Of a DNA stretch of 64,000 bases, positions 1 to 64,000 are shown piece after piece. Under the pieces are notes generated by a model, which ran no database searches, had not been told where the DNA came from, and was given only the letters and a program-made list of their open reading frames with translations. The position numbers and the translations under genes were made by a program. The first letter of the stretch is position 1. Every line of letters begins with the position of its first letter. Source of the stretch: a virus. Taxonomy: Duplodnaviria > Caudoviricetes. The stretch lies in the IMG/VR virus record IMGVR_UViG_3300030098_006079. One strand, given 5' to 3'.

Positions 1-1
1 T

Positions 2-358
2 AATTTCTTTTGCGTTTTTTGCAACATTACGTTCAATCAGATTAACAAACTTAGTTACCTGTTTTTCCAACGCTGTTACTCTATCAATTAGAGGAGTTAA
101 ATCTTGCTGCTGTACAACTGGTGCAGGTTGTTGTTGCGGTACAGGTTGTTGTGGAGCTTGTGTAAGTGGTTGCGGAGCTGCTTGTTGCTGTATCATTTGC
201 TGCCTAGTTGCTTCTCGTGCAGCTGCTTCTTCATATATTTTTCTATTAATAGGTACATCACCCATAGTGGCGCTTTTTTGTACCATATTCTTGTTAAATT
301 CATTTGATGTTACATTCAAACTATGTAACGCATACTGTAGTTCTTGCTCGTCGTTCAT
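2..358 (-). CDS. Gln/Pro-rich hypothetical protein, 3' end cut by the window start (absent from the ORF track)
   Basis: Manual translation from ATG at 358: MNDEQELQYALHSLNVTSNEFNK...QQQAAPQPLTQAPQQPVPQQQPAPVVQQQDLTPLIDRVTALEKQV..., open to the window edge and co-oriented with gp32. Confidence 0.75.
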   Translation of the reverse strand, partial: MNDEQELQYALHSLNVTSNEFNKNMVQKSATMGDVPINRKIYEEAAAREATRQQMIQQQAAPQPLTQAPQQPVPQQQPAPVVQQQDLTPLIDRVTALEKQVTKFVNLIERNVAKNAKEI

Positions 359-366
359 CTTACGAA

Positions 367-391
367 ATAAGGGGGGTATAACCCCCCTTAT
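367..391 (-). terminator. Stem-loop, probable intrinsic terminator downstream of gp32
   Basis: Perfect 10-bp inverted repeat ATAAGGGGGG-(TATAA)-CCCCCCTTAT, 13 nt past the gp32 stop, with T-rich flanks on both strands. Confidence 0.7.
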
Positions 392-404
392 GAATTTTTT
401 TATT

Positions 405-1250
405 TTATTCCAAACTATCAAGGAGCTGCTTTACCTTGTCATCATCAACGTCACCACTCTCATTAGTAGTCTCTTTTACGTCGTCATCAAAGCTAATGTC
501 GTCGTCGTCATCGTCTTCTATTTTAGAAGAAGTTTCAGTTGAAGGTTTATCTTGCGCTCCATAATAATGCTCGTTTAGCATTGTCTCTAATTCCTCGTAA
601 CTCTTGACCGGGAATACATTCTCAAGATCATATACTTGATCATAAATTGTACCTACCGAATCAGCGTCAACACCAGTAATCTTTGACGGGCTAGCAAAAC
701 GAGAACTTACATAAGTAGGAAAACCACCCTGCTCTTCAACTTTAATACGCAAGTTACAACCATTTTCAGTCAAATCAAAGATACGCTCACCAAATTCATC
801 AGCATCATCTCCCTCAATAGCTTCCATAACAATCTTATGTAGCTGACGACCAAAACGTAAAATTTTCACTTTACCTTCATTCTCAGGATTTTCATTATCC
901 TTGACTACATAGACATTGATTAACCAGTTCTCTTTTCGATTCAACGCCTTAGCCTTTTCTTTCTCTTCCTCAGTACCAGTGCGTGTGATCTTGAATCGAG
1001 CTTCAGCAATTGGATCACGCTCACCCCACGTTTGAGGAGAGATAGCACTCTGGAACTGACCAGTTGCTTCACTAACCCATCCATGAGAATAGTAATGAAA
1101 AAACGTCTTACTCGGATCTTTTGCGAACGGAACTAACCGTACCGTATATGTATTACCAGCCCTCAACCGTAAGATATTACTTGTCGAGTTGTTGTTCTGC
1201 GATGGTTTATTCAACGCGTCCTTGATTGATGCAAACATACTTGTTGTCAT
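405..1250 (-). CDS. gp32: T4-like single-stranded DNA-binding protein
   Basis: VRLVP..., WLINVYVVKD.ENPENEGKVKILRFG, IFDL..G.N.RIKV...PTY.SSRF and an acidic C-terminal tail; sits in a T4-type replication block. Confidence 0.9.
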   Translation of the reverse strand: MTTSMFASIKDALNKPSQNNNSTSNILRLRAGNTYTVRLVPFAKDPSKTFFHYYSHGWVSEATGQFQSAISPQTWGERDPIAEARFKITRTGTEEEKEKAKALNRKENWLINVYVVKDNENPENEGKVKILRFGRQLHKIVMEAIEGDDADEFGERIFDLTENGCNLRIKVEEQGGFPTYVSSRFASPSKITGVDADSVGTIYDQVYDLENVFPVKSYEELETMLNEHYYGAQDKPSTETSSKIEDDDDDDISFDDDVKETTNESGDVDDDKVKQLLDSLE

Positions 1251-1897
1251 TTTCTTTTTAATATATTGTTAATAGTTTTTTTAAGTTTAATACTCAACGG
1301 TTTGATTTTATTCGAGGATAAGTACCTCGATCTCAAACTACTCAGCACATTATAGAAGTCTTTGTAAACAAAATCAACTACTTTGTTCTCTAGATTTAGA
1401 TGTCTATCGTCGTAACCTAATGCTAATAAAGAATATAAACATATGTTATCGGATTTTAAGTCTAGTAGAAACGCAGGGTACATGCCTTTGTTTATTTCTA
1501 AATATTTCTCTACAATTGAAATATCATTTTTTACACACTGTTCGTAAATAAATTTAAAACTATTTCTTAATTGTTTAATGTTAAATTCTGCGTCTGGTTT
1601 AGTGAGTTGTATTTCTCTTACATATTTTCTATAAACTGAAATAGCTGGAAAAGTACTATAATAACTTAGCGGAACAAATCGCTCACTATGCATAATATAA
1701 GGAGCTTCAAAAAATAAAATAGGGTCAATTTTTTTATTTCTTAAGGTAGCAGATATCTTCTTAATCGCGATATATTTTTCATCCTCGATGTCGTCGAAAT
1801 TTTTACGAGGAGTGAACCCTTTATTTTTTCGTGTAGATTTTAAATATGTATTGTATGTGTGTTGCTCTTGTACGGTAAGATTTTTCTCTACAGTCAT
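1247..1897 (-). CDS. Hypothetical protein, possibly a gp59-like helicase loader
   Basis: 216 aa and directly upstream of gp32, matching T4 gp59 in position and size. Sequence resemblance is weak. Confidence 0.3.
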   Translation of the reverse strand: MTVEKNLTVQEQHTYNTYLKSTRKNKGFTPRKNFDDIEDEKYIAIKKISATLRNKKIDPILFFEAPYIMHSERFVPLSYYSTFPAISVYRKYVREIQLTKPDAEFNIKQLRNSFKFIYEQCVKNDISIVEKYLEINKGMYPAFLLDLKSDNICLYSLLALGYDDRHLNLENKVVDFVYKDFYNVLSSLRSRYLSSNKIKPLSIKLKKTINNILKRK

Positions 1898-2169
1898 ATT
1901 TGAAGTGTATTTTTCTTAAAAAATTTTGTTACGTATTTGCTCTTATAAAGTAATGGATCATGATCTAGAAATAATCTAACTAAATCAAAATTACTCTCTA
2001 ATAATAAGCTATCTTTGAACAAATCTCTATACTTTTTTTTATTAAGAACAATTAAAAATACATTCGCCAAATTAATTTTTTTATTTTCACACATCGAGAC
2101 AAAACTACATAGAGTGAGAAATCTATGTTTTATATCTTTACGGTCTAAAATTGTATATGGATTATCCAT
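1894..2169 (-). CDS. Hypothetical protein (91 aa)
   Basis: Overlaps both neighbours in the operon; no motif recognised. Confidence 0.6.
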   Translation of the reverse strand: MDNPYTILDRKDIKHRFLTLCSFVSMCENKKINLANVFLIVLNKKKYRDLFKDSLLLESNFDLVRLFLDHDPLLYKSKYVTKFFKKNTLQI

Positions 2170-3058
2170 TTAAAGGTACAAATTTTTTGCTTAACGCTAA
2201 TACTGTCTCAGTTAATTCTCCACCTGCAGCATATTCATGACCTCCACCGTTACTAATAGTTTTAGCAAATTTGCCTAAATCTAATTCTACATTTGTATTC
2301 TTGCGATAATAAACCCGTTTACCGTTGAGGTTGATCAACATACATACGTCGCGATTAGTTTTATCAATAATATACTGCGCTACATCATTTATATATTCCT
2401 TTGCAAAAGCACTTACGAATTTATATTCTTTACCACCAATTGGTAATGTACATTCAAATAATTGTAACCCTTCTGCAAGTTTTTTAAATTTATAAAAATG
2501 ATAACTTATAATTTTGTTCTGCTCATTTGTAAAGCCATGAAAACCATGCTCAAAATCATTAATAAAATTTTGTAATTTATTACCATTTTTATACCAGAAT
2601 AAAAAGTTAAGTTTGTTGCTTTCAGGAAATTTTAATTCATAACAATCATAATCATTAACAAGAGCGATTAAATGTTTTTGCTCAGTTGTTAAATTACCTA
2701 GCGAACCTAATGTATTATAATATTTGTATATTAGTTTACTGCAGGAGGTTTCATTTACATCAATATAATACTCTGCATTTTTGTAAATTTCTTCTTTATG
2801 AGTCTTATGATGATCAAATATGCATACGTTTTTCTTATCTATTAAATCTTGTATTTCAGTAGTATCTAAGTCAAAGAAGTATACTTGTTTATAATCTTCA
2901 AGCTTGTTATTGTTAAGCCAACCTAAAAACTTCTCTCTCAAATTACTAACTTTAAGAGTAACTACTTTAGGCTTTTTTTGTTTAGCCCAGCAGTATACAA
3001 GATAACTACAACACCCGTCGATATCTAGGTCGGTAAAGATTATTTCATCTTTAGACAT
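2162..3058 (-). CDS. DHH/DHHA1 phosphoesterase (RecJ/NrnA-like)
   Basis: TDLDIDG (DxDxDG), FFDLD, DHH, VNDYD and C-terminal GGGHEYAAG motifs. Confidence 0.85.
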   Translation of the reverse strand: MSKDEIIFTDLDIDGCCSYLVYCWAKQKKPKVVTLKVSNLREKFLGWLNNNKLEDYKQVYFFDLDTTEIQDLIDKKNVCIFDHHKTHKEEIYKNAEYYIDVNETSCSKLIYKYYNTLGSLGNLTTEQKHLIALVNDYDCYELKFPESNKLNFLFWYKNGNKLQNFINDFEHGFHGFTNEQNKIISYHFYKFKKLAEGLQLFECTLPIGGKEYKFVSAFAKEYINDVAQYIIDKTNRDVCMLINLNGKRVYYRKNTNVELDLGKFAKTISNGGGHEYAAGGELTETVLALSKKFVPLNG

Positions 3059-3064
3059 TATGAT

Positions 3065-3070
3065 TATTTA
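3065..3070 (-). promoter_or_regulatory. Putative late promoter TAAATA
   Basis: TAAATA ends 6 nt before the DHH start codon. Confidence 0.4.
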
Positions 3071-4411
3071 CACCTCCCTCCCGAAATGTCCCGCTGACGT
3101 TTCTGCAGCCGATACATCTTCGTTAATATTAAGATCATTATTTTCAGATAATGTTAGAGTACTATAATCTATAGCCATTCTATTACTACCGGTATTTGAC
3201 CCAAAACGGTTTTTTATAATACCTATATGTAATGCATCTTCTTCTTCATCTTGCTCATTGCGCCATATACTAACTATTGCGTCAGCAGTAGCACCGAGCC
3301 CATAACTCTCACCTATACTCTCTAAACCAGGAGTAGTTGTATTACCATAACCAGTACGGTTAACCTGAGTAGCAGAAACAACTGGGCATTCAAACGTGTA
3401 CGACATAGCTCTTACTTGCTCAGATATACTTTTTACTCTTTCGTAGGAATTATTACCGTATGTACTCCCCATTAAATTAAGATAATCAAGTACAATTATA
3501 TCTGGTTTGAATCCTTTATTGCCTAACTTTTTAATAAAACCTTCTAATTGAGGTGGTGTAATTGAGTTAGGAGGGAACTCTTTAATTATCATATTAGCCC
3601 TAGGGCTTAACATTTTAAATTTAGTAACCTTTTCTTTTAACGTCTCAACATGGTCTTTTAAATGATTGATCGGTAAATTAGATATTCTTGATGTAATACG
3701 TTTACTATAAATCATCTCTGACATCTCTAAAGATACAACAAGTACATTCTTACCCTGTTCTGCAGCATTAGTTGCTACATTACTTAAAAATATTGATTTA
3801 CCAACATTTGTCGGACCAGCAAAAATATACATTGCACGACCGTTCTCTAAGAAACCACCATCCAATCGCTCATCTAACCATTTCCAACCAGTACGTATTT
3901 TTGTTTCCTTCGTAGTGATATCTTCAATATGCTTGTCGAGATCTTTAAAATAATCATGACCTACATTTGTGGTAATAGAGATATTGCAAGCTTTAGTAAA
4001 CTTATCGTGTATTACAGATACATCTCTTTCTTTACTATCAACAATGTCTAAAAATGTATTAAAGACTGCTTGTTCTTGCAAAAACTTTTCTGTGTATTTG
4101 TATAATACATCTTCATTAAAATCTATTTCTATTTCCGCAATAGACTTTTTGCATTTCAAATAATGATCTTTTAATTGATCAGTATTTAAATATAATTCTA
4201 ATTCCGTCTTTGATGGTCGTTGTTTATTCTTTTTATATAAAGCTTGAATTATTTTTATAATTTGTTTTATATCATTATTTTTAAAGAATTTATAATTTAA
4301 ACTATCTATGATAGAATTTAAATATATTTCATCTTCAAGCAGCTGCTTAAAAACAATTTTCTCTAAAAATTCAAGATCAACGTCGAGGTAGTTACTTTCG
4401 CTTGTTAGCAT
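3068..4411 (-). CDS. gp41: Replicative DnaB-like helicase
   Basis: Walker A FAGPTNVGKS, SLEMSE, Walker B IIVLDYL, SATQVNRTG, KNRFG. Confidence 0.92.
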   Translation of the reverse strand: MLTSESNYLDVDLEFLEKIVFKQLLEDEIYLNSIIDSLNYKFFKNNDIKQIIKIIQALYKKNKQRPSKTELELYLNTDQLKDHYLKCKKSIAEIEIDFNEDVLYKYTEKFLQEQAVFNTFLDIVDSKERDVSVIHDKFTKACNISITTNVGHDYFKDLDKHIEDITTKETKIRTGWKWLDERLDGGFLENGRAMYIFAGPTNVGKSIFLSNVATNAAEQGKNVLVVSLEMSEMIYSKRITSRISNLPINHLKDHVETLKEKVTKFKMLSPRANMIIKEFPPNSITPPQLEGFIKKLGNKGFKPDIIVLDYLNLMGSTYGNNSYERVKSISEQVRAMSYTFECPVVSATQVNRTGYGNTTTPGLESIGESYGLGATADAIVSIWRNEQDEEEDALHIGIIKNRFGSNTGSNRMAIDYSTLTLSENNDLNINEDVSAAETSAGHFGREV

Positions 4412-5096
4412 GTTTTACGAGAGTATTATAGAAGTACTCTTCTGATTTTCTATAGTCGTCAGTTATTTCGGTTAGGCCAGGTGATTCATGTATAACATGA
4501 ATAGGGGCTGTTGTTAGTTTTAAACCAGCAAGATGACAATCCAAACAAAATTTAATATCGTAGCAATGAAAACCTTTTAACTGCTCATCAAAACGTACGT
4601 CATGTAAAGCAATAGATTTAGTTCTTACCGCTAAAAATAAACCGTCTAGTAAAATTACATCTTTTGGAACATCACCAAATATAGTATATGCATAATCAGT
4701 TTTATTATAATAATGGGATACTACACCTGATAAAGTTTCTGGTTTACATAATAAATGCCATAAACATGGTTTTTTTATTTGTAGTTTACTACCACCAGCT
4801 AAACCTACTACATCATATCCATTTTTAAAAAAATTACGGATAGTCTGTAAGAAGTTAATACTATCAATTGTTATATCATCATGCACAAATAATATACAAT
4901 CATATTCTTTTAAATTCTCTTTTGTCAGATATTTGTTATACGTTGCGCATAATGGAGAGGTATTGTTATAAGTAGGTTGCAACGTATATGATACATTGGT
5001 TTGCTTTGACTTATGATTCTTTAGGCTATTAGCTAAACGAGAATTTTTAAATTCTTGTTCATTAAGCTTAGTAGCTGTTGCTATTAAAGTTTTCAT
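4392..5096 (-). CDS. GT-A-fold glycosyltransferase-like protein (Glyco_tranf_2_5-like)
   Basis: YNKYL, ILFVHDD, VVGLAG, LLDGLFLAV, FDEQLKGFHCYD, IHESPG. Confidence 0.75.
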   Translation of the reverse strand: MKTLIATATKLNEQEFKNSRLANSLKNHKSKQTNVSYTLQPTYNNTSPLCATYNKYLTKENLKEYDCILFVHDDITIDSINFLQTIRNFFKNGYDVVGLAGGSKLQIKKPCLWHLLCKPETLSGVVSHYYNKTDYAYTIFGDVPKDVILLDGLFLAVRTKSIALHDVRFDEQLKGFHCYDIKFCLDCHLAGLKLTTAPIHVIHESPGLTEITDDYRKSEEYFYNTLVKHANKRK

Positions 5097-5731
5097 AAAA
5101 AGAACGGTACGGAATTGAGCTTAAATTTACTTACTTCTTTAAATCTATTTGAAGTAAAGTTATATTCTAACACAGCCCCTTCGTCTATATATTTATATTC
5201 AGGCATAGCCGCAGACGTAAAGTTTCCGTCATTATAATGTAATGTACTGCCAGATCTAAATATACGTAAACTACCAGTTTTACTATTATAATACCAGCAG
5301 CCATATATACCTTCTAACATTTCTAGAGCTTGGGTAAATCCAACCTTTTCCATAAGAGGTAAAATGATACTACTATCTACGTCATTATAGTTTTCTAGTT
5401 TCATCTTATCAACTAAATCTCTATCATTTTCTAGTACACCATTGTGCGCTAAATAACGACCATTCATAGTAAATGGATGAGAAGTAGATAATTTAAAGTC
5501 TCTTTCCTTTGATGTAGGAGACTGTACGTGACCGAGATAATAAATACAAAACGGATTCTCGGTAATAGGTTTTGTAAAGTCTAATTCGTGTGTTGTTTTT
5601 ACTAAAGTATTACTTTGTAATCCTTGCGGGAATAGATACGTTACACTACGTACAAAATTACCCCTCTCTGTATTTTTTTCACAGAGTTTTCTAAATGTCT
5701 CTATATTATTTGATCCAAAAATTCCACACAT
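5093..5731 (-). CDS. Class II (Ntn) glutamine amidotransferase-like protein
   Basis: N-terminal MCGIFG, RG, GHVQSPT (canonical GHxRxAT), HPF, HNG, DS. Confidence 0.8.
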   Translation of the reverse strand: MCGIFGSNNIETFRKLCEKNTERGNFVRSVTYLFPQGLQSNTLVKTTHELDFTKPITENPFCIYYLGHVQSPTSKERDFKLSTSHPFTMNGRYLAHNGVLENDRDLVDKMKLENYNDVDSSIILPLMEKVGFTQALEMLEGIYGCWYYNSKTGSLRIFRSGSTLHYNDGNFTSAAMPEYKYIDEGAVLEYNFTSNRFKEVSKFKLNSVPFFL

Positions 5732-5746
5732 AATTTTATATTTTAT

Positions 5747-6442
5747 TTAAACTACTTTCCAAGGTATATCATCTCGCTCATACTCTATTGGGTCAACGAG
5801 ACCATTTTGTAAGAACCCTTGTATACGAGAACTACATGCTGTACAATAACCGCATGCCTTTTCTCTTCCCTCATAACAAGTCCAAGTATCCTCAAATTTT
5901 ACATTATTGACTACACCAGTTTTAATAATTTCTTGCTTTGATAACTTAATTAAAGGTGCTTCTATTTTAATTTTTGTTTTTCTATTCAAAGCAGTTACAT
6001 TATTAATCTCTGTAAGAAACTCTTTACTACCGTCCCAATAACCTGCTTGACTATCTACAAGCGCCGATCCATGATATACAGTCTCTGCTCCTACAGCTTC
6101 TGCATATGCTGATGCAATTGATAACAACATCATATTGCGGAACGGAACATAATTTACTGTTTGTGCATCTCCTAATACATCTCGCGCATGCGCTACTTTA
6201 ATATTATTATTTGTTAATGCAGATGTTGTTGCAAGATCTTTAAAGAAGGTAAGATCAATAATCTTATGCTCTTCAATATTATCATAATTATCAGTTTGCA
6301 TACCAGCATATAACATTTCTTTTATATGCTTTTGACCGTAATCGAAAGTTATTGCATAAATGTCGTCATGAACACTTGCTGCTAAACTTAAAATTACTGA
6401 ACTATCTAAACCACCTGAAATAGGTACTACTGCTTTACTCAT
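5747..6442 (-). CDS. queC: 7-cyano-7-deazaguanine synthase QueC (divergent)
   Basis: SGGLDS PP-loop, FDYGQKH, YVPFRN, zinc motif TCY...CGYCTAC. Confidence 0.92.
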   Translation of the reverse strand: MSKAVVPISGGLDSSVILSLAASVHDDIYAITFDYGQKHIKEMLYAGMQTDNYDNIEEHKIIDLTFFKDLATTSALTNNNIKVAHARDVLGDAQTVNYVPFRNMMLLSIASAYAEAVGAETVYHGSALVDSQAGYWDGSKEFLTEINNVTALNRKTKIKIEAPLIKLSKQEIIKTGVVNNVKFEDTWTCYEGREKACGYCTACSSRIQGFLQNGLVDPIEYERDDIPWKVV

Positions 6443-7523
6443 CGTCTTGTTCTAATATAGCTAATTCATCGAGTGACTTACCATAACGGTACTTTTCACT
6501 TATAGAAGATTCTAATTTAGGCAGCACATTACTCCACGTTTCTTCGTCATTGCGCCAATTTTTGTAATAACCTAATTTTTTCTCTCCCATACTATACGTC
6601 GAACCATTTTGTTGTATAATACCATGAGATACTGCAATATCTTTTAGACCAGAATATTTTTCTAGACCAGTCTTAAAATTAAGATATGCTTCTCCTTGCA
6701 AGAAAGCAGGTATAAATCTATTTTTTACTGTGAGCATTCGAAGAGTAACGCCAGAATAGTTACGACTTTCAGTTAATGCCTCGTCGTTTGTATTACCAGC
6801 ATCAGTTTTCTCTTTCTTAGCTGCCATTTGTACTAGTATAGACGCCATGTATACAGGCCCAGACCCACCAGCTTGTTGCTTAACTAAGGTAGGATGGAGT
6901 GCACCAGGGTCAGCGTACGTATGATTACTTGCAATTACAGTTGTACCAGTAACAGCTGCTTTATAAGTAATAATACGCATCATGGATTTAAGCTGCTTGG
7001 CTCTAAGCCCCATATCCATGGCGCCTTTATTAGCACCAGCATCGTTTATTTCCTTCTCCGACGCTAAATTACCGAGAGAGTCAATAGAAATAATGAACTT
7101 ACCATGTAGTTCGGGTTCTTTTTCTACTTCATCTAAGAACGCCATGATCTGGTTACGACAACTTTCTACTGTATCTACTGGAACATATTTTACATTAGAC
7201 GTATCAAGACCGACATTCTCAGCTCCCTCGTTTTCTACTGCTACCTCTGTATCAAAGATAACAGGTACCATGCCTTTGCGTTGAGCATGAGCTAAAATTT
7301 TATTTAAAATAAAGGTTTTACCACAACCAGAATCTCCTGCAAAAATAGTAATTCTACCTTTAGGTACTCCACCGTATAAGGAACCAGAAAGAATAGAATT
7401 TAACACTAAACAACCAGTATCAATCCATTCGGTTACATTACTGAGAGTATTTTTTTCTAAAGTAGTAGCGTTACTATTTAGTTTTTGCAGTTTAGCAAAT
7501 GCTTTATCAACGAGATTAGACAT
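6435..7523 (-). CDS. uvsX: RecA-like recombinase UvsX
   Basis: IDTGCLVLN.ILSG...GG.P.GRI, AGDSGCGKT, FDTE, IDSLGNL, GGSG. Confidence 0.9.
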   Translation of the reverse strand: MSNLVDKAFAKLQKLNSNATTLEKNTLSNVTEWIDTGCLVLNSILSGSLYGGVPKGRITIFAGDSGCGKTFILNKILAHAQRKGMVPVIFDTEVAVENEGAENVGLDTSNVKYVPVDTVESCRNQIMAFLDEVEKEPELHGKFIISIDSLGNLASEKEINDAGANKGAMDMGLRAKQLKSMMRIITYKAAVTGTTVIASNHTYADPGALHPTLVKQQAGGSGPVYMASILVQMAAKKEKTDAGNTNDEALTESRNYSGVTLRMLTVKNRFIPAFLQGEAYLNFKTGLEKYSGLKDIAVSHGIIQQNGSTYSMGEKKLGYYKNWRNDEETWSNVLPKLESSISEKYRYGKSLDELAILEQDDE

Positions 7524-7526
7524 GTA

Positions 7527-7865
7527 TTAATGATCTTCAAATAAAGTTACTTCTTCTTCCTTTACAGGCTCAGGATTTGGTTCTTCTTTCGTGTTAATCT
7601 TCGCATTATAATGCTCTAAGATTTTATCTGAAATCTTAACCTCAACATTTACAATTTGAGATTGCCTATATTCAAACACAGGATGTTCTCCGTCAGAAAA
7701 TTCCGTAAAAAATAAAGGCATAACATCTACCTTCATATTTGCTGCGTCGTTGGGCGTAACCATAATCATGGCTGGAGCCTTTACTTTTAATGTTTCGTCC
7801 GTTCTTGCGACAAGTTCTCCGAAACATGTCCTACCAATACTATCTACGTATGTAACTATATCCAT
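7527..7865 (-). CDS. Hypothetical protein, possibly Sm-like beta-barrel with acidic tail
   Basis: Clean ORF with its own promoter-like sequence; beta-rich pattern IVTYVDSIG..CFGEL...LKVKAP. Confidence 0.6.
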   Translation of the reverse strand: MDIVTYVDSIGRTCFGELVARTDETLKVKAPAMIMVTPNDAANMKVDVMPLFFTEFSDGEHPVFEYRQSQIVNVEVKISDKILEHYNAKINTKEEPNPEPVKEEEVTLFEDH

Positions 7866-7871
7866 GTAAGT

Positions 7872-7899
7872 ATTATATATGTTAAAAATTAATTTGCAA
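7872..7899 (-). promoter_or_regulatory. sigma70-like promoter, apparently leaderless
   Basis: TTGCAA-N16-TATAAT-N6-ATG on the minus strand. Confidence 0.55.
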
Positions 7900-10546
7900 C
7901 TTCTATTTTAAAGAAATCAAATAAGTCTACGTTTACTGCTTCTCCTGGTCGAAAAGACTTCCATTTTACAGAGTCATAAAATCTATCAATCACACTATAT
8001 ACAATTTTTTCAAACATTTTTTCATAATCAATTTTGAAGTCTTTGTTAAACTCCTCAGGAAGGTCGTATTTAAAACCAAGGCTAGCTATACCAAACTTAT
8101 TCGGTGTAATTGTATAAAAGTATCTTATTTTGTCACCTGAGCCAATATACTCATTATTGTTAGCTATACCATAATGATCAAGTAATTTGTTATAATAAAT
8201 AGAAGATTTAACGTGTATAGGGGTTCCCTTTTTAACCTTCCAACCCTCAGAATCTATACTATATTTTTCGTAGTCCTTAACACCCATAACGAATGCAATA
8301 TCTTTTATAGGTAATGATTTGAATATATCATATGTCTCTTCAAACAGCTCGTTCGTTGAAGATTGGTTTTCTGACATAATCATATGTTCAATAATTTTCT
8401 TCACATAAGGTTTAATTGCGTTAGGCATAGTAGTTCTAACAACTTCTACTCCTGTATATTTGAACTTTTTGCATACTACACCTTCATCATCGAGTTTGTG
8501 TAATACGTATCTTTTCTTTTGTAAAAAGATACCCTTATCACATATCGACTCTCTTTTAAAGACAAATCTCGGATCTTTTGTAAGAAGAGTATCCCGTGCC
8601 CACTTTTCAATATTAACGTTTAAGTCGTCTTCTATATCTTGCACTAAATCATATACCTCCTGATTAATCTTATTGTTATTATGGAGCTCAATACCCATAT
8701 GTTTTAATAAAGGAGTTATAGTGCAGTATGAACTATCAGTATCGTTATAGATGATCGGGTCTTGTTTATCTAAATCTCTATCAGTTAACCCGGTTTTATT
8801 TTTTATATAATTACGCAAAATTACATTACTTTGCTTAATAACATCCCGGCCTGTAAGAGTTATTGATCGCGCAATATCTCCATCTCCCATTTGAGATATT
8901 TTATTTCCAAAGTAACCGTAAATACGATTGATTAAAATTTTCAGAGTAAATTGCCATATCCAAAGTTGATCAATTTTATACTTTGTTAATTTCATTTCCT
9001 CTTTTATCTTCTCTTGCGCGATAGGGTCAGTCTCTTTTTCTAAAGCAAGGGTTAATTGATGTAAATTCTCTCTTTCTACATTCCATTCCTCTTTCTTACC
9101 TCTTCTTATATCGTAGAAATGATCGGTTATTCTTGGAAATATACCTTTCGTTTTTTGTGAGAATAATTTTTTTGCTCGTGTTATTGCAATTTCATTTACA
9201 TCGCACCACTTACGAAAATCCTTATAGGTCATTTCTATATGCTTGTCATTAACAGTCTTGACATAAACTTTATCTTTATCTGTACCTATAATACTACCAA
9301 CTTTAGTTTCTGGGCTCAAGTTAAGAGTAACCATCACACTCGGGTATAGAGAGTTTGCATCAAAAGAAATTATGTTTTTTTGGAAACCTCTTTGAGGCTC
9401 TCCAACATATGCACCTTCGTATTTTTCTGTACGGTCATCCCCTTTAATAAAAGTAGGTATAACTCTAGGAGGATCTTGCTTTCGTGCTTCAACTATTGCT
9501 CGACCGTTAACAGTACTAATAGTACCTAGAGCAGCGTTAAATGGTGTTAAACCAACATATGAAAGCATACGAGCTAACTTCATGTACATTAGTTTCTCAT
9601 CAAGACGGACTAATAGTCTTACATCATGAATATTGTAATCAACAAATTTGTCCCAATTTTCTAATGATAGAGTAGCAAGATTAGTTTCTCCAATATCTAC
9701 CTTTTTCTCTCCTAATTCTATATGAGCTATATTATCAAGTTTATAACTATCTCTCATACCCATACTAAATGTTTTGTATACATCGAGATAATCTAACATT
9801 GATACACCTTCAACTACATATTTCGTAGCCTGCTTACCAAAATTACCTCGGTATATTCTCTGATAAATAGGCTTCATTATTTCATCATGTACAGGAGAAA
9901 AAAGCCGTGTCGCATCTTCTCCTAAAATATTTCTCACACGATTAATAACATACGGAATATCAAACAACTCACTATTCCATCCTGATAATATATCAGGACG
10001 ATCATTACAGTAATGATCTAAGAACTTTTGTAGTAGTTCGGTTTCATTTCTGCAATGATAGTAAATAACATCATCTGTTTTTGGAGTGTATGGTTGTATG
10101 CCCCAAGTATAATATGTTTCCTTCTCTGTGTCATATATAGTGATTACATTAATCATATGACTAGCTTCTTCAGGTTTAGGAAACTCGTCTGGGGAGTAGG
10201 TCTCAATATCAAAGAACCATATTTTAAGAGGAAATTTGCTAAAGTCTGTATCCTCATTAACCTGCCAAAACCTATCTACAAGGAATTGTTGGTATGGGGA
10301 AATGTTCTCATATATCTTTTGTTCGTTGAGGTCTTCTATCTTTTTTCTACGATCTAACTCACTTGTACCAATTACTTTACGTAGTTTAGTACCATACAAA
10401 GAAACCGCGTCATATCGTTTAGAAACGGTTTCATAATAGAAATAAGGTTGATATGGAACATCAGTTTCGATCCGTACTCCATCGTCATCCCAAGTGTAGA
10501 GCCGCATCACGCGTTGATTAGGTATGTAAGCAAGATTCCTATACAC
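7889..10546 (-). CDS. gp43: Family B DNA polymerase
   Basis: Exonuclease FDIET, GWNSELFDIPY; polymerase SFDANSLYPS, KILINRIYG, YNDTDS, KKRY; GTG start. Confidence 0.95.
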   Translation of the reverse strand: MYRNLAYIPNQRVMRLYTWDDDGVRIETDVPYQPYFYYETVSKRYDAVSLYGTKLRKVIGTSELDRRKKIEDLNEQKIYENISPYQQFLVDRFWQVNEDTDFSKFPLKIWFFDIETYSPDEFPKPEEASHMINVITIYDTEKETYYTWGIQPYTPKTDDVIYYHCRNETELLQKFLDHYCNDRPDILSGWNSELFDIPYVINRVRNILGEDATRLFSPVHDEIMKPIYQRIYRGNFGKQATKYVVEGVSMLDYLDVYKTFSMGMRDSYKLDNIAHIELGEKKVDIGETNLATLSLENWDKFVDYNIHDVRLLVRLDEKLMYMKLARMLSYVGLTPFNAALGTISTVNGRAIVEARKQDPPRVIPTFIKGDDRTEKYEGAYVGEPQRGFQKNIISFDANSLYPSVMVTLNLSPETKVGSIIGTDKDKVYVKTVNDKHIEMTYKDFRKWCDVNEIAITRAKKLFSQKTKGIFPRITDHFYDIRRGKKEEWNVERENLHQLTLALEKETDPIAQEKIKEEMKLTKYKIDQLWIWQFTLKILINRIYGYFGNKISQMGDGDIARSITLTGRDVIKQSNVILRNYIKNKTGLTDRDLDKQDPIIYNDTDSSYCTITPLLKHMGIELHNNNKINQEVYDLVQDIEDDLNVNIEKWARDTLLTKDPRFVFKRESICDKGIFLQKKRYVLHKLDDEGVVCKKFKYTGVEVVRTTMPNAIKPYVKKIIEHMIMSENQSSTNELFEETYDIFKSLPIKDIAFVMGVKDYEKYSIDSEGWKVKKGTPIHVKSSIYYNKLLDHYGIANNNEYIGSGDKIRYFYTITPNKFGIASLGFKYDLPEEFNKDFKIDYEKMFEKIVYSVIDRFYDSVKWKSFRPGEAVNVDLFDFFKIEVAN

Positions 10547-10553
10547 AGAAGAA

Positions 10554-10582
10554 AGTATAGGGTATTTTCATGAATTAATCAA
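10554..10582 (-). promoter_or_regulatory. sigma70-like promoter of gp43, apparently leaderless
   Basis: TTGATT-N17-TATACT-N7-GTG. Confidence 0.55.
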
Positions 10583-11826
10583 CTAATACCATTTTGGAGA
10601 TTTAATAATTTGCGCTCTGGAGCGGCATATGAGTATGAATAAAGCTCTTTGTAATAATCAATATTATCTTCCATCCATCTTTTATTCATATACTCTCGAG
10701 CTCTTTTACATTCTTTGACATATTTTTTATGGTCTTGAGTTAGGTATTTTATTTTATCGATCAAGTCATCTCCAGTTTTAAATTTATGAAAAGCATTCTT
10801 ATAAGTTTCCTGATCCTGACAAATAGACGGGATACCATAAGCACATGCCTCAATAAATTTTAAATCACTTTTTGCGTTATTAAAATTGCTATCCTCAAGA
10901 GGAGCGTAAAATAATGTTGCGTTTAAAGTACTAACAAATCGAGGGTAATCTACTAAAGTAGACCATTCATGAAATTCAATCTTGCCAGCTTTAATTAAAT
11001 CTCTCAATGATAGTGGAAACCCACCAACAAACACCCATTGTATGTCGTCGACAGATTTACGGATTGCATCAATAACATGATAGAAATCATCTTTTTGTTT
11101 TATTCTGTTTTCTATATCAAAATGTGCACCACTACCACAATAAACCACTCGCGGCTTTCTTTTATTTTTTTGATAATTTTCTTTTATTTCATTTAAATTA
11201 TAGTATCGGTCCATCCAAAAACGTGGAATAAAATTAGGTATAACTGTTATGTGTTTATTACCAGTTTTCTCCGTGTAGTATTGTTTCATGAAATTATTTG
11301 TTACTGTGATCTCATCACACAGCTGCATAATTTCCATACTAGTTCTTCTTATCTCTGGGTCTTCAAACGCAAATCTAAATTTATTGTAATGAGGGATATC
11401 CTCTTTGAATATTAAATCGTCAATTTCATATATTATATTAAAACCAAATTCTTTTTTTACCTCAGATAACCATTGTATATATTTTAACTGTTGATCTGTA
11501 GCTTGTCTTTGTATCCTGACTGTTTTTAAACCTTTATAAAAGTTTTTATCTCCAATCATTACAGTACCGCCTTGTACATTTGCTTTACCATAACAATTCA
11601 ACAATAGTTCTGGCCAAATCATTCTCCAATGACCACACCCAGAATAGTCAGCGTAGAAATTTACACCGCGAGGTAGATCTGGAGTTTCATGACCCGTCTT
11701 TTTTAATGTATCTTTATAATTTAACCTGTTTATGTTATGTAAAGCATTTCCTGGGGTTGTAGGAGTAGGTATTACTGGTGAAGTAAACGGTAATCTTTGC
11801 GTTGTGTTATTAAACGGAGTAAGCAT
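10579..11826 (-). CDS. GT-B (GT4-like) glycosyltransferase
   Basis: ADYSGCGHWR, IYEIDD, ITVT, VIPN, FYAPLEDSNFNNAKSDLKFIEACAYGIP. Confidence 0.8.
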   Translation of the reverse strand: MLTPFNNTTQRLPFTSPVIPTPTTPGNALHNINRLNYKDTLKKTGHETPDLPRGVNFYADYSGCGHWRMIWPELLLNCYGKANVQGGTVMIGDKNFYKGLKTVRIQRQATDQQLKYIQWLSEVKKEFGFNIIYEIDDLIFKEDIPHYNKFRFAFEDPEIRRTSMEIMQLCDEITVTNNFMKQYYTEKTGNKHITVIPNFIPRFWMDRYYNLNEIKENYQKNKRKPRVVYCGSGAHFDIENRIKQKDDFYHVIDAIRKSVDDIQWVFVGGFPLSLRDLIKAGKIEFHEWSTLVDYPRFVSTLNATLFYAPLEDSNFNNAKSDLKFIEACAYGIPSICQDQETYKNAFHKFKTGDDLIDKIKYLTQDHKKYVKECKRAREYMNKRWMEDNIDYYKELYSYSYAAPERKLLNLQNGIS

Positions 11827-11848
11827 CTACATTAAAAATTTATTATAA

Positions 11849-13666
11849 CTATTGGGATAAATCAACTTTTTTAGTTATACCGTTCCGCTTTTCTAGCATA
11901 ATTACATCCCCTGTTGCCGCTTTAACAGATTCTTTACGATGAGAAATAATATAGATAGATTCTTTATAAGTATCGACTCTTTCTTTTATTATGTTTAATA
12001 CCAATTCAACCCCCTTTTCATCTAACGAACTATCTAACAATTCGTCAAACATAACTAAATTATATGCGACATCTCCCTGTAGTCTTCTCATATCCATAAA
12101 CGTAAATAATATCGCTAAGTCAATATTTTTTCGTTCAGCACCAGAAAAATTAAAGTAACTACATTTTTCCCCCTTTTCATTTACAATTTCTTCTTCGAAG
12201 AATTCATTAAACCTACAAACACAGTTTGCATCCATTTCATTTAAATAATAAACTAATCTATTATTAAGTACATCGAGAATTTTCTTTACAATGAATGATT
12301 TAACTCCTTCTTCTGATAAGATATATTTTACTATTTGTAATATCTCTAATTGCTTGTGAATCTCGTTTGTATCTTTTTCTAGCTCTTCTACCTCTTTTAG
12401 TTTAGTAACAATTTTGTTATCTAAATCTTGTAACTCAATACTTGATTCTTTACTCTTTAATTCTTGCTGATCTTTACAATTTGTCTCTAACTCTTTAGTT
12501 AAGTTATCAATATAACTTTTAGTTAATTTATTATTATTGTTAGTAGTCTTTATATTAGAGATATATTCTTTTATTTTTTCCTGTGCTGTTTTATTATCTT
12601 TCTTTATACTATTAATACTATTAATTTGAAGTTTTAAGCTTTCAATATCATCATTACAATTATTAATCTCTTGTTTAATATTGCTTTTTTCTCGCTCAAT
12701 ATGATCTCTGTCATTACTTGTTATATCATGCAAACAAACAGGGCATACATCTTCTTTAGTACCAATATTATTAAGTTTTTTAGTATGAAAATCTATCTCT
12801 GTTTCATGCCTCGTAATTTTTGTTTTAATATCAGATAATTGCGTAGATATATCAGAAAGCTTTTCTTCAATTTGATTATATTTTGTTCTACTCTTTTCAT
12901 ATAATTCTTTATTAATAGGTTTAATTTTGAGTTTATTACTCTCAATATCTTCTTTTAATATTTTAATTCTATTGTTAATCTTATCTTTTTGCTCAGCTAT
13001 ATTAGATAAGAAATTATCTTTTTGATCGGTTAAAAGCTTATATATGTTACTAGCATGATCATAATCTTTATTAGCACCTTCGTAATTTTTTTGAACCTCG
13101 TTATGCTCAGCGCGGGCTTTTAGTAACATCTCAGAAAAGATTTCTAAATTAAGAATACCCTCTATAAATTTTCTCTTTTCTACTTTTCTTTGTGCCATGA
13201 AAGGTAGAGTCGTATTCAATGACATAATGACACAATTTTGAAAAACTTCAGGAGAACAGTTAAGTAAACTTTTTATTTGTTTGTTTGTGTTAGGTATTGT
13301 GCTCTCTGTCATATCAACCCCTTCGATAAACAAATAACATTTTGTTGGTTTTAGCTTACGAACAATTTTGTAATTTTTTATTTCATTATTTTCGTTAATT
13401 GAAAAGTCTAACTGTATAACTGTGTCTTTTTTATTAATAGAATTAACAATAAAATCTTTTGACAACTCTCTAATTGTTTCTCCGAAAATAGCGAAATGTA
13501 TAGCATCCGCTATAGTAGACTTACCTACTCCATTTCTTCTGTCCTCCTTATCTTTGTTGATACCTGTTATAATATTAAGGCCTTGTTTGAAGTCTATAGA
13601 GACTTCTTCATTACCTACAGATAAAAAGTTTCTTATTGTTACAGAATTAAAATTTATATACTTCAT
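11849..13666 (-). CDS. gp46: Recombination endonuclease subunit (Rad50/SbcC-like)
   Basis: RNFLSVGN, NGVGKST Walker A, coiled coil with CPVC hook, FSGAE signature, FDELLD, ISH. Confidence 0.92.
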   Translation of the reverse strand: MKYINFNSVTIRNFLSVGNEEVSIDFKQGLNIITGINKDKEDRRNGVGKSTIADAIHFAIFGETIRELSKDFIVNSINKKDTVIQLDFSINENNEIKNYKIVRKLKPTKCYLFIEGVDMTESTIPNTNKQIKSLLNCSPEVFQNCVIMSLNTTLPFMAQRKVEKRKFIEGILNLEIFSEMLLKARAEHNEVQKNYEGANKDYDHASNIYKLLTDQKDNFLSNIAEQKDKINNRIKILKEDIESNKLKIKPINKELYEKSRTKYNQIEEKLSDISTQLSDIKTKITRHETEIDFHTKKLNNIGTKEDVCPVCLHDITSNDRDHIEREKSNIKQEINNCNDDIESLKLQINSINSIKKDNKTAQEKIKEYISNIKTTNNNNKLTKSYIDNLTKELETNCKDQQELKSKESSIELQDLDNKIVTKLKEVEELEKDTNEIHKQLEILQIVKYILSEEGVKSFIVKKILDVLNNRLVYYLNEMDANCVCRFNEFFEEEIVNEKGEKCSYFNFSGAERKNIDLAILFTFMDMRRLQGDVAYNLVMFDELLDSSLDEKGVELVLNIIKERVDTYKESIYIISHRKESVKAATGDVIMLEKRNGITKKVDLSQ

Positions 13667-14709
13667 ACAAACTGATTATACAAACTTATCGTTTTGTTTA
13701 TTACATCGTATTTGTTTTCAACATCCAACGATTCTATATATTCTACTATACATTGTTTAATATTCAAATCTCCGAACTCATTAGTTAGTTCTATATTATC
13801 CCCAATATTAAATTTATGTAGATAGTCAGTTACAAATGAAAAAGGGGCTTCATAATTTATAGCAGAAATAATTTTATTGAGGGATGTACTTTTTATTTCT
13901 TGATCGATAACAACTTTTATAGCTAGCTTCGACCACCCTTTATTTTTAGCAATTGTTTTTAATTTTTCTAAATCAGTAAAATTAACTTTTACATGTATAG
14001 GGGAAATATTATTTTCATAAAAATCATATGTAATATTAGTTGAATCAAAATTTAAAACATAATAACCTTTTTGGTCATTAATATCATTAAAATCCATTTC
14101 AAAAGGATTACCAACATAAACGATTTTTCCTTCGTTATAATATCTTTGCTGTCTTTTATGAAAGTGACCAGAAAATATTAACTTACTCTTTTTAAGTACA
14201 TCTGCTGACGTCATACCAACTTCACATACTTTAAAAGAATTAAAATTAAAGTTTTGTAATTCAAAGTGACCTACAATTAAGTCACAATTTTCCGGTATTT
14301 CTTCCAGCTGGGTACCCCACGGACAAAAACCAATCTTTTTTCCATGTAATTCATATACAGTAGGTTGGTCAAATATTTTTATATTAGGGCGATTACTGAG
14401 TATAGATAAAGAATGTATTGAGGAATTATCCTTATAAAACGCATCATGATTTCCCGGTATCATTAAGATTTCGAAATCATTAAATAAATCTAATAATGTG
14501 TTTGCGAAATATAAACTCTTTACATTTATCTCATCACGATAATGAAACAAATCACCACCGAAAATTATTTTAGTAATTTGTTTTTCTCTTAATTGACTGG
14601 TATACCACTCTGCCCATTTATAAGTCACATCATGCCATTTTTCGCTATTTTGATGTACCCCTATATGCAGATCAGAAAAGAAACCTACTTTGTAATTTTC
14701 ATCACCCAT
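13663..14709 (-). CDS. gp47: Recombination endonuclease subunit (Mre11/SbcD-like)
   Basis: SDLHIG, GGDLFH, PGNHD, VGHFE, SGHFH metallophosphoesterase motifs; adjacent to gp46. Confidence 0.92.
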   Translation of the reverse strand: MGDENYKVGFFSDLHIGVHQNSEKWHDVTYKWAEWYTSQLREKQITKIIFGGDLFHYRDEINVKSLYFANTLLDLFNDFEILMIPGNHDAFYKDNSSIHSLSILSNRPNIKIFDQPTVYELHGKKIGFCPWGTQLEEIPENCDLIVGHFELQNFNFNSFKVCEVGMTSADVLKKSKLIFSGHFHKRQQRYYNEGKIVYVGNPFEMDFNDINDQKGYYVLNFDSTNITYDFYENNISPIHVKVNFTDLEKLKTIAKNKGWSKLAIKVVIDQEIKSTSLNKIISAINYEAPFSFVTDYLHKFNIGDNIELTNEFGDLNIKQCIVEYIESLDVENKYDVINKTISLYNQFV

Positions 14710-15140
14710 TAATAATAAAGTTCTTTATCGTAGTCTTTTTTCGGTGGATTAATTTTCTCATCTTGCGCCATGTTACCATAAACTTGTTCTTGATAATCAT
14801 TAATCGTGTCTCTGTATTTCTTTTCCTTTTTTATTCTATTAATGAAAGCATGATAAGCAATTGTTGTAAAATATGAGAAAGGGTTTGATGTAGACTCAAG
14901 ATTAAACTTTTTATTCTTTACAGCTGCAATCATCTTTACAACTGCATCTCCAATCATTTCATCTTTGTAACTGTAATTAATAAAGTTCGGCGAGTAACTT
15001 AAACCAACAGCGATTTTGTATGTCGACTCTGCTAATTCATCTACAAAATCATCTGTTTCATAATAGTCTTTTAATAACTGTAAGAATTCTTTAGGACTTA
15101 CGTAATATGCCTTTTTAGTTTTTTTCTTTTTAGCTTTCAT
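14709..15140 (-). CDS. gp55: Late-transcription sigma factor
   Basis: KIA.GLSYSPNFINYSYKDEMIGDA and NPFSYFTTIAYHAFINRIKKEKK. Confidence 0.88.
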   Translation of the reverse strand: MKAKKKKTKKAYYVSPKEFLQLLKDYYETDDFVDELAESTYKIAVGLSYSPNFINYSYKDEMIGDAVVKMIAAVKNKKFNLESTSNPFSYFTTIAYHAFINRIKKEKKYRDTINDYQEQVYGNMAQDEKINPPKKDYDKELYY

Positions 15141-16563
15141 TATAACTTGTAAATTTGTATTTTATATTTTCGTTTTTATATAAACTCAATCTCTCCTCCA
15201 TATGCCGCTGACCGTATCTCAAATTGTCAGCAATATCAAAGATTATAAGCTCTTTTTTATCGGTATGCAACCGTAAGCCTCTACCGATACTTTGAACAAT
15301 TTTAATTTTCGCTTTTCCACCACCAGCAAAAATAATATAATGTAAATTTTTAATATTAATACCTGTAGAGAATATTTTAGAAATAGCTACGACAACTATA
15401 TTCTTTTTCTTCTCCATTAATTCTTGTATTCTTTTTCTTTCGTCTGTCTCAACGCTGCCTTGTATAAAATATACTTCTTTTGTTTCACATATACTTGTTA
15501 ATGCCGTAGTGAGTAGCTCTCCATGTTCAATATAGTCGACGAGTATAAGTGCATTATTACTGAGCTTGTCACATAATTTGGATATAAGATTATTTCTATA
15601 AAAACTACTTCTTATAAACTCATTCTCTTGTAAATAAAATGCATTACTATTATTACCGTGATAAATTTGATTGGTTGGGGTACTGTAATTTATTTCTAGC
15701 ACGTGTACTTTTGCAGGTGTTACATATTTTTCATCTCGCAACTCATGTGCCATTTTTTCATATAAACGTGGCCCAATTTTACCAAATATATTCCATGTAT
15801 CTAGATTATCAGGAGGTAATGTTCCAGTAAACCCAAATCTATTATTAGTTTTAACACTTGTTAATATTTTGTTTACTTTATTACCTCTTCGAAGTTTATG
15901 TACTTCATCAATTATTAATATATCTATATGCTCAATCCATGATATATCTTGCTTTGAACTTTGTAAGATACCTAGATTAGCAACAATAACATTATTTGAT
16001 AGATCCAGTTCGTCTTTACCCGTCCACTTCGCAGTAGTAAAAGATGTTTTATATTCTGTGAAGTCTCCTTTTGTTTGATTTACTAGACCTAAATCTGGAA
16101 CGATAATTAAGCATTTAAAATTCTTACTAAAATTTTGATAATAATATTCTAGTAACCCAGCCATAGTAAGAGTTTTACCGCCTGCAGTAGCTAATACAAC
16201 CGTGCCTCTACCTGCATCAATACATTTGTTAATAATTTCTTGCTGATAGTTTCTTAATGTAAGTGCTAAACTATAATTATTAATTTTATGTTTACGTAAA
16301 GATGGTAACAATACAGAGGATACCTTTTCTTTTAAATTGTATACAATTTTTTTCTCCGTACAAAATTTTATTACCTCGAAAATTAAACCTATATCTATTT
16401 TACCTTGATTAGTAATTACGTACGTACGCGCTGGGACAAACCTACCCATACGTCTTTGAAAATGAGCTGCTTCGTTTTTTACGCTGAAGTGCTCTCTTAT
16501 TATGTCTAATTCTGGACCGTCAATTATTGCTTGAGAGTTAGAATGATAATTAATATTAATCAT
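15130..16563 (-). CDS. uvsW: SF2 helicase UvsW
   Basis: LRNYQ, LATAGGKT, DEVH, GFTGT, FSTGINIKNLH, QSIGRGLR. Confidence 0.9.
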   Translation of the reverse strand: MININYHSNSQAIIDGPELDIIREHFSVKNEAAHFQRRMGRFVPARTYVITNQGKIDIGLIFEVIKFCTEKKIVYNLKEKVSSVLLPSLRKHKINNYSLALTLRNYQQEIINKCIDAGRGTVVLATAGGKTLTMAGLLEYYYQNFSKNFKCLIIVPDLGLVNQTKGDFTEYKTSFTTAKWTGKDELDLSNNVIVANLGILQSSKQDISWIEHIDILIIDEVHKLRRGNKVNKILTSVKTNNRFGFTGTLPPDNLDTWNIFGKIGPRLYEKMAHELRDEKYVTPAKVHVLEINYSTPTNQIYHGNNSNAFYLQENEFIRSSFYRNNLISKLCDKLSNNALILVDYIEHGELLTTALTSICETKEVYFIQGSVETDERKRIQELMEKKKNIVVVAISKIFSTGINIKNLHYIIFAGGGKAKIKIVQSIGRGLRLHTDKKELIIFDIADNLRYGQRHMEERLSLYKNENIKYKFTSYNES

Positions 16564-16964
16564 TGCATTTCTAGTTTCATTAACTCAACAAGATTCTTAA
16601 TATCGTTTGTCGCGAAACTTATATTTTTATAAATGTTTTCAACATGCTGAATTATTAGTAATTCATTATTAATTTTTTCATCTATAGTTCTGATCTCTTT
16701 TTTTCTTAATACAGCTTTTTCCGCAATAGACTTATTTACCATTACAGGTTGTGTAGCTTGATATTCTTCAATTTTTTCTTCTAAGAGAGAGAAGCGAAGA
16801 TTTTTGTACTTATTGAGTTTAATTTTATGATTTATAAGACGGGCAGACCATTTATGTTTATTATTAACTAATTTCTCTTGTACGTCTGTAACATTAAGCC
16901 TATCGATATTAGTATCAATACTAGATTCTAGAGTATACTGCTCAATGATCTCATCAATATTCAT
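16560..16964 (-). CDS. uvsY: Recombination mediator UvsY-like
   Basis: 134-aa helical protein next to uvsW with KHKW and IKNLVELMK patterns. Confidence 0.6.
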   Translation of the reverse strand: MNIDEIIEQYTLESSIDTNIDRLNVTDVQEKLVNNKHKWSARLINHKIKLNKYKNLRFSLLEEKIEEYQATQPVMVNKSIAEKAVLRKKEIRTIDEKINNELLIIQHVENIYKNISFATNDIKNLVELMKLEMQ

Positions 16965-17016
16965 ATATTTATTCTAGTGACTTTTTACAAAAATCAACTA
17001 ATTAATCTTAGAGAAA

Positions 17017-17022
17017 TAAATA
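17017..17022 (+). promoter_or_regulatory. Putative late promoter
   Basis: TAAATA-ATTATA-ATG; the same 15-mer occurs at 18655-18669. Confidence 0.6.
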
Positions 17023-17028
17023 ATTATA

Positions 17029-17643
17029 ATGCCGCTAAAATTATTCGATCAATTAGTTACACAGTATTTAACAGATAATACCGTTGGGTCTGTAGGTATG
17101 GCTCCTTCCGGAGGTCAAGGTGGTGGGGATTATAATAATAGTGATACATATGCGCCAGGAGATGCTCGTAGACCAAAAGTATTAGGGGCTACAATAAAAC
17201 GTAAGGGTAAAGTAAAGAAAAAGCGGAAAAAAAAACTAAACGAAAGTAAAACTATATATGATTATTTGTTATTTCCTCCTGAAGGGGAAGAACATGAAAA
17301 TATAGTAGCTAATATCGCTAAATTACAAAATAGTCCTGATGAAGTTTATAGAGGTATTTCTTCTGCAGAATATAAAAATTTAGAGAAATACAAATTCGTA
17401 GTTTCTCGTGGAGCTGGTAATACACGTAAAGGTATAACTGGTTCATATGTATCAGATGATATACAATTAGCAGGTCGTTTCGCGTTTCATGAATATAAAC
17501 AAAAAGGGAGAGCTTACTTACTAGTGTTAGATAGAGATAAATTACCAGAACTTAATCCAGCTGATGAAGGTAATTATTGGACTGAAAAAATCCCGTTAGA
17601 CGCAGTCAAACAAGCTATTAACTTGCAAGATCTGGCTAAGTAA
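17029..17643 (+). CDS. Protein with low-complexity/basic N-terminus and C-terminal ADP-ribosyltransferase-like domain
   Basis: VYRGIS, GSYVSDDIQLAGRFA, AYLLVL, DEGNYW...IP resemble the R-S-E ART core. Confidence 0.5.
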   Translation: MPLKLFDQLVTQYLTDNTVGSVGMAPSGGQGGGDYNNSDTYAPGDARRPKVLGATIKRKGKVKKKRKKKLNESKTIYDYLLFPPEGEEHENIVANIAKLQNSPDEVYRGISSAEYKNLEKYKFVVSRGAGNTRKGITGSYVSDDIQLAGRFAFHEYKQKGRAYLLVLDRDKLPELNPADEGNYWTEKIPLDAVKQAINLQDLAK

Positions 17644-17654
17644 TAAGTAAATAC

Positions 17655-18158
17655 ATGCCAAGTGCGGCAAAACAAAAAGGTAACGCCTGGGAGCGAGATG
17701 TAGCAAAAGATTTAAGTGAAACGTTTAATGAAAATTTTATTAGAGTTCCAAATTCCGGAGCCTATACTGGAGGCGCTAACGTTTTCAGAATTGATCAACT
17801 AACCGAACAACAAAAACGAATGATGGACGGAGATATTATGGTTCCTCCCTGTCTTTCTCGTTATAAAATTGAATGTAAAAATTATAAAGCATTTGATTTC
17901 CATCAATTATTCAATGAAAACAAAACTTTAGATAAATGGATAAAGCAAGCTGAGTTTGGATTACTCTGGTTTTTAGTTATTAAGGTTACTCGTAAAGGTT
18001 CTTTTATTTTGTTTCGTAAGGAAATTAGTAAACATTTCTCATATAAAAATTACTTGAGTTATAAAGACAAATATCTTATAACTGATTATAAAGAATTTTG
18101 GCAGAAAAACGCTGATGCAATTAGAAGACTTAACGAAGATTCCACAATTGAATTATAA
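17655..18158 (+). CDS. Hjc-like Holliday junction resolvase / PD-(D/E)xK nuclease
   Basis: KQKGNAWERDVAKDL, RVPNSGA, GDI, IECKNY. Confidence 0.8.
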   Translation: MPSAAKQKGNAWERDVAKDLSETFNENFIRVPNSGAYTGGANVFRIDQLTEQQKRMMDGDIMVPPCLSRYKIECKNYKAFDFHQLFNENKTLDKWIKQAEFGLLWFLVIKVTRKGSFILFRKEISKHFSYKNYLSYKDKYLITDYKEFWQKNADAIRRLNEDSTIEL

Positions 18159-18657
18159 ATTACCGGGTTCTTATTTTAATCTCGTTAATTTTACACCAGT
18201 AATAGAATATATACACAATAATTCAGTTAAAAGTATATCTGAATTTGATTCAGACGTTAAGCTTAACAACTCTCAACATAAAAAATACATATTTCACTAC
18301 TTTATATACTATACATGCGAGATACTTAAGGTACATAATAAGAAGTATAAACCAGTTATTTATTTCGATGTAGATATTAAGTTAAATAGGGACTATTCTG
18401 CGTTCTTACAAACTTTTGAGAAAAAATTCCCAGTACTTGTTATTCGAGAGAATTTTACCCTTAAACAACTTAAGAAAAAGTGTAAATGTGAAGGCTATAT
18501 TGAAGAATTACATATAATATTACTACGTAAGCTTAAAAAAATACAAAACAGTGATTTTTACTTCAACAAGTTACATTATTTTTGTAAAAAGTACGAGCTT
18601 ACGTTCTTAGATAAAACATATTTCGAAGACATAAGAAATAAACTTTCTCTACTATAA
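18115..18657 (+). CDS. Hypothetical protein with faint resemblance to the T4 RNase H N-terminus
   Basis: LVNFT...KYIFHYFIYYTCEILK...KPVIYFD pattern; catalytic acidic residues are not evident. Confidence 0.35.
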   Translation: MQLEDLTKIPQLNYKLPGSYFNLVNFTPVIEYIHNNSVKSISEFDSDVKLNNSQHKKYIFHYFIYYTCEILKVHNKKYKPVIYFDVDIKLNRDYSAFLQTFEKKFPVLVIRENFTLKQLKKKCKCEGYIEELHIILLRKLKKIQNSDFYFNKLHYFCKKYELTFLDKTYFEDIRNKLSLL

Positions 18658-18660
18658 ATA
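18653..18660 (+). promoter_or_regulatory. Late promoter TATAAATA
   Basis: Exact T4 late consensus ending 6 nt before ATG 18667. Confidence 0.7.
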
Positions 18661-18666
18661 ATTATA

Positions 18667-19794
18667 ATGAGTAGGTTCACTTCCAGAATAGATGAAATGA
18701 TAGGCAAAAAGCCTAAAGATAATAATCAGGCTGATATTGACCGTATTGAGAAGGAAGTAGATGACGGCTTAACTAACGATCCTGTTAAAAAACGGATTGC
18801 TCAAAAAGCAAAGCAAAAAAGACAAGACCTTTTAAAATCTTTAGATGAAGCCGAAGGAGATGAATTTGTCCCACGTCAAGGACCTGAAACAGGTGGTGAA
18901 TTCAAACCAAAATCTAAAGATGATTTAGCCCAAGAACCGGCTGAAGAGCCAACACCCGATCCAATGACTACGGAAGGTGAAACATTTTACGTTAATCTTG
19001 CTCGTAAAGCACTATTCGTAGATTTAGACAATGTGAGCCTTACTGATACAGAGAGAGAAACAGTTACACGTGACGTTGAACCTAATAACGCAAAGGAAGT
19101 CGCTAAAATTCTTCGTAAAATTGTTGTTGATTATGGTTTAAGTGAAAATTTTGATTCTAAAATTAATAATGTATGGGAAGACTTGGAGTTAAAAGATTTA
19201 CGTAGTAAACTTTCTTTAGAGTTAAAAAAAAACGATAAAGTAGTTGTATTAGTACCGGGTAGTTTTAAACCTCCTCATAAAGGCCATTACGAAATGGTAA
19301 AAACATATAGTCAGATGTATCCATCTGGTCATGTACATGTTTTAATTTCAGCTCCTTCAGCTAAAAGTGAACGAAGAACTAAAGATGGTAAATTAATAAC
19401 TCCCGCTGCTGCAAAGCAAATATTTGAGCTTTATGTTCAGCCGTTAAATAATGTTACAGTTAGTATTTCAGAATATCCATCACCAGTTACTGCTGCGTAT
19501 GAGACACTTAAAACTCTCGATGATGGTACAACTGCTGTATTAGGAGCTAGTAGAAAAGATGGAGATTGGAAAAGATGGTCATACGCACAACCGTGGGCTG
19601 AAAAAGAAGGTTTAGATATTGAGATTGTTGAACCAGAAGAGTCTGCAGTAGACGTAACTCTAAAAGCAGATGGTACACCTTACAGTGCGAGTAATATTCG
19701 AGATAATTTTGACGATTTCGAAAAAATAAAGGCTGACATACCGGAGCATGTCAGCCCTGAGGCTGTTAAACAAGTATTTGATTCTTTATCTTAA
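18667..19794 (+). CDS. HxGH-type nucleotidyltransferase (cytidyltransferase-like) with long charged N-terminal region
   Basis: PGSFKPPHKGH and C-terminal SASNIR; the N-terminal ~190 aa are acidic/basic with no catalytic motif. Confidence 0.75.
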   Translation: MSRFTSRIDEMIGKKPKDNNQADIDRIEKEVDDGLTNDPVKKRIAQKAKQKRQDLLKSLDEAEGDEFVPRQGPETGGEFKPKSKDDLAQEPAEEPTPDPMTTEGETFYVNLARKALFVDLDNVSLTDTERETVTRDVEPNNAKEVAKILRKIVVDYGLSENFDSKINNVWEDLELKDLRSKLSLELKKNDKVVVLVPGSFKPPHKGHYEMVKTYSQMYPSGHVHVLISAPSAKSERRTKDGKLITPAAAKQIFELYVQPLNNVTVSISEYPSPVTAAYETLKTLDDGTTAVLGASRKDGDWKRWSYAQPWAEKEGLDIEIVEPEESAVDVTLKADGTPYSASNIRDNFDDFEKIKADIPEHVSPEAVKQVFDSLS

Positions 19795-20421
19795 GTCTCT
19801 TATAAAGTCGTAAAACTCTTGTCTTGTTAAATCTGTTTTATCTAAAAACGCACCAGACATTCTTGCCGTCTTCATAATACTATCATGCTTTACTCCTCGA
19901 AGACCAGCACAAGTATGATTAGCTGATACTAAAACAGCAACACCTTTATTATCTTTACATACTTCATTCATATAGTTATGAATTTGCATAGTTAGATTTT
20001 CCTGGACTTGAGGTCTTCTAGAAAACCATTCAACAATTCGGTTAATTTTACTTAAACCAATCACCTTACCATCTTTACCAGGAATATATGACACATGAGC
20101 TTGACCAATAAAAGGTAAATGATGATGGGAACAAAAAGAATTAACTTTAATGTTACCTTGAAATACTAACCCGTCATATTTATCAACATTATCAAATGCT
20201 GTGATCTTAGGGGGTAAGCTATAACAACCCTCTGCTAAATCATTCACAAAAGCTTTTGCTACTCTTCGAGGAGTATCAGCACTATTAGGATCATTTCGCC
20301 AATCAAACCCTAAAGCATCCATATACTTCTCATACGCAGCTGCAGCTTTTTCAATTATCGCCTCTTTTTCATCTTCTGTTCGGGGTAAGTTACCGTTTGC
20401 ATATTGCAGTAATTCACTCAT
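19786..20421 (-). CDS. folE: GTP cyclohydrolase I
   Basis: TPRRVAK, SFCSHHHLPF, GLSKINR, RRPQVQE, HTCAGLRG. Confidence 0.95.
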   Translation of the reverse strand: MSELLQYANGNLPRTEDEKEAIIEKAAAAYEKYMDALGFDWRNDPNSADTPRRVAKAFVNDLAEGCYSLPPKITAFDNVDKYDGLVFQGNIKVNSFCSHHHLPFIGQAHVSYIPGKDGKVIGLSKINRIVEWFSRRPQVQENLTMQIHNYMNEVCKDNKGVAVLVSANHTCAGLRGVKHDSIMKTARMSGAFLDKTDLTRQEFYDFIRDLR

Positions 20422-20427
20422 GCGACT

Positions 20428-20455
20428 ATTATATGAAATATTTTCTTAAGTTCAA
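20428..20455 (-). promoter_or_regulatory. sigma70-like promoter of folE, apparently leaderless
   Basis: TTGAAC-N16-TATAAT-AGTCGC-ATG. Confidence 0.7.
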
Positions 20456-20458
20456 CAC

Positions 20459-20486
20459 TTGATTTCGGTCTAGAAATCGTTATAAT
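20459..20486 (+). promoter_or_regulatory. sigma70-like promoter of queD, apparently leaderless
   Basis: TTGATT-N16-TATAAT-AGTCGT-ATG. Confidence 0.7.
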
Positions 20487-20492
20487 AGTCGT

Positions 20493-20984
20493 ATGTTTAG
20501 TAGTACTAAGATAATTGAACTTGGGAGTTGTGCATTTCGGCAACCTCAAGCAACATCGCATTGTCGGTTCGTGCACGGATATCGTTTGATTGGTAAGTTT
20601 TGGTTTGGTGCTAATGAATTAGATGAAAATAATTGGGTTGTGGATTTTGGAGGTCTTAAGGACCTTAAGAAGAAATTAGAAGATCATTTTGATCATACAA
20701 CTGTTATTGCTGATAATGATCCTGCTTTAGATTCTTTTCGAAAACTTCATGAGGAGGGTATTGTAGATTTACGTATCATGCAAGGAGGAGTCGGTATTGA
20801 GAAGTTTGCTGAGTTTTGCTTTAAAACTGCTGATAAGTATGTAAAGGAATTGACAAATAGGCGTTGTTTTGCGAGTCGTGTAGAGGTATTCGAGCATGAG
20901 AAAAACTCTGCTATTTATGAGGATAAATATAATATAATGTCTTGGGCTAACGAGCAAAACGCAAAAATAAATAGAGGACACTAA
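20493..20984 (+). CDS. queD: 6-carboxy-5,6,7,8-tetrahydropterin synthase
   Basis: HCRFVHGY, VVDFGGLK, FDHT, EKFA, VEVFEHEKNS T-fold motifs; next to folE and queE. Confidence 0.88.
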   Translation: MFSSTKIIELGSCAFRQPQATSHCRFVHGYRLIGKFWFGANELDENNWVVDFGGLKDLKKKLEDHFDHTTVIADNDPALDSFRKLHEEGIVDLRIMQGGVGIEKFAEFCFKTADKYVKELTNRRCFASRVEVFEHEKNSAIYEDKYNIMSWANEQNAKINRGH

Positions 20985-20985
20985 T

Positions 20986-21120
20986 ATGGGTAAAGGTAGT
21001 AAACGCCGAAAGGAAGATACTAGCAAAATCACGGACAACTGGGATAATATTGATTGGGGTAAACCTAAGAAAAAAGAGGTTAAACCAGAGACTAGAGATA
21101 TTAAAGATATATTTAAATGA
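20986..21120 (+). CDS. Small basic hypothetical protein (44 aa; absent from the ORF track)
   Basis: MGKGSKRRKEDTSKITDNWDNIDWGKPKKK...; exactly fills the queD-queE gap, and its stop overlaps the queE start (ATGA). Confidence 0.7.
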   Translation: MGKGSKRRKEDTSKITDNWDNIDWGKPKKKEVKPETRDIKDIFK

Positions 21121-21884
21121 CAGATATAGATAACTACAAACAAGATCTTAGTGAGCAAAGAATATTTTTATCTGACGATAAAGTGTTCTATACAGTAGAG
21201 GGAGAAGGTGAATATGTAGGGTGGCCCTCTGTTTTTATGAGATTGTCAATGTGTAATCTTACATGTCAGGGGTTCGCCTCAGAAGATTCTCCTCATGGGT
21301 GTGATAGTTATGTATCATGGAGTATAAAAAATAAACTTACGTTTGAGGAATTAAAAACTCTTTTAGAAGAAGATGGTTATAAAGACAATATGGACAATGG
21401 CGCTATATGGAAAATTACTGGAGGAGAACCGTTAGTCCAACAATCAAGATTACTTAAGTTTGTATCATATGTAGATATAGAATGGGGGTATGTACCTAGA
21501 ATAGACTTTGAAACTAATGCTACTATTCAACCTAATGAAGAATGGTTAAGGCATGGCGCTACATTTACTACTTCTCCTAAGCTTAGTAATAATGGAGATC
21601 CGGTAGAGCGAAGATATAAACCTGAGGTGCTTAAATGGCATGTCAGTAATGGGTCTGGTTTTAAGTTTGTTATTAGTAAGAAAGAAGATTTAGATGAGGT
21701 ATTAGAAAAGTATGTTAATGAATTTAATATACCTAGAGATAGAGTATGGTTAATGCCTTGTGCTGGTAGCAGAGCAGAACATATTGAAATCGCCGAAGAA
21801 ATAGCAGAGTTTGCAAAGCAACAATACTTTAAATTTAGTCCTCGTCTACATTTACTAGTATGGGACATGGCATTAAAGGTATGA
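21117..21884 (+). CDS. queE: 7-carboxy-7-deazaguanine synthase (radical SAM)
   Basis: TVEGEG..VG.PSVF.RL..CNLTC...CDS, ITGGEP, FETN, SPK, KFV, LMP, PRLH. Confidence 0.9.
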   Translation: MTDIDNYKQDLSEQRIFLSDDKVFYTVEGEGEYVGWPSVFMRLSMCNLTCQGFASEDSPHGCDSYVSWSIKNKLTFEELKTLLEEDGYKDNMDNGAIWKITGGEPLVQQSRLLKFVSYVDIEWGYVPRIDFETNATIQPNEEWLRHGATFTTSPKLSNNGDPVERRYKPEVLKWHVSNGSGFKFVISKKEDLDEVLEKYVNEFNIPRDRVWLMPCAGSRAEHIEIAEEIAEFAKQQYFKFSPRLHLLVWDMALKV

Positions 21885-22300
21885 AGATAGTAGCTACCAA
21901 CGGTTGCTTCGATATTATACATGCTGGTCACGTTCAGTTTTTAAATGAAGCGAAACAACTAGGTGATAAATTAATTGTAGGTTTGAACTCTGATAAGAGC
22001 GTTAAAAAGCTTAAAGGAGATAGTAGACCTTATAATACCGAACAAAATCGAGCAGAGGTTCTTCTCGCATTAGAGAGTGTTGATCAAGTTATTATATTTG
22101 ATAGTATAGATTGTCGTGGTTTCTTAAAAGGAGTGCGACCCGATATATATGTAAAGGGTGGAGATTATACAATTGACACTTTACCAGAGTGTGAAAAGGA
22201 AACTATATTTAGTGTTTGTAAAGAGATAAAAATCCTCAAAAAATATGATAGCTTATCTACCTCTCAGATTATTGAAAAATTACAATTAACGGATAAATAG
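21881..22300 (+). CDS. RfaE/HldE domain II-like sugar-phosphate nucleotidyltransferase
   Basis: ATNGCFDIIHAGH, LIVGLNSD.SV..LKG..RP, YVKGGDY, STS. The ATG at 21881 overlaps the queE stop (the track starts it at 21860). Confidence 0.85.
   Translation: MKIVATNGCFDIIHAGHVQFLNEAKQLGDKLIVGLNSDKSVKKLKGDSRPYNTEQNRAEVLLALESVDQVIIFDSIDCRGFLKGVRPDIYVKGGDYTIDTLPECEKETIFSVCKEIKILKKYDSLSTSQIIEKLQLTDK
22294..22299 (+). promoter_or_regulatory. Putative late promoter
   Basis: TAAATA-N5-ATG. Confidence 0.45.
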
Positions 22301-22304
22301 AAAT

Positions 22305-23045
22305 ATGAGGATTGCAATCAGCGGTACTGCTTGTCAAGGTAAGACTACTTTAATTAAAGATTTCCTTGAACAATGGCCAGATTATAATACTCCCGAAAAG
22401 ACATATCGGGATATAATTAAAGAAAATAATTTAGATCACTCATCAAACACTAATAAAAAAACTCAATGGGATATCCTTAACTTTCAAATCGAGGAACTCA
22501 ATAAGTACAGACGAGATGATAAAGTAATTTTCGATAGATGTCCATTGGACAATCTTGTGTATAGTATTTGGGCTGCTGAGCAAGAAAATAATGACATTGA
22601 TGAATCGTTTATTACTGAGTGTATACCACTTGTAAGAGAAAGTTTTCGAAATTTAGATATTATATTTTTTACTCCTGTTACTAAGGTAGCTCCTGTTCCA
22701 GTTGAAGAAGATGGAATGCGTGATACAAAAATAATTGGTGAGATAGATAATTTATTTAAAGCAATTCATAGGGATCATGAACAAAACCCAAAAACTACAT
22801 TTTTTGTTTCCGACGACAAACCTGCTATTATTGAAGTTTTTGGTAGTCGTAGAGAGCGAATCGAGATTATTAAATTATATCTTGATGGTGAGGGAGATTA
22901 TGTAGAACCGGGTAATATTATTGATGAAGAAACTCTCGAAGAGTTTGAAAAGCTTAAAGAAGTATGGAAAGATGCCGATCCAGAAGAACATTCTTATGTA
23001 AAAAAAGAACTAGAGCGACAAAATCAGCGCAAGTTTAATAAATAA
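22305..23045 (+). CDS. P-loop nucleotide kinase-like protein (AAA_28 / dNMP-kinase-like)
   Basis: IAISGTACQGKTT and FDRCPLDN. Confidence 0.7.
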   Translation: MRIAISGTACQGKTTLIKDFLEQWPDYNTPEKTYRDIIKENNLDHSSNTNKKTQWDILNFQIEELNKYRRDDKVIFDRCPLDNLVYSIWAAEQENNDIDESFITECIPLVRESFRNLDIIFFTPVTKVAPVPVEEDGMRDTKIIGEIDNLFKAIHRDHEQNPKTTFFVSDDKPAIIEVFGSRRERIEIIKLYLDGEGDYVEPGNIIDEETLEEFEKLKEVWKDADPEEHSYVKKELERQNQRKFNK

Positions 23046-23049
23046 TTAC

Positions 23050-23241
23050 ATGAAAGAATATGATAAAGTTTGCGAAAAATATATGATTCGCAAAGTAAGA
23101 TCATTTTACCCGCGTAAGTTAGATTTATCTCCTGAGTTTATTGAAGCATTTAAAGCTGAGTACTCTAGATTAGTAGAGAGTGGTCAGAACAAGCGTACCT
23201 TATTTGAAAGAATGCGTAAAGCATTAACGTTTCATCTTTAA
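23050..23241 (+). CDS. Small hypothetical protein
   Basis: Preceded by TAAATA-N5 (23039-23044). Confidence 0.6.
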   Translation: MKEYDKVCEKYMIRKVRSFYPRKLDLSPEFIEAFKAEYSRLVESGQNKRTLFERMRKALTFHL

Positions 23242-24012
23242 TTTCTCTAGTACCTTTACGATATATTTTAGTATTTCTGATCTAACTATCTCAAGTTCAG
23301 TAAACTTAAATCCAAACAGCCCGTGATCTGTTGATTCTGCAGTATTAAACGCATTGAATATTGCCTTAAAGCCTGACTTATTACCAATATCACTTTGCTG
23401 TGTATCCCCTACGACTATATATTTAGAATTTTCACCGAACCTTGTTAAGATAGTTGTGAGTTCTTCTCTAGTTAAATTCTGAGATTCATCAATTACAACA
23501 CATGCATTTTTAAACGTTAAGCCTCTTGTATAATTAACAGGTACACACTTTACATAACCTTCAGACATTAAATTGTTAATAGTTGGTTTGTCTAATAGTT
23601 CATTAAGCTTTTCTAAAAGAGGCAGACTCCATGGAAGAAACTTCTCCTCTACCTCTCCTGGTAAGGAACCCATACTCTTAGAAGCGGATTCTACAACACT
23701 ACGTATATAAACTATTTCTTCTATTTTTTGAGTACGCAACAATTGTAAAGCAACAAAAACCGCAAGGTATGTTTTTGCGGAACCAGCTGGACCGTCAATC
23801 ATGCACATTTTACATGCATCTTTAAAACATACATCTAAAAAATTATCATGTGTTTCTGTGAGTGTGTATTTTTGCGTTATATTAAAACTTAAAAATGTAT
23901 TTTTTTCTATACTCTCTGTAATCTCATTATCATTGATTTTAGTTTTTTTAGATATCTTTCTTGACGTAACTTGCGTTTTCGACATAGGCGTAGCCTTTCC
24001 TTTTCTTGCCAT
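23224..24012 (-). CDS. phoH: PhoH-like ATPase
   Basis: GPAGSAKT, RGLTF, IDESQN, GDTQQSD, IVRS; TAAATA-N6 upstream (24019-24024). Confidence 0.92.
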   Translation of the reverse strand: MARKGKATPMSKTQVTSRKISKKTKINDNEITESIEKNTFLSFNITQKYTLTETHDNFLDVCFKDACKMCMIDGPAGSAKTYLAVFVALQLLRTQKIEEIVYIRSVVESASKSMGSLPGEVEEKFLPWSLPLLEKLNELLDKPTINNLMSEGYVKCVPVNYTRGLTFKNACVVIDESQNLTREELTTILTRFGENSKYIVVGDTQQSDIGNKSGFKAIFNAFNTAESTDHGLFGFKFTELEIVRSEILKYIVKVLEKLKMKR

Positions 24013-24060
24013 ATCAAATATTTATTTGATATATATGATTAGTAAAGTAAATTATTCTAC

Positions 24061-24855
24061 GTGAATAAGGTTAAAATTGTATCTGGTTGGTCAAATAGAG
24101 GTGGTTCGACCACTGCATTTATTAATTTAACTAACGCATTAAATAAAAGCAACATTGATTGTACATTCTACGGACCGCATACGTGGCATTTAGAAAAATG
24201 TAAATCTGGTTTATTAAAAAATTGCGCAGTTAGTAGTTGTGATAATTTAATTGTTCATTTTCTATCACCACCGAGCAGACCTGCCGCGGCTCGGGTTATT
24301 TTAGCTTGTCATGAAAAAAATCTATTTGAAGTTTCCAAAATAAAACCATTTTGGGATGAAGTTGTCTTTATTAACAAAAAACAACAACAATACCATAGTA
24401 AGTATACAGGTAAATACAATATTATACCTAACTTAACAGAAGAACTTAAAGCTAACCCAAAACCTAATGATAATATAGTTGGTATTATTGGTTCGATTGA
24501 TGAAAATAAGCAAACACATGTTTCTATTGAAAGAGCTATAAAAGATAATAGCTCAAAAGTATATTTGTTCGGTACTATTAATGATCCTAACTATTATAAT
24601 AATTATGTCAAGCCATTATTATCAGATAAAGTAATACATTATGGTTATTTGGAAAATAAACAACAAATGTATGATATGATTGATAAAGTCTATCTTTCTT
24701 CCCTGAGTGAGTGTGCTTCTTTAGTAAAAGATGAATGTAGAACTACTAATACAGCGTTTTGCGGTAATTCTGCAGTAGAAAACGATTCAGAGACGTTAAC
24801 TAATGATATTATTCTTGAGCGGTGGAAAAAAATATTAAATTATAACTGTCAATGA
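24061..24855 (+). CDS. GT-B (GT4-like) glycosyltransferase
   Basis: SGWSNRGGSTTA, IIPN, GIIGSIDENKQ, SSLSECASLV. Confidence 0.7.
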   Translation: MNKVKIVSGWSNRGGSTTAFINLTNALNKSNIDCTFYGPHTWHLEKCKSGLLKNCAVSSCDNLIVHFLSPPSRPAAARVILACHEKNLFEVSKIKPFWDEVVFINKKQQQYHSKYTGKYNIIPNLTEELKANPKPNDNIVGIIGSIDENKQTHVSIERAIKDNSSKVYLFGTINDPNYYNNYVKPLLSDKVIHYGYLENKQQMYDMIDKVYLSSLSECASLVKDECRTTNTAFCGNSAVENDSETLTNDIILERWKKILNYNCQ

Positions 24856-25520
24856 TTATAGGTAACGGTTTAATCGCAAAATCTTTCGAGAATTACAATT
24901 TAGATTGTATTCTTTTTGCTTCCGGTGTATCTTCCTCAAAGGAAAGAAATAGAGATAATTTTCTTAGAGAAGTTAATTTATTGAAAGAGACAATCAGTAA
25001 TTATCCAGATAAAAAAATTGTTTACTTTAGTACGATTATGAGTACTGTTGACAGTAGTTATTATTGTACTCATAAGTTTTTTCAAGAAAAATATGTTAGT
25101 AAACACGCAAAAAACTACATTATTTTTAGATTACCCCAAGTTATTGGACCAGGTGGTAATACAAACAATATTTTTAACTATATAAAAAATAAAGCATATA
25201 ATAATGAACCTATAGATGTATTTCATAGTATAAAAAGGTCGTTAATTGATGTTATCGACGTCGCGAAAATTGTTAACTATTGTGTTAATAAACAAAATCG
25301 TCAAACTATTAACATAGTAGGTATAGAGGAAAAGTATGTTTCAAATATTGCTCATCTAATAACTAAAAAAATTAACTCTACATCTCATATTAATGTTATA
25401 AAAAGACATGTTTGTAAAAATCACAAATACAAAAACTGTGAAATAGTTGATTTAGCGATAAAAGATACTACAATTGATACTAACAACTACACGGAGAGAA
25501 TTATTAGTAAGTATATATGA
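24852..25520 (+). CDS. NAD-dependent epimerase/dehydratase-like protein
   Basis: IIGNGLIA, FASGVS, YFST, Y..HK, FRLPQVIG. Confidence 0.75.
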   Translation: MIIGNGLIAKSFENYNLDCILFASGVSSSKERNRDNFLREVNLLKETISNYPDKKIVYFSTIMSTVDSSYYCTHKFFQEKYVSKHAKNYIIFRLPQVIGPGGNTNNIFNYIKNKAYNNEPIDVFHSIKRSLIDVIDVAKIVNYCVNKQNRQTINIVGIEEKYVSNIAHLITKKINSTSHINVIKRHVCKNHKYKNCEIVDLAIKDTTIDTNNYTERIISKYI

Positions 25521-26233
25521 AAATTTTAATGGGTTTCTACAATGCTGAAAAGTATATCCAAAGGAGTATACTATCAGTTATGTCTCAGAATTTTAAAGAC
25601 TATAAATGTTATATTACTAGTGATAAATCTACCGATAATTCTGTAGATTTAGTTAATCAGATAATTAAAAACGATGAGAGATTTGAACTAGTAGAGGATA
25701 CAGATATAAAGCTTTATCAAACTGGTAATTTCGATCGTAATATTCGTAATAACAAAGAGATAGATGATAACGAAGTTTTAGTTGAAGTCGATGGTGATGA
25801 TTTCTTACCAGACGTAAATGTATTAGATCGTATTAATAATGTTTATAAAGACCCTAACGTGTGGATAGCGAATGGAAGCTTCCAATATGCAAATAGTTCA
25901 CCAGGATTTTCACAAGCACAGACAGACTTTGATAATTTACGTGCTAGTAGGTTTACTGCCTCTCATATTCGTACATGGCGTGCCTTTTTGTGGCGTAATA
26001 TTAAACCAGAAGATTTGCGCGATGAAAATGGAGACTATTGGCAGTGGAGCGGAGACTTGTGCTTTATGTTTCCTATGTTAGAAATGTCTGGTCCTGAACA
26101 TTATAAATTTATGAAAGACATAAACTACATTTATAATGAGGATAATATTATAAACGAACATAAAGTTGATATGTCAATGGTAAACGATCACGCATCTAAA
26201 ATAAGAAGTAAGAAAAAATATGATAGGCTGTAA
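25517..26233 (+). CDS. GT2 family glycosyltransferase
   Basis: YNAEKYI.RSI.SV..Q, DKSTD, VDGDDFL. Confidence 0.8.
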   Translation: MKILMGFYNAEKYIQRSILSVMSQNFKDYKCYITSDKSTDNSVDLVNQIIKNDERFELVEDTDIKLYQTGNFDRNIRNNKEIDDNEVLVEVDGDDFLPDVNVLDRINNVYKDPNVWIANGSFQYANSSPGFSQAQTDFDNLRASRFTASHIRTWRAFLWRNIKPEDLRDENGDYWQWSGDLCFMFPMLEMSGPEHYKFMKDINYIYNEDNIINEHKVDMSMVNDHASKIRSKKKYDRL

Positions 26234-26981
26234 TTTACAAGGTGGTTTAGGCAATCAAATGTTTCAAATAGCTGCTGCAACTGCATTAGCTTTAAGGAAT
26301 AATGACACCGCTGGTTTTGATCTTACTAACTGTCATACACCTCTTCAAGGTAATCCTTCTTTTTTCTACAAAACAAATATTTTTCGTAATATTAACGATA
26401 TACAAAATTATAATTTTAAACATTTATATACTGAACCAACTTATAGTTATAAAGACATAAAATATTATCCCGATCTATGCTTACAAGGTTTTTTTCAGAG
26501 TGAAAAATATTTTAATGATTGTAAAAGTGATATAAAAAAATTATTCTCCTTACCTGAGGAAATAATCAATATCGTAAAAAATGAATTTGACTATAAAAAC
26601 ACTACTGCTGTACATATAAGGAGAGGGGACTATGTTAATAAACAAAACTTTCATCCTGTATGTGATATTAATTATTACAAAAAAGCTGCAAGCTTAGTCA
26701 CAGGAAGCAAATTACTTTTTATATCTGATGATATAAATTGGGTTAAAAAATATTTTCAAGGTAGTAGAGTTTTATATTCCCCGTATAAAGAAGAAATATT
26801 AGATTTTGTGCTAATGTTATTATGTAAAAATGTTATTATAGCTAATAGTACGTTTAGCTGGTGGGGAGCATATTTGAATTTTAATAAAGATAAGCATATA
26901 ATAGCACCAATGAGTTGGTTTGGACCTAATGGGCCTAAAGACACACAAGACATTATACCCGACAACTGGACACAACTTTAA
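26220..26981 (+). CDS. GT11 alpha-1,2-fucosyltransferase-like
   Basis: GGLGNQMFQ, GFFQSEKYF, VHIRRGDY, FISDD, NSTFSWWGAYL. Confidence 0.9.
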   Translation: MIGCNLQGGLGNQMFQIAAATALALRNNDTAGFDLTNCHTPLQGNPSFFYKTNIFRNINDIQNYNFKHLYTEPTYSYKDIKYYPDLCLQGFFQSEKYFNDCKSDIKKLFSLPEEIINIVKNEFDYKNTTAVHIRRGDYVNKQNFHPVCDINYYKKAASLVTGSKLLFISDDINWVKKYFQGSRVLYSPYKEEILDFVLMLLCKNVIIANSTFSWWGAYLNFNKDKHIIAPMSWFGPNGPKDTQDIIPDNWTQL

Positions 26982-26983
26982 GA

Positions 26984-28285
26984 ATGAAACAATTAGACGA
27001 AATCTTACAAGATCTTACTGAATATATAGAAGTCCATAAACCAAAGTATTTGTATAATACAGACTTTATACCTGGTCATAGTTCGGTTTATTATTCTGGT
27101 CCGTTTTGGGATACAAAAGAGATTTTAGCTGGTATAAATACATTTATTTCAGGTAAATGGGTTGTCGCAGGAGAGACAGTATATAAATTTGAAAAAACAT
27201 TTGCAAAGTATTTTGACACTAAGCACGCTCATATGGTTAACTCCGGTAGTTCTGCTAATCTTGTTTTAGTATCTGCATTAAAGAAAAGATATAACTGGCA
27301 AGATGGTGATGAAGTTATAGTTTCTCCTGTCGGTTTTCCTACTACTATATCTGTATTGGTACAAAATAACTTAAAACCAGTTTTTGTAGATATAGAGTAC
27401 GATACTCTTAATTTTGATATTACTAAAATTGAAGAGAAAATTACAGATAAAACTAAAAGTATATTTGTTTCGCCAGTTTTAGCTAATCCGCCTGATATGG
27501 ATTACTTAACTGAATTATGTGATAAACATAATTTAAAATTAATTGGTGATAGTTGTGATAGTATAGGAACAAAATGGAATAATAAACCTCTTTCACATTA
27601 CTATACCGCGTGGTCATCATCGTTTTATCCTGCTCATCATATTTCTACTGGTGAAGGAGGTATGGTTTGTACGAATGACGATGAATTAAAAAAATTATTT
27701 GTTAGTTTTTCATGGTGGGGTAGAGATTGTTATTGTATAGGACCTGCTAATTTATTAGCATGTGGAAGTTGTGGGAATAGATTCGATAAATGGCTAGAAG
27801 ATTATGATGGTATTATAGATCATAAATATGTTTTTAATAATATGGGTTATAATCTTAAACCTTTAGATCTACAGGGCGCTATAGGTTTAGAACAAATGAA
27901 GAAGTTCGATATTATAGATGAGAAAAGAAAGAATAGTAAGAAAAATATCGAAAGTATTTTATTGAAATATGTAAACGATTTGTCTGGTGTAAAAACTTTA
28001 GATAAAGCTGATCCTTGTTGGTTTGGTACACCGTTTATTTGTAAAGATAAATCTTTGAAAGATAAGCTTATAACCTTTTTAGAAGACAACAAAATACAAA
28101 CTAGAAATTACTTCGCTGGTAATATATTATTACATCCAGGATATAAACACTTAGGTAATCTTGAAGAATATCCTAATGCGAATCAAGTGTTAGATAAAGT
28201 ATTCTTCTTAGGAGCAGCACCACATTACACCTCCGAAGTATTTGATTATATTGATAGAGTTTTTCGCGACAAATGGGTAAATTAA
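26984..28285 (+). CDS. rfbH: RfbH/DdhC-like CDP-4-keto-6-deoxyglucose 3-dehydratase (DegT/DnrJ/EryC1/StrS family)
   Basis: VNSGSSANL, SFYPAHHISTGEGG (His at the usual PLP-Lys position), WGRDCYC...CG Cys motif, GYNLKP, TRNYFAGN. Confidence 0.85.
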   Translation: MKQLDEILQDLTEYIEVHKPKYLYNTDFIPGHSSVYYSGPFWDTKEILAGINTFISGKWVVAGETVYKFEKTFAKYFDTKHAHMVNSGSSANLVLVSALKKRYNWQDGDEVIVSPVGFPTTISVLVQNNLKPVFVDIEYDTLNFDITKIEEKITDKTKSIFVSPVLANPPDMDYLTELCDKHNLKLIGDSCDSIGTKWNNKPLSHYYTAWSSSFYPAHHISTGEGGMVCTNDDELKKLFVSFSWWGRDCYCIGPANLLACGSCGNRFDKWLEDYDGIIDHKYVFNNMGYNLKPLDLQGAIGLEQMKKFDIIDEKRKNSKKNIESILLKYVNDLSGVKTLDKADPCWFGTPFICKDKSLKDKLITFLEDNKIQTRNYFAGNILLHPGYKHLGNLEEYPNANQVLDKVFFLGAAPHYTSEVFDYIDRVFRDKWVN

Positions 28286-29658
28286 ATATAGTTGTTTTAG
28301 GTGACGGTTTATTAGGTAGTGAGATAGTTAAACAAACTAACTGGGACTATTTATCTCGTAAAAAAGATAATATTAATTTTACAGATACAGATAGTTATTT
28401 TCATTTACTTAAAAAGTATAAAGTTATATTAAATTGTATAGCATGTACTGACACATATTCAGATAATAAAGAACTACATTATAATGTTAACTATAGGTAT
28501 GTCGTTAAGTTAGCGAGATATTGTGAAATTCATAATAAAAAACTAATACATATTTCAACTGATCATGTTTACTCTAAAAATACTAACATACCATCTGAAG
28601 AAGATATACCGCATTATGCTAATAATTGGTATTCATATACAAAATTATTAGGAGATAACGCCGTACAAGTAGAAAGCGATAATAATTTAGTTATACGATG
28701 TACTCATAAACCTACACCATTCCCATATAATAAAGCATGGGTAGATCAGGTAGGTAATTTTGATTATGTAGATGTCATTTCAGGCTTAATTATTAAAGCT
28801 ATTAATAAACAACTTACTGGTTTATATAATATAGGTACAGAACAAAAATCCATGTACGAATTAGCATCAAAGACCGCGACTGTAAGCAAATCATATACTC
28901 CGAAGCATGTACCTAAAAATGTAAGTATGAATATTAGTAAATTTAATAATGATATAAAAACATCATTTTTTTCTATCGCTATACCTACTTATGAAATGAA
29001 TGGGTATGGTAGAGAATTCTTAGAACATAGTTTTAAAATTTTATATAGTCAGACATTTAAAGACTTTGAAGTAGTAATATCTGATCATAGTCTAGACGAT
29101 CGGATAAAGGATTTATGTAAAGAATACAGTAAGCTGCTTAACGTTAGATATTTAAGAAACACTTATAAAAGAGGTGGGTCCTCTCCTAATATAAATAACG
29201 CTATAAAAAATTGTACTGGAAAATGGATCAAAATATTATACCAAGATGATTTTTTATATAAAAATACAGCTTTAGAAAAATTAACAAACCATATAATAGA
29301 TAATAAAGATAAAGTTTGGATTGTATCTGCCTGTGAGCATACGAACGATGGTTCCACCATGTATCGTCCGTTTTATCCAAAATGGAATCAGTATATGCAT
29401 TTAGGTAACAATACATTTAGTAGCCCTAGTGTTCTCACACTTAAAAATATAAAAGATAAGTTATATTTTAATGAGGATTTAATTTGGTTAATGGATGTCG
29501 AATATTATAAACGGATGTACGATATATATGGCGAGCCATCATATTTACATCAAGTAAATATAGTTAACAGAACGTGGTCGGGTAGTGTGACTGATACGTT
29601 GTCTCCAGAGCGTAAACAAAGTGAAGTAAATTTAATGAGAAAAACTTACATATGTTAA
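28273..29658 (+). CDS. Fusion of RmlD-like sugar reductase and GT2 glycosyltransferase
   Basis: N-half LGDGLLG, HISTDHVY, YSYTK; C-half SIAIPTYE, ISDHS, ILYQDDF. Confidence 0.8.
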   Translation: MGKLNIVVLGDGLLGSEIVKQTNWDYLSRKKDNINFTDTDSYFHLLKKYKVILNCIACTDTYSDNKELHYNVNYRYVVKLARYCEIHNKKLIHISTDHVYSKNTNIPSEEDIPHYANNWYSYTKLLGDNAVQVESDNNLVIRCTHKPTPFPYNKAWVDQVGNFDYVDVISGLIIKAINKQLTGLYNIGTEQKSMYELASKTATVSKSYTPKHVPKNVSMNISKFNNDIKTSFFSIAIPTYEMNGYGREFLEHSFKILYSQTFKDFEVVISDHSLDDRIKDLCKEYSKLLNVRYLRNTYKRGGSSPNINNAIKNCTGKWIKILYQDDFLYKNTALEKLTNHIIDNKDKVWIVSACEHTNDGSTMYRPFYPKWNQYMHLGNNTFSSPSVLTLKNIKDKLYFNEDLIWLMDVEYYKRMYDIYGEPSYLHQVNIVNRTWSGSVTDTLSPERKQSEVNLMRKTYIC

Positions 29659-30377
29659 AATTAAAAAATATTACATTAGTGTTAATGAGTTCGGTTAAGA
29701 TTAGCCAGAGTATACAGGCTTTAGAGTATAGTTCAAAAGATATTGAATTCGGTGCTGTAAAATTAATTAGTGATATTAAACCTACTACATTACCTAACGG
29801 TATTACTCATGAACATATTGATAGAATACATGATATAGACTCATGGAATTATAGTATTATATACAAATTAGGAAATTACATTAATACTGAGTTTGCTATA
29901 CTTATACATGATGATGGTTATATTGTTAACGCTGATTCATGGCGAGACGAATTTTTAAATTATGATTATATTGGCGCACCATGGCCTTTACCACAAGACA
30001 ATTTTTCATTTAGAGACAAAAACAATAAACTTATACGGGTAGGTAATAGTGTTTCGTTGCGCAGTAAAAAATTAATTGATTTACCTAATAAATTAAATTT
30101 ACCATGGAGAGATTTTCATGGTTATTACAATGAAGATGGTTTTATATGTACTGGTTATAGACATATATATGAAGAACATGGTATGAAATATGCCGATATA
30201 GATGTTGCTAAATATTTCTCTCATGAAACCCCAATACCAGAAATTGAAGGAATCGAGCCTTTTGCATTTCATCGTCAACGATTAGGTAGAAATAATAGAT
30301 ACCCAGTTTTTACTAGTAAGCCTTTAGAGGTTAATAAATCAACACCTTTATTATATGAAAATAGATTTGGTAATTAG
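29652..30377 (+). CDS. DUF5672-like glycosyltransferase-associated protein
   Basis: IHDDG, YDYIGAPW, VGNSVSLRSK, NED, AKYFSHE, FAFH. Confidence 0.7.
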   Translation: MLKLKNITLVLMSSVKISQSIQALEYSSKDIEFGAVKLISDIKPTTLPNGITHEHIDRIHDIDSWNYSIIYKLGNYINTEFAILIHDDGYIVNADSWRDEFLNYDYIGAPWPLPQDNFSFRDKNNKLIRVGNSVSLRSKKLIDLPNKLNLPWRDFHGYYNEDGFICTGYRHIYEEHGMKYADIDVAKYFSHETPIPEIEGIEPFAFHRQRLGRNNRYPVFTSKPLEVNKSTPLLYENRFGN

Positions 30378-31026
30378 TCTTTTTGATAAAGATATATCTT
30401 GGCTAAAAGATATAACTAATAAAAATGTTTACCCTGTTATATATCGTAAGGGAGATATAGCTACCCATGAGCAAGAAATAGTAATTGAACCAAATGTTGG
30501 TCGAGACGTACATACATTTTTTTATCATATTTTGCATAATTATGATAAGCTAGCAGATGTAACTTTTTTTGTACAGGATTATCCATTTGATCATTGGGGA
30601 GATTTGATAGAGATTTTAAACAGTGAGACATGGGAAGAAAAGGCTACTCTAAAAAATGGTGGTTATTATGGTTTCCATAACAATACTCTTGGTACAGCAT
30701 GGAGCACTCCAATACAAGGTTGGTTAGACACCAATCAACATGGAAGTGGTAAGGTATTAGTTTGTAATAATGATGGTTCGCCTCAAGATTTAGTCAATAA
30801 TATTGACGTAAATGAATATTGGAGTAAGTATTTTACGAATAATCCACCGTCAGTATATGAATTTATGCCTGGCGGTCATTTTGGTGTAACTAAAGAACAA
30901 GTGAGATTAAGACCTAAAGAGTTTTATGAAAGAATTGTACAGGATTTAGCGACAATAGATAATATGCCATGGATTATTGAACGGTTAGAGTGTTATATTT
31001 TTAGTAATTTATATGATAACAACTGA
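30355..31026 (+). CDS. DUF3431-like protein
   Basis: ISWL, IYRKG, PNVGRD.HT, FVQDYPFDH, WIIERL. Confidence 0.7.
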   Translation: MKIDLVISLFDKDISWLKDITNKNVYPVIYRKGDIATHEQEIVIEPNVGRDVHTFFYHILHNYDKLADVTFFVQDYPFDHWGDLIEILNSETWEEKATLKNGGYYGFHNNTLGTAWSTPIQGWLDTNQHGSGKVLVCNNDGSPQDLVNNIDVNEYWSKYFTNNPPSVYEFMPGGHFGVTKEQVRLRPKEFYERIVQDLATIDNMPWIIERLECYIFSNLYDNN

Positions 31027-31858
31027 AATATACAACGGTCAAGGCCCGGGGGATCAACTCTGGGTATATCTAACTACGCGGTATATTGCTCATATTAAAG
31101 AGTATGAGTTCGGTATCGGTCATCCTGAACGATGGAAGCTAAAAAATTTAAATATTAACTTCGGTAACCCTGTAACAGGAGGTAGTAACGTACAGGAAGG
31201 TGGTCCTCCAATAACATTACCCGACACAATCACTAACTACTATAAAGAAAAACACACATATCACCCTAATTTTACTGATTGTAATATAAGTGACGTAGAT
31301 AAAGATGTTTTTAATATAGAAGATAATACTAAGATAGAAGGTTTGTTACATTATTCATATCTTATTGATAATAACAAAGATCTTTTTAAAAAATGGTTAG
31401 ATTTTAATAGGATTATAGATAACAACCCTGTTATTCCTGGTAAAATTATTGCTAATATAAGAGGTGGTGAGTATAAAAACGTACCTGACTTAATTTTACC
31501 AAAAAATTACTGGGATATGTGCTTAGAGTATACTAATGCTACAGAAGTAGAGATTATTACTGATGATCCATCTTATGCTTTGAGTTTAATACCTAATGGT
31601 ACAATATTTCAGGGTAGTATGACAGAGCAATTTGAGAGATTATTCACAGCTGAAAAGTTAATTTTATCAAATTCAGCATTTGGCTTTTTTCCGGGTGCGC
31701 TAGGTAATGCATTAGAAGTAATTGCGCCTAAGTATTGGAGCAGATGGAATATTTCTGATGGTTTCTGGGCTATGGAAATGGATAAATGTAGTAGATTTTC
31801 TTACCTTGATAAACAAGGTAGAAGATGGAACATGCATGATGGATACTGGAATACATAA
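31013..31858 (+). CDS. Divergent GT11-like glycosyltransferase
   Basis: GQGPGDQL, NIRGGEY, IITDD, ILSNSAFGFF, IAPKYW. Confidence 0.65.
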   Translation: MITTEIYNGQGPGDQLWVYLTTRYIAHIKEYEFGIGHPERWKLKNLNINFGNPVTGGSNVQEGGPPITLPDTITNYYKEKHTYHPNFTDCNISDVDKDVFNIEDNTKIEGLLHYSYLIDNNKDLFKKWLDFNRIIDNNPVIPGKIIANIRGGEYKNVPDLILPKNYWDMCLEYTNATEVEIITDDPSYALSLIPNGTIFQGSMTEQFERLFTAEKLILSNSAFGFFPGALGNALEVIAPKYWSRWNISDGFWAMEMDKCSRFSYLDKQGRRWNMHDGYWNT

Positions 31859-31860
31859 TT

Positions 31861-32709
31861 ATGATATACGATTGTTTTAATTTTTTTAATGAACTTGATA
31901 TACTTGAAATAAGATTTTACACACTCTATGAAGTTGTAGATAAATTTGTAATTGTTGAATCAAATAAAACTCACAGCGGTATACCTAAAGATTTTAATTT
32001 TGAAAACAATAAAGATAGATTTAAAAAGTTTTTAGATAAAGTAGAGTACATTAAACTTACTGATGTACCAGATAATTATTCAAATTTACAATATACAGAC
32101 AATATAGAGTACAATAAAATCGTCGACTTTGTAAATACTACAATCGCTTTCGATAAAAACAATCAACCACATTACGGTAGAGATTTTTATCAAAAAGAAG
32201 CAATAAGATTCGGGTTAACAGAGTGTAACGATAACGATATTATTATATCATCTGATTGTGACGAAATAATTAATCCTGATTCTATCGCTCGTTTCGAAGA
32301 TTTTGATTTTGAAAATAGAAACTATTCAGCTGATCAAGACTTTTACATGTATTATTTTAATGTAAAAAACTTAAATGAATCTCCGTGGTATGGTTCACGT
32401 GTTGGTATGTATAGAAATTTAAAAAATGCTTCGTTTAACGAGTTACGCGCTAGTAGTTTGAGCCCAATATCTAACGGTGGTTGGCATTTTAGTTATATGG
32501 GAGGTGCAAATAAGATAAAAGAAAAGATACAAGCGTATAGTGCTCAAGAGTTTAATAATACTTCTGTGTTAGAACAAATTGATAATAATGTAAACAATAA
32601 TACTGATGTTTTATTTCGCGGACATAAGCTAAAAGTAGTACAGTTTGATAGTACATATCCAGATTATGTTGTTAACAACAAAGATAAGTTCGCCAAATAT
32701 ATAAAATGA
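31861..32709 (+). CDS. GT17 (beta-1,4-GlcNAc transferase-like) glycosyltransferase
   Basis: MIYDCF.FFNELDILEIR, SDCDEI, GGWHFSY.G. Confidence 0.85.
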   Translation: MIYDCFNFFNELDILEIRFYTLYEVVDKFVIVESNKTHSGIPKDFNFENNKDRFKKFLDKVEYIKLTDVPDNYSNLQYTDNIEYNKIVDFVNTTIAFDKNNQPHYGRDFYQKEAIRFGLTECNDNDIIISSDCDEIINPDSIARFEDFDFENRNYSADQDFYMYYFNVKNLNESPWYGSRVGMYRNLKNASFNELRASSLSPISNGGWHFSYMGGANKIKEKIQAYSAQEFNNTSVLEQIDNNVNNNTDVLFRGHKLKVVQFDSTYPDYVVNNKDKFAKYIK

Positions 32710-33581
32710 AGTACGTAGTTATCGGTGGTAGTGGTTTTATTGGGTCAAATATAATACAAGAAATCGCTTTATATAAGTCTTATAAATCTATTATTAATAT
32801 TGATTGTACTCCAACAACAATGTTTGATGATCGTGTGACTTTTCATCAAGCAGATATATGTAAGGACGACATATCAGCATCCTTAAAAGATGCAGACGCT
32901 GTATTTTTATTAGCTGCTAAAATACAAGTACAAGAATCAATTGACAACCCTCTTTTTTATAACACTAATAATGTATCAGGTTTATTAAATGTATTAGAAC
33001 AATGCAGATTAAACGGTGTACGTAGAGTTATTTTTAGTTCATCTGCGAGCGTATACGGTAACACTACTAAATTACCTATAAAAGAAACAACTCCTGTATC
33101 TCCATTAAGCCCATATGCATTACAAAAATATATTGGTGAAAACTATTGTCAATTATATTCAAACATTTATGATTTAGAGACAGTATGTTTACGATATTTT
33201 AATGTGTATGGAAAAAACATGCCTGATACTGGTTCGTATTCGTCTGTAATAAGTGTATTTAACAGATTAAAGATGAGGAACAAACCACTTACCGTTTATG
33301 GTACAGGTGAACAGCGTCGAGATTTTGTGTATGTTCGTGATGTCGCAAGAGCAAATATACTAGCTGGTACGAGTGCTGCTGTAGGTGGTGGTGATATAAT
33401 TAATATAGGTACTCAGATTAGTACATCAGTTATTGAATTAGCTAAAACATATAAACAACCAATAGATTTCTTACCAGAAAGGCTCGAGCCTAAAAATTCC
33501 ATAGCTGACATTACAAGAGCCAAAGCGTTATTAGACTGGAAACCATCTAGCAATATTACAGAGTGGTTGATAAATTTTTAA
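32706..33581 (+). CDS. NAD-dependent nucleotide-sugar epimerase (GalE/WbpP-like)
   Basis: GGSGFIGS, SSSASVYG, SPYALQK, LRYFNVYG, RDFVYV. Confidence 0.88.
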   Translation: MKYVVIGGSGFIGSNIIQEIALYKSYKSIINIDCTPTTMFDDRVTFHQADICKDDISASLKDADAVFLLAAKIQVQESIDNPLFYNTNNVSGLLNVLEQCRLNGVRRVIFSSSASVYGNTTKLPIKETTPVSPLSPYALQKYIGENYCQLYSNIYDLETVCLRYFNVYGKNMPDTGSYSSVISVFNRLKMRNKPLTVYGTGEQRRDFVYVRDVARANILAGTSAAVGGGDIINIGTQISTSVIELAKTYKQPIDFLPERLEPKNSIADITRAKALLDWKPSSNITEWLINF

Positions 33582-34729
33582 AGTATATGAAAAAAACAGC
33601 ACTAGTGTTAGGAGCCGGTGGTTTTATTGGAAACCATTTAGTATCTCGCCTTAAGTCTGAAGGTTATTGGGTGAGAGGAGTAGATCTTAAGCTACCAACT
33701 TACAATACATCTGAAGCAGATGAATTCTTATTGTACGATTTGACAGAAAAAAACAATGTTGAACGTATTATAAAAACAGGTTTTGATCATCCTTTACAAT
33801 ATCAAGAACAGTTTGATGAGGTTTATCAACTTGCTGCTGATATGGGTGGTGCTGGCTATATTTTTACAGGAGAGAATGATGCTAATATAATGCGAAACTC
33901 TGCGACTATTAATTTACATGTTTTAGATGCAATTAATAAATTAAATCAGTTCGTACAGACCCCTTGGTATAACGATTCTCGTTTACATTCATATACACCT
34001 AAAAATACTAAGGTTTTTTATAGTAGTTCTGCTTGCATGTACCCTGAACATAATCAATTAGATCCTGATAACCCTAATTGTGAAGAAAGTTCCGCATACC
34101 CTGCGAATCCAGATAGTGAATATGGGTGGGAGAAGTTATTTAGTGAGAGATTATTCTTAGCGTATTATAAAAATTATAACATCCCAGTTCGTGTTGCAAG
34201 ATTTCATAATATATATGGTCCGTTAGGTACATGGGACGGTGGTCGAGAAAAAGCGCCTGCTGCTATATGTCGCAAAGTAGCTCAAAACTCGGGTGAACCA
34301 ATCGAGGTTTGGGGTGATGGTTCTCAAACTAGATCTTTTTTGTATATAGATGAGTGTATAGAAGCTATTCGTCGTTTAATGGGGGGAGAATTTCTTGGTC
34401 CTGTTAATATTGGTTCTGATGAAATGGTGACTATTAATCAGTTAGTTGATTACGCTGAAAAAGCTGGTGATAAAAAATTAGAAAGAACATATAAGTTAGA
34501 TGCTCCACAAGGGGTACGTGGTCGTAATAGTGATAATACTCTTATTAAAGAAAAATTAGGGTGGTCACCAAGTTTTTCTCTTGAGGAAGGTATAAAGCGT
34601 ACATACGAATGGATATCTTCTCAGGTAAATCAAACTAAAACAGCCACTAATTCACCTACAAACATAGATATGATAAGACAACTAGAAGATTGTGGTTCTC
34701 AGCTGCCCTACAAACATTATGGATCATGA
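33563..34729 (+). CDS. GDP-mannose 3,5-epimerase-like SDR
   Basis: GAGGFIG, AADMGGAGY, YSSSACMYP, YGWEKLFSE, RFHNIYGP, EKAPAA.CRK, GVRGRNSDN. True start may be the internal MKKTA. Confidence 0.85.
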   Translation: MVDKFLKYMKKTALVLGAGGFIGNHLVSRLKSEGYWVRGVDLKLPTYNTSEADEFLLYDLTEKNNVERIIKTGFDHPLQYQEQFDEVYQLAADMGGAGYIFTGENDANIMRNSATINLHVLDAINKLNQFVQTPWYNDSRLHSYTPKNTKVFYSSSACMYPEHNQLDPDNPNCEESSAYPANPDSEYGWEKLFSERLFLAYYKNYNIPVRVARFHNIYGPLGTWDGGREKAPAAICRKVAQNSGEPIEVWGDGSQTRSFLYIDECIEAIRRLMGGEFLGPVNIGSDEMVTINQLVDYAEKAGDKKLERTYKLDAPQGVRGRNSDNTLIKEKLGWSPSFSLEEGIKRTYEWISSQVNQTKTATNSPTNIDMIRQLEDCGSQLPYKHYGS

Positions 34730-34899
34730 AAGATAAATGCGTTATATGTAAAACAGATACTCAATATGATGAATTCGATCATATTGATATGAGATATTTT
34801 TATGTAGAAGGATGTGGTCAGTTATGCCCTAAGTGTTATAACGATACATATGAAAGTAGCAGCAACAATACCTATAAAGAGCAATTCAACGAGAGTTAA
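34726..34899 (+). CDS. Small CxxC...CxxC (zinc-ribbon-like) protein
   Basis: MKDKCVIC...YVEGCGQLCPKC; the ATG overlaps the upstream stop. Confidence 0.55.
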   Translation: MKDKCVICKTDTQYDEFDHIDMRYFYVEGCGQLCPKCYNDTYESSSNNTYKEQFNES

Positions 34900-35494
34900 A
34901 AATAAGAATTTTCGACTTTTAGGTGATAAGCCTCTCTATGAATATATTATAGATCATTGCATTCAAGCAGAATGCTTTGATGATATATATGTAGATACTG
35001 ATAGTCCTGAGATTAATAGTTATTGTACTAAAAATCAGATTGTCTGTATAAACCGTAAACCAGAACTTACATTAGATACTGCGAACGGTAACGATGTATT
35101 TCATTACGATGTAGACTTTATAGGTCATTACGATTTTTACTTTCAATTGTATGCTACTGCACCGTTTTTAAAGCCCGAGACTATTAGAGATTGTGTAGAT
35201 AAGCTAACTCATAGTTCAAAGCATGACTCTATACTTACAGCTACAGAAGAATATGGTTGGTTTTGGCATAAAGATCAACCTGTAAATTATCAACCTAATA
35301 TTCTACCTCGATCACAAGACGCTACACCAGTTATTAAAGAGACAACAGGGTTATACGGTATATCTAAACGGGCCTACGATCGGTATAGATGTAGGATAGG
35401 TGCTACTCCATACTTCTATATTATAAGGGACAGAAAAGAGTGTATTGATTTAGATACGTTGGACGATTTCAACTTAGCGCAGAGGTTTATATAG
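34850..35494 (+). CDS. Acylneuraminate/KDO-type cytidylyltransferase (NeuA-like)
   Basis: IPIKSNSTRVKNKNF..LG.KPL, VDTDS, ATAPF, RSQD, ETTGLY, IDLDT..DF. Start chosen at MKVAA (the track starts it at 34814). Confidence 0.85.
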   Translation: MKVAATIPIKSNSTRVKNKNFRLLGDKPLYEYIIDHCIQAECFDDIYVDTDSPEINSYCTKNQIVCINRKPELTLDTANGNDVFHYDVDFIGHYDFYFQLYATAPFLKPETIRDCVDKLTHSSKHDSILTATEEYGWFWHKDQPVNYQPNILPRSQDATPVIKETTGLYGISKRAYDRYRCRIGATPYFYIIRDRKECIDLDTLDDFNLAQRFI

Positions 35495-36294
35495 TGAAAA
35501 TAGATATCATTTACACATATTTTAACGGTTCTTCTTTATTAAAAGATTACATTTATCATTGGAGCAATAATTTTAATAATATAAAACATAATATTAATTT
35601 TACTATAGTTGATGATCATAGTAGTGATAGAGCAATTGATACTATTCAACATTTAGATGTAAACTGTAACTTACAGGTTTATTATATTGATGAGGATATT
35701 ATATGGAATGAAGAAGGGGCAAGGAATTTAGGTGTAAAAACTACAAGTAATGACATTTTATTAATATTAGATTGGGATTGTATTGTATATGAAAAATTAA
35801 TAGAAGAGATACTCACATGGGATTTTAATAATAACTTTTATCAATTTAGTACTATAACTGATGGTATAACACTGCCTGGTAAGATCACATTTAATTTTTT
35901 ACAAAGTAAAAAAAATAGAGACAATAGGAATATGATAATGTTTGAAAAAAGCGCTGGCGCTATTGCTTTGAACAGAGACCTATTTACTTTATGTGGTGGT
36001 TATGATGAAGATTTCAGAGGAAATTACGGGTTTTCTGATACACTTTTTGTAAAAAATTTATCTCACCATGGTGCTCGTTTAAACAGAATAAATAACAACT
36101 TACTTTTTACTACAACTGCCGGTGAGAGTAATACTTCTCGCTTTACTGACGATAAAAATATACCTTTATCTGGTAAACTAGCAATGAAATATAGTAAAAA
36201 TTATGAGTTGTTTGAGAAAAAGAAACATAAACAATATAAACCTATCAACCCGATACGCTTTAAATATACAAAACAATATCAGCACCATATTTAA
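35494..36294 (+). CDS. GT2/GT7-like glycosyltransferase
   Basis: IVDDHS, GARNLG, LDWD, GGYDEDF.GNYG..D. Confidence 0.75.
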   Translation: MKIDIIYTYFNGSSLLKDYIYHWSNNFNNIKHNINFTIVDDHSSDRAIDTIQHLDVNCNLQVYYIDEDIIWNEEGARNLGVKTTSNDILLILDWDCIVYEKLIEEILTWDFNNNFYQFSTITDGITLPGKITFNFLQSKKNRDNRNMIMFEKSAGAIALNRDLFTLCGGYDEDFRGNYGFSDTLFVKNLSHHGARLNRINNNLLFTTTAGESNTSRFTDDKNIPLSGKLAMKYSKNYELFEKKKHKQYKPINPIRFKYTKQYQHHI

Positions 36295-36315
36295 TAAATA
36301 TATTTTATACCATAT

Positions 36316-36984
36316 ATGGATTATAGTTTTAAAAAATTACATAACTCCCAAATTATTATAGATCCGTGGGAGCATATTTTTATAGAAAATTTTTTACCGG
36401 AGGATTTTTATAAAAATTTAGTTAACATGTTGAACAGTTTAAGATCTAAAGATTTTTTCAACGAGTTACAAGAAAAAATACCCTCAAGCGGTCCAGCTAG
36501 TTTTCGTCTTCCAGTATATGATAGTAATATAGATTATATTAAAGATTATTTTGCAATGTTTGATTCAGACAAATTTAAAAAAAGTATAATATCTAAATTT
36601 GATATCTGTAAACGCAAAATTGCAGGAGATTTTTCAAGTATAGGTAGCATACAAGAAGGTTATTATGACGTATCTACATATGGCCATAAATACAGAGTAC
36701 ATAGAGATAGTAAATACAAGCTTGTTACTATAGTTTTTCACTTAGCTGAACCTGGTGATGATGTTACTCTAGGTACTCGTATGTATCCACCAACAAAAGA
36801 TCTTGAATCATTAGATTGGGAAAAAGATTGTGTTAAAATTACTGAGTACAAACCGAATAGTTTGCTTATCTTCCCGTCTAACAAACACACTAATAAATGT
36901 ACTAATCATGCAATGGGACATACATCTAAAATTACTACATTTAGAAAAAATCTTATTACTTTTTACCCTCTATTAGTGAAGTAA
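36316..36984 (+). CDS. 2OG-Fe(II) oxygenase-like protein
   Basis: PWEHIFIENFLP, H-R-D, GTRMY, YKPNSLLIF, distal H and R; TAAATA upstream at 36295. Confidence 0.65.
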   Translation: MDYSFKKLHNSQIIIDPWEHIFIENFLPEDFYKNLVNMLNSLRSKDFFNELQEKIPSSGPASFRLPVYDSNIDYIKDYFAMFDSDKFKKSIISKFDICKRKIAGDFSSIGSIQEGYYDVSTYGHKYRVHRDSKYKLVTIVFHLAEPGDDVTLGTRMYPPTKDLESLDWEKDCVKITEYKPNSLLIFPSNKHTNKCTNHAMGHTSKITTFRKNLITFYPLLVK

Positions 36985-37824
36985 GGTTACGTTCTTATAA
37001 AAGTTTTTTTCATTATACACATAGCGCCATGCTGTTGGTATATTTGTCTCTACAACTCTGTTTACATTTAAACTATGTGCTATTGCAAGCGGTGCTGTTT
37101 GATTGCCTATAAACATATTACAAGAGCCTATTATATTAACCATATCTTCTAAACTATTTATTTTTATAGGCTCTACATATTGTTTTAACAAAAAGTCATT
37201 ATATTGTTCTTGTTCATAAAATATAAATCCACATTTTTTACTTTGATTAATATATTTCAAGTAAATATCTTTTCTACTTTTATTGTTTAATCTCTCTAAA
37301 CGTTCTGTGAATTGTTTTTTGTAATAAGATATGTGCTTACCTTTAGTAGCTCTATCTATCCTGTTTATAATCAACCAATCTGTGTACTCTTTTCTCTTTT
37401 TTGTAGTAGTTATGTTAGTTAACTCTCGTGGCGGGTACTGTCCGTTTAAATATTTTTTAAAAAAGAATTCTGACCAGGTGAGTTTTTGAGATCTATATGA
37501 TTTAAATAAATTAAAATCTAGCGACCCTTTTTTTCGCCATGTCGTCATATCTATATCAATCTCTTCATCCGTATATACTTTAAAGTTATTGACATATTTT
37601 TGAGCGAACATTATATTTTTCAAATCCTTATATGTTTTTTGTAGACCATATCTAAATTTCTCACCGTGTTCACACAAATATATGTTTGATTTTATTTTAA
37701 ATGTTTTATACAGGTAGCTTGGAATGCATAAACTGTAAAAAAAATCCCCTAACCTCCCACACAGTAAAATCGATACTGTAGATTTATTTAAAAACTCATT
37801 CATATAATGTTTTATAATCGACAT
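36973..37824 (-). CDS. GT9 (heptosyltransferase)-like protein
   Basis: GRLGDFFYSL and MFIGNQTAPLAIAHSL. Confidence 0.55.
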   Translation of the reverse strand: MSIIKHYMNEFLNKSTVSILLCGRLGDFFYSLCIPSYLYKTFKIKSNIYLCEHGEKFRYGLQKTYKDLKNIMFAQKYVNNFKVYTDEEIDIDMTTWRKKGSLDFNLFKSYRSQKLTWSEFFFKKYLNGQYPPRELTNITTTKKRKEYTDWLIINRIDRATKGKHISYYKKQFTERLERLNNKSRKDIYLKYINQSKKCGFIFYEQEQYNDFLLKQYVEPIKINSLEDMVNIIGSCNMFIGNQTAPLAIAHSLNVNRVVETNIPTAWRYVYNEKNFYKNVTLLH

Positions 37825-38644
37825 GCATTATATTTCGCTTAGTCTCTTCTGTAGGTCTCCACTTACCCGAGGTAGATAGGTAAGTTTCATCAGTTAAACC
37901 ATATATACAAGGACCAGCATAGTGTATAAAGTTTGCTTTATATCGATCATTATTAAGATCTCTATCTCGAAAGCTCATTCTATTATATTCAAATGATACA
38001 GATTCGGTTTTTACGTCAAATTTTTGTAAAAGAGTGTTAATATAGTTTTGATCTCCAAAATCATACATATATTGTAAATTATGTATACTTGAAAACTTCT
38101 TATAATTTACAATATGGTCGATTGCATGTTTTCCATACAGCTGTACACCAGCATTATAATATTCGTAATTTGATAATAAGTTTTTTCTCCATGTAATATC
38201 GTGATTGTTTTTGATAATCGCATCAATATATTTTTTTCTATTACAGTTATTAGATTCATCATATGCATAAAATTTGTTTGTATCTGAATATGTGTTAAAA
38301 ATATTTTTTGCGTTTGGAGTTACTAAAATATCATTATCTAAATATAACACTTGATCATATCCTCTGTTAAATAAAGTTAAGCATTGATATTTTTCGAAAT
38401 ATGCTTTAGACTGATCGTAGTTTTTTGTACCGTATTTTATTTTATAGTCTATACATGGTAAGTTTACAGAATCTTTATATGTAGTTATACTTGTTGTATA
38501 AAAATTTTCTATCCAATTTACTGGTATTTTCGCTATGTAATGATCTATATTATATTTCTCACAATATAAATTTTGAGTATGTATACATTTATCCCAATGT
38601 GGCTTTTGTTCACCTATATATACATTACATAATGCACGTTTCAT
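37796..38644 (-). CDS. GT8-like glycosyltransferase
   Basis: VLYLDNDIL, YYNAGV, DQNYIN, FIHYAG. Confidence 0.75.
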   Translation of the reverse strand: MKRALCNVYIGEQKPHWDKCIHTQNLYCEKYNIDHYIAKIPVNWIENFYTTSITTYKDSVNLPCIDYKIKYGTKNYDQSKAYFEKYQCLTLFNRGYDQVLYLDNDILVTPNAKNIFNTYSDTNKFYAYDESNNCNRKKYIDAIIKNNHDITWRKNLLSNYEYYNAGVQLYGKHAIDHIVNYKKFSSIHNLQYMYDFGDQNYINTLLQKFDVKTESVSFEYNRMSFRDRDLNNDRYKANFIHYAGPCIYGLTDETYLSTSGKWRPTEETKRNIMHVDYKTLYE

Positions 38645-39738
38645 TTTTTAAACGGGAAAGCAAGGGCAAATTGCTGAGCTCTTTCTAATGCTGTTTTATT
38701 GTTTAAGCTCCATCTTTTTATTAAGCTGTATTTTAAAAAATTTAATTCTGATCTTCCTGGAGTAACTAAAATTTTACCGTCAGTAACTACGTTTTCTTTA
38801 ATTTCATTTCTATTAATTAATCTCACATCTCTGCGATCATATATTCTATTAGCCTGTAAATTGTAATTTAATAAAAACTGTCCTTGTATACAATGATCAG
38901 ATTGAGATATAAAAAACTTACGGTAATTTCTATCATTATTTTTCATATCTTTTGATAATGTAATAAGATAGTTTTCAAACCAATTTTTAAACATTATATC
39001 TGCACCCTCTCTATTGCATACTAATGTCCAATCATTAAATGCTAGTCTTATATTATAATCTTCTTTGTATTTTAACCAAATATCTTTATCTTTTAACAAT
39101 TGATATTTGTTATTATAAAATTTACTAACAGCTAGATTTAACCCGTCATTAGACTCTCCGTTAATTTTTTTTGTTAAATCTAAAAATCGAAGCGCTACTG
39201 CATTTATTGTAGGTTTTTCTTTTTCAACATTTAAATAGTACTTTTCTTTATATGTATTATACTCTTCAATTGAACTATAACATTCAGGTATACGATATAT
39301 TACGTCTGTACGGGCCTTTATTATTAAATCGTATTTCATATTATGAGTTTGTTCATAATTCTCTATAGCCTTAAAACACTTTTTCATACTCCAGTGTTGT
39401 CCGAATTTATAATACATACTAGGAATGTTACCACCTATAGGGAGAGCTCGATCTATTAATTCAGTCGCTGTATAACTAATATTATTACATGCGATATCTA
39501 ATTCATCATAATTATCTATTGTAAGATACCTTAGATTACTAAACGTATCGCCTATTTCATCTTCTAATTCATTTTTTTCATATGTGTGTTCTTCTCCGCA
39601 TGGTACATAACCTATATTATCCCAAAAATGCGCAAAATAATCTACATTGTGATTTGGAAAATCAAACTCTTGTTTAATTAACTCCTTTGTTATATTAAAA
39701 AATCGAGGCTGCCCAAACAATAGTATCGCAACATTCAT
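38641..39738 (-). CDS. Putative glycosyltransferase, GQPR/RxD family (copy 1)
   Basis: VAILLFGQPRF, FAHFWD, YDLIIKARTD. Confidence 0.55.
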   Translation of the reverse strand: MNVAILLFGQPRFFNITKELIKQEFDFPNHNVDYFAHFWDNIGYVPCGEEHTYEKNELEDEIGDTFSNLRYLTIDNYDELDIACNNISYTATELIDRALPIGGNIPSMYYKFGQHWSMKKCFKAIENYEQTHNMKYDLIIKARTDVIYRIPECYSSIEEYNTYKEKYYLNVEKEKPTINAVALRFLDLTKKINGESNDGLNLAVSKFYNNKYQLLKDKDIWLKYKEDYNIRLAFNDWTLVCNREGADIMFKNWFENYLITLSKDMKNNDRNYRKFFISQSDHCIQGQFLLNYNLQANRIYDRRDVRLINRNEIKENVVTDGKILVTPGRSELNFLKYSLIKRWSLNNKTALERAQQFALAFPFKK

Positions 39739-39742
39739 AATA

Positions 39743-40315
39743 TTATATTATACACATTCTGTGTATACTCCATGGCTTTCCTTTCCAATCTCTTTTTTCA
39801 TTTTCAAAATTAAGTTTATCGTAAATATCTAAATCTGCTGGTTTCACGTAATATTGGTTGTAAAACTTCTCGCTCCATTTATAACCTTTACGCTCGAATG
39901 TTATTACCCCGTCGTATTTTTCATAATCCATAATAAATGCAACTTCGAAATCAATAATATAAATAGTGTTATTATTAATACAAATATTTGACGGGTGTAT
40001 GTCTTTATATAAAATGTTATTTTTCTTTAGATTATAAAATATATTTTCTAGTTGTAATTCTATGTTGTTTATTGTACCTTTATCATGTTGTTCCACGATT
40101 GTATTACCACAATATGACATAGAGAATGATAAATTGCTATAATTTATTTTTTTTAATACTGGAAACGGATATATGTTGTAGTATTTTTTTTCAAAATTTT
40201 CTTTTAGTATTTTTAAACAAGTAATTTCGTTGTTAAAAAATACATCTCTCCCAGGAGCAAATTCTTTATATACTAAATTTTGTTCTCTATCAAATGATAT
40301 GTTTGTTTTCTTCAC
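39743..40315 (-). CDS. Protein-kinase-fold small-molecule/sugar kinase
   Basis: VYKEF, NEI..L, catalytic loop YKDIHPSNI, IIDFE. Confidence 0.65.
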   Translation of the reverse strand: MKKTNISFDREQNLVYKEFAPGRDVFFNNEITCLKILKENFEKKYYNIYPFPVLKKINYSNLSFSMSYCGNTIVEQHDKGTINNIELQLENIFYNLKKNNILYKDIHPSNICINNNTIYIIDFEVAFIMDYEKYDGVITFERKGYKWSEKFYNQYYVKPADLDIYDKLNFENEKRDWKGKPWSIHRMCII

Positions 40316-40317
40316 AA

Positions 40318-41145
40318 TTATAGATATTCATTATATAAAGTTTTAATTTGTTTTAAAATGGTTAATATATCTTTATTATCTTCCTTTCTACATATTGTAT
40401 CCATCAATCGTTTGATGCGCTCTATATTTAATTTTAGTATATTTTGCTGTTCTTTATGTGTGAACGGGCTTGTGTCACCAATAAACTGCCAGTGATCAGC
40501 TAATGTATTTAAAAAACATAAACTTGATGGGTGCCATATATACAAATTAAAATATGTATTATGATATGTAACTTTATTTTTTTGTGTATAATCTGAAATT
40601 TTGCGGTGATTAGATAACTTATTTAACATATTTAACTCCTCGTCGTTTTTTCTATAACAAAAGTGACTTGATTTGATTTTATGATACTTAAGTTTATTGT
40701 TTTGAGTTGTAGGTGTATGGTCTGAGTATACTACTTTATTTTTTCCTTTCCAATAATGTACGTTAGGCCATATATAAATGTTTAATCCTGGAGTTATATT
40801 AATATCATGTATAGTAGGTAGTATAAAATCATCATCATCTTGCGAAAAAATCACATAATCCTCTGTCTTTGCGCATGTATTAGTTATAAAATCTTGATAC
40901 TCTGTATCATTATATAATATAGTATCAAAATAATCTATTTTTCTTGTGTTTTCCAACGACAACTCTCTTAGCTTACGTCTAAACTCGAGATATGATATAC
41001 CAAACGTATCTTCCCACAAGGTAAATACACTTTTTTTCCAAGATAGTGACAGTTTATTTGCAAAATTAAATACTGACGTATTTTTTTCTTTTTTTAATTC
41101 TAAAAAATAATCTTTTTCTCCCCTTATATGAAAAATTTTTTTCAT
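40318..41145 (-). CDS. Hypothetical protein, possibly GT-A-like
   Basis: FSQDDDDFILP acidic motif; located within the glycan island. Confidence 0.45.
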   Translation of the reverse strand: MKKIFHIRGEKDYFLELKKEKNTSVFNFANKLSLSWKKSVFTLWEDTFGISYLEFRRKLRELSLENTRKIDYFDTILYNDTEYQDFITNTCAKTEDYVIFSQDDDDFILPTIHDINITPGLNIYIWPNVHYWKGKNKVVYSDHTPTTQNNKLKYHKIKSSHFCYRKNDEELNMLNKLSNHRKISDYTQKNKVTYHNTYFNLYIWHPSSLCFLNTLADHWQFIGDTSPFTHKEQQNILKLNIERIKRLMDTICRKEDNKDILTILKQIKTLYNEYL

Positions 41146-42143
41146 TTTCTCCGTTCTAAATTTTCCATTTGTTTTAATTTTTGATTTATACTCGGTATAC
41201 CGCTTCTTAATTCACAATCAGTGTATTTTAACAGTAAGTATGGTACGAATGTATGTGACGTGGGTTGAAATAATGTAGCTTTTCGGATTGTTTCTATTGT
41301 AGTGTTATTACACTCAGTAACAGAACTTAAAGCACTACTATAAAAAACGTCGCCTTTGATCTGTACCATATATTCTAATAAATCTTTCTCGTAATTTTTA
41401 AATACTTCTTCTGAAAGTGTGTCAGAATTACCAACAAAATAGCAATATTCGACATGTATAGGTAAGTTAATTGATCTTGTTTTTCTTATTTGTTCTTGTA
41501 AAAAATTATTCCCTTTTATATATAAAGACGGAAAATAGACGTTAGTTCTAGGGCCTGATCTCCCATTATTCGGATGATTTTTTATATCAAAAAGCTTATT
41601 TAAATTTTTATAAAACAGCTCTACGTCTGTTCTTGATCTAAGAACAAAATCATAATGTATATTATTTTGTTTTTCGTATTCAATCCTCATCATTTGCGCT
41701 TTGCACATACTATATAATTGAGAATACCATGGATGATTTGTATATTTTATATGTTTTTCGAGCAGATTCTTATCAATAACTATATCTAATAACCTTATTT
41801 CTTTACCTTCTTTTCGCTCTTTATATATTATACCGTAATCATTTATTAATTTTTGACTATATTCATAAATATCATTTATTTTCGGGTCTAATGTTTGTTT
41901 ATCTTCAAAAATACCGTACGTAGGTTGTATAGTGTTTTGTATAAATTCGGTATTTACTTTTTCTATTACAGGTTCTTCCCGTATTTCTTTTTGCCTTTTA
42001 GTTATATCAGACCACAAATGATAAAATACATCTAAATTCACATTAGGGTCGTTTTTAAGCTGCTGTATCCCCGGGATACATCTCTCATAGTATCGCGGCT
42101 CTCCACTTAGACATAATGCTATGTTTAATACACTATCACTCAT
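41142..42143 (-). CDS. Putative glycosyltransferase, GQPR/RxD family (copy 2)
   Basis: IALCLSGEPR, FYHLW, SQLYS, YDFVLRSRTD. Confidence 0.55.
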   Translation of the reverse strand: MSDSVLNIALCLSGEPRYYERCIPGIQQLKNDPNVNLDVFYHLWSDITKRQKEIREEPVIEKVNTEFIQNTIQPTYGIFEDKQTLDPKINDIYEYSQKLINDYGIIYKERKEGKEIRLLDIVIDKNLLEKHIKYTNHPWYSQLYSMCKAQMMRIEYEKQNNIHYDFVLRSRTDVELFYKNLNKLFDIKNHPNNGRSGPRTNVYFPSLYIKGNNFLQEQIRKTRSINLPIHVEYCYFVGNSDTLSEEVFKNYEKDLLEYMVQIKGDVFYSSALSSVTECNNTTIETIRKATLFQPTSHTFVPYLLLKYTDCELRSGIPSINQKLKQMENLERRK

Positions 42144-42939
42144 AAGGTTCTAAAATTTTTTCCCAATTATTTTTATAGATATAATTTACTTTATCTTTTC
42201 TCGTTATATCTTGTAACCGTAATCTTGGTTTTAATCTATTATGGTTTATTTCCTCCATTATTTTACTTTTATGTAGTGTGTATGTCATGAAACATTCTTC
42301 TCTTATACAGTTTCTATTAATAAGACATGCTTTTAATAATTCATCATAACTCCATAATTTACCTATATTATGTTTAAAGTTTTTTGTTAAACAGAATACT
42401 TGCGCATTAACTCTATCTTGACACTCATTAATTTGCTCATTTGTATACCCTTCAAGTAGAAGCATTTTTCGAGCTACATGTAATGGATGGTTATTCGCCG
42501 GATTATTTTTCAAGTTACAATAAAAAAAATTATCAAAGGAATTTAAATTAAATGATTGGAAAGCCTTTCGTCTATTTATTAATACTGTATCCTCTGCGTC
42601 TATCATGGGCATCATATCACAATCTAAAAAAAGCATCTTTTCATAATTAGATCTATAAAAATCTTGAAAAACTTCTAGTTTAGTAGACCAAGCTTTTCTT
42701 GAATGTAATCGCTGAACATCTTCTGTATTTCCTGTTTCCCATTGTTTAATTTTTGGGTGTTTTTTTCCCGCTTCTTTAAATATATCTTCTACTTCTTGTG
42801 GAACGTAATCTATGCATTTAAAATCTGCATTTATAGATTTAGCCCATTTTTCCATCCCCTGTATATTTGGTAATAAGTTTTTCGCGACTTGTTGTAATGT
42901 ATTAGGGTATGTACATACAGTATAAACTATTGTTTTCAT
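42136..42939 (-). CDS. GT8-like / nucleotide-diphospho-sugar transferase-like protein
   Basis: WSTKL, MLFLDCD. Confidence 0.5.
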   Translation of the reverse strand: MKTIVYTVCTYPNTLQQVAKNLLPNIQGMEKWAKSINADFKCIDYVPQEVEDIFKEAGKKHPKIKQWETGNTEDVQRLHSRKAWSTKLEVFQDFYRSNYEKMLFLDCDMMPMIDAEDTVLINRRKAFQSFNLNSFDNFFYCNLKNNPANNHPLHVARKMLLLEGYTNEQINECQDRVNAQVFCLTKNFKHNIGKLWSYDELLKACLINRNCIREECFMTYTLHKSKIMEEINHNRLKPRLRLQDITRKDKVNYIYKNNWEKILEPYE

Positions 42940-44699
42940 TTTAGTTTTTCTATTAAGTATTTTTTATCTAAAAATAAATAATCTAGATCTGTAGTTTCAA
43001 GCGCTTCAAACGCACTTGAATATCTAGTTAGAATTGGTTTACCTTTTATATTAAAGGATGTGTTTAATATTACTGGTATAAGATCTTGATTTTCCATTTC
43101 ACATAAAATATCGTAAAAAAAGCTATGTTGTTCTCTTGTTACTGTTTGTAATCTCGCTGTATTGTCTATATGAGTTATAGATTGTAATTTTTCTCTATAC
43201 TCTTCCCGTACTGTAGGTGCAAAACTCATATATGGAGAATCAAAAGCATTTTCAAAAAATTTATTTTTATCTTCTTGACGGCACACAGGTGCAAACGGTC
43301 GATACCATTCTCTAAATTTTATCTTCGCGTTTAGTATATCTTTCATACCAGGGTCAGGTTTACAAATTATACTTCTATTACCTAACGCTCTCGGTCCTAA
43401 CTCAGATTTATCATGAGCACACCCTATAATTTTACCTTTTTTAATCTGTGCTACAACATCAGAGATAGTAGATGTTGTTTTTAAGTTGTATTTTTCTTTA
43501 TATGGTTCTATGCTATCTAGCATTGGTATACCATTATATGCGAGGTTAGGTCTTCTTTTTGGAAACTCTAAAAAGAACATACCTTGACTCAAACCGGAGT
43601 CGTTCGGGTTATTACAAACAAAAACATCTAGATTATAATCTTCTTTAAATACTTCCGCAATGCGCTGATTTACTAAAACATTAAGCGCACAACCACCTGT
43701 TAATATAATAGGTATTTTTTTTCGCTTACCAAGAGGATGTAACACTTCAAGTACTACTTCTTCCATTGCTTGTTGTAATGATGCTGCATAATCTGCTGCT
43801 TCCTCTACTGGAATGTTTTCTAAATATTCGTTTCGATTAGTATGATAACTTCTTGCAGCGTCTTTAAACCAGCCTTTAAACTCTTCTACTACATCTTTTT
43901 TAGCTTTTCCGTATGCCGTATACCCCATGTATTTACCAGGTGCTGCCAGTCTTGTATCTGACTCTTTATGTCGTAAACTTAACCAATCTATTTTACCGTT
44001 TGGATATTTTATTTTCGCATTAACGCTAACCATAGTATATGGCCCACCATAACGGTATGGTTTTGTTGTTTTTACGTATTTTATACCGTATTTTTTATTA
44101 AAGTTTTTTGCATAGAATAAAATACCAGTATTATAATCTAAACCTTTTATTTTTTTAAGTGTTTTTTCACATTCTGGTTCTCTACGTGATGTACGTAAGG
44201 TGTCACCAGAACCGTCGAATGAAAATATAAAACATTCTTCAAATTCTTGCGGTGCTTGATAATAACCGCTAGCGGCGTGCGCATAATGATGGTTAGGTTT
44301 AAATATAATTTTTGCTTCTTTGAAGATAGGTTTTAACATATCGTTAAAAACTTTTATAAAATGCGGATCAAAACCGAAGGTGCTTTTATGTTTATTTCGT
44401 TCTGCGCTTCTTAATTTTAAAATATTTGGATCTTCATACACTCTAGCTCTGTGTATAATTAAGACGATCTTTTTAATTATGCTCGGATCTTTTACTAATG
44501 TAGAAAGGTATTCTAGGTATGGTTTAAACGCTGTATCAATACAAGATACACCTCTGAACCATGCTCGTGCTCTGTTATATTTCGTATTAGCCCAGCGGTC
44601 GTATTCTATTGTTGTTAGTTGATTGTTTTTATCAACCAAAGTCGCATTTACGTCATGACTTACTGCATATATTGTGAGTAAATTCTCTTCTTTTATCAT
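42936..44699 (-). CDS. Carbamoyltransferase (NodU/CmcH family)
   Basis: SHD, HHYAHAAS, FDGSG, GKYMG, GGCALN, NDSG, ELGPRALGNRS, KFREWYRPFAP, HIDNTARLQ, LNTSFN. Confidence 0.92.
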   Translation of the reverse strand: MIKEENLLTIYAVSHDVNATLVDKNNQLTTIEYDRWANTKYNRARAWFRGVSCIDTAFKPYLEYLSTLVKDPSIIKKIVLIIHRARVYEDPNILKLRSAERNKHKSTFGFDPHFIKVFNDMLKPIFKEAKIIFKPNHHYAHAASGYYQAPQEFEECFIFSFDGSGDTLRTSRREPECEKTLKKIKGLDYNTGILFYAKNFNKKYGIKYVKTTKPYRYGGPYTMVSVNAKIKYPNGKIDWLSLRHKESDTRLAAPGKYMGYTAYGKAKKDVVEEFKGWFKDAARSYHTNRNEYLENIPVEEAADYAASLQQAMEEVVLEVLHPLGKRKKIPIILTGGCALNVLVNQRIAEVFKEDYNLDVFVCNNPNDSGLSQGMFFLEFPKRRPNLAYNGIPMLDSIEPYKEKYNLKTTSTISDVVAQIKKGKIIGCAHDKSELGPRALGNRSIICKPDPGMKDILNAKIKFREWYRPFAPVCRQEDKNKFFENAFDSPYMSFAPTVREEYREKLQSITHIDNTARLQTVTREQHSFFYDILCEMENQDLIPVILNTSFNIKGKPILTRYSSAFEALETTDLDYLFLDKKYLIEKLK

Positions 44700-44703
44700 A
44701 ATA

Positions 44704-45843
44704 TTATGTATTTTGTTCTATTTCCCCACCACTAGCAATTATTTTGTATTGTTCTTTTAGTGGTATATTATTATCTGCTAAAACTCTTATTTTAGATCTA
44801 TCTAATATACATTGTTTAGTATTTTTATTTGCTATTTTCATTATACGTTGAGGTATAATCATTTTATTAAAATATTCATACCCTAATTCCCCAGCATTAA
44901 TACCTTCTCTACCTAATACTTCACCACATACAATCTCTCCTGCTGCCCAGTTAATATCTATACCATAAGTTTTTAATAAATAGCGTGATTTTTCTACCAT
45001 ATCATATATTGTATCAAAATAACTTTTTATACTTCGAAGCATTTCAGTACCGCTACCTAAAATATACCAATCTTTCATATGTAAATATTGAGTTTTAGGT
45101 TTATAGATATCACAATCTCCTTTGTGTCGTTTTTTCGCATACATTGTTTCATTTAAAACCGATAACTCTTCGTATATAGTTCTGTTTATAGGTTGATGAT
45201 CTGTATGATTACCAGATTTATCTACTGCACCGTCCCATATTTGTAAGTCACCAAACTTACAAAATATACCTCTTTCTTGTTTTTCTAAACGATGATAAAA
45301 TAGTTTTTTATCAAATCTATAAAACCGTTCATCTTCGTACATATCAGGTGTAACGAACATTAGATCAGTTCTAATTCTAAAAATATAATCATATTCTTCT
45401 TCTATTAAATTCGCTACTCTTTCTAATGATGTAAATTGACCAAGATAATATTTTAAATGTTCAGGTTCACATATTTCAAAAATACTTTTTCCGAGATTGA
45501 GAGGTATCATCTTACCGTCTTCTTTGTAGAAATAATTTAAACCACCTTTTAACCCGTTTACAAATTCAAATAACTCATTACATTTTTCAGTTAGTGGTTG
45601 ATAATCAGTAAATTCATATTTTTTCGGTTTATAAATATCTAAGATTTTTTGTTTTTCTTCTTCAGTTATAGTTTCTTCAGGATCATGACTATGATATGCT
45701 ATTTTATCCCAAAAATGAAAGTAGTAATCAGTTGTACATCCTTCAAAAGTTGTCTCTCGTAAGATACTTTCGTAGCTTAAGTCCCAAAACCTTGGTTGTC
45801 CGTATAATAATACTGCTAATTTCATTTTATACTTTTTGTACAA
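44704..45843 (-). CDS. Putative glycosyltransferase, GQPR/RxD family (copy 3)
   Basis: LAVLLYGQPRF, YFHFWD, GQFTS, YDYIFRIRTD. Confidence 0.55.
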   Translation of the reverse strand: MYKKYKMKLAVLLYGQPRFWDLSYESILRETTFEGCTTDYYFHFWDKIAYHSHDPEETITEEEKQKILDIYKPKKYEFTDYQPLTEKCNELFEFVNGLKGGLNYFYKEDGKMIPLNLGKSIFEICEPEHLKYYLGQFTSLERVANLIEEEYDYIFRIRTDLMFVTPDMYEDERFYRFDKKLFYHRLEKQERGIFCKFGDLQIWDGAVDKSGNHTDHQPINRTIYEELSVLNETMYAKKRHKGDCDIYKPKTQYLHMKDWYILGSGTEMLRSIKSYFDTIYDMVEKSRYLLKTYGIDINWAAGEIVCGEVLGREGINAGELGYEYFNKMIIPQRIMKIANKNTKQCILDRSKIRVLADNNIPLKEQYKIIASGGEIEQNT

Positions 45844-46441
45844 CTAATAACGACATCGATCTCTCTATTACTTTACATTTTTTTGTGCTTATTAATAATT
45901 CATCTACAGCTTTCGCAACAGCGACATTTTCTTTCATTGCGTCATCGATGTAATCCTTCTCATCCAGATAATCATGAAAAATAGCAAACCCTGACAACGT
46001 TAAATTATCCCAAAAATTAAGTATATCTTTTTTTACACCTTCATACCTATGGTCTCCATCAACAAACAAAATATCGTAAGTATGGTTTAATTTTATATTT
46101 TCAGACTTATCTTTAATTAATGTAAGTTGTCCAGTTTCAATAAATTGGTTTACAAAATCTTGTGAATTTTTTGTTGTCTTATCTATGCTGATCACTGGTA
46201 CATTTGAACTTTCAGCAATTAAGTATGTAGATCCTCCAAACCTATGACCTATTTCTACTATTCTTTTTTTTGCTTGTTTACAATATTTTAGTAACACTTC
46301 AGCTTCCGGTATATAAAGTCGAATCCAACTACGACCACCTATATATTTTCGTCCGTTCTTTTCTTTAATCCATAAATGCCGATACTTTTTATCTAAAGTT
46401 GTAATATCTTCCCATTTTTCATGTTTTCTTGGCTTCTTCAT
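45827..46441 (-). CDS. Class I SAM methyltransferase (Methyltransf_24-like)
   Basis: VEIGHRFGGST, SID, FVDGDHRYEGVKKD, FHDY. Confidence 0.85.
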   Translation of the reverse strand: MKKPRKHEKWEDITTLDKKYRHLWIKEKNGRKYIGGRSWIRLYIPEAEVLLKYCKQAKKRIVEIGHRFGGSTYLIAESSNVPVISIDKTTKNSQDFVNQFIETGQLTLIKDKSENIKLNHTYDILFVDGDHRYEGVKKDILNFWDNLTLSGFAIFHDYLDEKDYIDDAMKENVAVAKAVDELLISTKKCKVIERSMSLLVVQKV

Positions 46442-46444
46442 AGA

Positions 46445-47503
46445 CTAATCAGTTATAAAATCAGTTAAATTACCCCAATCATGGTTGTGATAAAAATAAT
46501 TTCGGTTTAATACCTTTAAAAACATAACATGCTCTGGGTGACTTGAGTCAAAAATGTTATGTATTTGAAATTCCTTGTCTGTAAATGTACCCCAGTTGTA
46601 TATTCTCGATGTATATGAGTTAAAATTATGAGCTTGTGCAATTTGAATAAACTCAGGTATACTTTTATAGTTATTTTTTTGTACACACATGTCTAATCTT
46701 ACTTCTTTTAATCCAATCTGTTGTATGAAGTGAAGATTCTTCATTAATCGGTTCCAATCTCCTCCAACTCTAACTTTATCGTAGTGGTCTTGTATGCCTG
46801 CGTCTAAACTAATTATAGCGCTAATATTATCTGTAATTTTATGAAGATTTTTTAATCGTTCCCATCTATTCTCATCAAACAAAACTCCGTTTGTTTGTAA
46901 GCTGATACTTATTTCCGGGTTCTTCTTTAAATCAATCTTTTTCATTAACTCAAAGAAAGATGGAGAGCCAAATGGATCACCTGAACCTGTAATATTAAGC
47001 TGTACTTTATGAGGTTTACTATGAATCATTCGCAATAAGCGTTTATTAATCATCATAGTAGTTTTATACTTGTCAGGATTATTTTTCTCTCCGTACTGAA
47101 TCAAATTTTTTCTACAACTAGGACATTTTAAGTTACAGGATTTATCGTAGCATAAATTAATTGTGTTAGGAGGTTGTGCTACATCCATTTCAAACTCTAA
47201 AATGAATTTCATTTGATCCCCATACTTACCATCTAGGACATCTTGTCTTGTCGGTAAGGTTCCGTTTTGTATTTTAGGACATTCTTCATGATTACACATA
47301 CTAAATGACCCATCGAGAATAGATCTGCGAAACATTTTACTGCGCTTACTATTCCATTCTTCGTAAAAGTCTAAATCAGGAGTAAGATCTCCAATCCTAT
47401 TGTGGTTAACCCATCGTGGACAGCAATTAAATAATCCTTTTTCTTGTATTTCCAGAAACGTCCATGGATGTTCACAAAATTTAGTTGAAAGATCCTTTTG
47501 CAT
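46445..47503 (-). CDS. Radical SAM protein with N-terminal SPASM/twitch-like Cys cluster
   Basis: CEHPW, NCC, C...CP, CNLKCPSC, GSGDPF, LQTNG, SLDA. Confidence 0.8.
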   Translation of the reverse strand: MQKDLSTKFCEHPWTFLEIQEKGLFNCCPRWVNHNRIGDLTPDLDFYEEWNSKRSKMFRRSILDGSFSMCNHEECPKIQNGTLPTRQDVLDGKYGDQMKFILEFEMDVAQPPNTINLCYDKSCNLKCPSCRKNLIQYGEKNNPDKYKTTMMINKRLLRMIHSKPHKVQLNITGSGDPFGSPSFFELMKKIDLKKNPEISISLQTNGVLFDENRWERLKNLHKITDNISAIISLDAGIQDHYDKVRVGGDWNRLMKNLHFIQQIGLKEVRLDMCVQKNNYKSIPEFIQIAQAHNFNSYTSRIYNWGTFTDKEFQIHNIFDSSHPEHVMFLKVLNRNYFYHNHDWGNLTDFITD

Positions 47504-47504
47504 G

Positions 47505-47518
47505 TATAATTAATTATA
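47505..47518. promoter_or_regulatory. Perfect 14-bp palindrome giving back-to-back TATAAT boxes between divergent genes
   Basis: TATAATTAATTATA lies in the 20-nt gap between starts at 47503 (-) and 47524 (+). Confidence 0.4.
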
Positions 47519-47523
47519 GAGTT

Positions 47524-47925
47524 ATGCCTAGTATACAAGCAGCTAAGCCTGAGATTAAAGAGATCTTTTTCAACGGCGTACAATACAAGCCTAATCAGAA
47601 GGATGTTGAAGAAATTACTTTCTTAGGAACTAAGACCATTCAAGCTAAAGTAAAAGAAAACTTAACTATTTTTTGGAACCCACTTACATGGGACTGGACT
47701 AAGGCAGCAGACAAGAGCGCTTATGAAACCAAATACAAGAGGAAGACTAGACCTGTGTATTTTAAGGAAAAGGTATTTCTTGTTGAGACTTCTAAAATGA
47801 AAAAAGGTATTGTCGATGACGAGTTTGTTGACACTGCAGAGCTACCAATTGGTATTGTTGTATATTGGGAACCTGATACAGAGCAATGGCAAATGTTAGG
47901 TTATAAAGAAAACTTACTTCGATAG
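47524..47925 (+). CDS. Hypothetical protein
   Basis: In-frame ATG (MPSIQ) avoids the overlap with the divergent radical SAM gene; no motif recognised. Confidence 0.6.
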   Translation: MPSIQAAKPEIKEIFFNGVQYKPNQKDVEEITFLGTKTIQAKVKENLTIFWNPLTWDWTKAADKSAYETKYKRKTRPVYFKEKVFLVETSKMKKGIVDDEFVDTAELPIGIVVYWEPDTEQWQMLGYKENLLR

Positions 47926-47929
47926 ATGA

Positions 47930-48892
47930 GTGAAAAAAACTGCTTGTATCTATACTTCTAATACTGGAGTAGGTTTAGTAGCAGATGTAGATCTACTTCA
48001 GGATTTATTATTTGATTACTATGATGTTGATGTCGTATATTTTGAGCATAATATTAATTCTACATCTTCTAAAGATTATGTTCCTAAAGAGTATGATGTA
48101 GGTATATACATACAAGAATTTTTCCCAGAGAGTTTGCTATGTAATAAGAAAAATATTTTTTTCGTTAATGAAGAGTGGCTTAATTCAACAAATATTAAAC
48201 ACATACGAGATTTTGACAAAGTAATATGTAAGTCAACATTTAGTCAGCAATTATTATCCCCATACAATAATAATGTAGTTAATTGCGGGTTTATTTCTAG
48301 AGATAAATATGACTCTAACATTCCACGGAAAAACATGTTTTTACACTTAGGTGGTAAAAGCTGGCAAAAAGGTACAGAATCTGTTCTTAATATTTTTAAT
48401 AAAAACGAACTACCGTTAACATTTATACAAAGTAATAAGAACTATGATAACTCTGATAAAGATAAAAATATTACATATATAAATACCTTTTTAGACGTAA
48501 GGGAGTTAAATAGACTTTTTAATACCTCTTCTATTCATTTATGTCCAAGTATATATGAAGGATGGGGACATTATTTGTATGAAGCTTTATCGGTTGGTGC
48601 ACTTACATACGTAACAAAACTACCTATGTTTATCGAGTGGTTAGATCCAGAATTGGTAGTTTTCAATGATTGTGTTTATAGTGGTTTGAATGATGATTTC
48701 TTATTTTTACATAAAAGAAAAAATACTTTACACCAATTCGGCTGGTTGGTTGATGAGTCTTGTTTAGAAAATAATATTAACGAACATCAAAAACATTTAG
48801 AAAAACATAATCCTGCTAAAGTAAGAGATTATTTTCGTCACCTAAACGATAAAAACTCTGGTACTCTCTTAAACCACTTGTTAGATTTGTAG
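47930..48892 (+). CDS. GT-B (GT4-like) glycosyltransferase
   Basis: NEEW, FLHLGGKSWQKGT, HLCPSIYEGWGHYLYEALSVGA. Confidence 0.75.
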   Translation: MKKTACIYTSNTGVGLVADVDLLQDLLFDYYDVDVVYFEHNINSTSSKDYVPKEYDVGIYIQEFFPESLLCNKKNIFFVNEEWLNSTNIKHIRDFDKVICKSTFSQQLLSPYNNNVVNCGFISRDKYDSNIPRKNMFLHLGGKSWQKGTESVLNIFNKNELPLTFIQSNKNYDNSDKDKNITYINTFLDVRELNRLFNTSSIHLCPSIYEGWGHYLYEALSVGALTYVTKLPMFIEWLDPELVVFNDCVYSGLNDDFLFLHKRKNTLHQFGWLVDESCLENNINEHQKHLEKHNPAKVRDYFRHLNDKNSGTLLNHLLDL

Positions 48893-49685
48893 TTGGTAAC
48901 TCTTCAATAAAGTCTTTTCTTTGATCCACCCACTTTATAAAATCTTGCGCATTAATTGTAATTAGCGCGCATTCACAATCATTAATACCCGCTGTAATAT
49001 ATAGCTCTTCATTTATAGTTCGTACACACATAACAAACACACATCTGTTTTTATTCTTTTTAAATTTATAAGGGTTTGTTTTTGTTGGTGGGTAGAACAA
49101 AGGCTTTGGTACATAAAATTTTGGTCGTAAGTTTTCAAGCTCTACTACTCCTTGATAATATCTTCTTGTGTTTACTGTATGACCTTTATAAGAATGAAAA
49201 ATAATAAATTGTCTGTCATTAATTTCAAACATATTACTACTTAAATGAAAAACATCTCCATACTTCCAATCCATATTGTACTCAATCCGCTCTTTATAGT
49301 TTGGTCCTTTAATTACTAATGGCTTAATTTTATAAAAATATTTTTCTTGATCTATAAACTGCCAGTTTTTTTCCCAAGCGTGACCGCTAGTAAGAGCTTC
49401 CTTATCTTTCATAAGAAAACATTCTACTTTAGGAGCATCATACTTTACATATGTAAAACTATTTTTTGATATTAGTCTAGGATCTTCTAAACTAAAATAA
49501 GGATCTTCTAATATTGTTTTCGGTTCGGTAAGAGTTTTATTTATGTGGTCAAATTTGTATTCTACAATTTTACTTCTATAGTTCTTACCTTCAACTCGAA
49601 CTAAAGCTCTATCATCCCAAAAAGACCAGTTATAAGAGTTTGTATCCTGATCAGGACTGAGCAAGATATATACTTTTTTCTTCAT
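48816..49685 (-). CDS. Possible beta-propeller glycosidase/phosphorylase-like protein
   Basis: LEDPRL, EKNW, AGINDC motifs reminiscent of GH130-like proteins. Start chosen at MKKKV. Confidence 0.45.
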   Translation of the reverse strand: MKKKVYILLSPDQDTNSYNWSFWDDRALVRVEGKNYRSKIVEYKFDHINKTLTEPKTILEDPYFSLEDPRLISKNSFTYVKYDAPKVECFLMKDKEALTSGHAWEKNWQFIDQEKYFYKIKPLVIKGPNYKERIEYNMDWKYGDVFHLSSNMFEINDRQFIIFHSYKGHTVNTRRYYQGVVELENLRPKFYVPKPLFYPPTKTNPYKFKKNKNRCVFVMCVRTINEELYITAGINDCECALITINAQDFIKWVDQRKDFIEELPTTNLTSGLREYQSFYRLGDENNLLL

Positions 49686-50220
49686 CGCTTTGGTAATCAG
49701 TAACCCATGTGTAGTTAGCAAACTTGTGTCTTAATATACCTCCAACATCTCCAGGGGTAATTAAAATTTTATATCTTGAGTTAATGTCATTAATTGGATC
49801 TGTTATTTGTCGTGGGTTGTCGAAATTATGCTGCAGGACATCTTTACACAGTACAAGATCATATTGCCCTATATGCTCAAAATCTTCGGCAGTTACATCC
49901 TTACATATAAAAGTGTAGTCAGGGTATTTTTTTGCATGGGATTCAATTAAAGCATTTGCGCAATCGATGCCAATATAATCTACGTTTGGAAACTTTCGCA
50001 GAAGTAATGGCATCCATTGAAAATCCCCACAACCAATATCTACGATACTACTTATTAAATTTTTCGTTATAAATTTTTCAAACCATTTAATAAGAATTTT
50101 ATTATTTTTGACAAAACTACCACGACCGGATCCTTCTCCTTTAAACCCTCCGTGCTTGTAGATGTTTTTCCATTCCTCTGCGGTAATGTTACTTAAATCT
50201 ATCTCATCACAATAATTCAT
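49651..50220 (-). CDS. Class I SAM methyltransferase
   Basis: GSGRGS, IVDIGCGDFQW, YIGID, DLVLCKDVLQH. Confidence 0.85.
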   Translation of the reverse strand: MNYCDEIDLSNITAEEWKNIYKHGGFKGEGSGRGSFVKNNKILIKWFEKFITKNLISSIVDIGCGDFQWMPLLLRKFPNVDYIGIDCANALIESHAKKYPDYTFICKDVTAEDFEHIGQYDLVLCKDVLQHNFDNPRQITDPINDINSRYKILITPGDVGGILRHKFANYTWVTDYQSDEEKSIYLAQS

Positions 50221-50247
50221 TGATTTTTGCTCTAGTTATTTTATAAT
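50220..50247 (+). promoter_or_regulatory. sigma70-like promoter of DUF366 gene, apparently leaderless
   Basis: TTGATT-N16-TATAAT-N7-ATG, with the same boxes and spacing as the queD promoter. Confidence 0.65.
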
Positions 50248-50254
50248 ACTTAGT

Positions 50255-50842
50255 ATGATTTTGAGAGATATCGATATCTATGATGGTAATCTTATTCACG
50301 GGCGGTTTGCATATAAATATTTTCGCAAAAAAACTCTTCCGATTGGTAACATTGTTGCGTTTCGGGCACCGATGAAGGTTGAAACAGAAGGAATGATTGA
50401 TAATGAAGACCTACTTAATAATGATTTTATATATTCAGATGATGCTGTTAATTTTTGCTGGGAGTTGCCTAATCTTGACCCTCTTGGTGCTGTATTCTTT
50501 CAGCGACTACTTAATACACAAATTGCAAACCTTTTATCAACGAAATATCTCAACGCACCTATTGAAGTAGATGGTGATGACCTAATCGTACATAAAGAAT
50601 TCGAACAACACGGCATCATTCAACCAAAAGGTAAGTGCAGCGTGAGTATTACCTACTCACGGAACAATGTCGCGCTTGGTCACACAGCAATTAACGTTGT
50701 AGCAGGTCAAAAGGCACCTTCTTTTGCATTTTCCACGAATTTAACCGATAATCAGGTGGAAGAATTCATGAAAATCGTGGTAGATACCTACTATTCCATG
50801 GTGGATGACGCGTTTATCGCAACTACAAAACTGACATTGTGA
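50255..50842 (+). CDS. DUF366 family protein (biotin/lipoate ligase-like fold)
   Basis: YDG..I..RFAY..F, IVAFR, V..E.MID.EDL, I.SDD, Q.LL, GDD, KCSVSI, H..INV follow the DUF366 pattern as I recall it. Confidence 0.75.
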   Translation: MILRDIDIYDGNLIHGRFAYKYFRKKTLPIGNIVAFRAPMKVETEGMIDNEDLLNNDFIYSDDAVNFCWELPNLDPLGAVFFQRLLNTQIANLLSTKYLNAPIEVDGDDLIVHKEFEQHGIIQPKGKCSVSITYSRNNVALGHTAINVVAGQKAPSFAFSTNLTDNQVEEFMKIVVDTYYSMVDDAFIATTKLTL

Positions 50843-50911
50843 GGTCGAGTTCTATGTCCAAATTTTTTTCGCAAAACTTTGATGAATTTACTATAAGGTT
50901 TTTAGACTGTC

Positions 50912-51433
50912 ATGAATTTAGTAGAGAGAATACCAATCGGGAGTAAATTTCCCGACACTATAAATTGTATTATTGAGATACCGAAAGGTACAAGCGCGAA
51001 ATATGAATATAACGAAGAGTTAAACATATTTCAGCTAGCAAGGTGCTTGTACAGCTCGATGATATATACAGCATCGTACGGCTTCATACCTCAAACCTAT
51101 GCGCTTGATGATGACCCATTAGATATTATTGTTTATAACAATATACCTATACAAACCGGTGCATTGGTTGAAGTTAGGCCAATCGCGACGTTAGATATGA
51201 CCGACAATGGAGATAAAGACTATAAAGTCGTAGCTGTACCTGTAAGTCATGTCAAGGAATACCGCACATTAAAGGATCTTGAACCACACTGGGTTAGTAC
51301 TACTCTTAATTTCTTCTCTCATTATAAAGATCTTGAAGATAAAGTAGTTGAGATAGACGGGTGGTTGTCTAAATCCCGTACTAAAAAAATAATTACCGAC
51401 GCTCACAATAGATACAATGCCAAAAACAATTAA
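50912..51433 (+). CDS. ppa: Soluble (family I) inorganic pyrophosphatase
   Basis: IEIPKG..AKYE, YGFIPQT, DDDPLD, DKDYK, FF.HYK.LE. Confidence 0.92.
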   Translation: MNLVERIPIGSKFPDTINCIIEIPKGTSAKYEYNEELNIFQLARCLYSSMIYTASYGFIPQTYALDDDPLDIIVYNNIPIQTGALVEVRPIATLDMTDNGDKDYKVVAVPVSHVKEYRTLKDLEPHWVSTTLNFFSHYKDLEDKVVEIDGWLSKSRTKKIITDAHNRYNAKNN

Positions 51434-51797
51434 CAATGTCTTTGACATCATTAATAATATTGCTTTTGATTCTCACATTGTCGATATCAATATTGCCGAT
51501 CGTAAATTATATTCTCCGTATATTACGAATAGGTATCTTACTTTTGTTAACTCTAAAACTGCTCATTTGGTTAATGACACCGTCAACAAATATGGGCTTG
51601 TATATAATCCTTTAGAGCATTACAAATTTTTATTTCATTTAATACCTAAGACTAAACGTAAGTTTATAAGATACGCGAAGAAGAAAAAAAAGACAGAAAA
51701 TAATTTTGAAACAATTGCAAAAAAATATAATTTATCTTCAAGAGAGGTACGATTGTATTCGGAACAATTTGATGTAAATATTCCAAAGTATGAATAG
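51417..51797 (+). CDS. gp62: Clamp loader small subunit-like
   Basis: YSPYITNRYL, HYKFL...IPKTKRKF..YAKK. Confidence 0.6.
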   Translation: MPKTINNVFDIINNIAFDSHIVDINIADRKLYSPYITNRYLTFVNSKTAHLVNDTVNKYGLVYNPLEHYKFLFHLIPKTKRKFIRYAKKKKKTENNFETIAKKYNLSSREVRLYSEQFDVNIPKYE

Positions 51798-52272
51798 TAA
51801 GCAACAAAAAGCATATGACGCGCAGTTAGATAAAATGAATTTAACTGACAGCCAACGCGACGGGTTCGACCATTCAGCAAAACGTAGCTTAATTGATTTT
51901 GATACATATCAGAACACCGATAGTTTTAGTCTACATGGTTATAGTTTGAGTCAGGTTATGGATGATATTGTTTTAGCGCAATATGTTGACCTAACTGAAG
52001 ATGGTACTGCTGTTAAGCGCGGAGAAATTTTCATTCCATTATCACAAGTACAGAGAACATGGAGAATGGCTCGCGTCGTTTTAGCTGGACCTATGTGTAA
52101 GTTCGCTAAACCAGGTGACATTGTTTGCTTCCCTGACGATAAAGGAATTAAAGTCGATAATTTGACAGTTACTGGTTATGACCTGCCTTTGAGGAATTGT
52201 TTGTTTTTAAATGAGCAGCGCTTTTTTGGTATATGTGAAGAGTTAAAAGAAGATGATAATAGGTCTGAGTAA
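51790..52272 (+). CDS. GroES/gp31-like co-chaperonin
   Basis: DDIVL, GEIFIP, ARVVLAGP.CK.AKPGDIV. Confidence 0.6.
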   Translation: MNSKQQKAYDAQLDKMNLTDSQRDGFDHSAKRSLIDFDTYQNTDSFSLHGYSLSQVMDDIVLAQYVDLTEDGTAVKRGEIFIPLSQVQRTWRMARVVLAGPMCKFAKPGDIVCFPDDKGIKVDNLTVTGYDLPLRNCLFLNEQRFFGICEELKEDDNRSE

Positions 52273-52630
52273 TCTGAAATCAATCTTACTTAGTAAGGTT
52301 TGTGAGGTTAAATTTACTAGACGAAATATTAAGCCTGGTCGTCCAGCAACTCGACGTATGTTATGTACTAACAATGTACAATTACTAAACTCAGTTGAAG
52401 GGCGTACCGTACTAAATTATGCACCACCTGTTCGTGCTCCGAAATATAATCCTAATCAAGAAAATTTAATCATTACATGGGACATATTAATGCAAGACTT
52501 TCGTACTATCAATTGCGATACAGTTGATTTAGTAAGTACGTTAGAAGCTGATCAAAGCTTTTGGAGTTATTTAAATGAAAAAATCGCTCCTATGACAGCT
52601 GATGAAAAAATTAATTTTATGAATACATGA
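52253..52630 (+). CDS. WYL-like / DUF2693-type SH3-barrel protein
   Basis: VCEVKFT, RRMLCT, ITWD....DFRTIN. Confidence 0.55.
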   Translation: MIIGLSNLKSILLSKVCEVKFTRRNIKPGRPATRRMLCTNNVQLLNSVEGRTVLNYAPPVRAPKYNPNQENLIITWDILMQDFRTINCDTVDLVSTLEADQSFWSYLNEKIAPMTADEKINFMNT

Positions 52631-52953
52631 CGTACGACGTAGTTGAAAATACATTAAAATCTCTATTACAGTCTAATGTAAGAATTGTCTCGAAGAAGAG
52701 ACAATTAGGGATTGGTGTGGTACAATTATTCGAAATAAAAGACTTTAACATTAAATTAATTTTTGATAACGGAAAAAAATTAGAAATATTATACCCATAT
52801 AATATTTTTAAAGAAAAGGGAACTCTTTTCTTCGATTACCGTTTAATCCATATCCACCAAGATGATATTATTTGGCGACCACAATGCAATAGATTAATCA
52901 CCAATAAACGCAACAAATATAATGACTTGCTTCTTTCTATAGAAAAGTTATAA
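52627..52953 (+). CDS. Hypothetical protein
   Basis: Start overlaps the upstream stop (ATGA); no motif recognised. Confidence 0.6.
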   Translation: MTYDVVENTLKSLLQSNVRIVSKKRQLGIGVVQLFEIKDFNIKLIFDNGKKLEILYPYNIFKEKGTLFFDYRLIHIHQDDIIWRPQCNRLITNKRNKYNDLLLSIEKL

Positions 52954-52954
52954 T
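52927..52954 (+). promoter_or_regulatory. sigma70-like promoter of the DinG-like helicase
   Basis: TTGCTT-N16-TATAAT-N8-ATG. Confidence 0.6.
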
Positions 52955-52962
52955 GTGCGTAT

Positions 52963-54630
52963 ATGGTGAGACATTTCCCTAAAGGCTTTACTCCTAACGG
53001 CAATCAAAAGCTCGCACTAGAAAGAATTGATGAAGCGTTCAATAATGGTGTTAAGTTTGTTGTTGTTCAAGGCCCGACAGGTTGTGGTAAGAGCTATATA
53101 GCTAAAGCAGTAGCTAATAGTACCTCACCGATCCCTCAAGTATTACGCGACCGTATAAATGATTACTCTGCATATAATGTAAAATGGTCAAACGGGGAAT
53201 TTGATTATGAATATGCAGATGATTTTAATGAAAAGGGTTACGGAGCTTCTATCTTAACCACTACAAAAAATCTACAAGATCAATATGAAAGAGACTTTAA
53301 AGATATAGAGCCATTAAAAGGTAAAAATTCCTACATATGTAATTTAAATAATAGAGATACAGCTGATAATGCTCCGTGTGCGGTGAGCACTAACGTAAAA
53401 CGGTCCTGTTGGGATTGTAAGCAGTGTGATTATTATGAGCAAAGAAACAAATCAATTAGCTCAAAAATAAGTATTGAGAATTATTCTAGTTTTTTTCACA
53501 AACCAGATCATCTTAAGAATAGAGAAATAATAATTTGTGACGAAGCATCCGAGTTAGAGGATGTTATCGTAAGTAGGTTTAGTTGTACTCTAGAGCATGG
53601 TAAATTACGTAAGCATGATCTTTCTATCCGATATACAGATAATAGAAAAGTATTCAAAGCCCGGTTATTTGATTTGTATGAGGATGTTAAAATAAAGTAC
53701 GATCAAGCGCGCAAGATAATTACCACACATGAAAACAATCAGAAGGATATTGTCCCCACTGTCAAAGATTCAACTAGGCAGAGTTATAAATTTTTAGGTG
53801 ATCTTAAAAACTCGCTTAAACTTGTCGTAGAAACATGGTCCCAATCCAATTACATTATTAATAAAGATGTAGATAATGGTAGATCGTATATAAAATTAAT
53901 TCCTCTTAAGGTTGATGTATTAGCGCAACACTTATTTAGGTATGCAGATAAGGTTTTGCTATTGTCAGCTACGTTTGTGGATTATAAACGCTATATGATA
54001 TCGCTAGGTGTGGAGCAAGATAATTATACATTTATAGATTTACCGTCAAGCTTTGATTCAAAAAAATCGCCTATAAGATTGATGCCACTTTCTATTAATA
54101 GAAAAAATATTGAATCCCTGATGCCTACAGTAGTTAAACGTATTAACTATATTCTCGATCTTCATAAACATGATAAGGGTATGATACATACTCAATCTAA
54201 TGATATCACAAGTAAGCTATATGATAGAATAACTGATAAGAGATTGTTGTATAGGATAAGAGGAGAAGCGACTAATAAAGATATATTAGAAGAACATGTT
54301 CGTAGAAAGGATCCTACAGTATTGGTGAGCCCGTCTATGAGCTTTGGTGTAGATCTGAAAGGAGACTTAGGCACATTCTGTATTGTAGTAAAGACACCAT
54401 GGCCTGATCTAAATTCACCGCGCGTTAAAGCTATGACTGAGTTAGCTGGTAAGTGGTATAATAATAAGATGTTTTCTACTCTCATCCAGCAATGTGGACG
54501 GTGTACAAGAGATGTGAACGATATATCTACTACATATATTATTGATGGTGGTCATATATTAAGGCTAATTAACGAGCAAAACTATAGTGAGTTATTACCT
54601 AAATATTTTACAGACCGGTTTCGTGATTAA
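52963..54630 (+). CDS. DinG/XPD-like SF2 helicase
   Basis: Q-motif, GPTGCGKS, TTTKNLQDQY, Cys cluster, CDEA, LLSAT, SFGVDL, QQCGRCTR..ND. Confidence 0.85.
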   Translation: MVRHFPKGFTPNGNQKLALERIDEAFNNGVKFVVVQGPTGCGKSYIAKAVANSTSPIPQVLRDRINDYSAYNVKWSNGEFDYEYADDFNEKGYGASILTTTKNLQDQYERDFKDIEPLKGKNSYICNLNNRDTADNAPCAVSTNVKRSCWDCKQCDYYEQRNKSISSKISIENYSSFFHKPDHLKNREIIICDEASELEDVIVSRFSCTLEHGKLRKHDLSIRYTDNRKVFKARLFDLYEDVKIKYDQARKIITTHENNQKDIVPTVKDSTRQSYKFLGDLKNSLKLVVETWSQSNYIINKDVDNGRSYIKLIPLKVDVLAQHLFRYADKVLLLSATFVDYKRYMISLGVEQDNYTFIDLPSSFDSKKSPIRLMPLSINRKNIESLMPTVVKRINYILDLHKHDKGMIHTQSNDITSKLYDRITDKRLLYRIRGEATNKDILEEHVRRKDPTVLVSPSMSFGVDLKGDLGTFCIVVKTPWPDLNSPRVKAMTELAGKWYNNKMFSTLIQQCGRCTRDVNDISTTYIIDGGHILRLINEQNYSELLPKYFTDRFRD

Positions 54631-54633
54631 ATA
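54628..54633 (+). promoter_or_regulatory. Putative late promoter
   Basis: TAAATA-N6-ATG upstream of gp15. Confidence 0.55.
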
Positions 54634-54639
54634 TTTATA

Positions 54640-55323
54640 ATGAAAAATCAATACTATGGTTTTGAGTTAAAAGACATGATAAGGCAGTTTATTTCTGCCT
54701 TCAATAGTATTGTTGTCAATAGATATAATAGAGACAAGAGCGTAGTCGACCAGCTTGCAGTTAGTTTTTATTATGGTCCGAAAGAAAGAGCGATACATGA
54801 TGTAATTAATAAAGCATCATCCTTGAAGCTGCCCGTTGTAGCAGTTCATTATACATCTATTAATAGAGACCCAGATCGAGTTTTTAATAAGATACCTGGT
54901 TTTTATTATACAAAAGCCCCATCTGTGAGCGCTGGTGCTCTTGATTCTGACCATTTAAAAACACCACTCCCAGTTAACGTTGGTATTAAAATGTCTATAA
55001 TGACAAAGTTTCAAACTGATATGGATCAGATTATTAGTAACTTCGCCCCATATAATAATCCATATATTGTTATTAGCTGGAAAATACCAACATCCCAAAA
55101 TTTAGCTAGTAACTATGAAATAAGGTCTGAGGTAATGTGGTCTGGAGATATTAGTCTAGATTATCCTATTGAAGTTACTGGTACACAACCAGCGCGTATT
55201 ATAGCTAGTACTGATTTTACTATCAAAGGTTGGTTATTCAAAGGACCGCCTGAGGAAGATACAAAAAATATATTCACTATCGATCAGCGGTTTGTCCCTG
55301 TTAGTGCTTTTAATTATGAGTAA
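54640..55323 (+). CDS. gp15: Tail sheath stabiliser/completion protein-like
   Basis: FISAFNSI.V.R, YGPKE, LP.......I.RD..R, QII..F.PY. Confidence 0.7.
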   Translation: MKNQYYGFELKDMIRQFISAFNSIVVNRYNRDKSVVDQLAVSFYYGPKERAIHDVINKASSLKLPVVAVHYTSINRDPDRVFNKIPGFYYTKAPSVSAGALDSDHLKTPLPVNVGIKMSIMTKFQTDMDQIISNFAPYNNPYIVISWKIPTSQNLASNYEIRSEVMWSGDISLDYPIEVTGTQPARIIASTDFTIKGWLFKGPPEEDTKNIFTIDQRFVPVSAFNYE

Positions 55324-55795
55324 GTTCATTAAATTAGATTCTACGCTTACGTCAGTTACTTCTTTTAGTGGTAATTTTGATGCGAGAGAGTTATCTGCAA
55401 GACCGGAATTTTCAGCTGATAATACTTATACTACTCTCAAACAAGGCTTTTCTGGTACTAGAACATTTACAGGGTATGGTTTTGATTCAGTACAAACTGT
55501 CCTTATCAGTTCAACGAATAATGCTATGTTGTTTACGAGCGAGACTACAGCTGCTCATTTTGGTAATTGGCCAATATCTGGTTTTTCATCTTTCTCTACA
55601 TTATGTGATGGTGCGACGTTGTCTCCTGAACTTTCAGGACTAATATTCAGCAATTATACAATAAATAACTATAATAGTATGACTCTTACGTTTCCTGAAA
55701 TAACAGCAACTGGCTCTATTGATATCATTCCTATTAATGCTGCAGGTTATGGTAGTTTAGTAAACGATATAAATACGACAATAACGATAAATTAA
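55316..55795 (+). CDS. Ser/Thr-rich, possibly Ig/IPT-like virion protein
   Basis: TFTGYGFDSV and G.IDIIPINAAGYG; located in the structural block. ATG chosen at 55316. Confidence 0.45.
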   Translation: MSKFIKLDSTLTSVTSFSGNFDARELSARPEFSADNTYTTLKQGFSGTRTFTGYGFDSVQTVLISSTNNAMLFTSETTAAHFGNWPISGFSSFSTLCDGATLSPELSGLIFSNYTINNYNSMTLTFPEITATGSIDIIPINAAGYGSLVNDINTTITIN

Positions 55796-55815
55796 TATGG
55801 TAATTATACCGCGCT

Positions 55816-57243
55816 ATGAGCAATTATACTGAACAAGAACTTCGACTTTTAAAAGATAAAGTCGCTACGTTATTTAATTCCAATGATAACTGGAAGGGTA
55901 TAGGCATACAGCGTAAGGAAAAAAATGGTCAATTAACAGAAGATCTAGCTATCACATTAACAGTAGATGAAAAATTACCTGAAGAAGAAATAGATAGTAA
56001 TGATTTATTCCCACAGAGTATTACTATACCTGGATTAAGTGAACCAGTTAAAACAGATGTACAAGTAGGGCCTACTGAGGTAGTAATTGAGCCTGTTTGT
56101 TACACATTACCTACACCTGGGTTAGATTTTTTAGCAACAATGCCTGTAAGTGGTAATAGAGCATCTCATAGACCGATGATGGGTGGCATTAGTTGTAGTA
56201 TTATGCCTCCTGGAGGTTATGGTGATTCGGCTAAAAATACTGGTACACTCGGTGGTTTCTGTATTGATTTAGATGATAATACTGTAGTAGGGGTTAGTAA
56301 TAATCACGTAATGGGTGGTAATCAATTACGTGGAGATGTGCTTCCTACAAGCGCATATGAATCAGAGTTTGGATTAACTTATTGGTCTTTTTTGTCTGCT
56401 AACGACACTACTGTGTCAGAAAATGAAACAAGATATCCTGTATATCAAAGAAGTAATTGGGATAATTTTAACACTTACAAATATAATTTAGATAATTTAA
56501 AAGTAGGTACAGTGAAACGAGCTTATCCTTTTACAAGTACAAATAATAAAATTGATGTTGCGATATTTGCGATAGACACAACGGTGCCGAATTTATTTAA
56601 TAAGAATGAAACTTGGAAGCAATACTTACTTAATAGACAGGATGTAGATATGGCAGACCCTGTACAGGGTGTTTCTGCTATGTCGTTTGCTACTACTGCT
56701 GAAATAGATAGTTTAATGACGACAAACTTCGAGACACCATGTTTTAAATCAGGAAGAACATATGGGCCTTTAGGATATCCAGGTAATGTACCTTACACAT
56801 GCAATGATAGTAATACAGGTACTTTAAGTGCTTATTCAGTTACGTATTCAACAAACGTAAACTTTGGTGATAATATAGGTTCTCTTGGTTTTATTGAACA
56901 AATACGTCTGAAGGGTAATCATGATGCATCTGCTGGAGGAGATTCTGGTAGTTTTTGGTGTGCTTTGTTTAATCAAGGTAACCCTTCTTTATCTGCATGG
57001 AAAATTATCGGTCTTCATTTCGCTGGAAGTGGTGACACTGCAGTCGCTAATAGAATAGACAACGTAGCAGAGATGTTTAATTTATCCGCATATAGAGGAG
57101 AAGATTTAGATATAGGTTATAGAAATACTAATATAAAAGTTGTTGATAGCCGTCAAACAGCAATTACTGCAAGAATAGGTGGTAGAATGTATTGGCAAGC
57201 TGGATCTACGAACGAACCTGCAAATGCACAGTTTGATACATAA
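55816..57243 (+). CDS. S1/trypsin-like serine protease with N-terminal pro-region
   Basis: GTLGG, GVSNNHV (His), IDVAIF (Asp), KSGRT, AGGDSGS (Ser), IGLHFAG; TATAAATA at 55768-55775. Confidence 0.8.
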   Translation: MSNYTEQELRLLKDKVATLFNSNDNWKGIGIQRKEKNGQLTEDLAITLTVDEKLPEEEIDSNDLFPQSITIPGLSEPVKTDVQVGPTEVVIEPVCYTLPTPGLDFLATMPVSGNRASHRPMMGGISCSIMPPGGYGDSAKNTGTLGGFCIDLDDNTVVGVSNNHVMGGNQLRGDVLPTSAYESEFGLTYWSFLSANDTTVSENETRYPVYQRSNWDNFNTYKYNLDNLKVGTVKRAYPFTSTNNKIDVAIFAIDTTVPNLFNKNETWKQYLLNRQDVDMADPVQGVSAMSFATTAEIDSLMTTNFETPCFKSGRTYGPLGYPGNVPYTCNDSNTGTLSAYSVTYSTNVNFGDNIGSLGFIEQIRLKGNHDASAGGDSGSFWCALFNQGNPSLSAWKIIGLHFAGSGDTAVANRIDNVAEMFNLSAYRGEDLDIGYRNTNIKVVDSRQTAITARIGGRMYWQAGSTNEPANAQFDT

Positions 57244-57253
57244 CTATAATGAA

Positions 57254-57259
57254 TAAATA
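57254..57259 (+). promoter_or_regulatory. Putative late promoter
   Basis: TAAATA-N8-ATG upstream of the portal gene. Confidence 0.55.
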
Positions 57260-57267
57260 ATATTACA

Positions 57268-59058
57268 ATGGCAGACGACGGAAAACAAGGAACATTTGGT
57301 AGAGGTTTACAGAAGTTTATCTCTAATAACCTCCCATACAGATCACCAGCAGCTATTATAGATGATGTAGCGCAACAGAACCCTAAGTTCAAAGAATTTT
57401 ATAAAGCAGGTACTGTACGAAAAGAATTACTTGCTAGTCATTCAGTTATTGCTCCTAAGCTTCCTGAATCAGCTCATCCTGTTGGATCGTTTTTAGCTGA
57501 TAAAGCATATAATGAACTAATGTACGCAACTCTCGACGTTGATAAGTATCGTCGATTAAGAGATTATAGAGTAATGGCTCAATTTGCAGAGGTTGCTGAT
57601 GCATTAGATGAAATATGTGATGAGTTTTTAAACGAAGACGATCACGGTCAAATGATTTCTCTTAAAATTCGAGATGAAAAAGAATTCGACCCGCTAGTTT
57701 CAAAAAGTATAAATAAAGAATTTAACAAATTTATTAATTTGTTTGACTTTAAAGAAAAGGCATGGGAGTATGTTAGGTCATTATTAGTTGATGGTGAATT
57801 ATATTTTGAAAATGTAATTCACGAGAAGCATGTCAAAGAAGGTATTTTAGGAGTTATTAACGTACCGACTCAAGCAATTGACCCTGTGTATGATAATTAT
57901 CAAAACATGCACGTTAAAGCTTTCTTATTACGTAAAGCTAAACACCATAAAGAAGAAGACGAACAGTTTACTTCAATGCAAGATAAAGATTTTATTCCTA
58001 TGGAAAAAAATCAGATTACATATATTAACTCTGGTACATGGAATGAAAATAAAACTTTTAGAATACCATTTATTGAGAACGCAAGAAGAGCTTACAGACA
58101 GTTATCCTTAATTGAAGATTCTATTATTATATATCGGTTAGTAAGAGCGCCAGAAAGATTAATCTTTAATGTTGATGTAGGTAACATGAGCCCACCTAAA
58201 GCAGAAGCTTATTTAAGAAAGCTTATGCAAAACTATTGGAGTAAAAAGGCGTTCAGCTTAGATGAGGATAAGAGAGTAAATTCCTTTAACCCACAATCTA
58301 TACTTGACGCATATTGGTTTCCAAAAAGAGAGGGAAGTACAGGTACGGAGGTAAATACATTACCTGGGGGTCAGAATTTAGGAGAGTTACAAGACTTGGT
58401 ATATTTTGTCAAAAAATTATATAAAGCTCTTAAGGTACCTACTAACAGAGTCGATACAGAGAATTCACAATATAGTGCTGATGCAAACGTCTTGAGAGAA
58501 GAGTTAAAGTTTGCTAACTTTATTGTTAGATTACAGTCTCAATTCGCATTAGGTATTAAAGATGCTTTTGTCACCCATTTAAAATTACGTGACGTATGGA
58601 AGCAATACGACATGCGTGAGAATTCATTTGACTTACAATTTACCCCACCCCGTAATTATTTTGAATTACGGAGACAACAAATTCTCGATCTTAAATTGAA
58701 TAACTTTACAAATGTAGCTGCTAACGAATCTATTTCTCAAGGTTATAGTCAAAAAGAATATCTTGGTTGGACAGATGAGCAGATAAAAGCTAATAGAGAG
58801 TGGTTACGTAAGGATGCTGCTTTACAGCATGAATTAGAACAAATCCGTGGTGGTGGTGCTGATTGGGCTGCTGGAGGAGGCGCTGCTCCGCCTCCTATGG
58901 GTGGCGCTGCTGCACCAGCTGGTGGTGATGATACACCTCCTGATTTAGGTCCGGGCACGCCTCCTGACACTGGAGATGCAGGAGATGCAGGAGGAGATGC
59001 TGCAGCTCCTACACCAACCCCTACCCCAGGGGGTGAAACTTCAGCGTTGCCAACATAA
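57268..59058 (+). CDS. gp20: Portal protein
   Basis: VDGELYF, EDSIIIYRLVRAPERLIFNVDVGNM...KAE.YL, DAYWFPKREG..GTEV.TLPGG, R.ELKF. Confidence 0.95.
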   Translation: MADDGKQGTFGRGLQKFISNNLPYRSPAAIIDDVAQQNPKFKEFYKAGTVRKELLASHSVIAPKLPESAHPVGSFLADKAYNELMYATLDVDKYRRLRDYRVMAQFAEVADALDEICDEFLNEDDHGQMISLKIRDEKEFDPLVSKSINKEFNKFINLFDFKEKAWEYVRSLLVDGELYFENVIHEKHVKEGILGVINVPTQAIDPVYDNYQNMHVKAFLLRKAKHHKEEDEQFTSMQDKDFIPMEKNQITYINSGTWNENKTFRIPFIENARRAYRQLSLIEDSIIIYRLVRAPERLIFNVDVGNMSPPKAEAYLRKLMQNYWSKKAFSLDEDKRVNSFNPQSILDAYWFPKREGSTGTEVNTLPGGQNLGELQDLVYFVKKLYKALKVPTNRVDTENSQYSADANVLREELKFANFIVRLQSQFALGIKDAFVTHLKLRDVWKQYDMRENSFDLQFTPPRNYFELRRQQILDLKLNNFTNVAANESISQGYSQKEYLGWTDEQIKANREWLRKDAALQHELEQIRGGGADWAAGGGAAPPPMGGAAAPAGGDDTPPDLGPGTPPDTGDAGDAGGDAAAPTPTPTPGGETSALPT

Positions 59059-59061
59059 ATA
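59056..59061 (+). promoter_or_regulatory. Putative late promoter
   Basis: TAAATA-N5-GTG upstream of gp13. Confidence 0.5.
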
Positions 59062-59066
59062 ATTAT

Positions 59067-60416
59067 GTGGCAACGGATACATGGTCAGACAATTACTTAA
59101 GCGCTGGTAGTCATTTATATTCTACCTATCTTGCTAATGCTGTTAATGGTTATGAAAGATTAGCAGACAGAATTACATACGCGCTTGGATATCCAATAGT
59201 TAATCTTGAGTTACATGGTAACCAAATATTTACTAATATAGCTCTCTCATTAGAAATGTTTAGTAAGTATGCTGGGTATACTGAAGAGCATTTAGTATTT
59301 GATAGTGATAAGTACACCCGTGGTAAAGGCTTAGATATAGCTGAGCTTTTAACTCTCACACCAGAGCTTACCGCTACATATGAATCTACTATAGAAGTAA
59401 CTACAACTACTTCAACAAACGTAGCAACAACAACTGCAAAGAATTTTGACGCAAATAGTGAAGGTACATTTATATCATTGTTCGAGTTTAATGTTGGTAA
59501 TACCGCTGTTGATCCATCAGAATATACATTTACAATTACATTAAACGATTCTAATGTACAAGTTTCTAAAGCATTAGTTGTTGCAGTATCAGGAGATACT
59601 GATAGTGAATCAGCTGATGTTAGTTTAACTCAATATGGTGATGTGTTTACTACATCTACTGAAATTTTTGATGTAAGTGCGATTCCAGGAACTACTAGCG
59701 AACAAGTAGGTGGTAGTTTCACAAACAATGTATCAGTAGGTGTTATACTTGGTAGTGAGATGACTAAAGCAGGATCAGTTAACGCTAACCGTAATGCTGT
59801 TTCTACAGACGCAACTACAACTGAGACATTAACAAGCCAAAGGCCTATTATTGGTAATTTCGATGACCTTACAAAACAAAAACGTAAAGTAATAGATGTA
59901 TATAGTCATGAAGAGGCTGCAAGTAGTAGTTTAAATACATTATTCACTATCGAACAAACTTTAGCGCAACAAACTTATTTTAGTTATGCAATGGGTAATT
60001 ATGGTTTTGACTTAATAAGCTGGTATGTATTAAAGCAATGGTTAGAGACAAGAGAAAAAATGCTTTCTACAAAGCGTTACTTTAAGTTTGATGAGCGTAC
60101 TCAACATTTATTGCTGTTACCAGAACCAAAAGAAAAAGAACGCTTTTACGGTGTTGTGAGTTGTTATGTAGAAAAACCGATTCGTTTTCTCATCAAAGAA
60201 CCTTGGGTGTATCAATATGCTTTAGCCTTAACAAAAATAACTCTTGGTCGAGTTCGTGGTAAGTTTGGTAACGCTCAGCTATTTGGTGGTACAAGCTTAG
60301 ATACGTCGATATTACAAGAAGGTTTGCAAGAGAAGAAAGAGTTAGAAACAATGCTAACTTCTGGTGCTGCCCCTGGTTTTGGTGATGCCGCTCCTCCAAT
60401 GTTTTTTGTAGGTTAA
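59067..60416 (+). CDS. gp13: Neck protein with large internal insertion
   Basis: N-term RITYALGYPIVNLEL; C-term WVYQYALAL.K...G...GKF...L.GG, PPMFFVG; central Thr/Ser-rich segment. Confidence 0.8.
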   Translation: MATDTWSDNYLSAGSHLYSTYLANAVNGYERLADRITYALGYPIVNLELHGNQIFTNIALSLEMFSKYAGYTEEHLVFDSDKYTRGKGLDIAELLTLTPELTATYESTIEVTTTTSTNVATTTAKNFDANSEGTFISLFEFNVGNTAVDPSEYTFTITLNDSNVQVSKALVVAVSGDTDSESADVSLTQYGDVFTTSTEIFDVSAIPGTTSEQVGGSFTNNVSVGVILGSEMTKAGSVNANRNAVSTDATTTETLTSQRPIIGNFDDLTKQKRKVIDVYSHEEAASSSLNTLFTIEQTLAQQTYFSYAMGNYGFDLISWYVLKQWLETREKMLSTKRYFKFDERTQHLLLLPEPKEKERFYGVVSCYVEKPIRFLIKEPWVYQYALALTKITLGRVRGKFGNAQLFGGTSLDTSILQEGLQEKKELETMLTSGAAPGFGDAAPPMFFVG

Positions 60417-60886
60417 TGAGCATACACAAAAAAGGTGATTTTAAAAAGGGTGTATACAGACCTATTTACCGACAAAAATTTAAAGGTAAAAAATATCCTG
60501 TCTATCGTAGTTCGTGGGAACTACATTTTTTTCGCTGGTGCGACTATAATAATAATGTTTTAGAGTGGACTAGTGAAGGTATAGTTGTCCCATATATTAG
60601 CCCTCTTGATACTAAGACACATAGATACTTCGTTGATAATAGTTTAGTGTTAAATCAGCGAGGTAAGAATGTAAAATACTTAGTAGAAATTAAACCTTTT
60701 ACTCAAACTCAAAAGCCAGTTATGAGAGGTCGTAAGAAACAAAGTACGTTTTTACATGAGCAAGCTACGTATGATGTTAATCAAGCGAAATGGAGAGCCG
60801 CTAAGCAATGGGCGGATGATCATGGGTACAAGTTCCTTATATTAACTGAAAAGGAATTATTTAGCGGAAAAAGCGCAAAGAGATAA
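60416..60886 (+). CDS. gp4: Head completion nuclease (TnsA-like)
   Basis: YRSSWE, W.SE, YISPLD...HRYF.D, VEIKP, NQAKW.AA, F.ILTE. Confidence 0.9.
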   Translation: MSIHKKGDFKKGVYRPIYRQKFKGKKYPVYRSSWELHFFRWCDYNNNVLEWTSEGIVVPYISPLDTKTHRYFVDNSLVLNQRGKNVKYLVEIKPFTQTQKPVMRGRKKQSTFLHEQATYDVNQAKWRAAKQWADDHGYKFLILTEKELFSGKSAKR

Positions 60887-60892
60887 TAAATA
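60887..60892 (+). promoter_or_regulatory. Putative late promoter
   Basis: TAAATA-N13-ATG upstream of gp21. Confidence 0.45.
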
Positions 60893-60905
60893 TTTTATAA
60901 GGCAT

Positions 60906-61562
60906 ATGTCATTTAAACTTTTAATCGAAAAAACTGACCCTCAAGAGTTTGAATATATTCTCGAAGAGAAGAATACTAAAGAAGCTCCACGGTTGTATAT
61001 CAAAGGACCGTATATGATGGCAGATGGTGTTAACAAAAACAATCGCGTATATGATCTTGATAATATGATTGAAGAGGTAGCGCGGTATGAAAAAGAAATG
61101 ATTAATGCAGATCGCGCCATGGGAGAGTTAAATCACCCTACTACTGCTGAAGTAGATTTAGAAAGAGCTTGTCATATTGTAACTGAAATGACTCAAGATG
61201 GTAGTACGTTTATTGGTAAAAGCAAAGTTTTACAAACACCATGTGGTGAGATTGTTCGAAAGCTTGTTACTGATGGTGTAAGAGTAGGTATGTCCTCAAG
61301 AGCATTAGGCAAGATTGATCAACAAGGAGAGGTTGGTAAAGTTAGTGAGATGAAACTTGTTGCTATTGATTGTGTTGCTGACCCATCCTATTCAGATGCA
61401 TTTGTAAATGGTATTTTAGAATCTAAACAATGGATTCTAAATAAAGACGGTTCGTTTGAAGAGCATTATGACAGGTTCGAAGAGAGTTTAAACAAACTAC
61501 CGCGCAATGATGTTAATGATTATCTAACAGAAAAAATCATTGCTTTCATTAGAAATATTTAA
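60906..61562 (+). CDS. gp21: Prohead protease
   Basis: NKNNRVY, AMGELNHP, TPCG, GMSSRALG, DCVADPS...AFV.GI.E. Confidence 0.92.
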   Translation: MSFKLLIEKTDPQEFEYILEEKNTKEAPRLYIKGPYMMADGVNKNNRVYDLDNMIEEVARYEKEMINADRAMGELNHPTTAEVDLERACHIVTEMTQDGSTFIGKSKVLQTPCGEIVRKLVTDGVRVGMSSRALGKIDQQGEVGKVSEMKLVAIDCVADPSYSDAFVNGILESKQWILNKDGSFEEHYDRFEESLNKLPRNDVNDYLTEKIIAFIRNI

Positions 61563-61581
61563 AAAAGACGTTAGGATAAGA

Positions 61582-61587
61582 TAAATA
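61582..61587 (+). promoter_or_regulatory. Putative late promoter
   Basis: TAAATA-ATT-ATG-ATG. Confidence 0.55.
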
Positions 61588-61590
61588 ATT

Positions 61591-61737
61591 ATGATGGATC
61601 AAAAACAACAGATCAGATCTTTTATCGCTAATATTATCGATAAAAATTATGCTAGTGCGCATAAGAATTTAAAAAGCGTCACAGACGCTAAAATAAAAGA
61701 AAGAATCACTAACGCAAAGAAAAAGGATTTATTTTAA
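61591..61737 (+). CDS. Small prohead core-like protein (48 aa; absent from the ORF track)
   Basis: MMDQKQQIRSFIANIIDKNYASAHKNLKSVTDAKIKERI...; lies between gp21 and gp22 and resembles gp67/gp68-type helical core proteins. Confidence 0.6.
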   Translation: MMDQKQQIRSFIANIIDKNYASAHKNLKSVTDAKIKERITNAKKKDLF

Positions 61738-61739
61738 TC

Positions 61740-62621
61740 ATGAGCAAGATAACTGATTTATTAAAAGAAGTAGGGAAAGACGTTCTCACAGAGGAAAGTC
61801 TTGAAACTATCGAGACAGTTTTTAACGAAGCTGTAGAGAAAAAAGCAACTGAGCGCGCTGAGCTCGCCACTGAAGCTGCATTGCAGGTTCAGGACGATGA
61901 GCATTCTAAGAAGCTAGAAGAGCTGCTTGAAGCAATCGACAAAGATCACGCGAAGAAACTCGAAAAAGTTGTTGAAGCAGTTGATACAGACCGTACACGT
62001 AAACTTAAGAATGTTATTCGTAAGTATCAGACTGCGATTGCTGAAGAAGCAAGTGGCTTAAAAGAAACCATGGTTGAATCTGTATCTGATTATCTTGACT
62101 CATATATTACAGACACCCTACCTACAGAGACCATCGAAGAAGCTACTAAAAATCGTCGTGCGTTTGACGTTCTTTCAGAAATTCGCAAAATGTTATCAGT
62201 TGATATGGTACTTGCTAATGAATCCATCCGCGAAGCTGTAAAAGACGGTAAAGCTACAATTGAAGAATCTAAGAAGAGTCTTGCTGAAATGACTGAATAT
62301 AATTCTGATCTTAAGATTCAATTAGAGGGTGCACAGAAAGAGTTATTTTTAGAAAAGAAACTCGCTGGCTTTGACGAAAAGAAAGCAAAATTTGTTCGTA
62401 AAACATTTGCTGATAAAGAATTAGCTTTCATCGAAGAAAATTTTGATTACACAGTAACAATGTTCGATAAGAAGACTGAAGAAGCTCTTCAAGTTCTTAA
62501 AGAAGAGGCTACTAAAGAGTGTAAAGCACAGGAAGCAGAAGTAGTTGTAGAAGAGAGCTCATCTACTCCTAAGTCAGCGACCGAACTTTACGCTGCTGAG
62601 TTAGCTGCAATGAGACTGTAA
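61740..62621 (+). CDS. gp22: Prohead core scaffolding protein
   Basis: Highly charged coiled coil, IETVFNEAV, V..YLD; directly before the major capsid gene. Confidence 0.8.
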   Translation: MSKITDLLKEVGKDVLTEESLETIETVFNEAVEKKATERAELATEAALQVQDDEHSKKLEELLEAIDKDHAKKLEKVVEAVDTDRTRKLKNVIRKYQTAIAEEASGLKETMVESVSDYLDSYITDTLPTETIEEATKNRRAFDVLSEIRKMLSVDMVLANESIREAVKDGKATIEESKKSLAEMTEYNSDLKIQLEGAQKELFLEKKLAGFDEKKAKFVRKTFADKELAFIEENFDYTVTMFDKKTEEALQVLKEEATKECKAQEAEVVVEESSSTPKSATELYAAELAAMRL

Positions 62622-62705
62622 AGTAATCTATAACTGTTGAGGTATATTACTACCTGATTCTCCAATACAATGGAAAAAACAAAACTAAAATAAAGGATAA
62701 AAATT

Positions 62706-64000
62706 ATGAACGAAACTAAAACTCGTCCAAATACTGATTATATTGACAATAATCGCGCGCAGTCCTTGTTGGAGAAGTGGAGTCCAGTTCTGGACTATAC
62801 CTCCGACAAAGTTTCTGCAATTGATGACGCTTCTACGCGTCTGAACACCGCCATTCTCCTTGAGAACCAAGAAGAATGGTGTATTAAGGAAGCCAACAAT
62901 GGAAACGTTGCTGGTACTAACAGTGGAGCCTTTGGTTCTACGTTACACGCAGGCGCACAAAGTGACGCCTACCAAACTGATGATAGCTACGCTAAAGGTG
63001 ATGCTCGTTTACCGAAGATTCTTATTCCGATGATTCGCCGTACATTCCCTGAGTTGATCACTAACGAAATCGTTGGTGTTCAGCCAATGAGTGGACCGGT
63101 TGGTCTCGCATTTGCTCTTCGCTACAAGTATGCTACAACATCTCTTGATGGTACAGAAGTTGGCGGTCAGGCTGTTGGTTCTGGTGTAGCTGGTAACCCT
63201 GGAACACTTGCTACTGCAAAAGGTGGTCAAGGTACTAACGAGCTTGGTCATAACCATCTCGCTACTGGCTTCACAGGTACAGTTAATACTAGTTTATCAA
63301 CTGACTTAACCGTCGCAGGTCTTGCTGATGATGATGGGGTTGGAGATGATCACTGGTTAGAAGGTGGATTATCTGCTAATGATGCTGGTTTCGCTGCTGC
63401 GTTATCTGCATTTGAAATGGATAAAACAGCTGATAACATGCCAACTGTCGAGCTTAGCTTCGAAAAGACAGCTGTTGAAGCTGGTACTCGTAGGTTAGGT
63501 GCTCGTTGGTCGGTTGAGTTAGAGCAGGATCTTAAGAACATGAATGGTATTGATGTTGACGCTGAGTTGACCAATGCTATGTCTTATGAGATTCAAGCTG
63601 AAATCGATCGTGAGATGATCATTCGCATGGTTCAATCCGCTGTTAAAGCTGGTTCTGGTACAGGTTTCTCTACATACAGAGTTTCTGGTGCTGATGCTCG
63701 CTGGATGGCAGAAAGAAATCGCGACTTCTATCAGAAGTTGATCGTTGAAGCCAATAGAATGGCTGTTCGCAACCGCCGTGGTGCTGCTAACTTTATTGTT
63801 GCTACACCTCGTATTTGCGCTATTCTTGAGATGCTTCCTGAGTTCTCTTGGATGACTGTTGACGGTAACGTCAATACTCAACCAGTTGGTGTTGCTAAGG
63901 TTGGTAACGTTGGTGGTCGTTTTAACGTCTATCGCGATACACGTACTGAAGCTCAGTACAACCTCGGTGCAACAGCAGAGAACAATAAGGTTGAGTATGC
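62706..64000 (+). CDS. gp23: Major capsid protein, 3' end cut by the window end (absent from the ORF track)
   Basis: Manual translation: LLEKWSPVL, AILLENQ, LIPMIRR, VGVQPMSGPVGLAFALR, EKTAVEA.TR.L.A.WSVELEQDL, EIQAEIDRE, RRGAANF. Confidence 0.97.
   Translation, partial: MNETKTRPNTDYIDNNRAQSLLEKWSPVLDYTSDKVSAIDDASTRLNTAILLENQEEWCIKEANNGNVAGTNSGAFGSTLHAGAQSDAYQTDDSYAKGDARLPKILIPMIRRTFPELITNEIVGVQPMSGPVGLAFALRYKYATTSLDGTEVGGQAVGSGVAGNPGTLATAKGGQGTNELGHNHLATGFTGTVNTSLSTDLTVAGLADDDGVGDDHWLEGGLSANDAGFAAALSAFEMDKTADNMPTVELSFEKTAVEAGTRRLGARWSVELEQDLKNMNGIDVDAELTNAMSYEIQAEIDREMIIRMVQSAVKAGSGTGFSTYRVSGADARWMAERNRDFYQKLIVEANRMAVRNRRGAANFIVATPRICAILEMLPEFSWMTVDGNVNTQPVGVAKVGNVGGRFNVYRDTRTEAQYNLGATAENNKVEY

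Follow-up and report, generated by a model that had tools for sequence, protein, structure and literature searches.

The genes for QueC, a stand-alone class II glutamine amidotransferase (GAT) and a GT-A glycosyltransferase (GT), which lie side by side in the genome of an uncultured marine T4-like phage, probably form the middle arm of a phage pathway for 7-deazaguanine DNA modification. To this reading, in which QueC and GAT make preQ0 and the GT is a lineage-specific companion, we assign a probability of roughly 0.6. As two separate proteins, QueC and GAT most likely perform an established step toward a modified guanine for phage DNA, an unexceptional arrangement that has escaped notice.

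We analysed a 64,000-nt stretch of the phage genome (the window; Table 1). The three genes are packed within the replication genes, between uvsX and the gene for the gp41-type helicase. uvsX and queC overlap by 8 nt, a stop codon and a 15-nt spacer keep queC and gat apart as two ORFs, gat and gt share an ATGA overlap, and gt overlaps the helicase gene by 20 nt. A preliminary description of this DNA had placed queC, a GAT gene and a GT-A gene consecutively between uvsX and gp41 with overlapping or near-abutting ends; the ORFs begin and end exactly where it had put them, and family profile matches agree with the identities it gave to the three products. The same arrangement was found in 45 of the 45 related viral contigs retrieved with GAT, so the adjacency is not due to chance, and since T4-like replication modules are conservative in gene order, most of the adjacency data in this study are not independent. 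A blastn search of cultured phages with the triad gave no match.

Table 1. Features of the window that bear on the proposed pathway
Feature	Position	Strand	Evidence and remarks
DnaB/gp41-like replicative helicase	3068-4411	minus	phrog_19 8e-80, DnaB_C 3e-29; downstream flank, overlaps GT end
GT-A glycosyltransferase (GT)	4392-5096	minus	234 aa; PF13712 Glyco_tranf_2_5 7e-16
Class II (Ntn) glutamine amidotransferase (GAT), stand-alone	5093-5731	minus	212 aa; GATase_6 3e-9, GATase_7 1e-5; phrog_12378
QueC (7-cyano-7-deazaguanine synthase), GYWD subfamily	5747-6442	minus	231 aa; PF06508 2e-57
UvsX-like recombinase	6435-7523	minus	phrog_97 3e-58, RecA 4e-16; upstream flank, overlaps queC start
FolE (GTP cyclohydrolase I), first pathway step	19786-20421	minus	PF01227 8.5e-47; tblastn with 9g and 2.275.O FolE
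QueD (CPH4 synthase)	20493-20984	plus	PF01242 2e-16
QueE-like radical SAM protein (CDG synthase)	21117-21884	plus	tblastn with 9g QueE 9e-15; Fer4_12 weak, 1e-3
DUF366 protein	50255-50842	plus	PF04017 5e-21; 59% identical to the GT-adjoining DUF366 gene in related locus L106

QueC scored 165 bits against the TIGR00364 equivalog model (cut-off 150.3) and 194 bits against PF06508 (cut-off 22), and it matched solved QueC (PDB 2pg3, 7e-30). The PP-loop SGGLDS occupies residues 9-14, and the C-terminal four-Cys zinc site is represented by Cys189, 197, 200 and 203, each aligned with a cysteine of solved QueC. The preliminary description had called both QueC and GAT atypical because of the motifs AGYWDGS and GHVQSPT. 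Both motifs are indeed there, at QueC residues 133-139 in place of the canonical SGYPDCR and at GAT residues 67-73, but both are family norms and not specific to this locus. The GYWD variant is common to the QueC proteins of the KVP40 group, pf16 and 2.275.O. As it is found across QueCs of T4-like phages, it is a subfamily signature rather than a peculiarity of the locus and, judged from sequence, marks a QueC subfamily of large T4-like phages, KVP40 included. PF06508 matched once in a relative whose genome is complete (200,819 bp) and once in each of four partial relatives; QueC is the only predicted preQ0 synthase of the phage genome.

The GAT matched the profiles of the GlmS and PurF N-domains. 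It has a Cys directly after the initiator Met, an Asn-Gly oxyanion hole and an Asp for the substrate amino group. Cys2, Arg23-Gly24, His68, Asn97-Gly98 and Asp119 were invariant in 130 relatives, and Cys2, Asn97-Gly98 and Asp119 align to GlmS in a profile alignment. In that alignment, Gln70 falls at the position of GlmS Arg73, the Arg that binds the glutamine carboxylate. The lack of this canonical Arg at the aligned position is an observation against our main explanation. Position 70 is Gln in 94 of the 130 relatives and Arg in the other 36; an Arg seven residues further on occurs in 66 of 94 Gln-type GATs versus 5 of 36 Arg-type GATs, which suggests that Arg77 may stand in for the missing glutamine-binding residue. 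The residue at position 70 was also considered as a correlate of GT presence and rejected, as both types occur with a GT: Gln-type in the window and in loci L104 and L117-L121, Arg-type in L106, L107 and L109. Gln-type GATs without a GT are found in pf16 and 2.275.O. An Arg-type representative used as query for related loci retrieved no viral loci.

We propose that GAT is the glutaminase subunit of QueC, as predicted from this analysis. A parallel is asparagine synthetase B, whose Ntn glutaminase supplies the ammonia with which an ATP-pyrophosphatase amidates a carboxylate after its adenylation; QueC has a weak match to the Asn_synthase profile and GAT a weak match to asn_synth_AEB. However, asparagine synthetase B is a single chain with a solved ammonia tunnel, whereas QueC and GAT are two chains whose contact is putative. 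Prediction of a QueC-GAT complex gave a score of 0.02, which is no answer and speaks neither for nor against binding.

FolE, QueD, QueE and QueC are all phage-encoded within the window, in which we found no QueF, DpdN formyltransferase or DpdA3 transglycosylase. The complete relative carries an operon of a 272-aa ORF, a formyltransferase, a 116-aa ORF, an AAA_28 kinase and QueF. Its formyltransferase belongs to PF00551 and is DpdN-like; the adjacent 272-aa ORF has no Pfam match. The predicted pathway and end product are the same as in the DpdA3/DpdN system of a Flavobacterium phage, which forms fdPreQ1, with FolE, QueD, QueE and QueC located in the window and QueF, formyltransferase and kinase in the complete relative. 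In contrast to the Flavobacterium phage, the pathway genes here occupy three or more genomic sites, and GAT, GT and DUF366 are additional to them; a tblastn search of the Flavobacterium phage records found no GT or GAT homologue.

In the mechanism that we propose, phage FolE, QueD and QueE would supply 7-carboxy-7-deazaguanine to QueC, which would activate it with ATP, amidate it and dehydrate it to the nitrile preQ0. The N-terminal cysteine of GAT would split glutamine, and the ammonia would be passed to QueC through contact between the two proteins, a hand-over modelled on the halves of asparagine synthetase B and on the fused Gat-QueC of phage 9g. QueF would then take preQ0 on towards a base of the preQ1 type (formyl-preQ1 is our prediction), which the products of genes in other parts of the genome would insert into DNA. 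The third, lineage-specific member of the inherited block is the GT-A protein, a soluble nucleotide-sugar transferase.

The QueC-GAT pair also occurs, without the GT, in cultured phages: Schizotequatrovirus KVP40 (KVP40.0124/0125) and phi-Grn1 (phi-Grn1_0236/0237), Pseudomonas phage pf16 (gp78/gp77) and Vibrio phage 2.275.O (AUS03053/AUS03054). In these phages and in the D490 group the two genes are neighbours, in many cases sharing an ATGA, and QueF is encoded in each genome. Like the phage studied here, for which QueF is predicted from the complete relative, the four named phages are T4-like and have QueF, a QueC of the GYWD subfamily and adjoining or overlapping genes; their GATs are of the same family (23-29% identity over the full length) with the same catalytic residues. 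They differ from the window in having no PF13712 GT and no DUF366, and their pair lies inside the deazaguanine operon rather than in the replication module. They use DpdA2 according to a table in PMC6884629, and the GAT is missing from the pathway proteins in the supplementary table of that paper. A separate glutaminase beside QueC is widespread in T4-like phages, including KVP40 and pf16, and has been omitted from published pathway tables. The GAT would probably free phage preQ0 synthesis from the need for free ammonium, which would fit nitrogen-poor water.

Two observations bear on the product of the pair. Every split pair examined is accompanied by QueF, and DNA of phi-Grn1, which carries the pair, contains dPreQ1 and mdPreQ1 and zero dG+ (PMC10516641). 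We conclude that preQ0 made with glutamine is the most likely product, rather than G+ or a protein adduct. The preliminary description had mentioned a link of GAT-QueC to G+ formation. On such a reading, the two proteins would act as a Gat-QueC in two pieces and turn preQ0 into the amidine G+ (the base of archaeosine), and the phage DNA would contain dG+ as in 9g. In 9g, Gat-QueC and DpdA lead to dG+ in DNA, and the fused class II GAT-QueC supplies QueC function in a queC-deleted host (PMC6884629). The 9g protein (AHN84522) and the Gat-QueC fusion of Crenarchaeota, which serve dG+/G+ formation, resemble the present pair in joining an N-terminal-Cys class II GAT with a QueC PP-loop domain, and our GAT is homologous to the Gat domain of 9g (hhalign E 4e-9). 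It is, however, no nearer to that domain than to GlmS (E 1e-16), so the argument from the fusion holds only at the level of the domain family. The 9g enzyme is moreover one polypeptide whose Gat keeps the Arg and which works without QueF toward dG+, whereas the window has two genes, its QueC belongs to another subfamily than the 9g QueC half (30% identity; GYWDGS versus AYPDNE), and QueF and the DpdN-like gene point to preQ1-type bases. QueF needs the nitrile, and dG+ was zero in phi-ST2 DNA as well (PMC10516641). We therefore regard G+ synthesis by the pair as improbable, and a GAT beside QueC should not serve as a marker of dG+.

Less probable still, and very improbable in our view, is a role like that of Cap9 or QatC, in which the QueC-like protein would deazaguanylate the N-terminus of a protein, possibly of the GAT, as the preliminary description had suggested. 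A weak match to Cap9 (9nto, 2.7e-5) and a match of the PADLOC CBASS QueC model, which covers residues 80-206 only, would fit such a function, but canonical QueC is far closer (2pg3 at 7e-30, and TIGR00364 over its cut-off), and the genome, which requires a QueC, has no other. The matched neighbours of the triad are gp32, a DHH phosphoesterase, the helicase, UvsX and PolB; no CD-NTase, Cap10 or Qat partner was found among the scanned neighbours (ORFs 1894-2169 and 10579-11826 left out). The N-terminal Cys of an Ntn amidotransferase is the catalytic nucleophile, so that its modification would inactivate the GAT.

The GT scored 59 bits against PF13712 (cut-off 27). Its structural model (pLDDT 94.7) matched GT-A folds at E 1e-11, the nearest being majastridin (2qgi), StrF and WbbL, and fold searches in the PDB and among Swiss-Prot and viral models returned generic GT-A matches only. 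His72-Asp73-Asp74, a DxD-type metal/nucleotide motif, was invariant in 30 diverse homologues. StrF of the streptomycin cluster and majastridin share with the GT the PF13712 fold and size, solubility and a DxD-type motif, but their identity to it is 15-17%, their acceptors are poorly defined, and they have no link to deazapurines. In the literature searched, PF13712 was mentioned only for lipooligosaccharide loci, and searches for DUF366, PF04017 and COG2029 yielded nothing usable. Phage GTs form one clade separate from bacterial GTs. A tblastn search of cultured phages with the GT gave no match, cultured deazaguanine phages included, and DUF366 is absent from KVP40, pf16, 2.275.O, D490 and 9g.

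The preliminary description had made much depend on whether the GT is co-conserved with queC-gat in relatives, and we found that it is. In each of 83 close loci examined (83 of 83), the GAT lies directly upstream of the GT. This order holds in all sampled subclades but one, including subclades with GT identities of 35-45%; in the exception, the GT is located apart from QueC and GAT. In a second genomic context, a block QueC-GAT-x-x-GT lies beside DUF366. GMP reductase, GT8 and small ORFs turn over between uvsX, queC and gat, and rarely between gat and gt.

Our best guess, offered tentatively and at somewhat less than even odds in all, is that the GT acts on a product of the deazaguanine pathway; otherwise it would act on a non-DNA acceptor. 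In the strongest form of this guess, which was the main idea of the preliminary description and which we consider unlikely, the triad would make a glycosylated 7-deazaguanine in phage DNA, a base so far undescribed and one for which our literature search found no paper. One site for the sugar could be the nitrogen of the preQ1 aminomethyl group, either within DNA or at the stage of a precursor. That the GT, perhaps with DUF366, adds a sugar to a 7-deazaguanine of the DNA or to its precursor throughout this large clade of uncultured marine and freshwater T4-like phages is likewise unlikely. The ATGA coupling of gat and gt in all 83 loci and in distant subclades, the joint relocation of the block to the second context beside DUF366 and the restriction of the phage GT clade to phages with deazaguanine genes are consistent with such a role, as is the presence of both GT and DUF366 in the clade and their absence from cultured QueC-GAT phages. 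The phage GTs are also more basic than their bacterial relatives (median pI 8.3 versus 6.2). The complete relative has neither a ThyA-family hydroxymethylase nor ThyX; a hydroxymethyl-pyrimidine acceptor is hence not to be expected, which counts in favour of a deazaguanine acceptor and led us to reject a T4-style glucosyl-hydroxymethyl-pyrimidine. However, the predicted formyl-preQ1 offers no evident free group for a sugar and relatives do encode the formyltransferase, the fdPreQ1 reference phage forms its base without such a GT, the fold matches are generic, many other GTs are encoded in the genome, and in one subclade the GT is detached from QueC and GAT.

Alternatively, the GT may not be tied to deazaguanine and may glycosylate a protein or glycan of phage or host within the large glycosylation programme of the phage, its adjacency being inherited gene order. 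We hold this to be a serious possibility, short of a probable one. A glycan island at 24-39 kb encodes at least seven glycosyltransferases in 15 kb (GT2, GT8, GT11 and GT17 occur), with a DegT aminotransferase, sugar epimerases and dehydratases and a cytidylyltransferase; in a genome so rich in these enzymes, one more GT is by itself weak evidence. Some relatives have a GT8 gene intervening between uvsX and queC, the nearest bacterial homologues (34% identity to the GT) are located in flagellin-glycosylation islands, and QueC-GAT works without the GT in KVP40-type phages. Against an unrelated GT, the gat-gt adjacency persists while neighbouring accessory genes turn over, and the block is intact after its move to another context.

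A phage-specific GT-A clade and the DUF366 family accompany deazaguanine genes in uncultured phages that are abundant, but in none of the phages studied so far. If the products modify the base, this would be a new class of phage DNA chemistry, and a conserved QueC-GAT-GT block would be the genetic signature of a glycosylated deazapurine DNA base. If they do not, a position in the replication module can carry unrelated accessory genes for long. ORFs of 85-87 aa that adjoin the GT in other lineages were considered as a conserved fourth member of the block and rejected, since those of different lineages are not related to each other and the window has none; DUF366 was present in five of the five long relatives.

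The three genes lie on the minus strand exactly where the preliminary description had placed them (see table), and the motifs quoted there, AGYWDGS in QueC (residues 133-139) and GHVQSPT in the class II glutamine amidotransferase (GAT; residues 67-73), were both found. They are flanked by a UvsX-like recombinase at one end and a DnaB/gp41-like helicase at the other, with a DHH phosphoesterase and gp32 beyond on one side and a family B DNA polymerase on the opposite side. The uvsX and queC genes overlap by 8 nt, queC and gat are separated by 15 nt, gat and the glycosyltransferase (GT) gene have a common ATGA, and gt overlaps the helicase gene by 20 nt. No close cultured phage was found: the highest UvsX identity to any deposited phage is 33% (best matches: Pelagibacter, Synechococcus and Ochrobactrum T4-likes), and the triad had no nucleotide match among cultured phages. 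Many relatives are present in IMG/VR, including a complete genome of 200,819 bp with terminal repeats (G001). The DHH/DHHA1 phosphoesterase gene directly follows the helicase gene, and two distant relatives (L108 and L130) carry a DHH-family gene in the same place.

Features of the window and of related viral loci
Feature	Location	Strand	Basis or remark
DHH/DHHA1 phosphoesterase	window 2162-3058	minus	
GT-A protein (GT)	window 4392-5096	minus	PF13712, 7e-16
GAT	window 5093-5731	minus	GATase_6, 3e-9; PHROG 12378 'unknown function'
GAT residues 160-212	window 5096-5254	minus	beyond the Pfam GAT match
QueC	window 5747-6442	minus	PF06508, 2e-57
FolE	window 19786-20421		
QueD	window 20493-20984		
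QueE-like radical SAM protein	window 21117-21884		
Cytidylyltransferase-like protein and AAA_28 kinase	window 21860-23045	plus	PF01467, 1.5e-22; AAA_28, 1.8e-12
Glycan-biosynthesis island	window 24061-39738		GT2 (three), GT11, GT17, GT8, DegT/StrS aminotransferase, RmlD-GT2 fusion, two GDP-mannose-dehydratase-like epimerases, CMP-sugar-type cytidylyltransferase, DUF5672, DUF3431
190-aa ORF	window 39743-40315	minus	Pkinase, 6e-5 (below cut-off)
DUF366 protein	window 50255-50842	plus	PF04017
KVP40.0125	L128:4214-4822		stand-alone GAT, unannotated or 'hypothetical', directly 3' of QueC
phiGrn1_0237	L132:3831-4439		as KVP40.0125
pf16 gp77	L114:4001-4639		as KVP40.0125
2.275.O GAT	L001:8001-8615		as KVP40.0125
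GT8-family gene of a relative	L031:5580-6368		between uvsX and queC
GMP reductase-like gene of a relative	L021:7042-7998		318 aa; PF00478, 3e-59

In the simplest reading, the GAT would split glutamine and supply ammonia to the QueC reaction, following the logic of asparagine synthetase B, in which a class II GAT is joined to a PP-loop synthetase. QueC and GAT would then form a two-gene, glutamine-dependent preQ0 synthase that serves DNA modification of the preQ1 type, probably with formyl-preQ1; we give this a probability of about 0.75. The fused Gat-QueC of Enterobacteria phage 9g is consistent with ammonia supply, since it can stand in for QueC in a host deleted for queC (PMC6884629). The stand-alone GAT and the 9g Gat domain are homologous (hhalign 96%, E 4e-9), yet the GAT resembles GlmS at least as closely, so that the argument from the fusion holds for the domain families only.

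The pair also occurs in cultured phages. KVP40 carries, in this order, FolE, DpdA2, QueF, QueC (KVP40.0124) and KVP40.0125, a full-length homologue of the window GAT (25% identity, same motifs) with an ATGA overlap with QueC; this arrangement is also found in phi-Grn1 and the D490 group. Vibrio phage 2.275.O has QueF-YhhQ-QueC-'nucleophile aminohydrolase'-FolE, and Pseudomonas phage pf16 has FolE-gp80-QueF-QueC-GAT-MazG-like-PolB. All these cultured phages encode QueF, which requires the nitrile preQ0. The DNA of phi-Grn1 contains dPreQ1 and mdPreQ1, and its reported dG+ is 0 (PMC10516641). The presence of a separate GAT beside QueC should therefore not be taken to indicate G+, and the G+ link drawn in the preliminary description is poorly supported; we regard G+ as a very unlikely product of the pair. 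PMC6884629 tabulates the pathway proteins of both pf16 and 2.275.O in its supplement, and neither GAT is among them.

We also considered whether a QueC-like protein deazaguanylates a protein, as had been proposed by analogy with defence systems. The window QueC scores above the NCBI QueC equivalog cut-off (165 bits versus 150.3), matches a solved QueC (2pg3) at 7e-30 and the CBASS protein Cap9 (9nto) at only 2.7e-5, and retains the PP-loop and four C-terminal cysteines. By these comparisons it is predicted to be a pathway enzyme and not a defence-type paralogue, which makes protein deazaguanylation extremely improbable. The window further encodes FolE, QueD and a QueE-like protein. G001 contains exactly one QueC match and an operon with the gene order 272-aa ORF, formyltransferase (PF00551), 116-aa ORF, AAA_28 kinase and two-domain QueF. 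Gene content thus points to the triad QueC as the only preQ0 source for a complete DNA-modification pathway. Directly 3' of QueE lie genes for a cytidylyltransferase-like protein and an AAA_28 kinase, a NadR-like pair possibly involved in NAD salvage or nucleotide handling.

Both enzymes had been described as atypical, and neither description survived comparison with wider families. We aligned the window QueC with phage QueCs from groups with known DNA chemistry. The canonical SGYPDCR or near variants occur in the Seuratvirus dPreQ0 synthase, phi38:2, HVTV-1, a CP220-group Campylobacter phage and a Rosebush-group mycobacteriophage, and 9g Gat-QueC has AYPDNE. Every large T4-like phage QueC aligned has a GYWD-type motif (YGYWDCT in the KVP40 group, YSYWDTT in pf16, YGYWDTS in 2.275.O, SGYWDCT in a freshwater clade and AG[YF]WDGS in the window and its relatives), which is thus a subfamily signature. 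The DNA of the KVP40-group phages phi-Grn1 and phi-ST2 carries dPreQ1 and mdPreQ1 (PMC10516641), so the variant is compatible with a working pathway; host QueC could contribute in these two phages.

For the GAT, a profile search over 1.8 billion representatives yielded 369 clusters (E < 1e-10), nearly all stand-alone proteins of 200-235 aa. Cys2, Arg23-Gly24, His68, Pro72-Thr73, His85-Pro86, Asn97-Gly98 and Asp119 are invariant in 130 full-length members, and all catalytic residues of Ntn glutaminases are retained. The Gln that had been read as loss of the glutamine-binding Arg is the majority state at the position aligned to GlmS Arg73 (Gln in 94 of 130, Arg in 36). An Arg seven residues downstream is present in 66 of the 94 Gln-type GATs versus 5 of the 36 Arg-type, counts which rest on related sequences and not on independent events, and which suggest that the carboxylate-binding Arg may have moved rather than been lost. 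The Gln/Arg state did not track with GT presence. The C-terminal quarter is conserved family-wide (Arg159, Ser162, Ser173 and a terminal Pro-Phe-Phe) and could serve as the docking surface for a partner protein.

The GT is modelled as a small soluble GT-A protein (pLDDT 94.7), and all of 30 diverse homologues share its His72-Asp73-Asp74. Its closest folds are majastridin, StrF and WbbL, and a viral structure library returned proteins of uncultured phages only; neither fold matches nor motif indicated an acceptor. Within the window clade, GAT is directly upstream of GT in all 83 loci with room (58 distinct GT sequences) and the helicase follows GT in 87 of 87. Over all lineages, the adjacency data are drawn mostly from one conservative replication module and amount to about two independent contexts and one separation. 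The other junctions gain and lose accessory genes. The uvsX-queC site, for example, holds a GT8-family gene in three relatives (L031, L032 and L046) and thus also admits glycosyltransferases that have no relation to the triad. Distant T4-like lineages keep the order QueC-GAT-GT-helicase, with no or one small ORF on either side of GAT, at identities of 35-45% (GT), 31-38% (GAT) and 46-49% (helicase). The co-conservation of GT with queC-gat, which the preliminary description had singled out for checking, therefore held, and the GT is a genuine and conserved, if unexplained, partner of the pair.

A second context is found in the lineage L105-L110, with the order ThyX, one ORF, QueC, GAT, two small ORFs, GT and DUF366. 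The layout after DUF366 resembles that after the window DUF366, as judged by ORF sizes only, and identity between the two DUF366 proteins is 59%, above that of QueC (47%), GT (40%) and GAT (29%). Relative to DUF366, the QueC-GAT-GT block has thus changed place in one piece. GT and DUF366 are both present in five of five long relatives and both absent from KVP40, pf16, 2.275.O and D490; among cultured phages DUF366 gave a single match, Microcystis phage MaAM05 (tblastn).

That the GT is functionally tied to the deazaguanine pathway in any way is quite possible, at somewhat less than even odds. The phage GTs form a single tree clade, separate from bacterial relatives located in flagellin-glycosylation islands, and in the sister subclade to the window's the GT is detached from QueC and GAT, yet lies 4.7 kb from QueF. 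The specific proposal of a glycosylated deazaguanine in DNA is unlikely. Two weak points favour a role on DNA: the complete relative has no ThyA-family or ThyX gene, so that no hydroxymethyl-pyrimidine acceptor of the T4 type would be expected, and phage GTs are more basic than bacterial ones (median pI 8.3 versus 6.2). However, formyl-preQ1 offers no obvious acceptor, and the window GT lacks a homologue in the reference fdPreQ1 phage, as none was found among cultured phages. An acceptor unrelated to deazaguanine is nearly as likely as a tie to the pathway. Within the window, a glycan island of 15 kb carries seven or more further glycosyltransferases together with sugar-nucleotide enzymes; GT genes are thus common in this phage, which calls for caution over a single extra one. 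At the edge of the island lies a 190-aa ORF with a weak Pkinase match.

In roughly two thirds of the relatives (about 31 of 45 loci found with the GAT, and also the five long relatives, G001-G005), queC and gat are separated by a GMP reductase-like gene, which is absent from that position in the window's own subclade and from the whole window. Its best NCBIfam match is GMP reductase, below the cut-off. ToyE, a GMP reductase homologue of the toyocamycin pathway, uses a 7-deazaguanine nucleotide as its substrate. By this precedent, the phage gene product could deplete GMP or have deazaguanine nucleotides as substrates.
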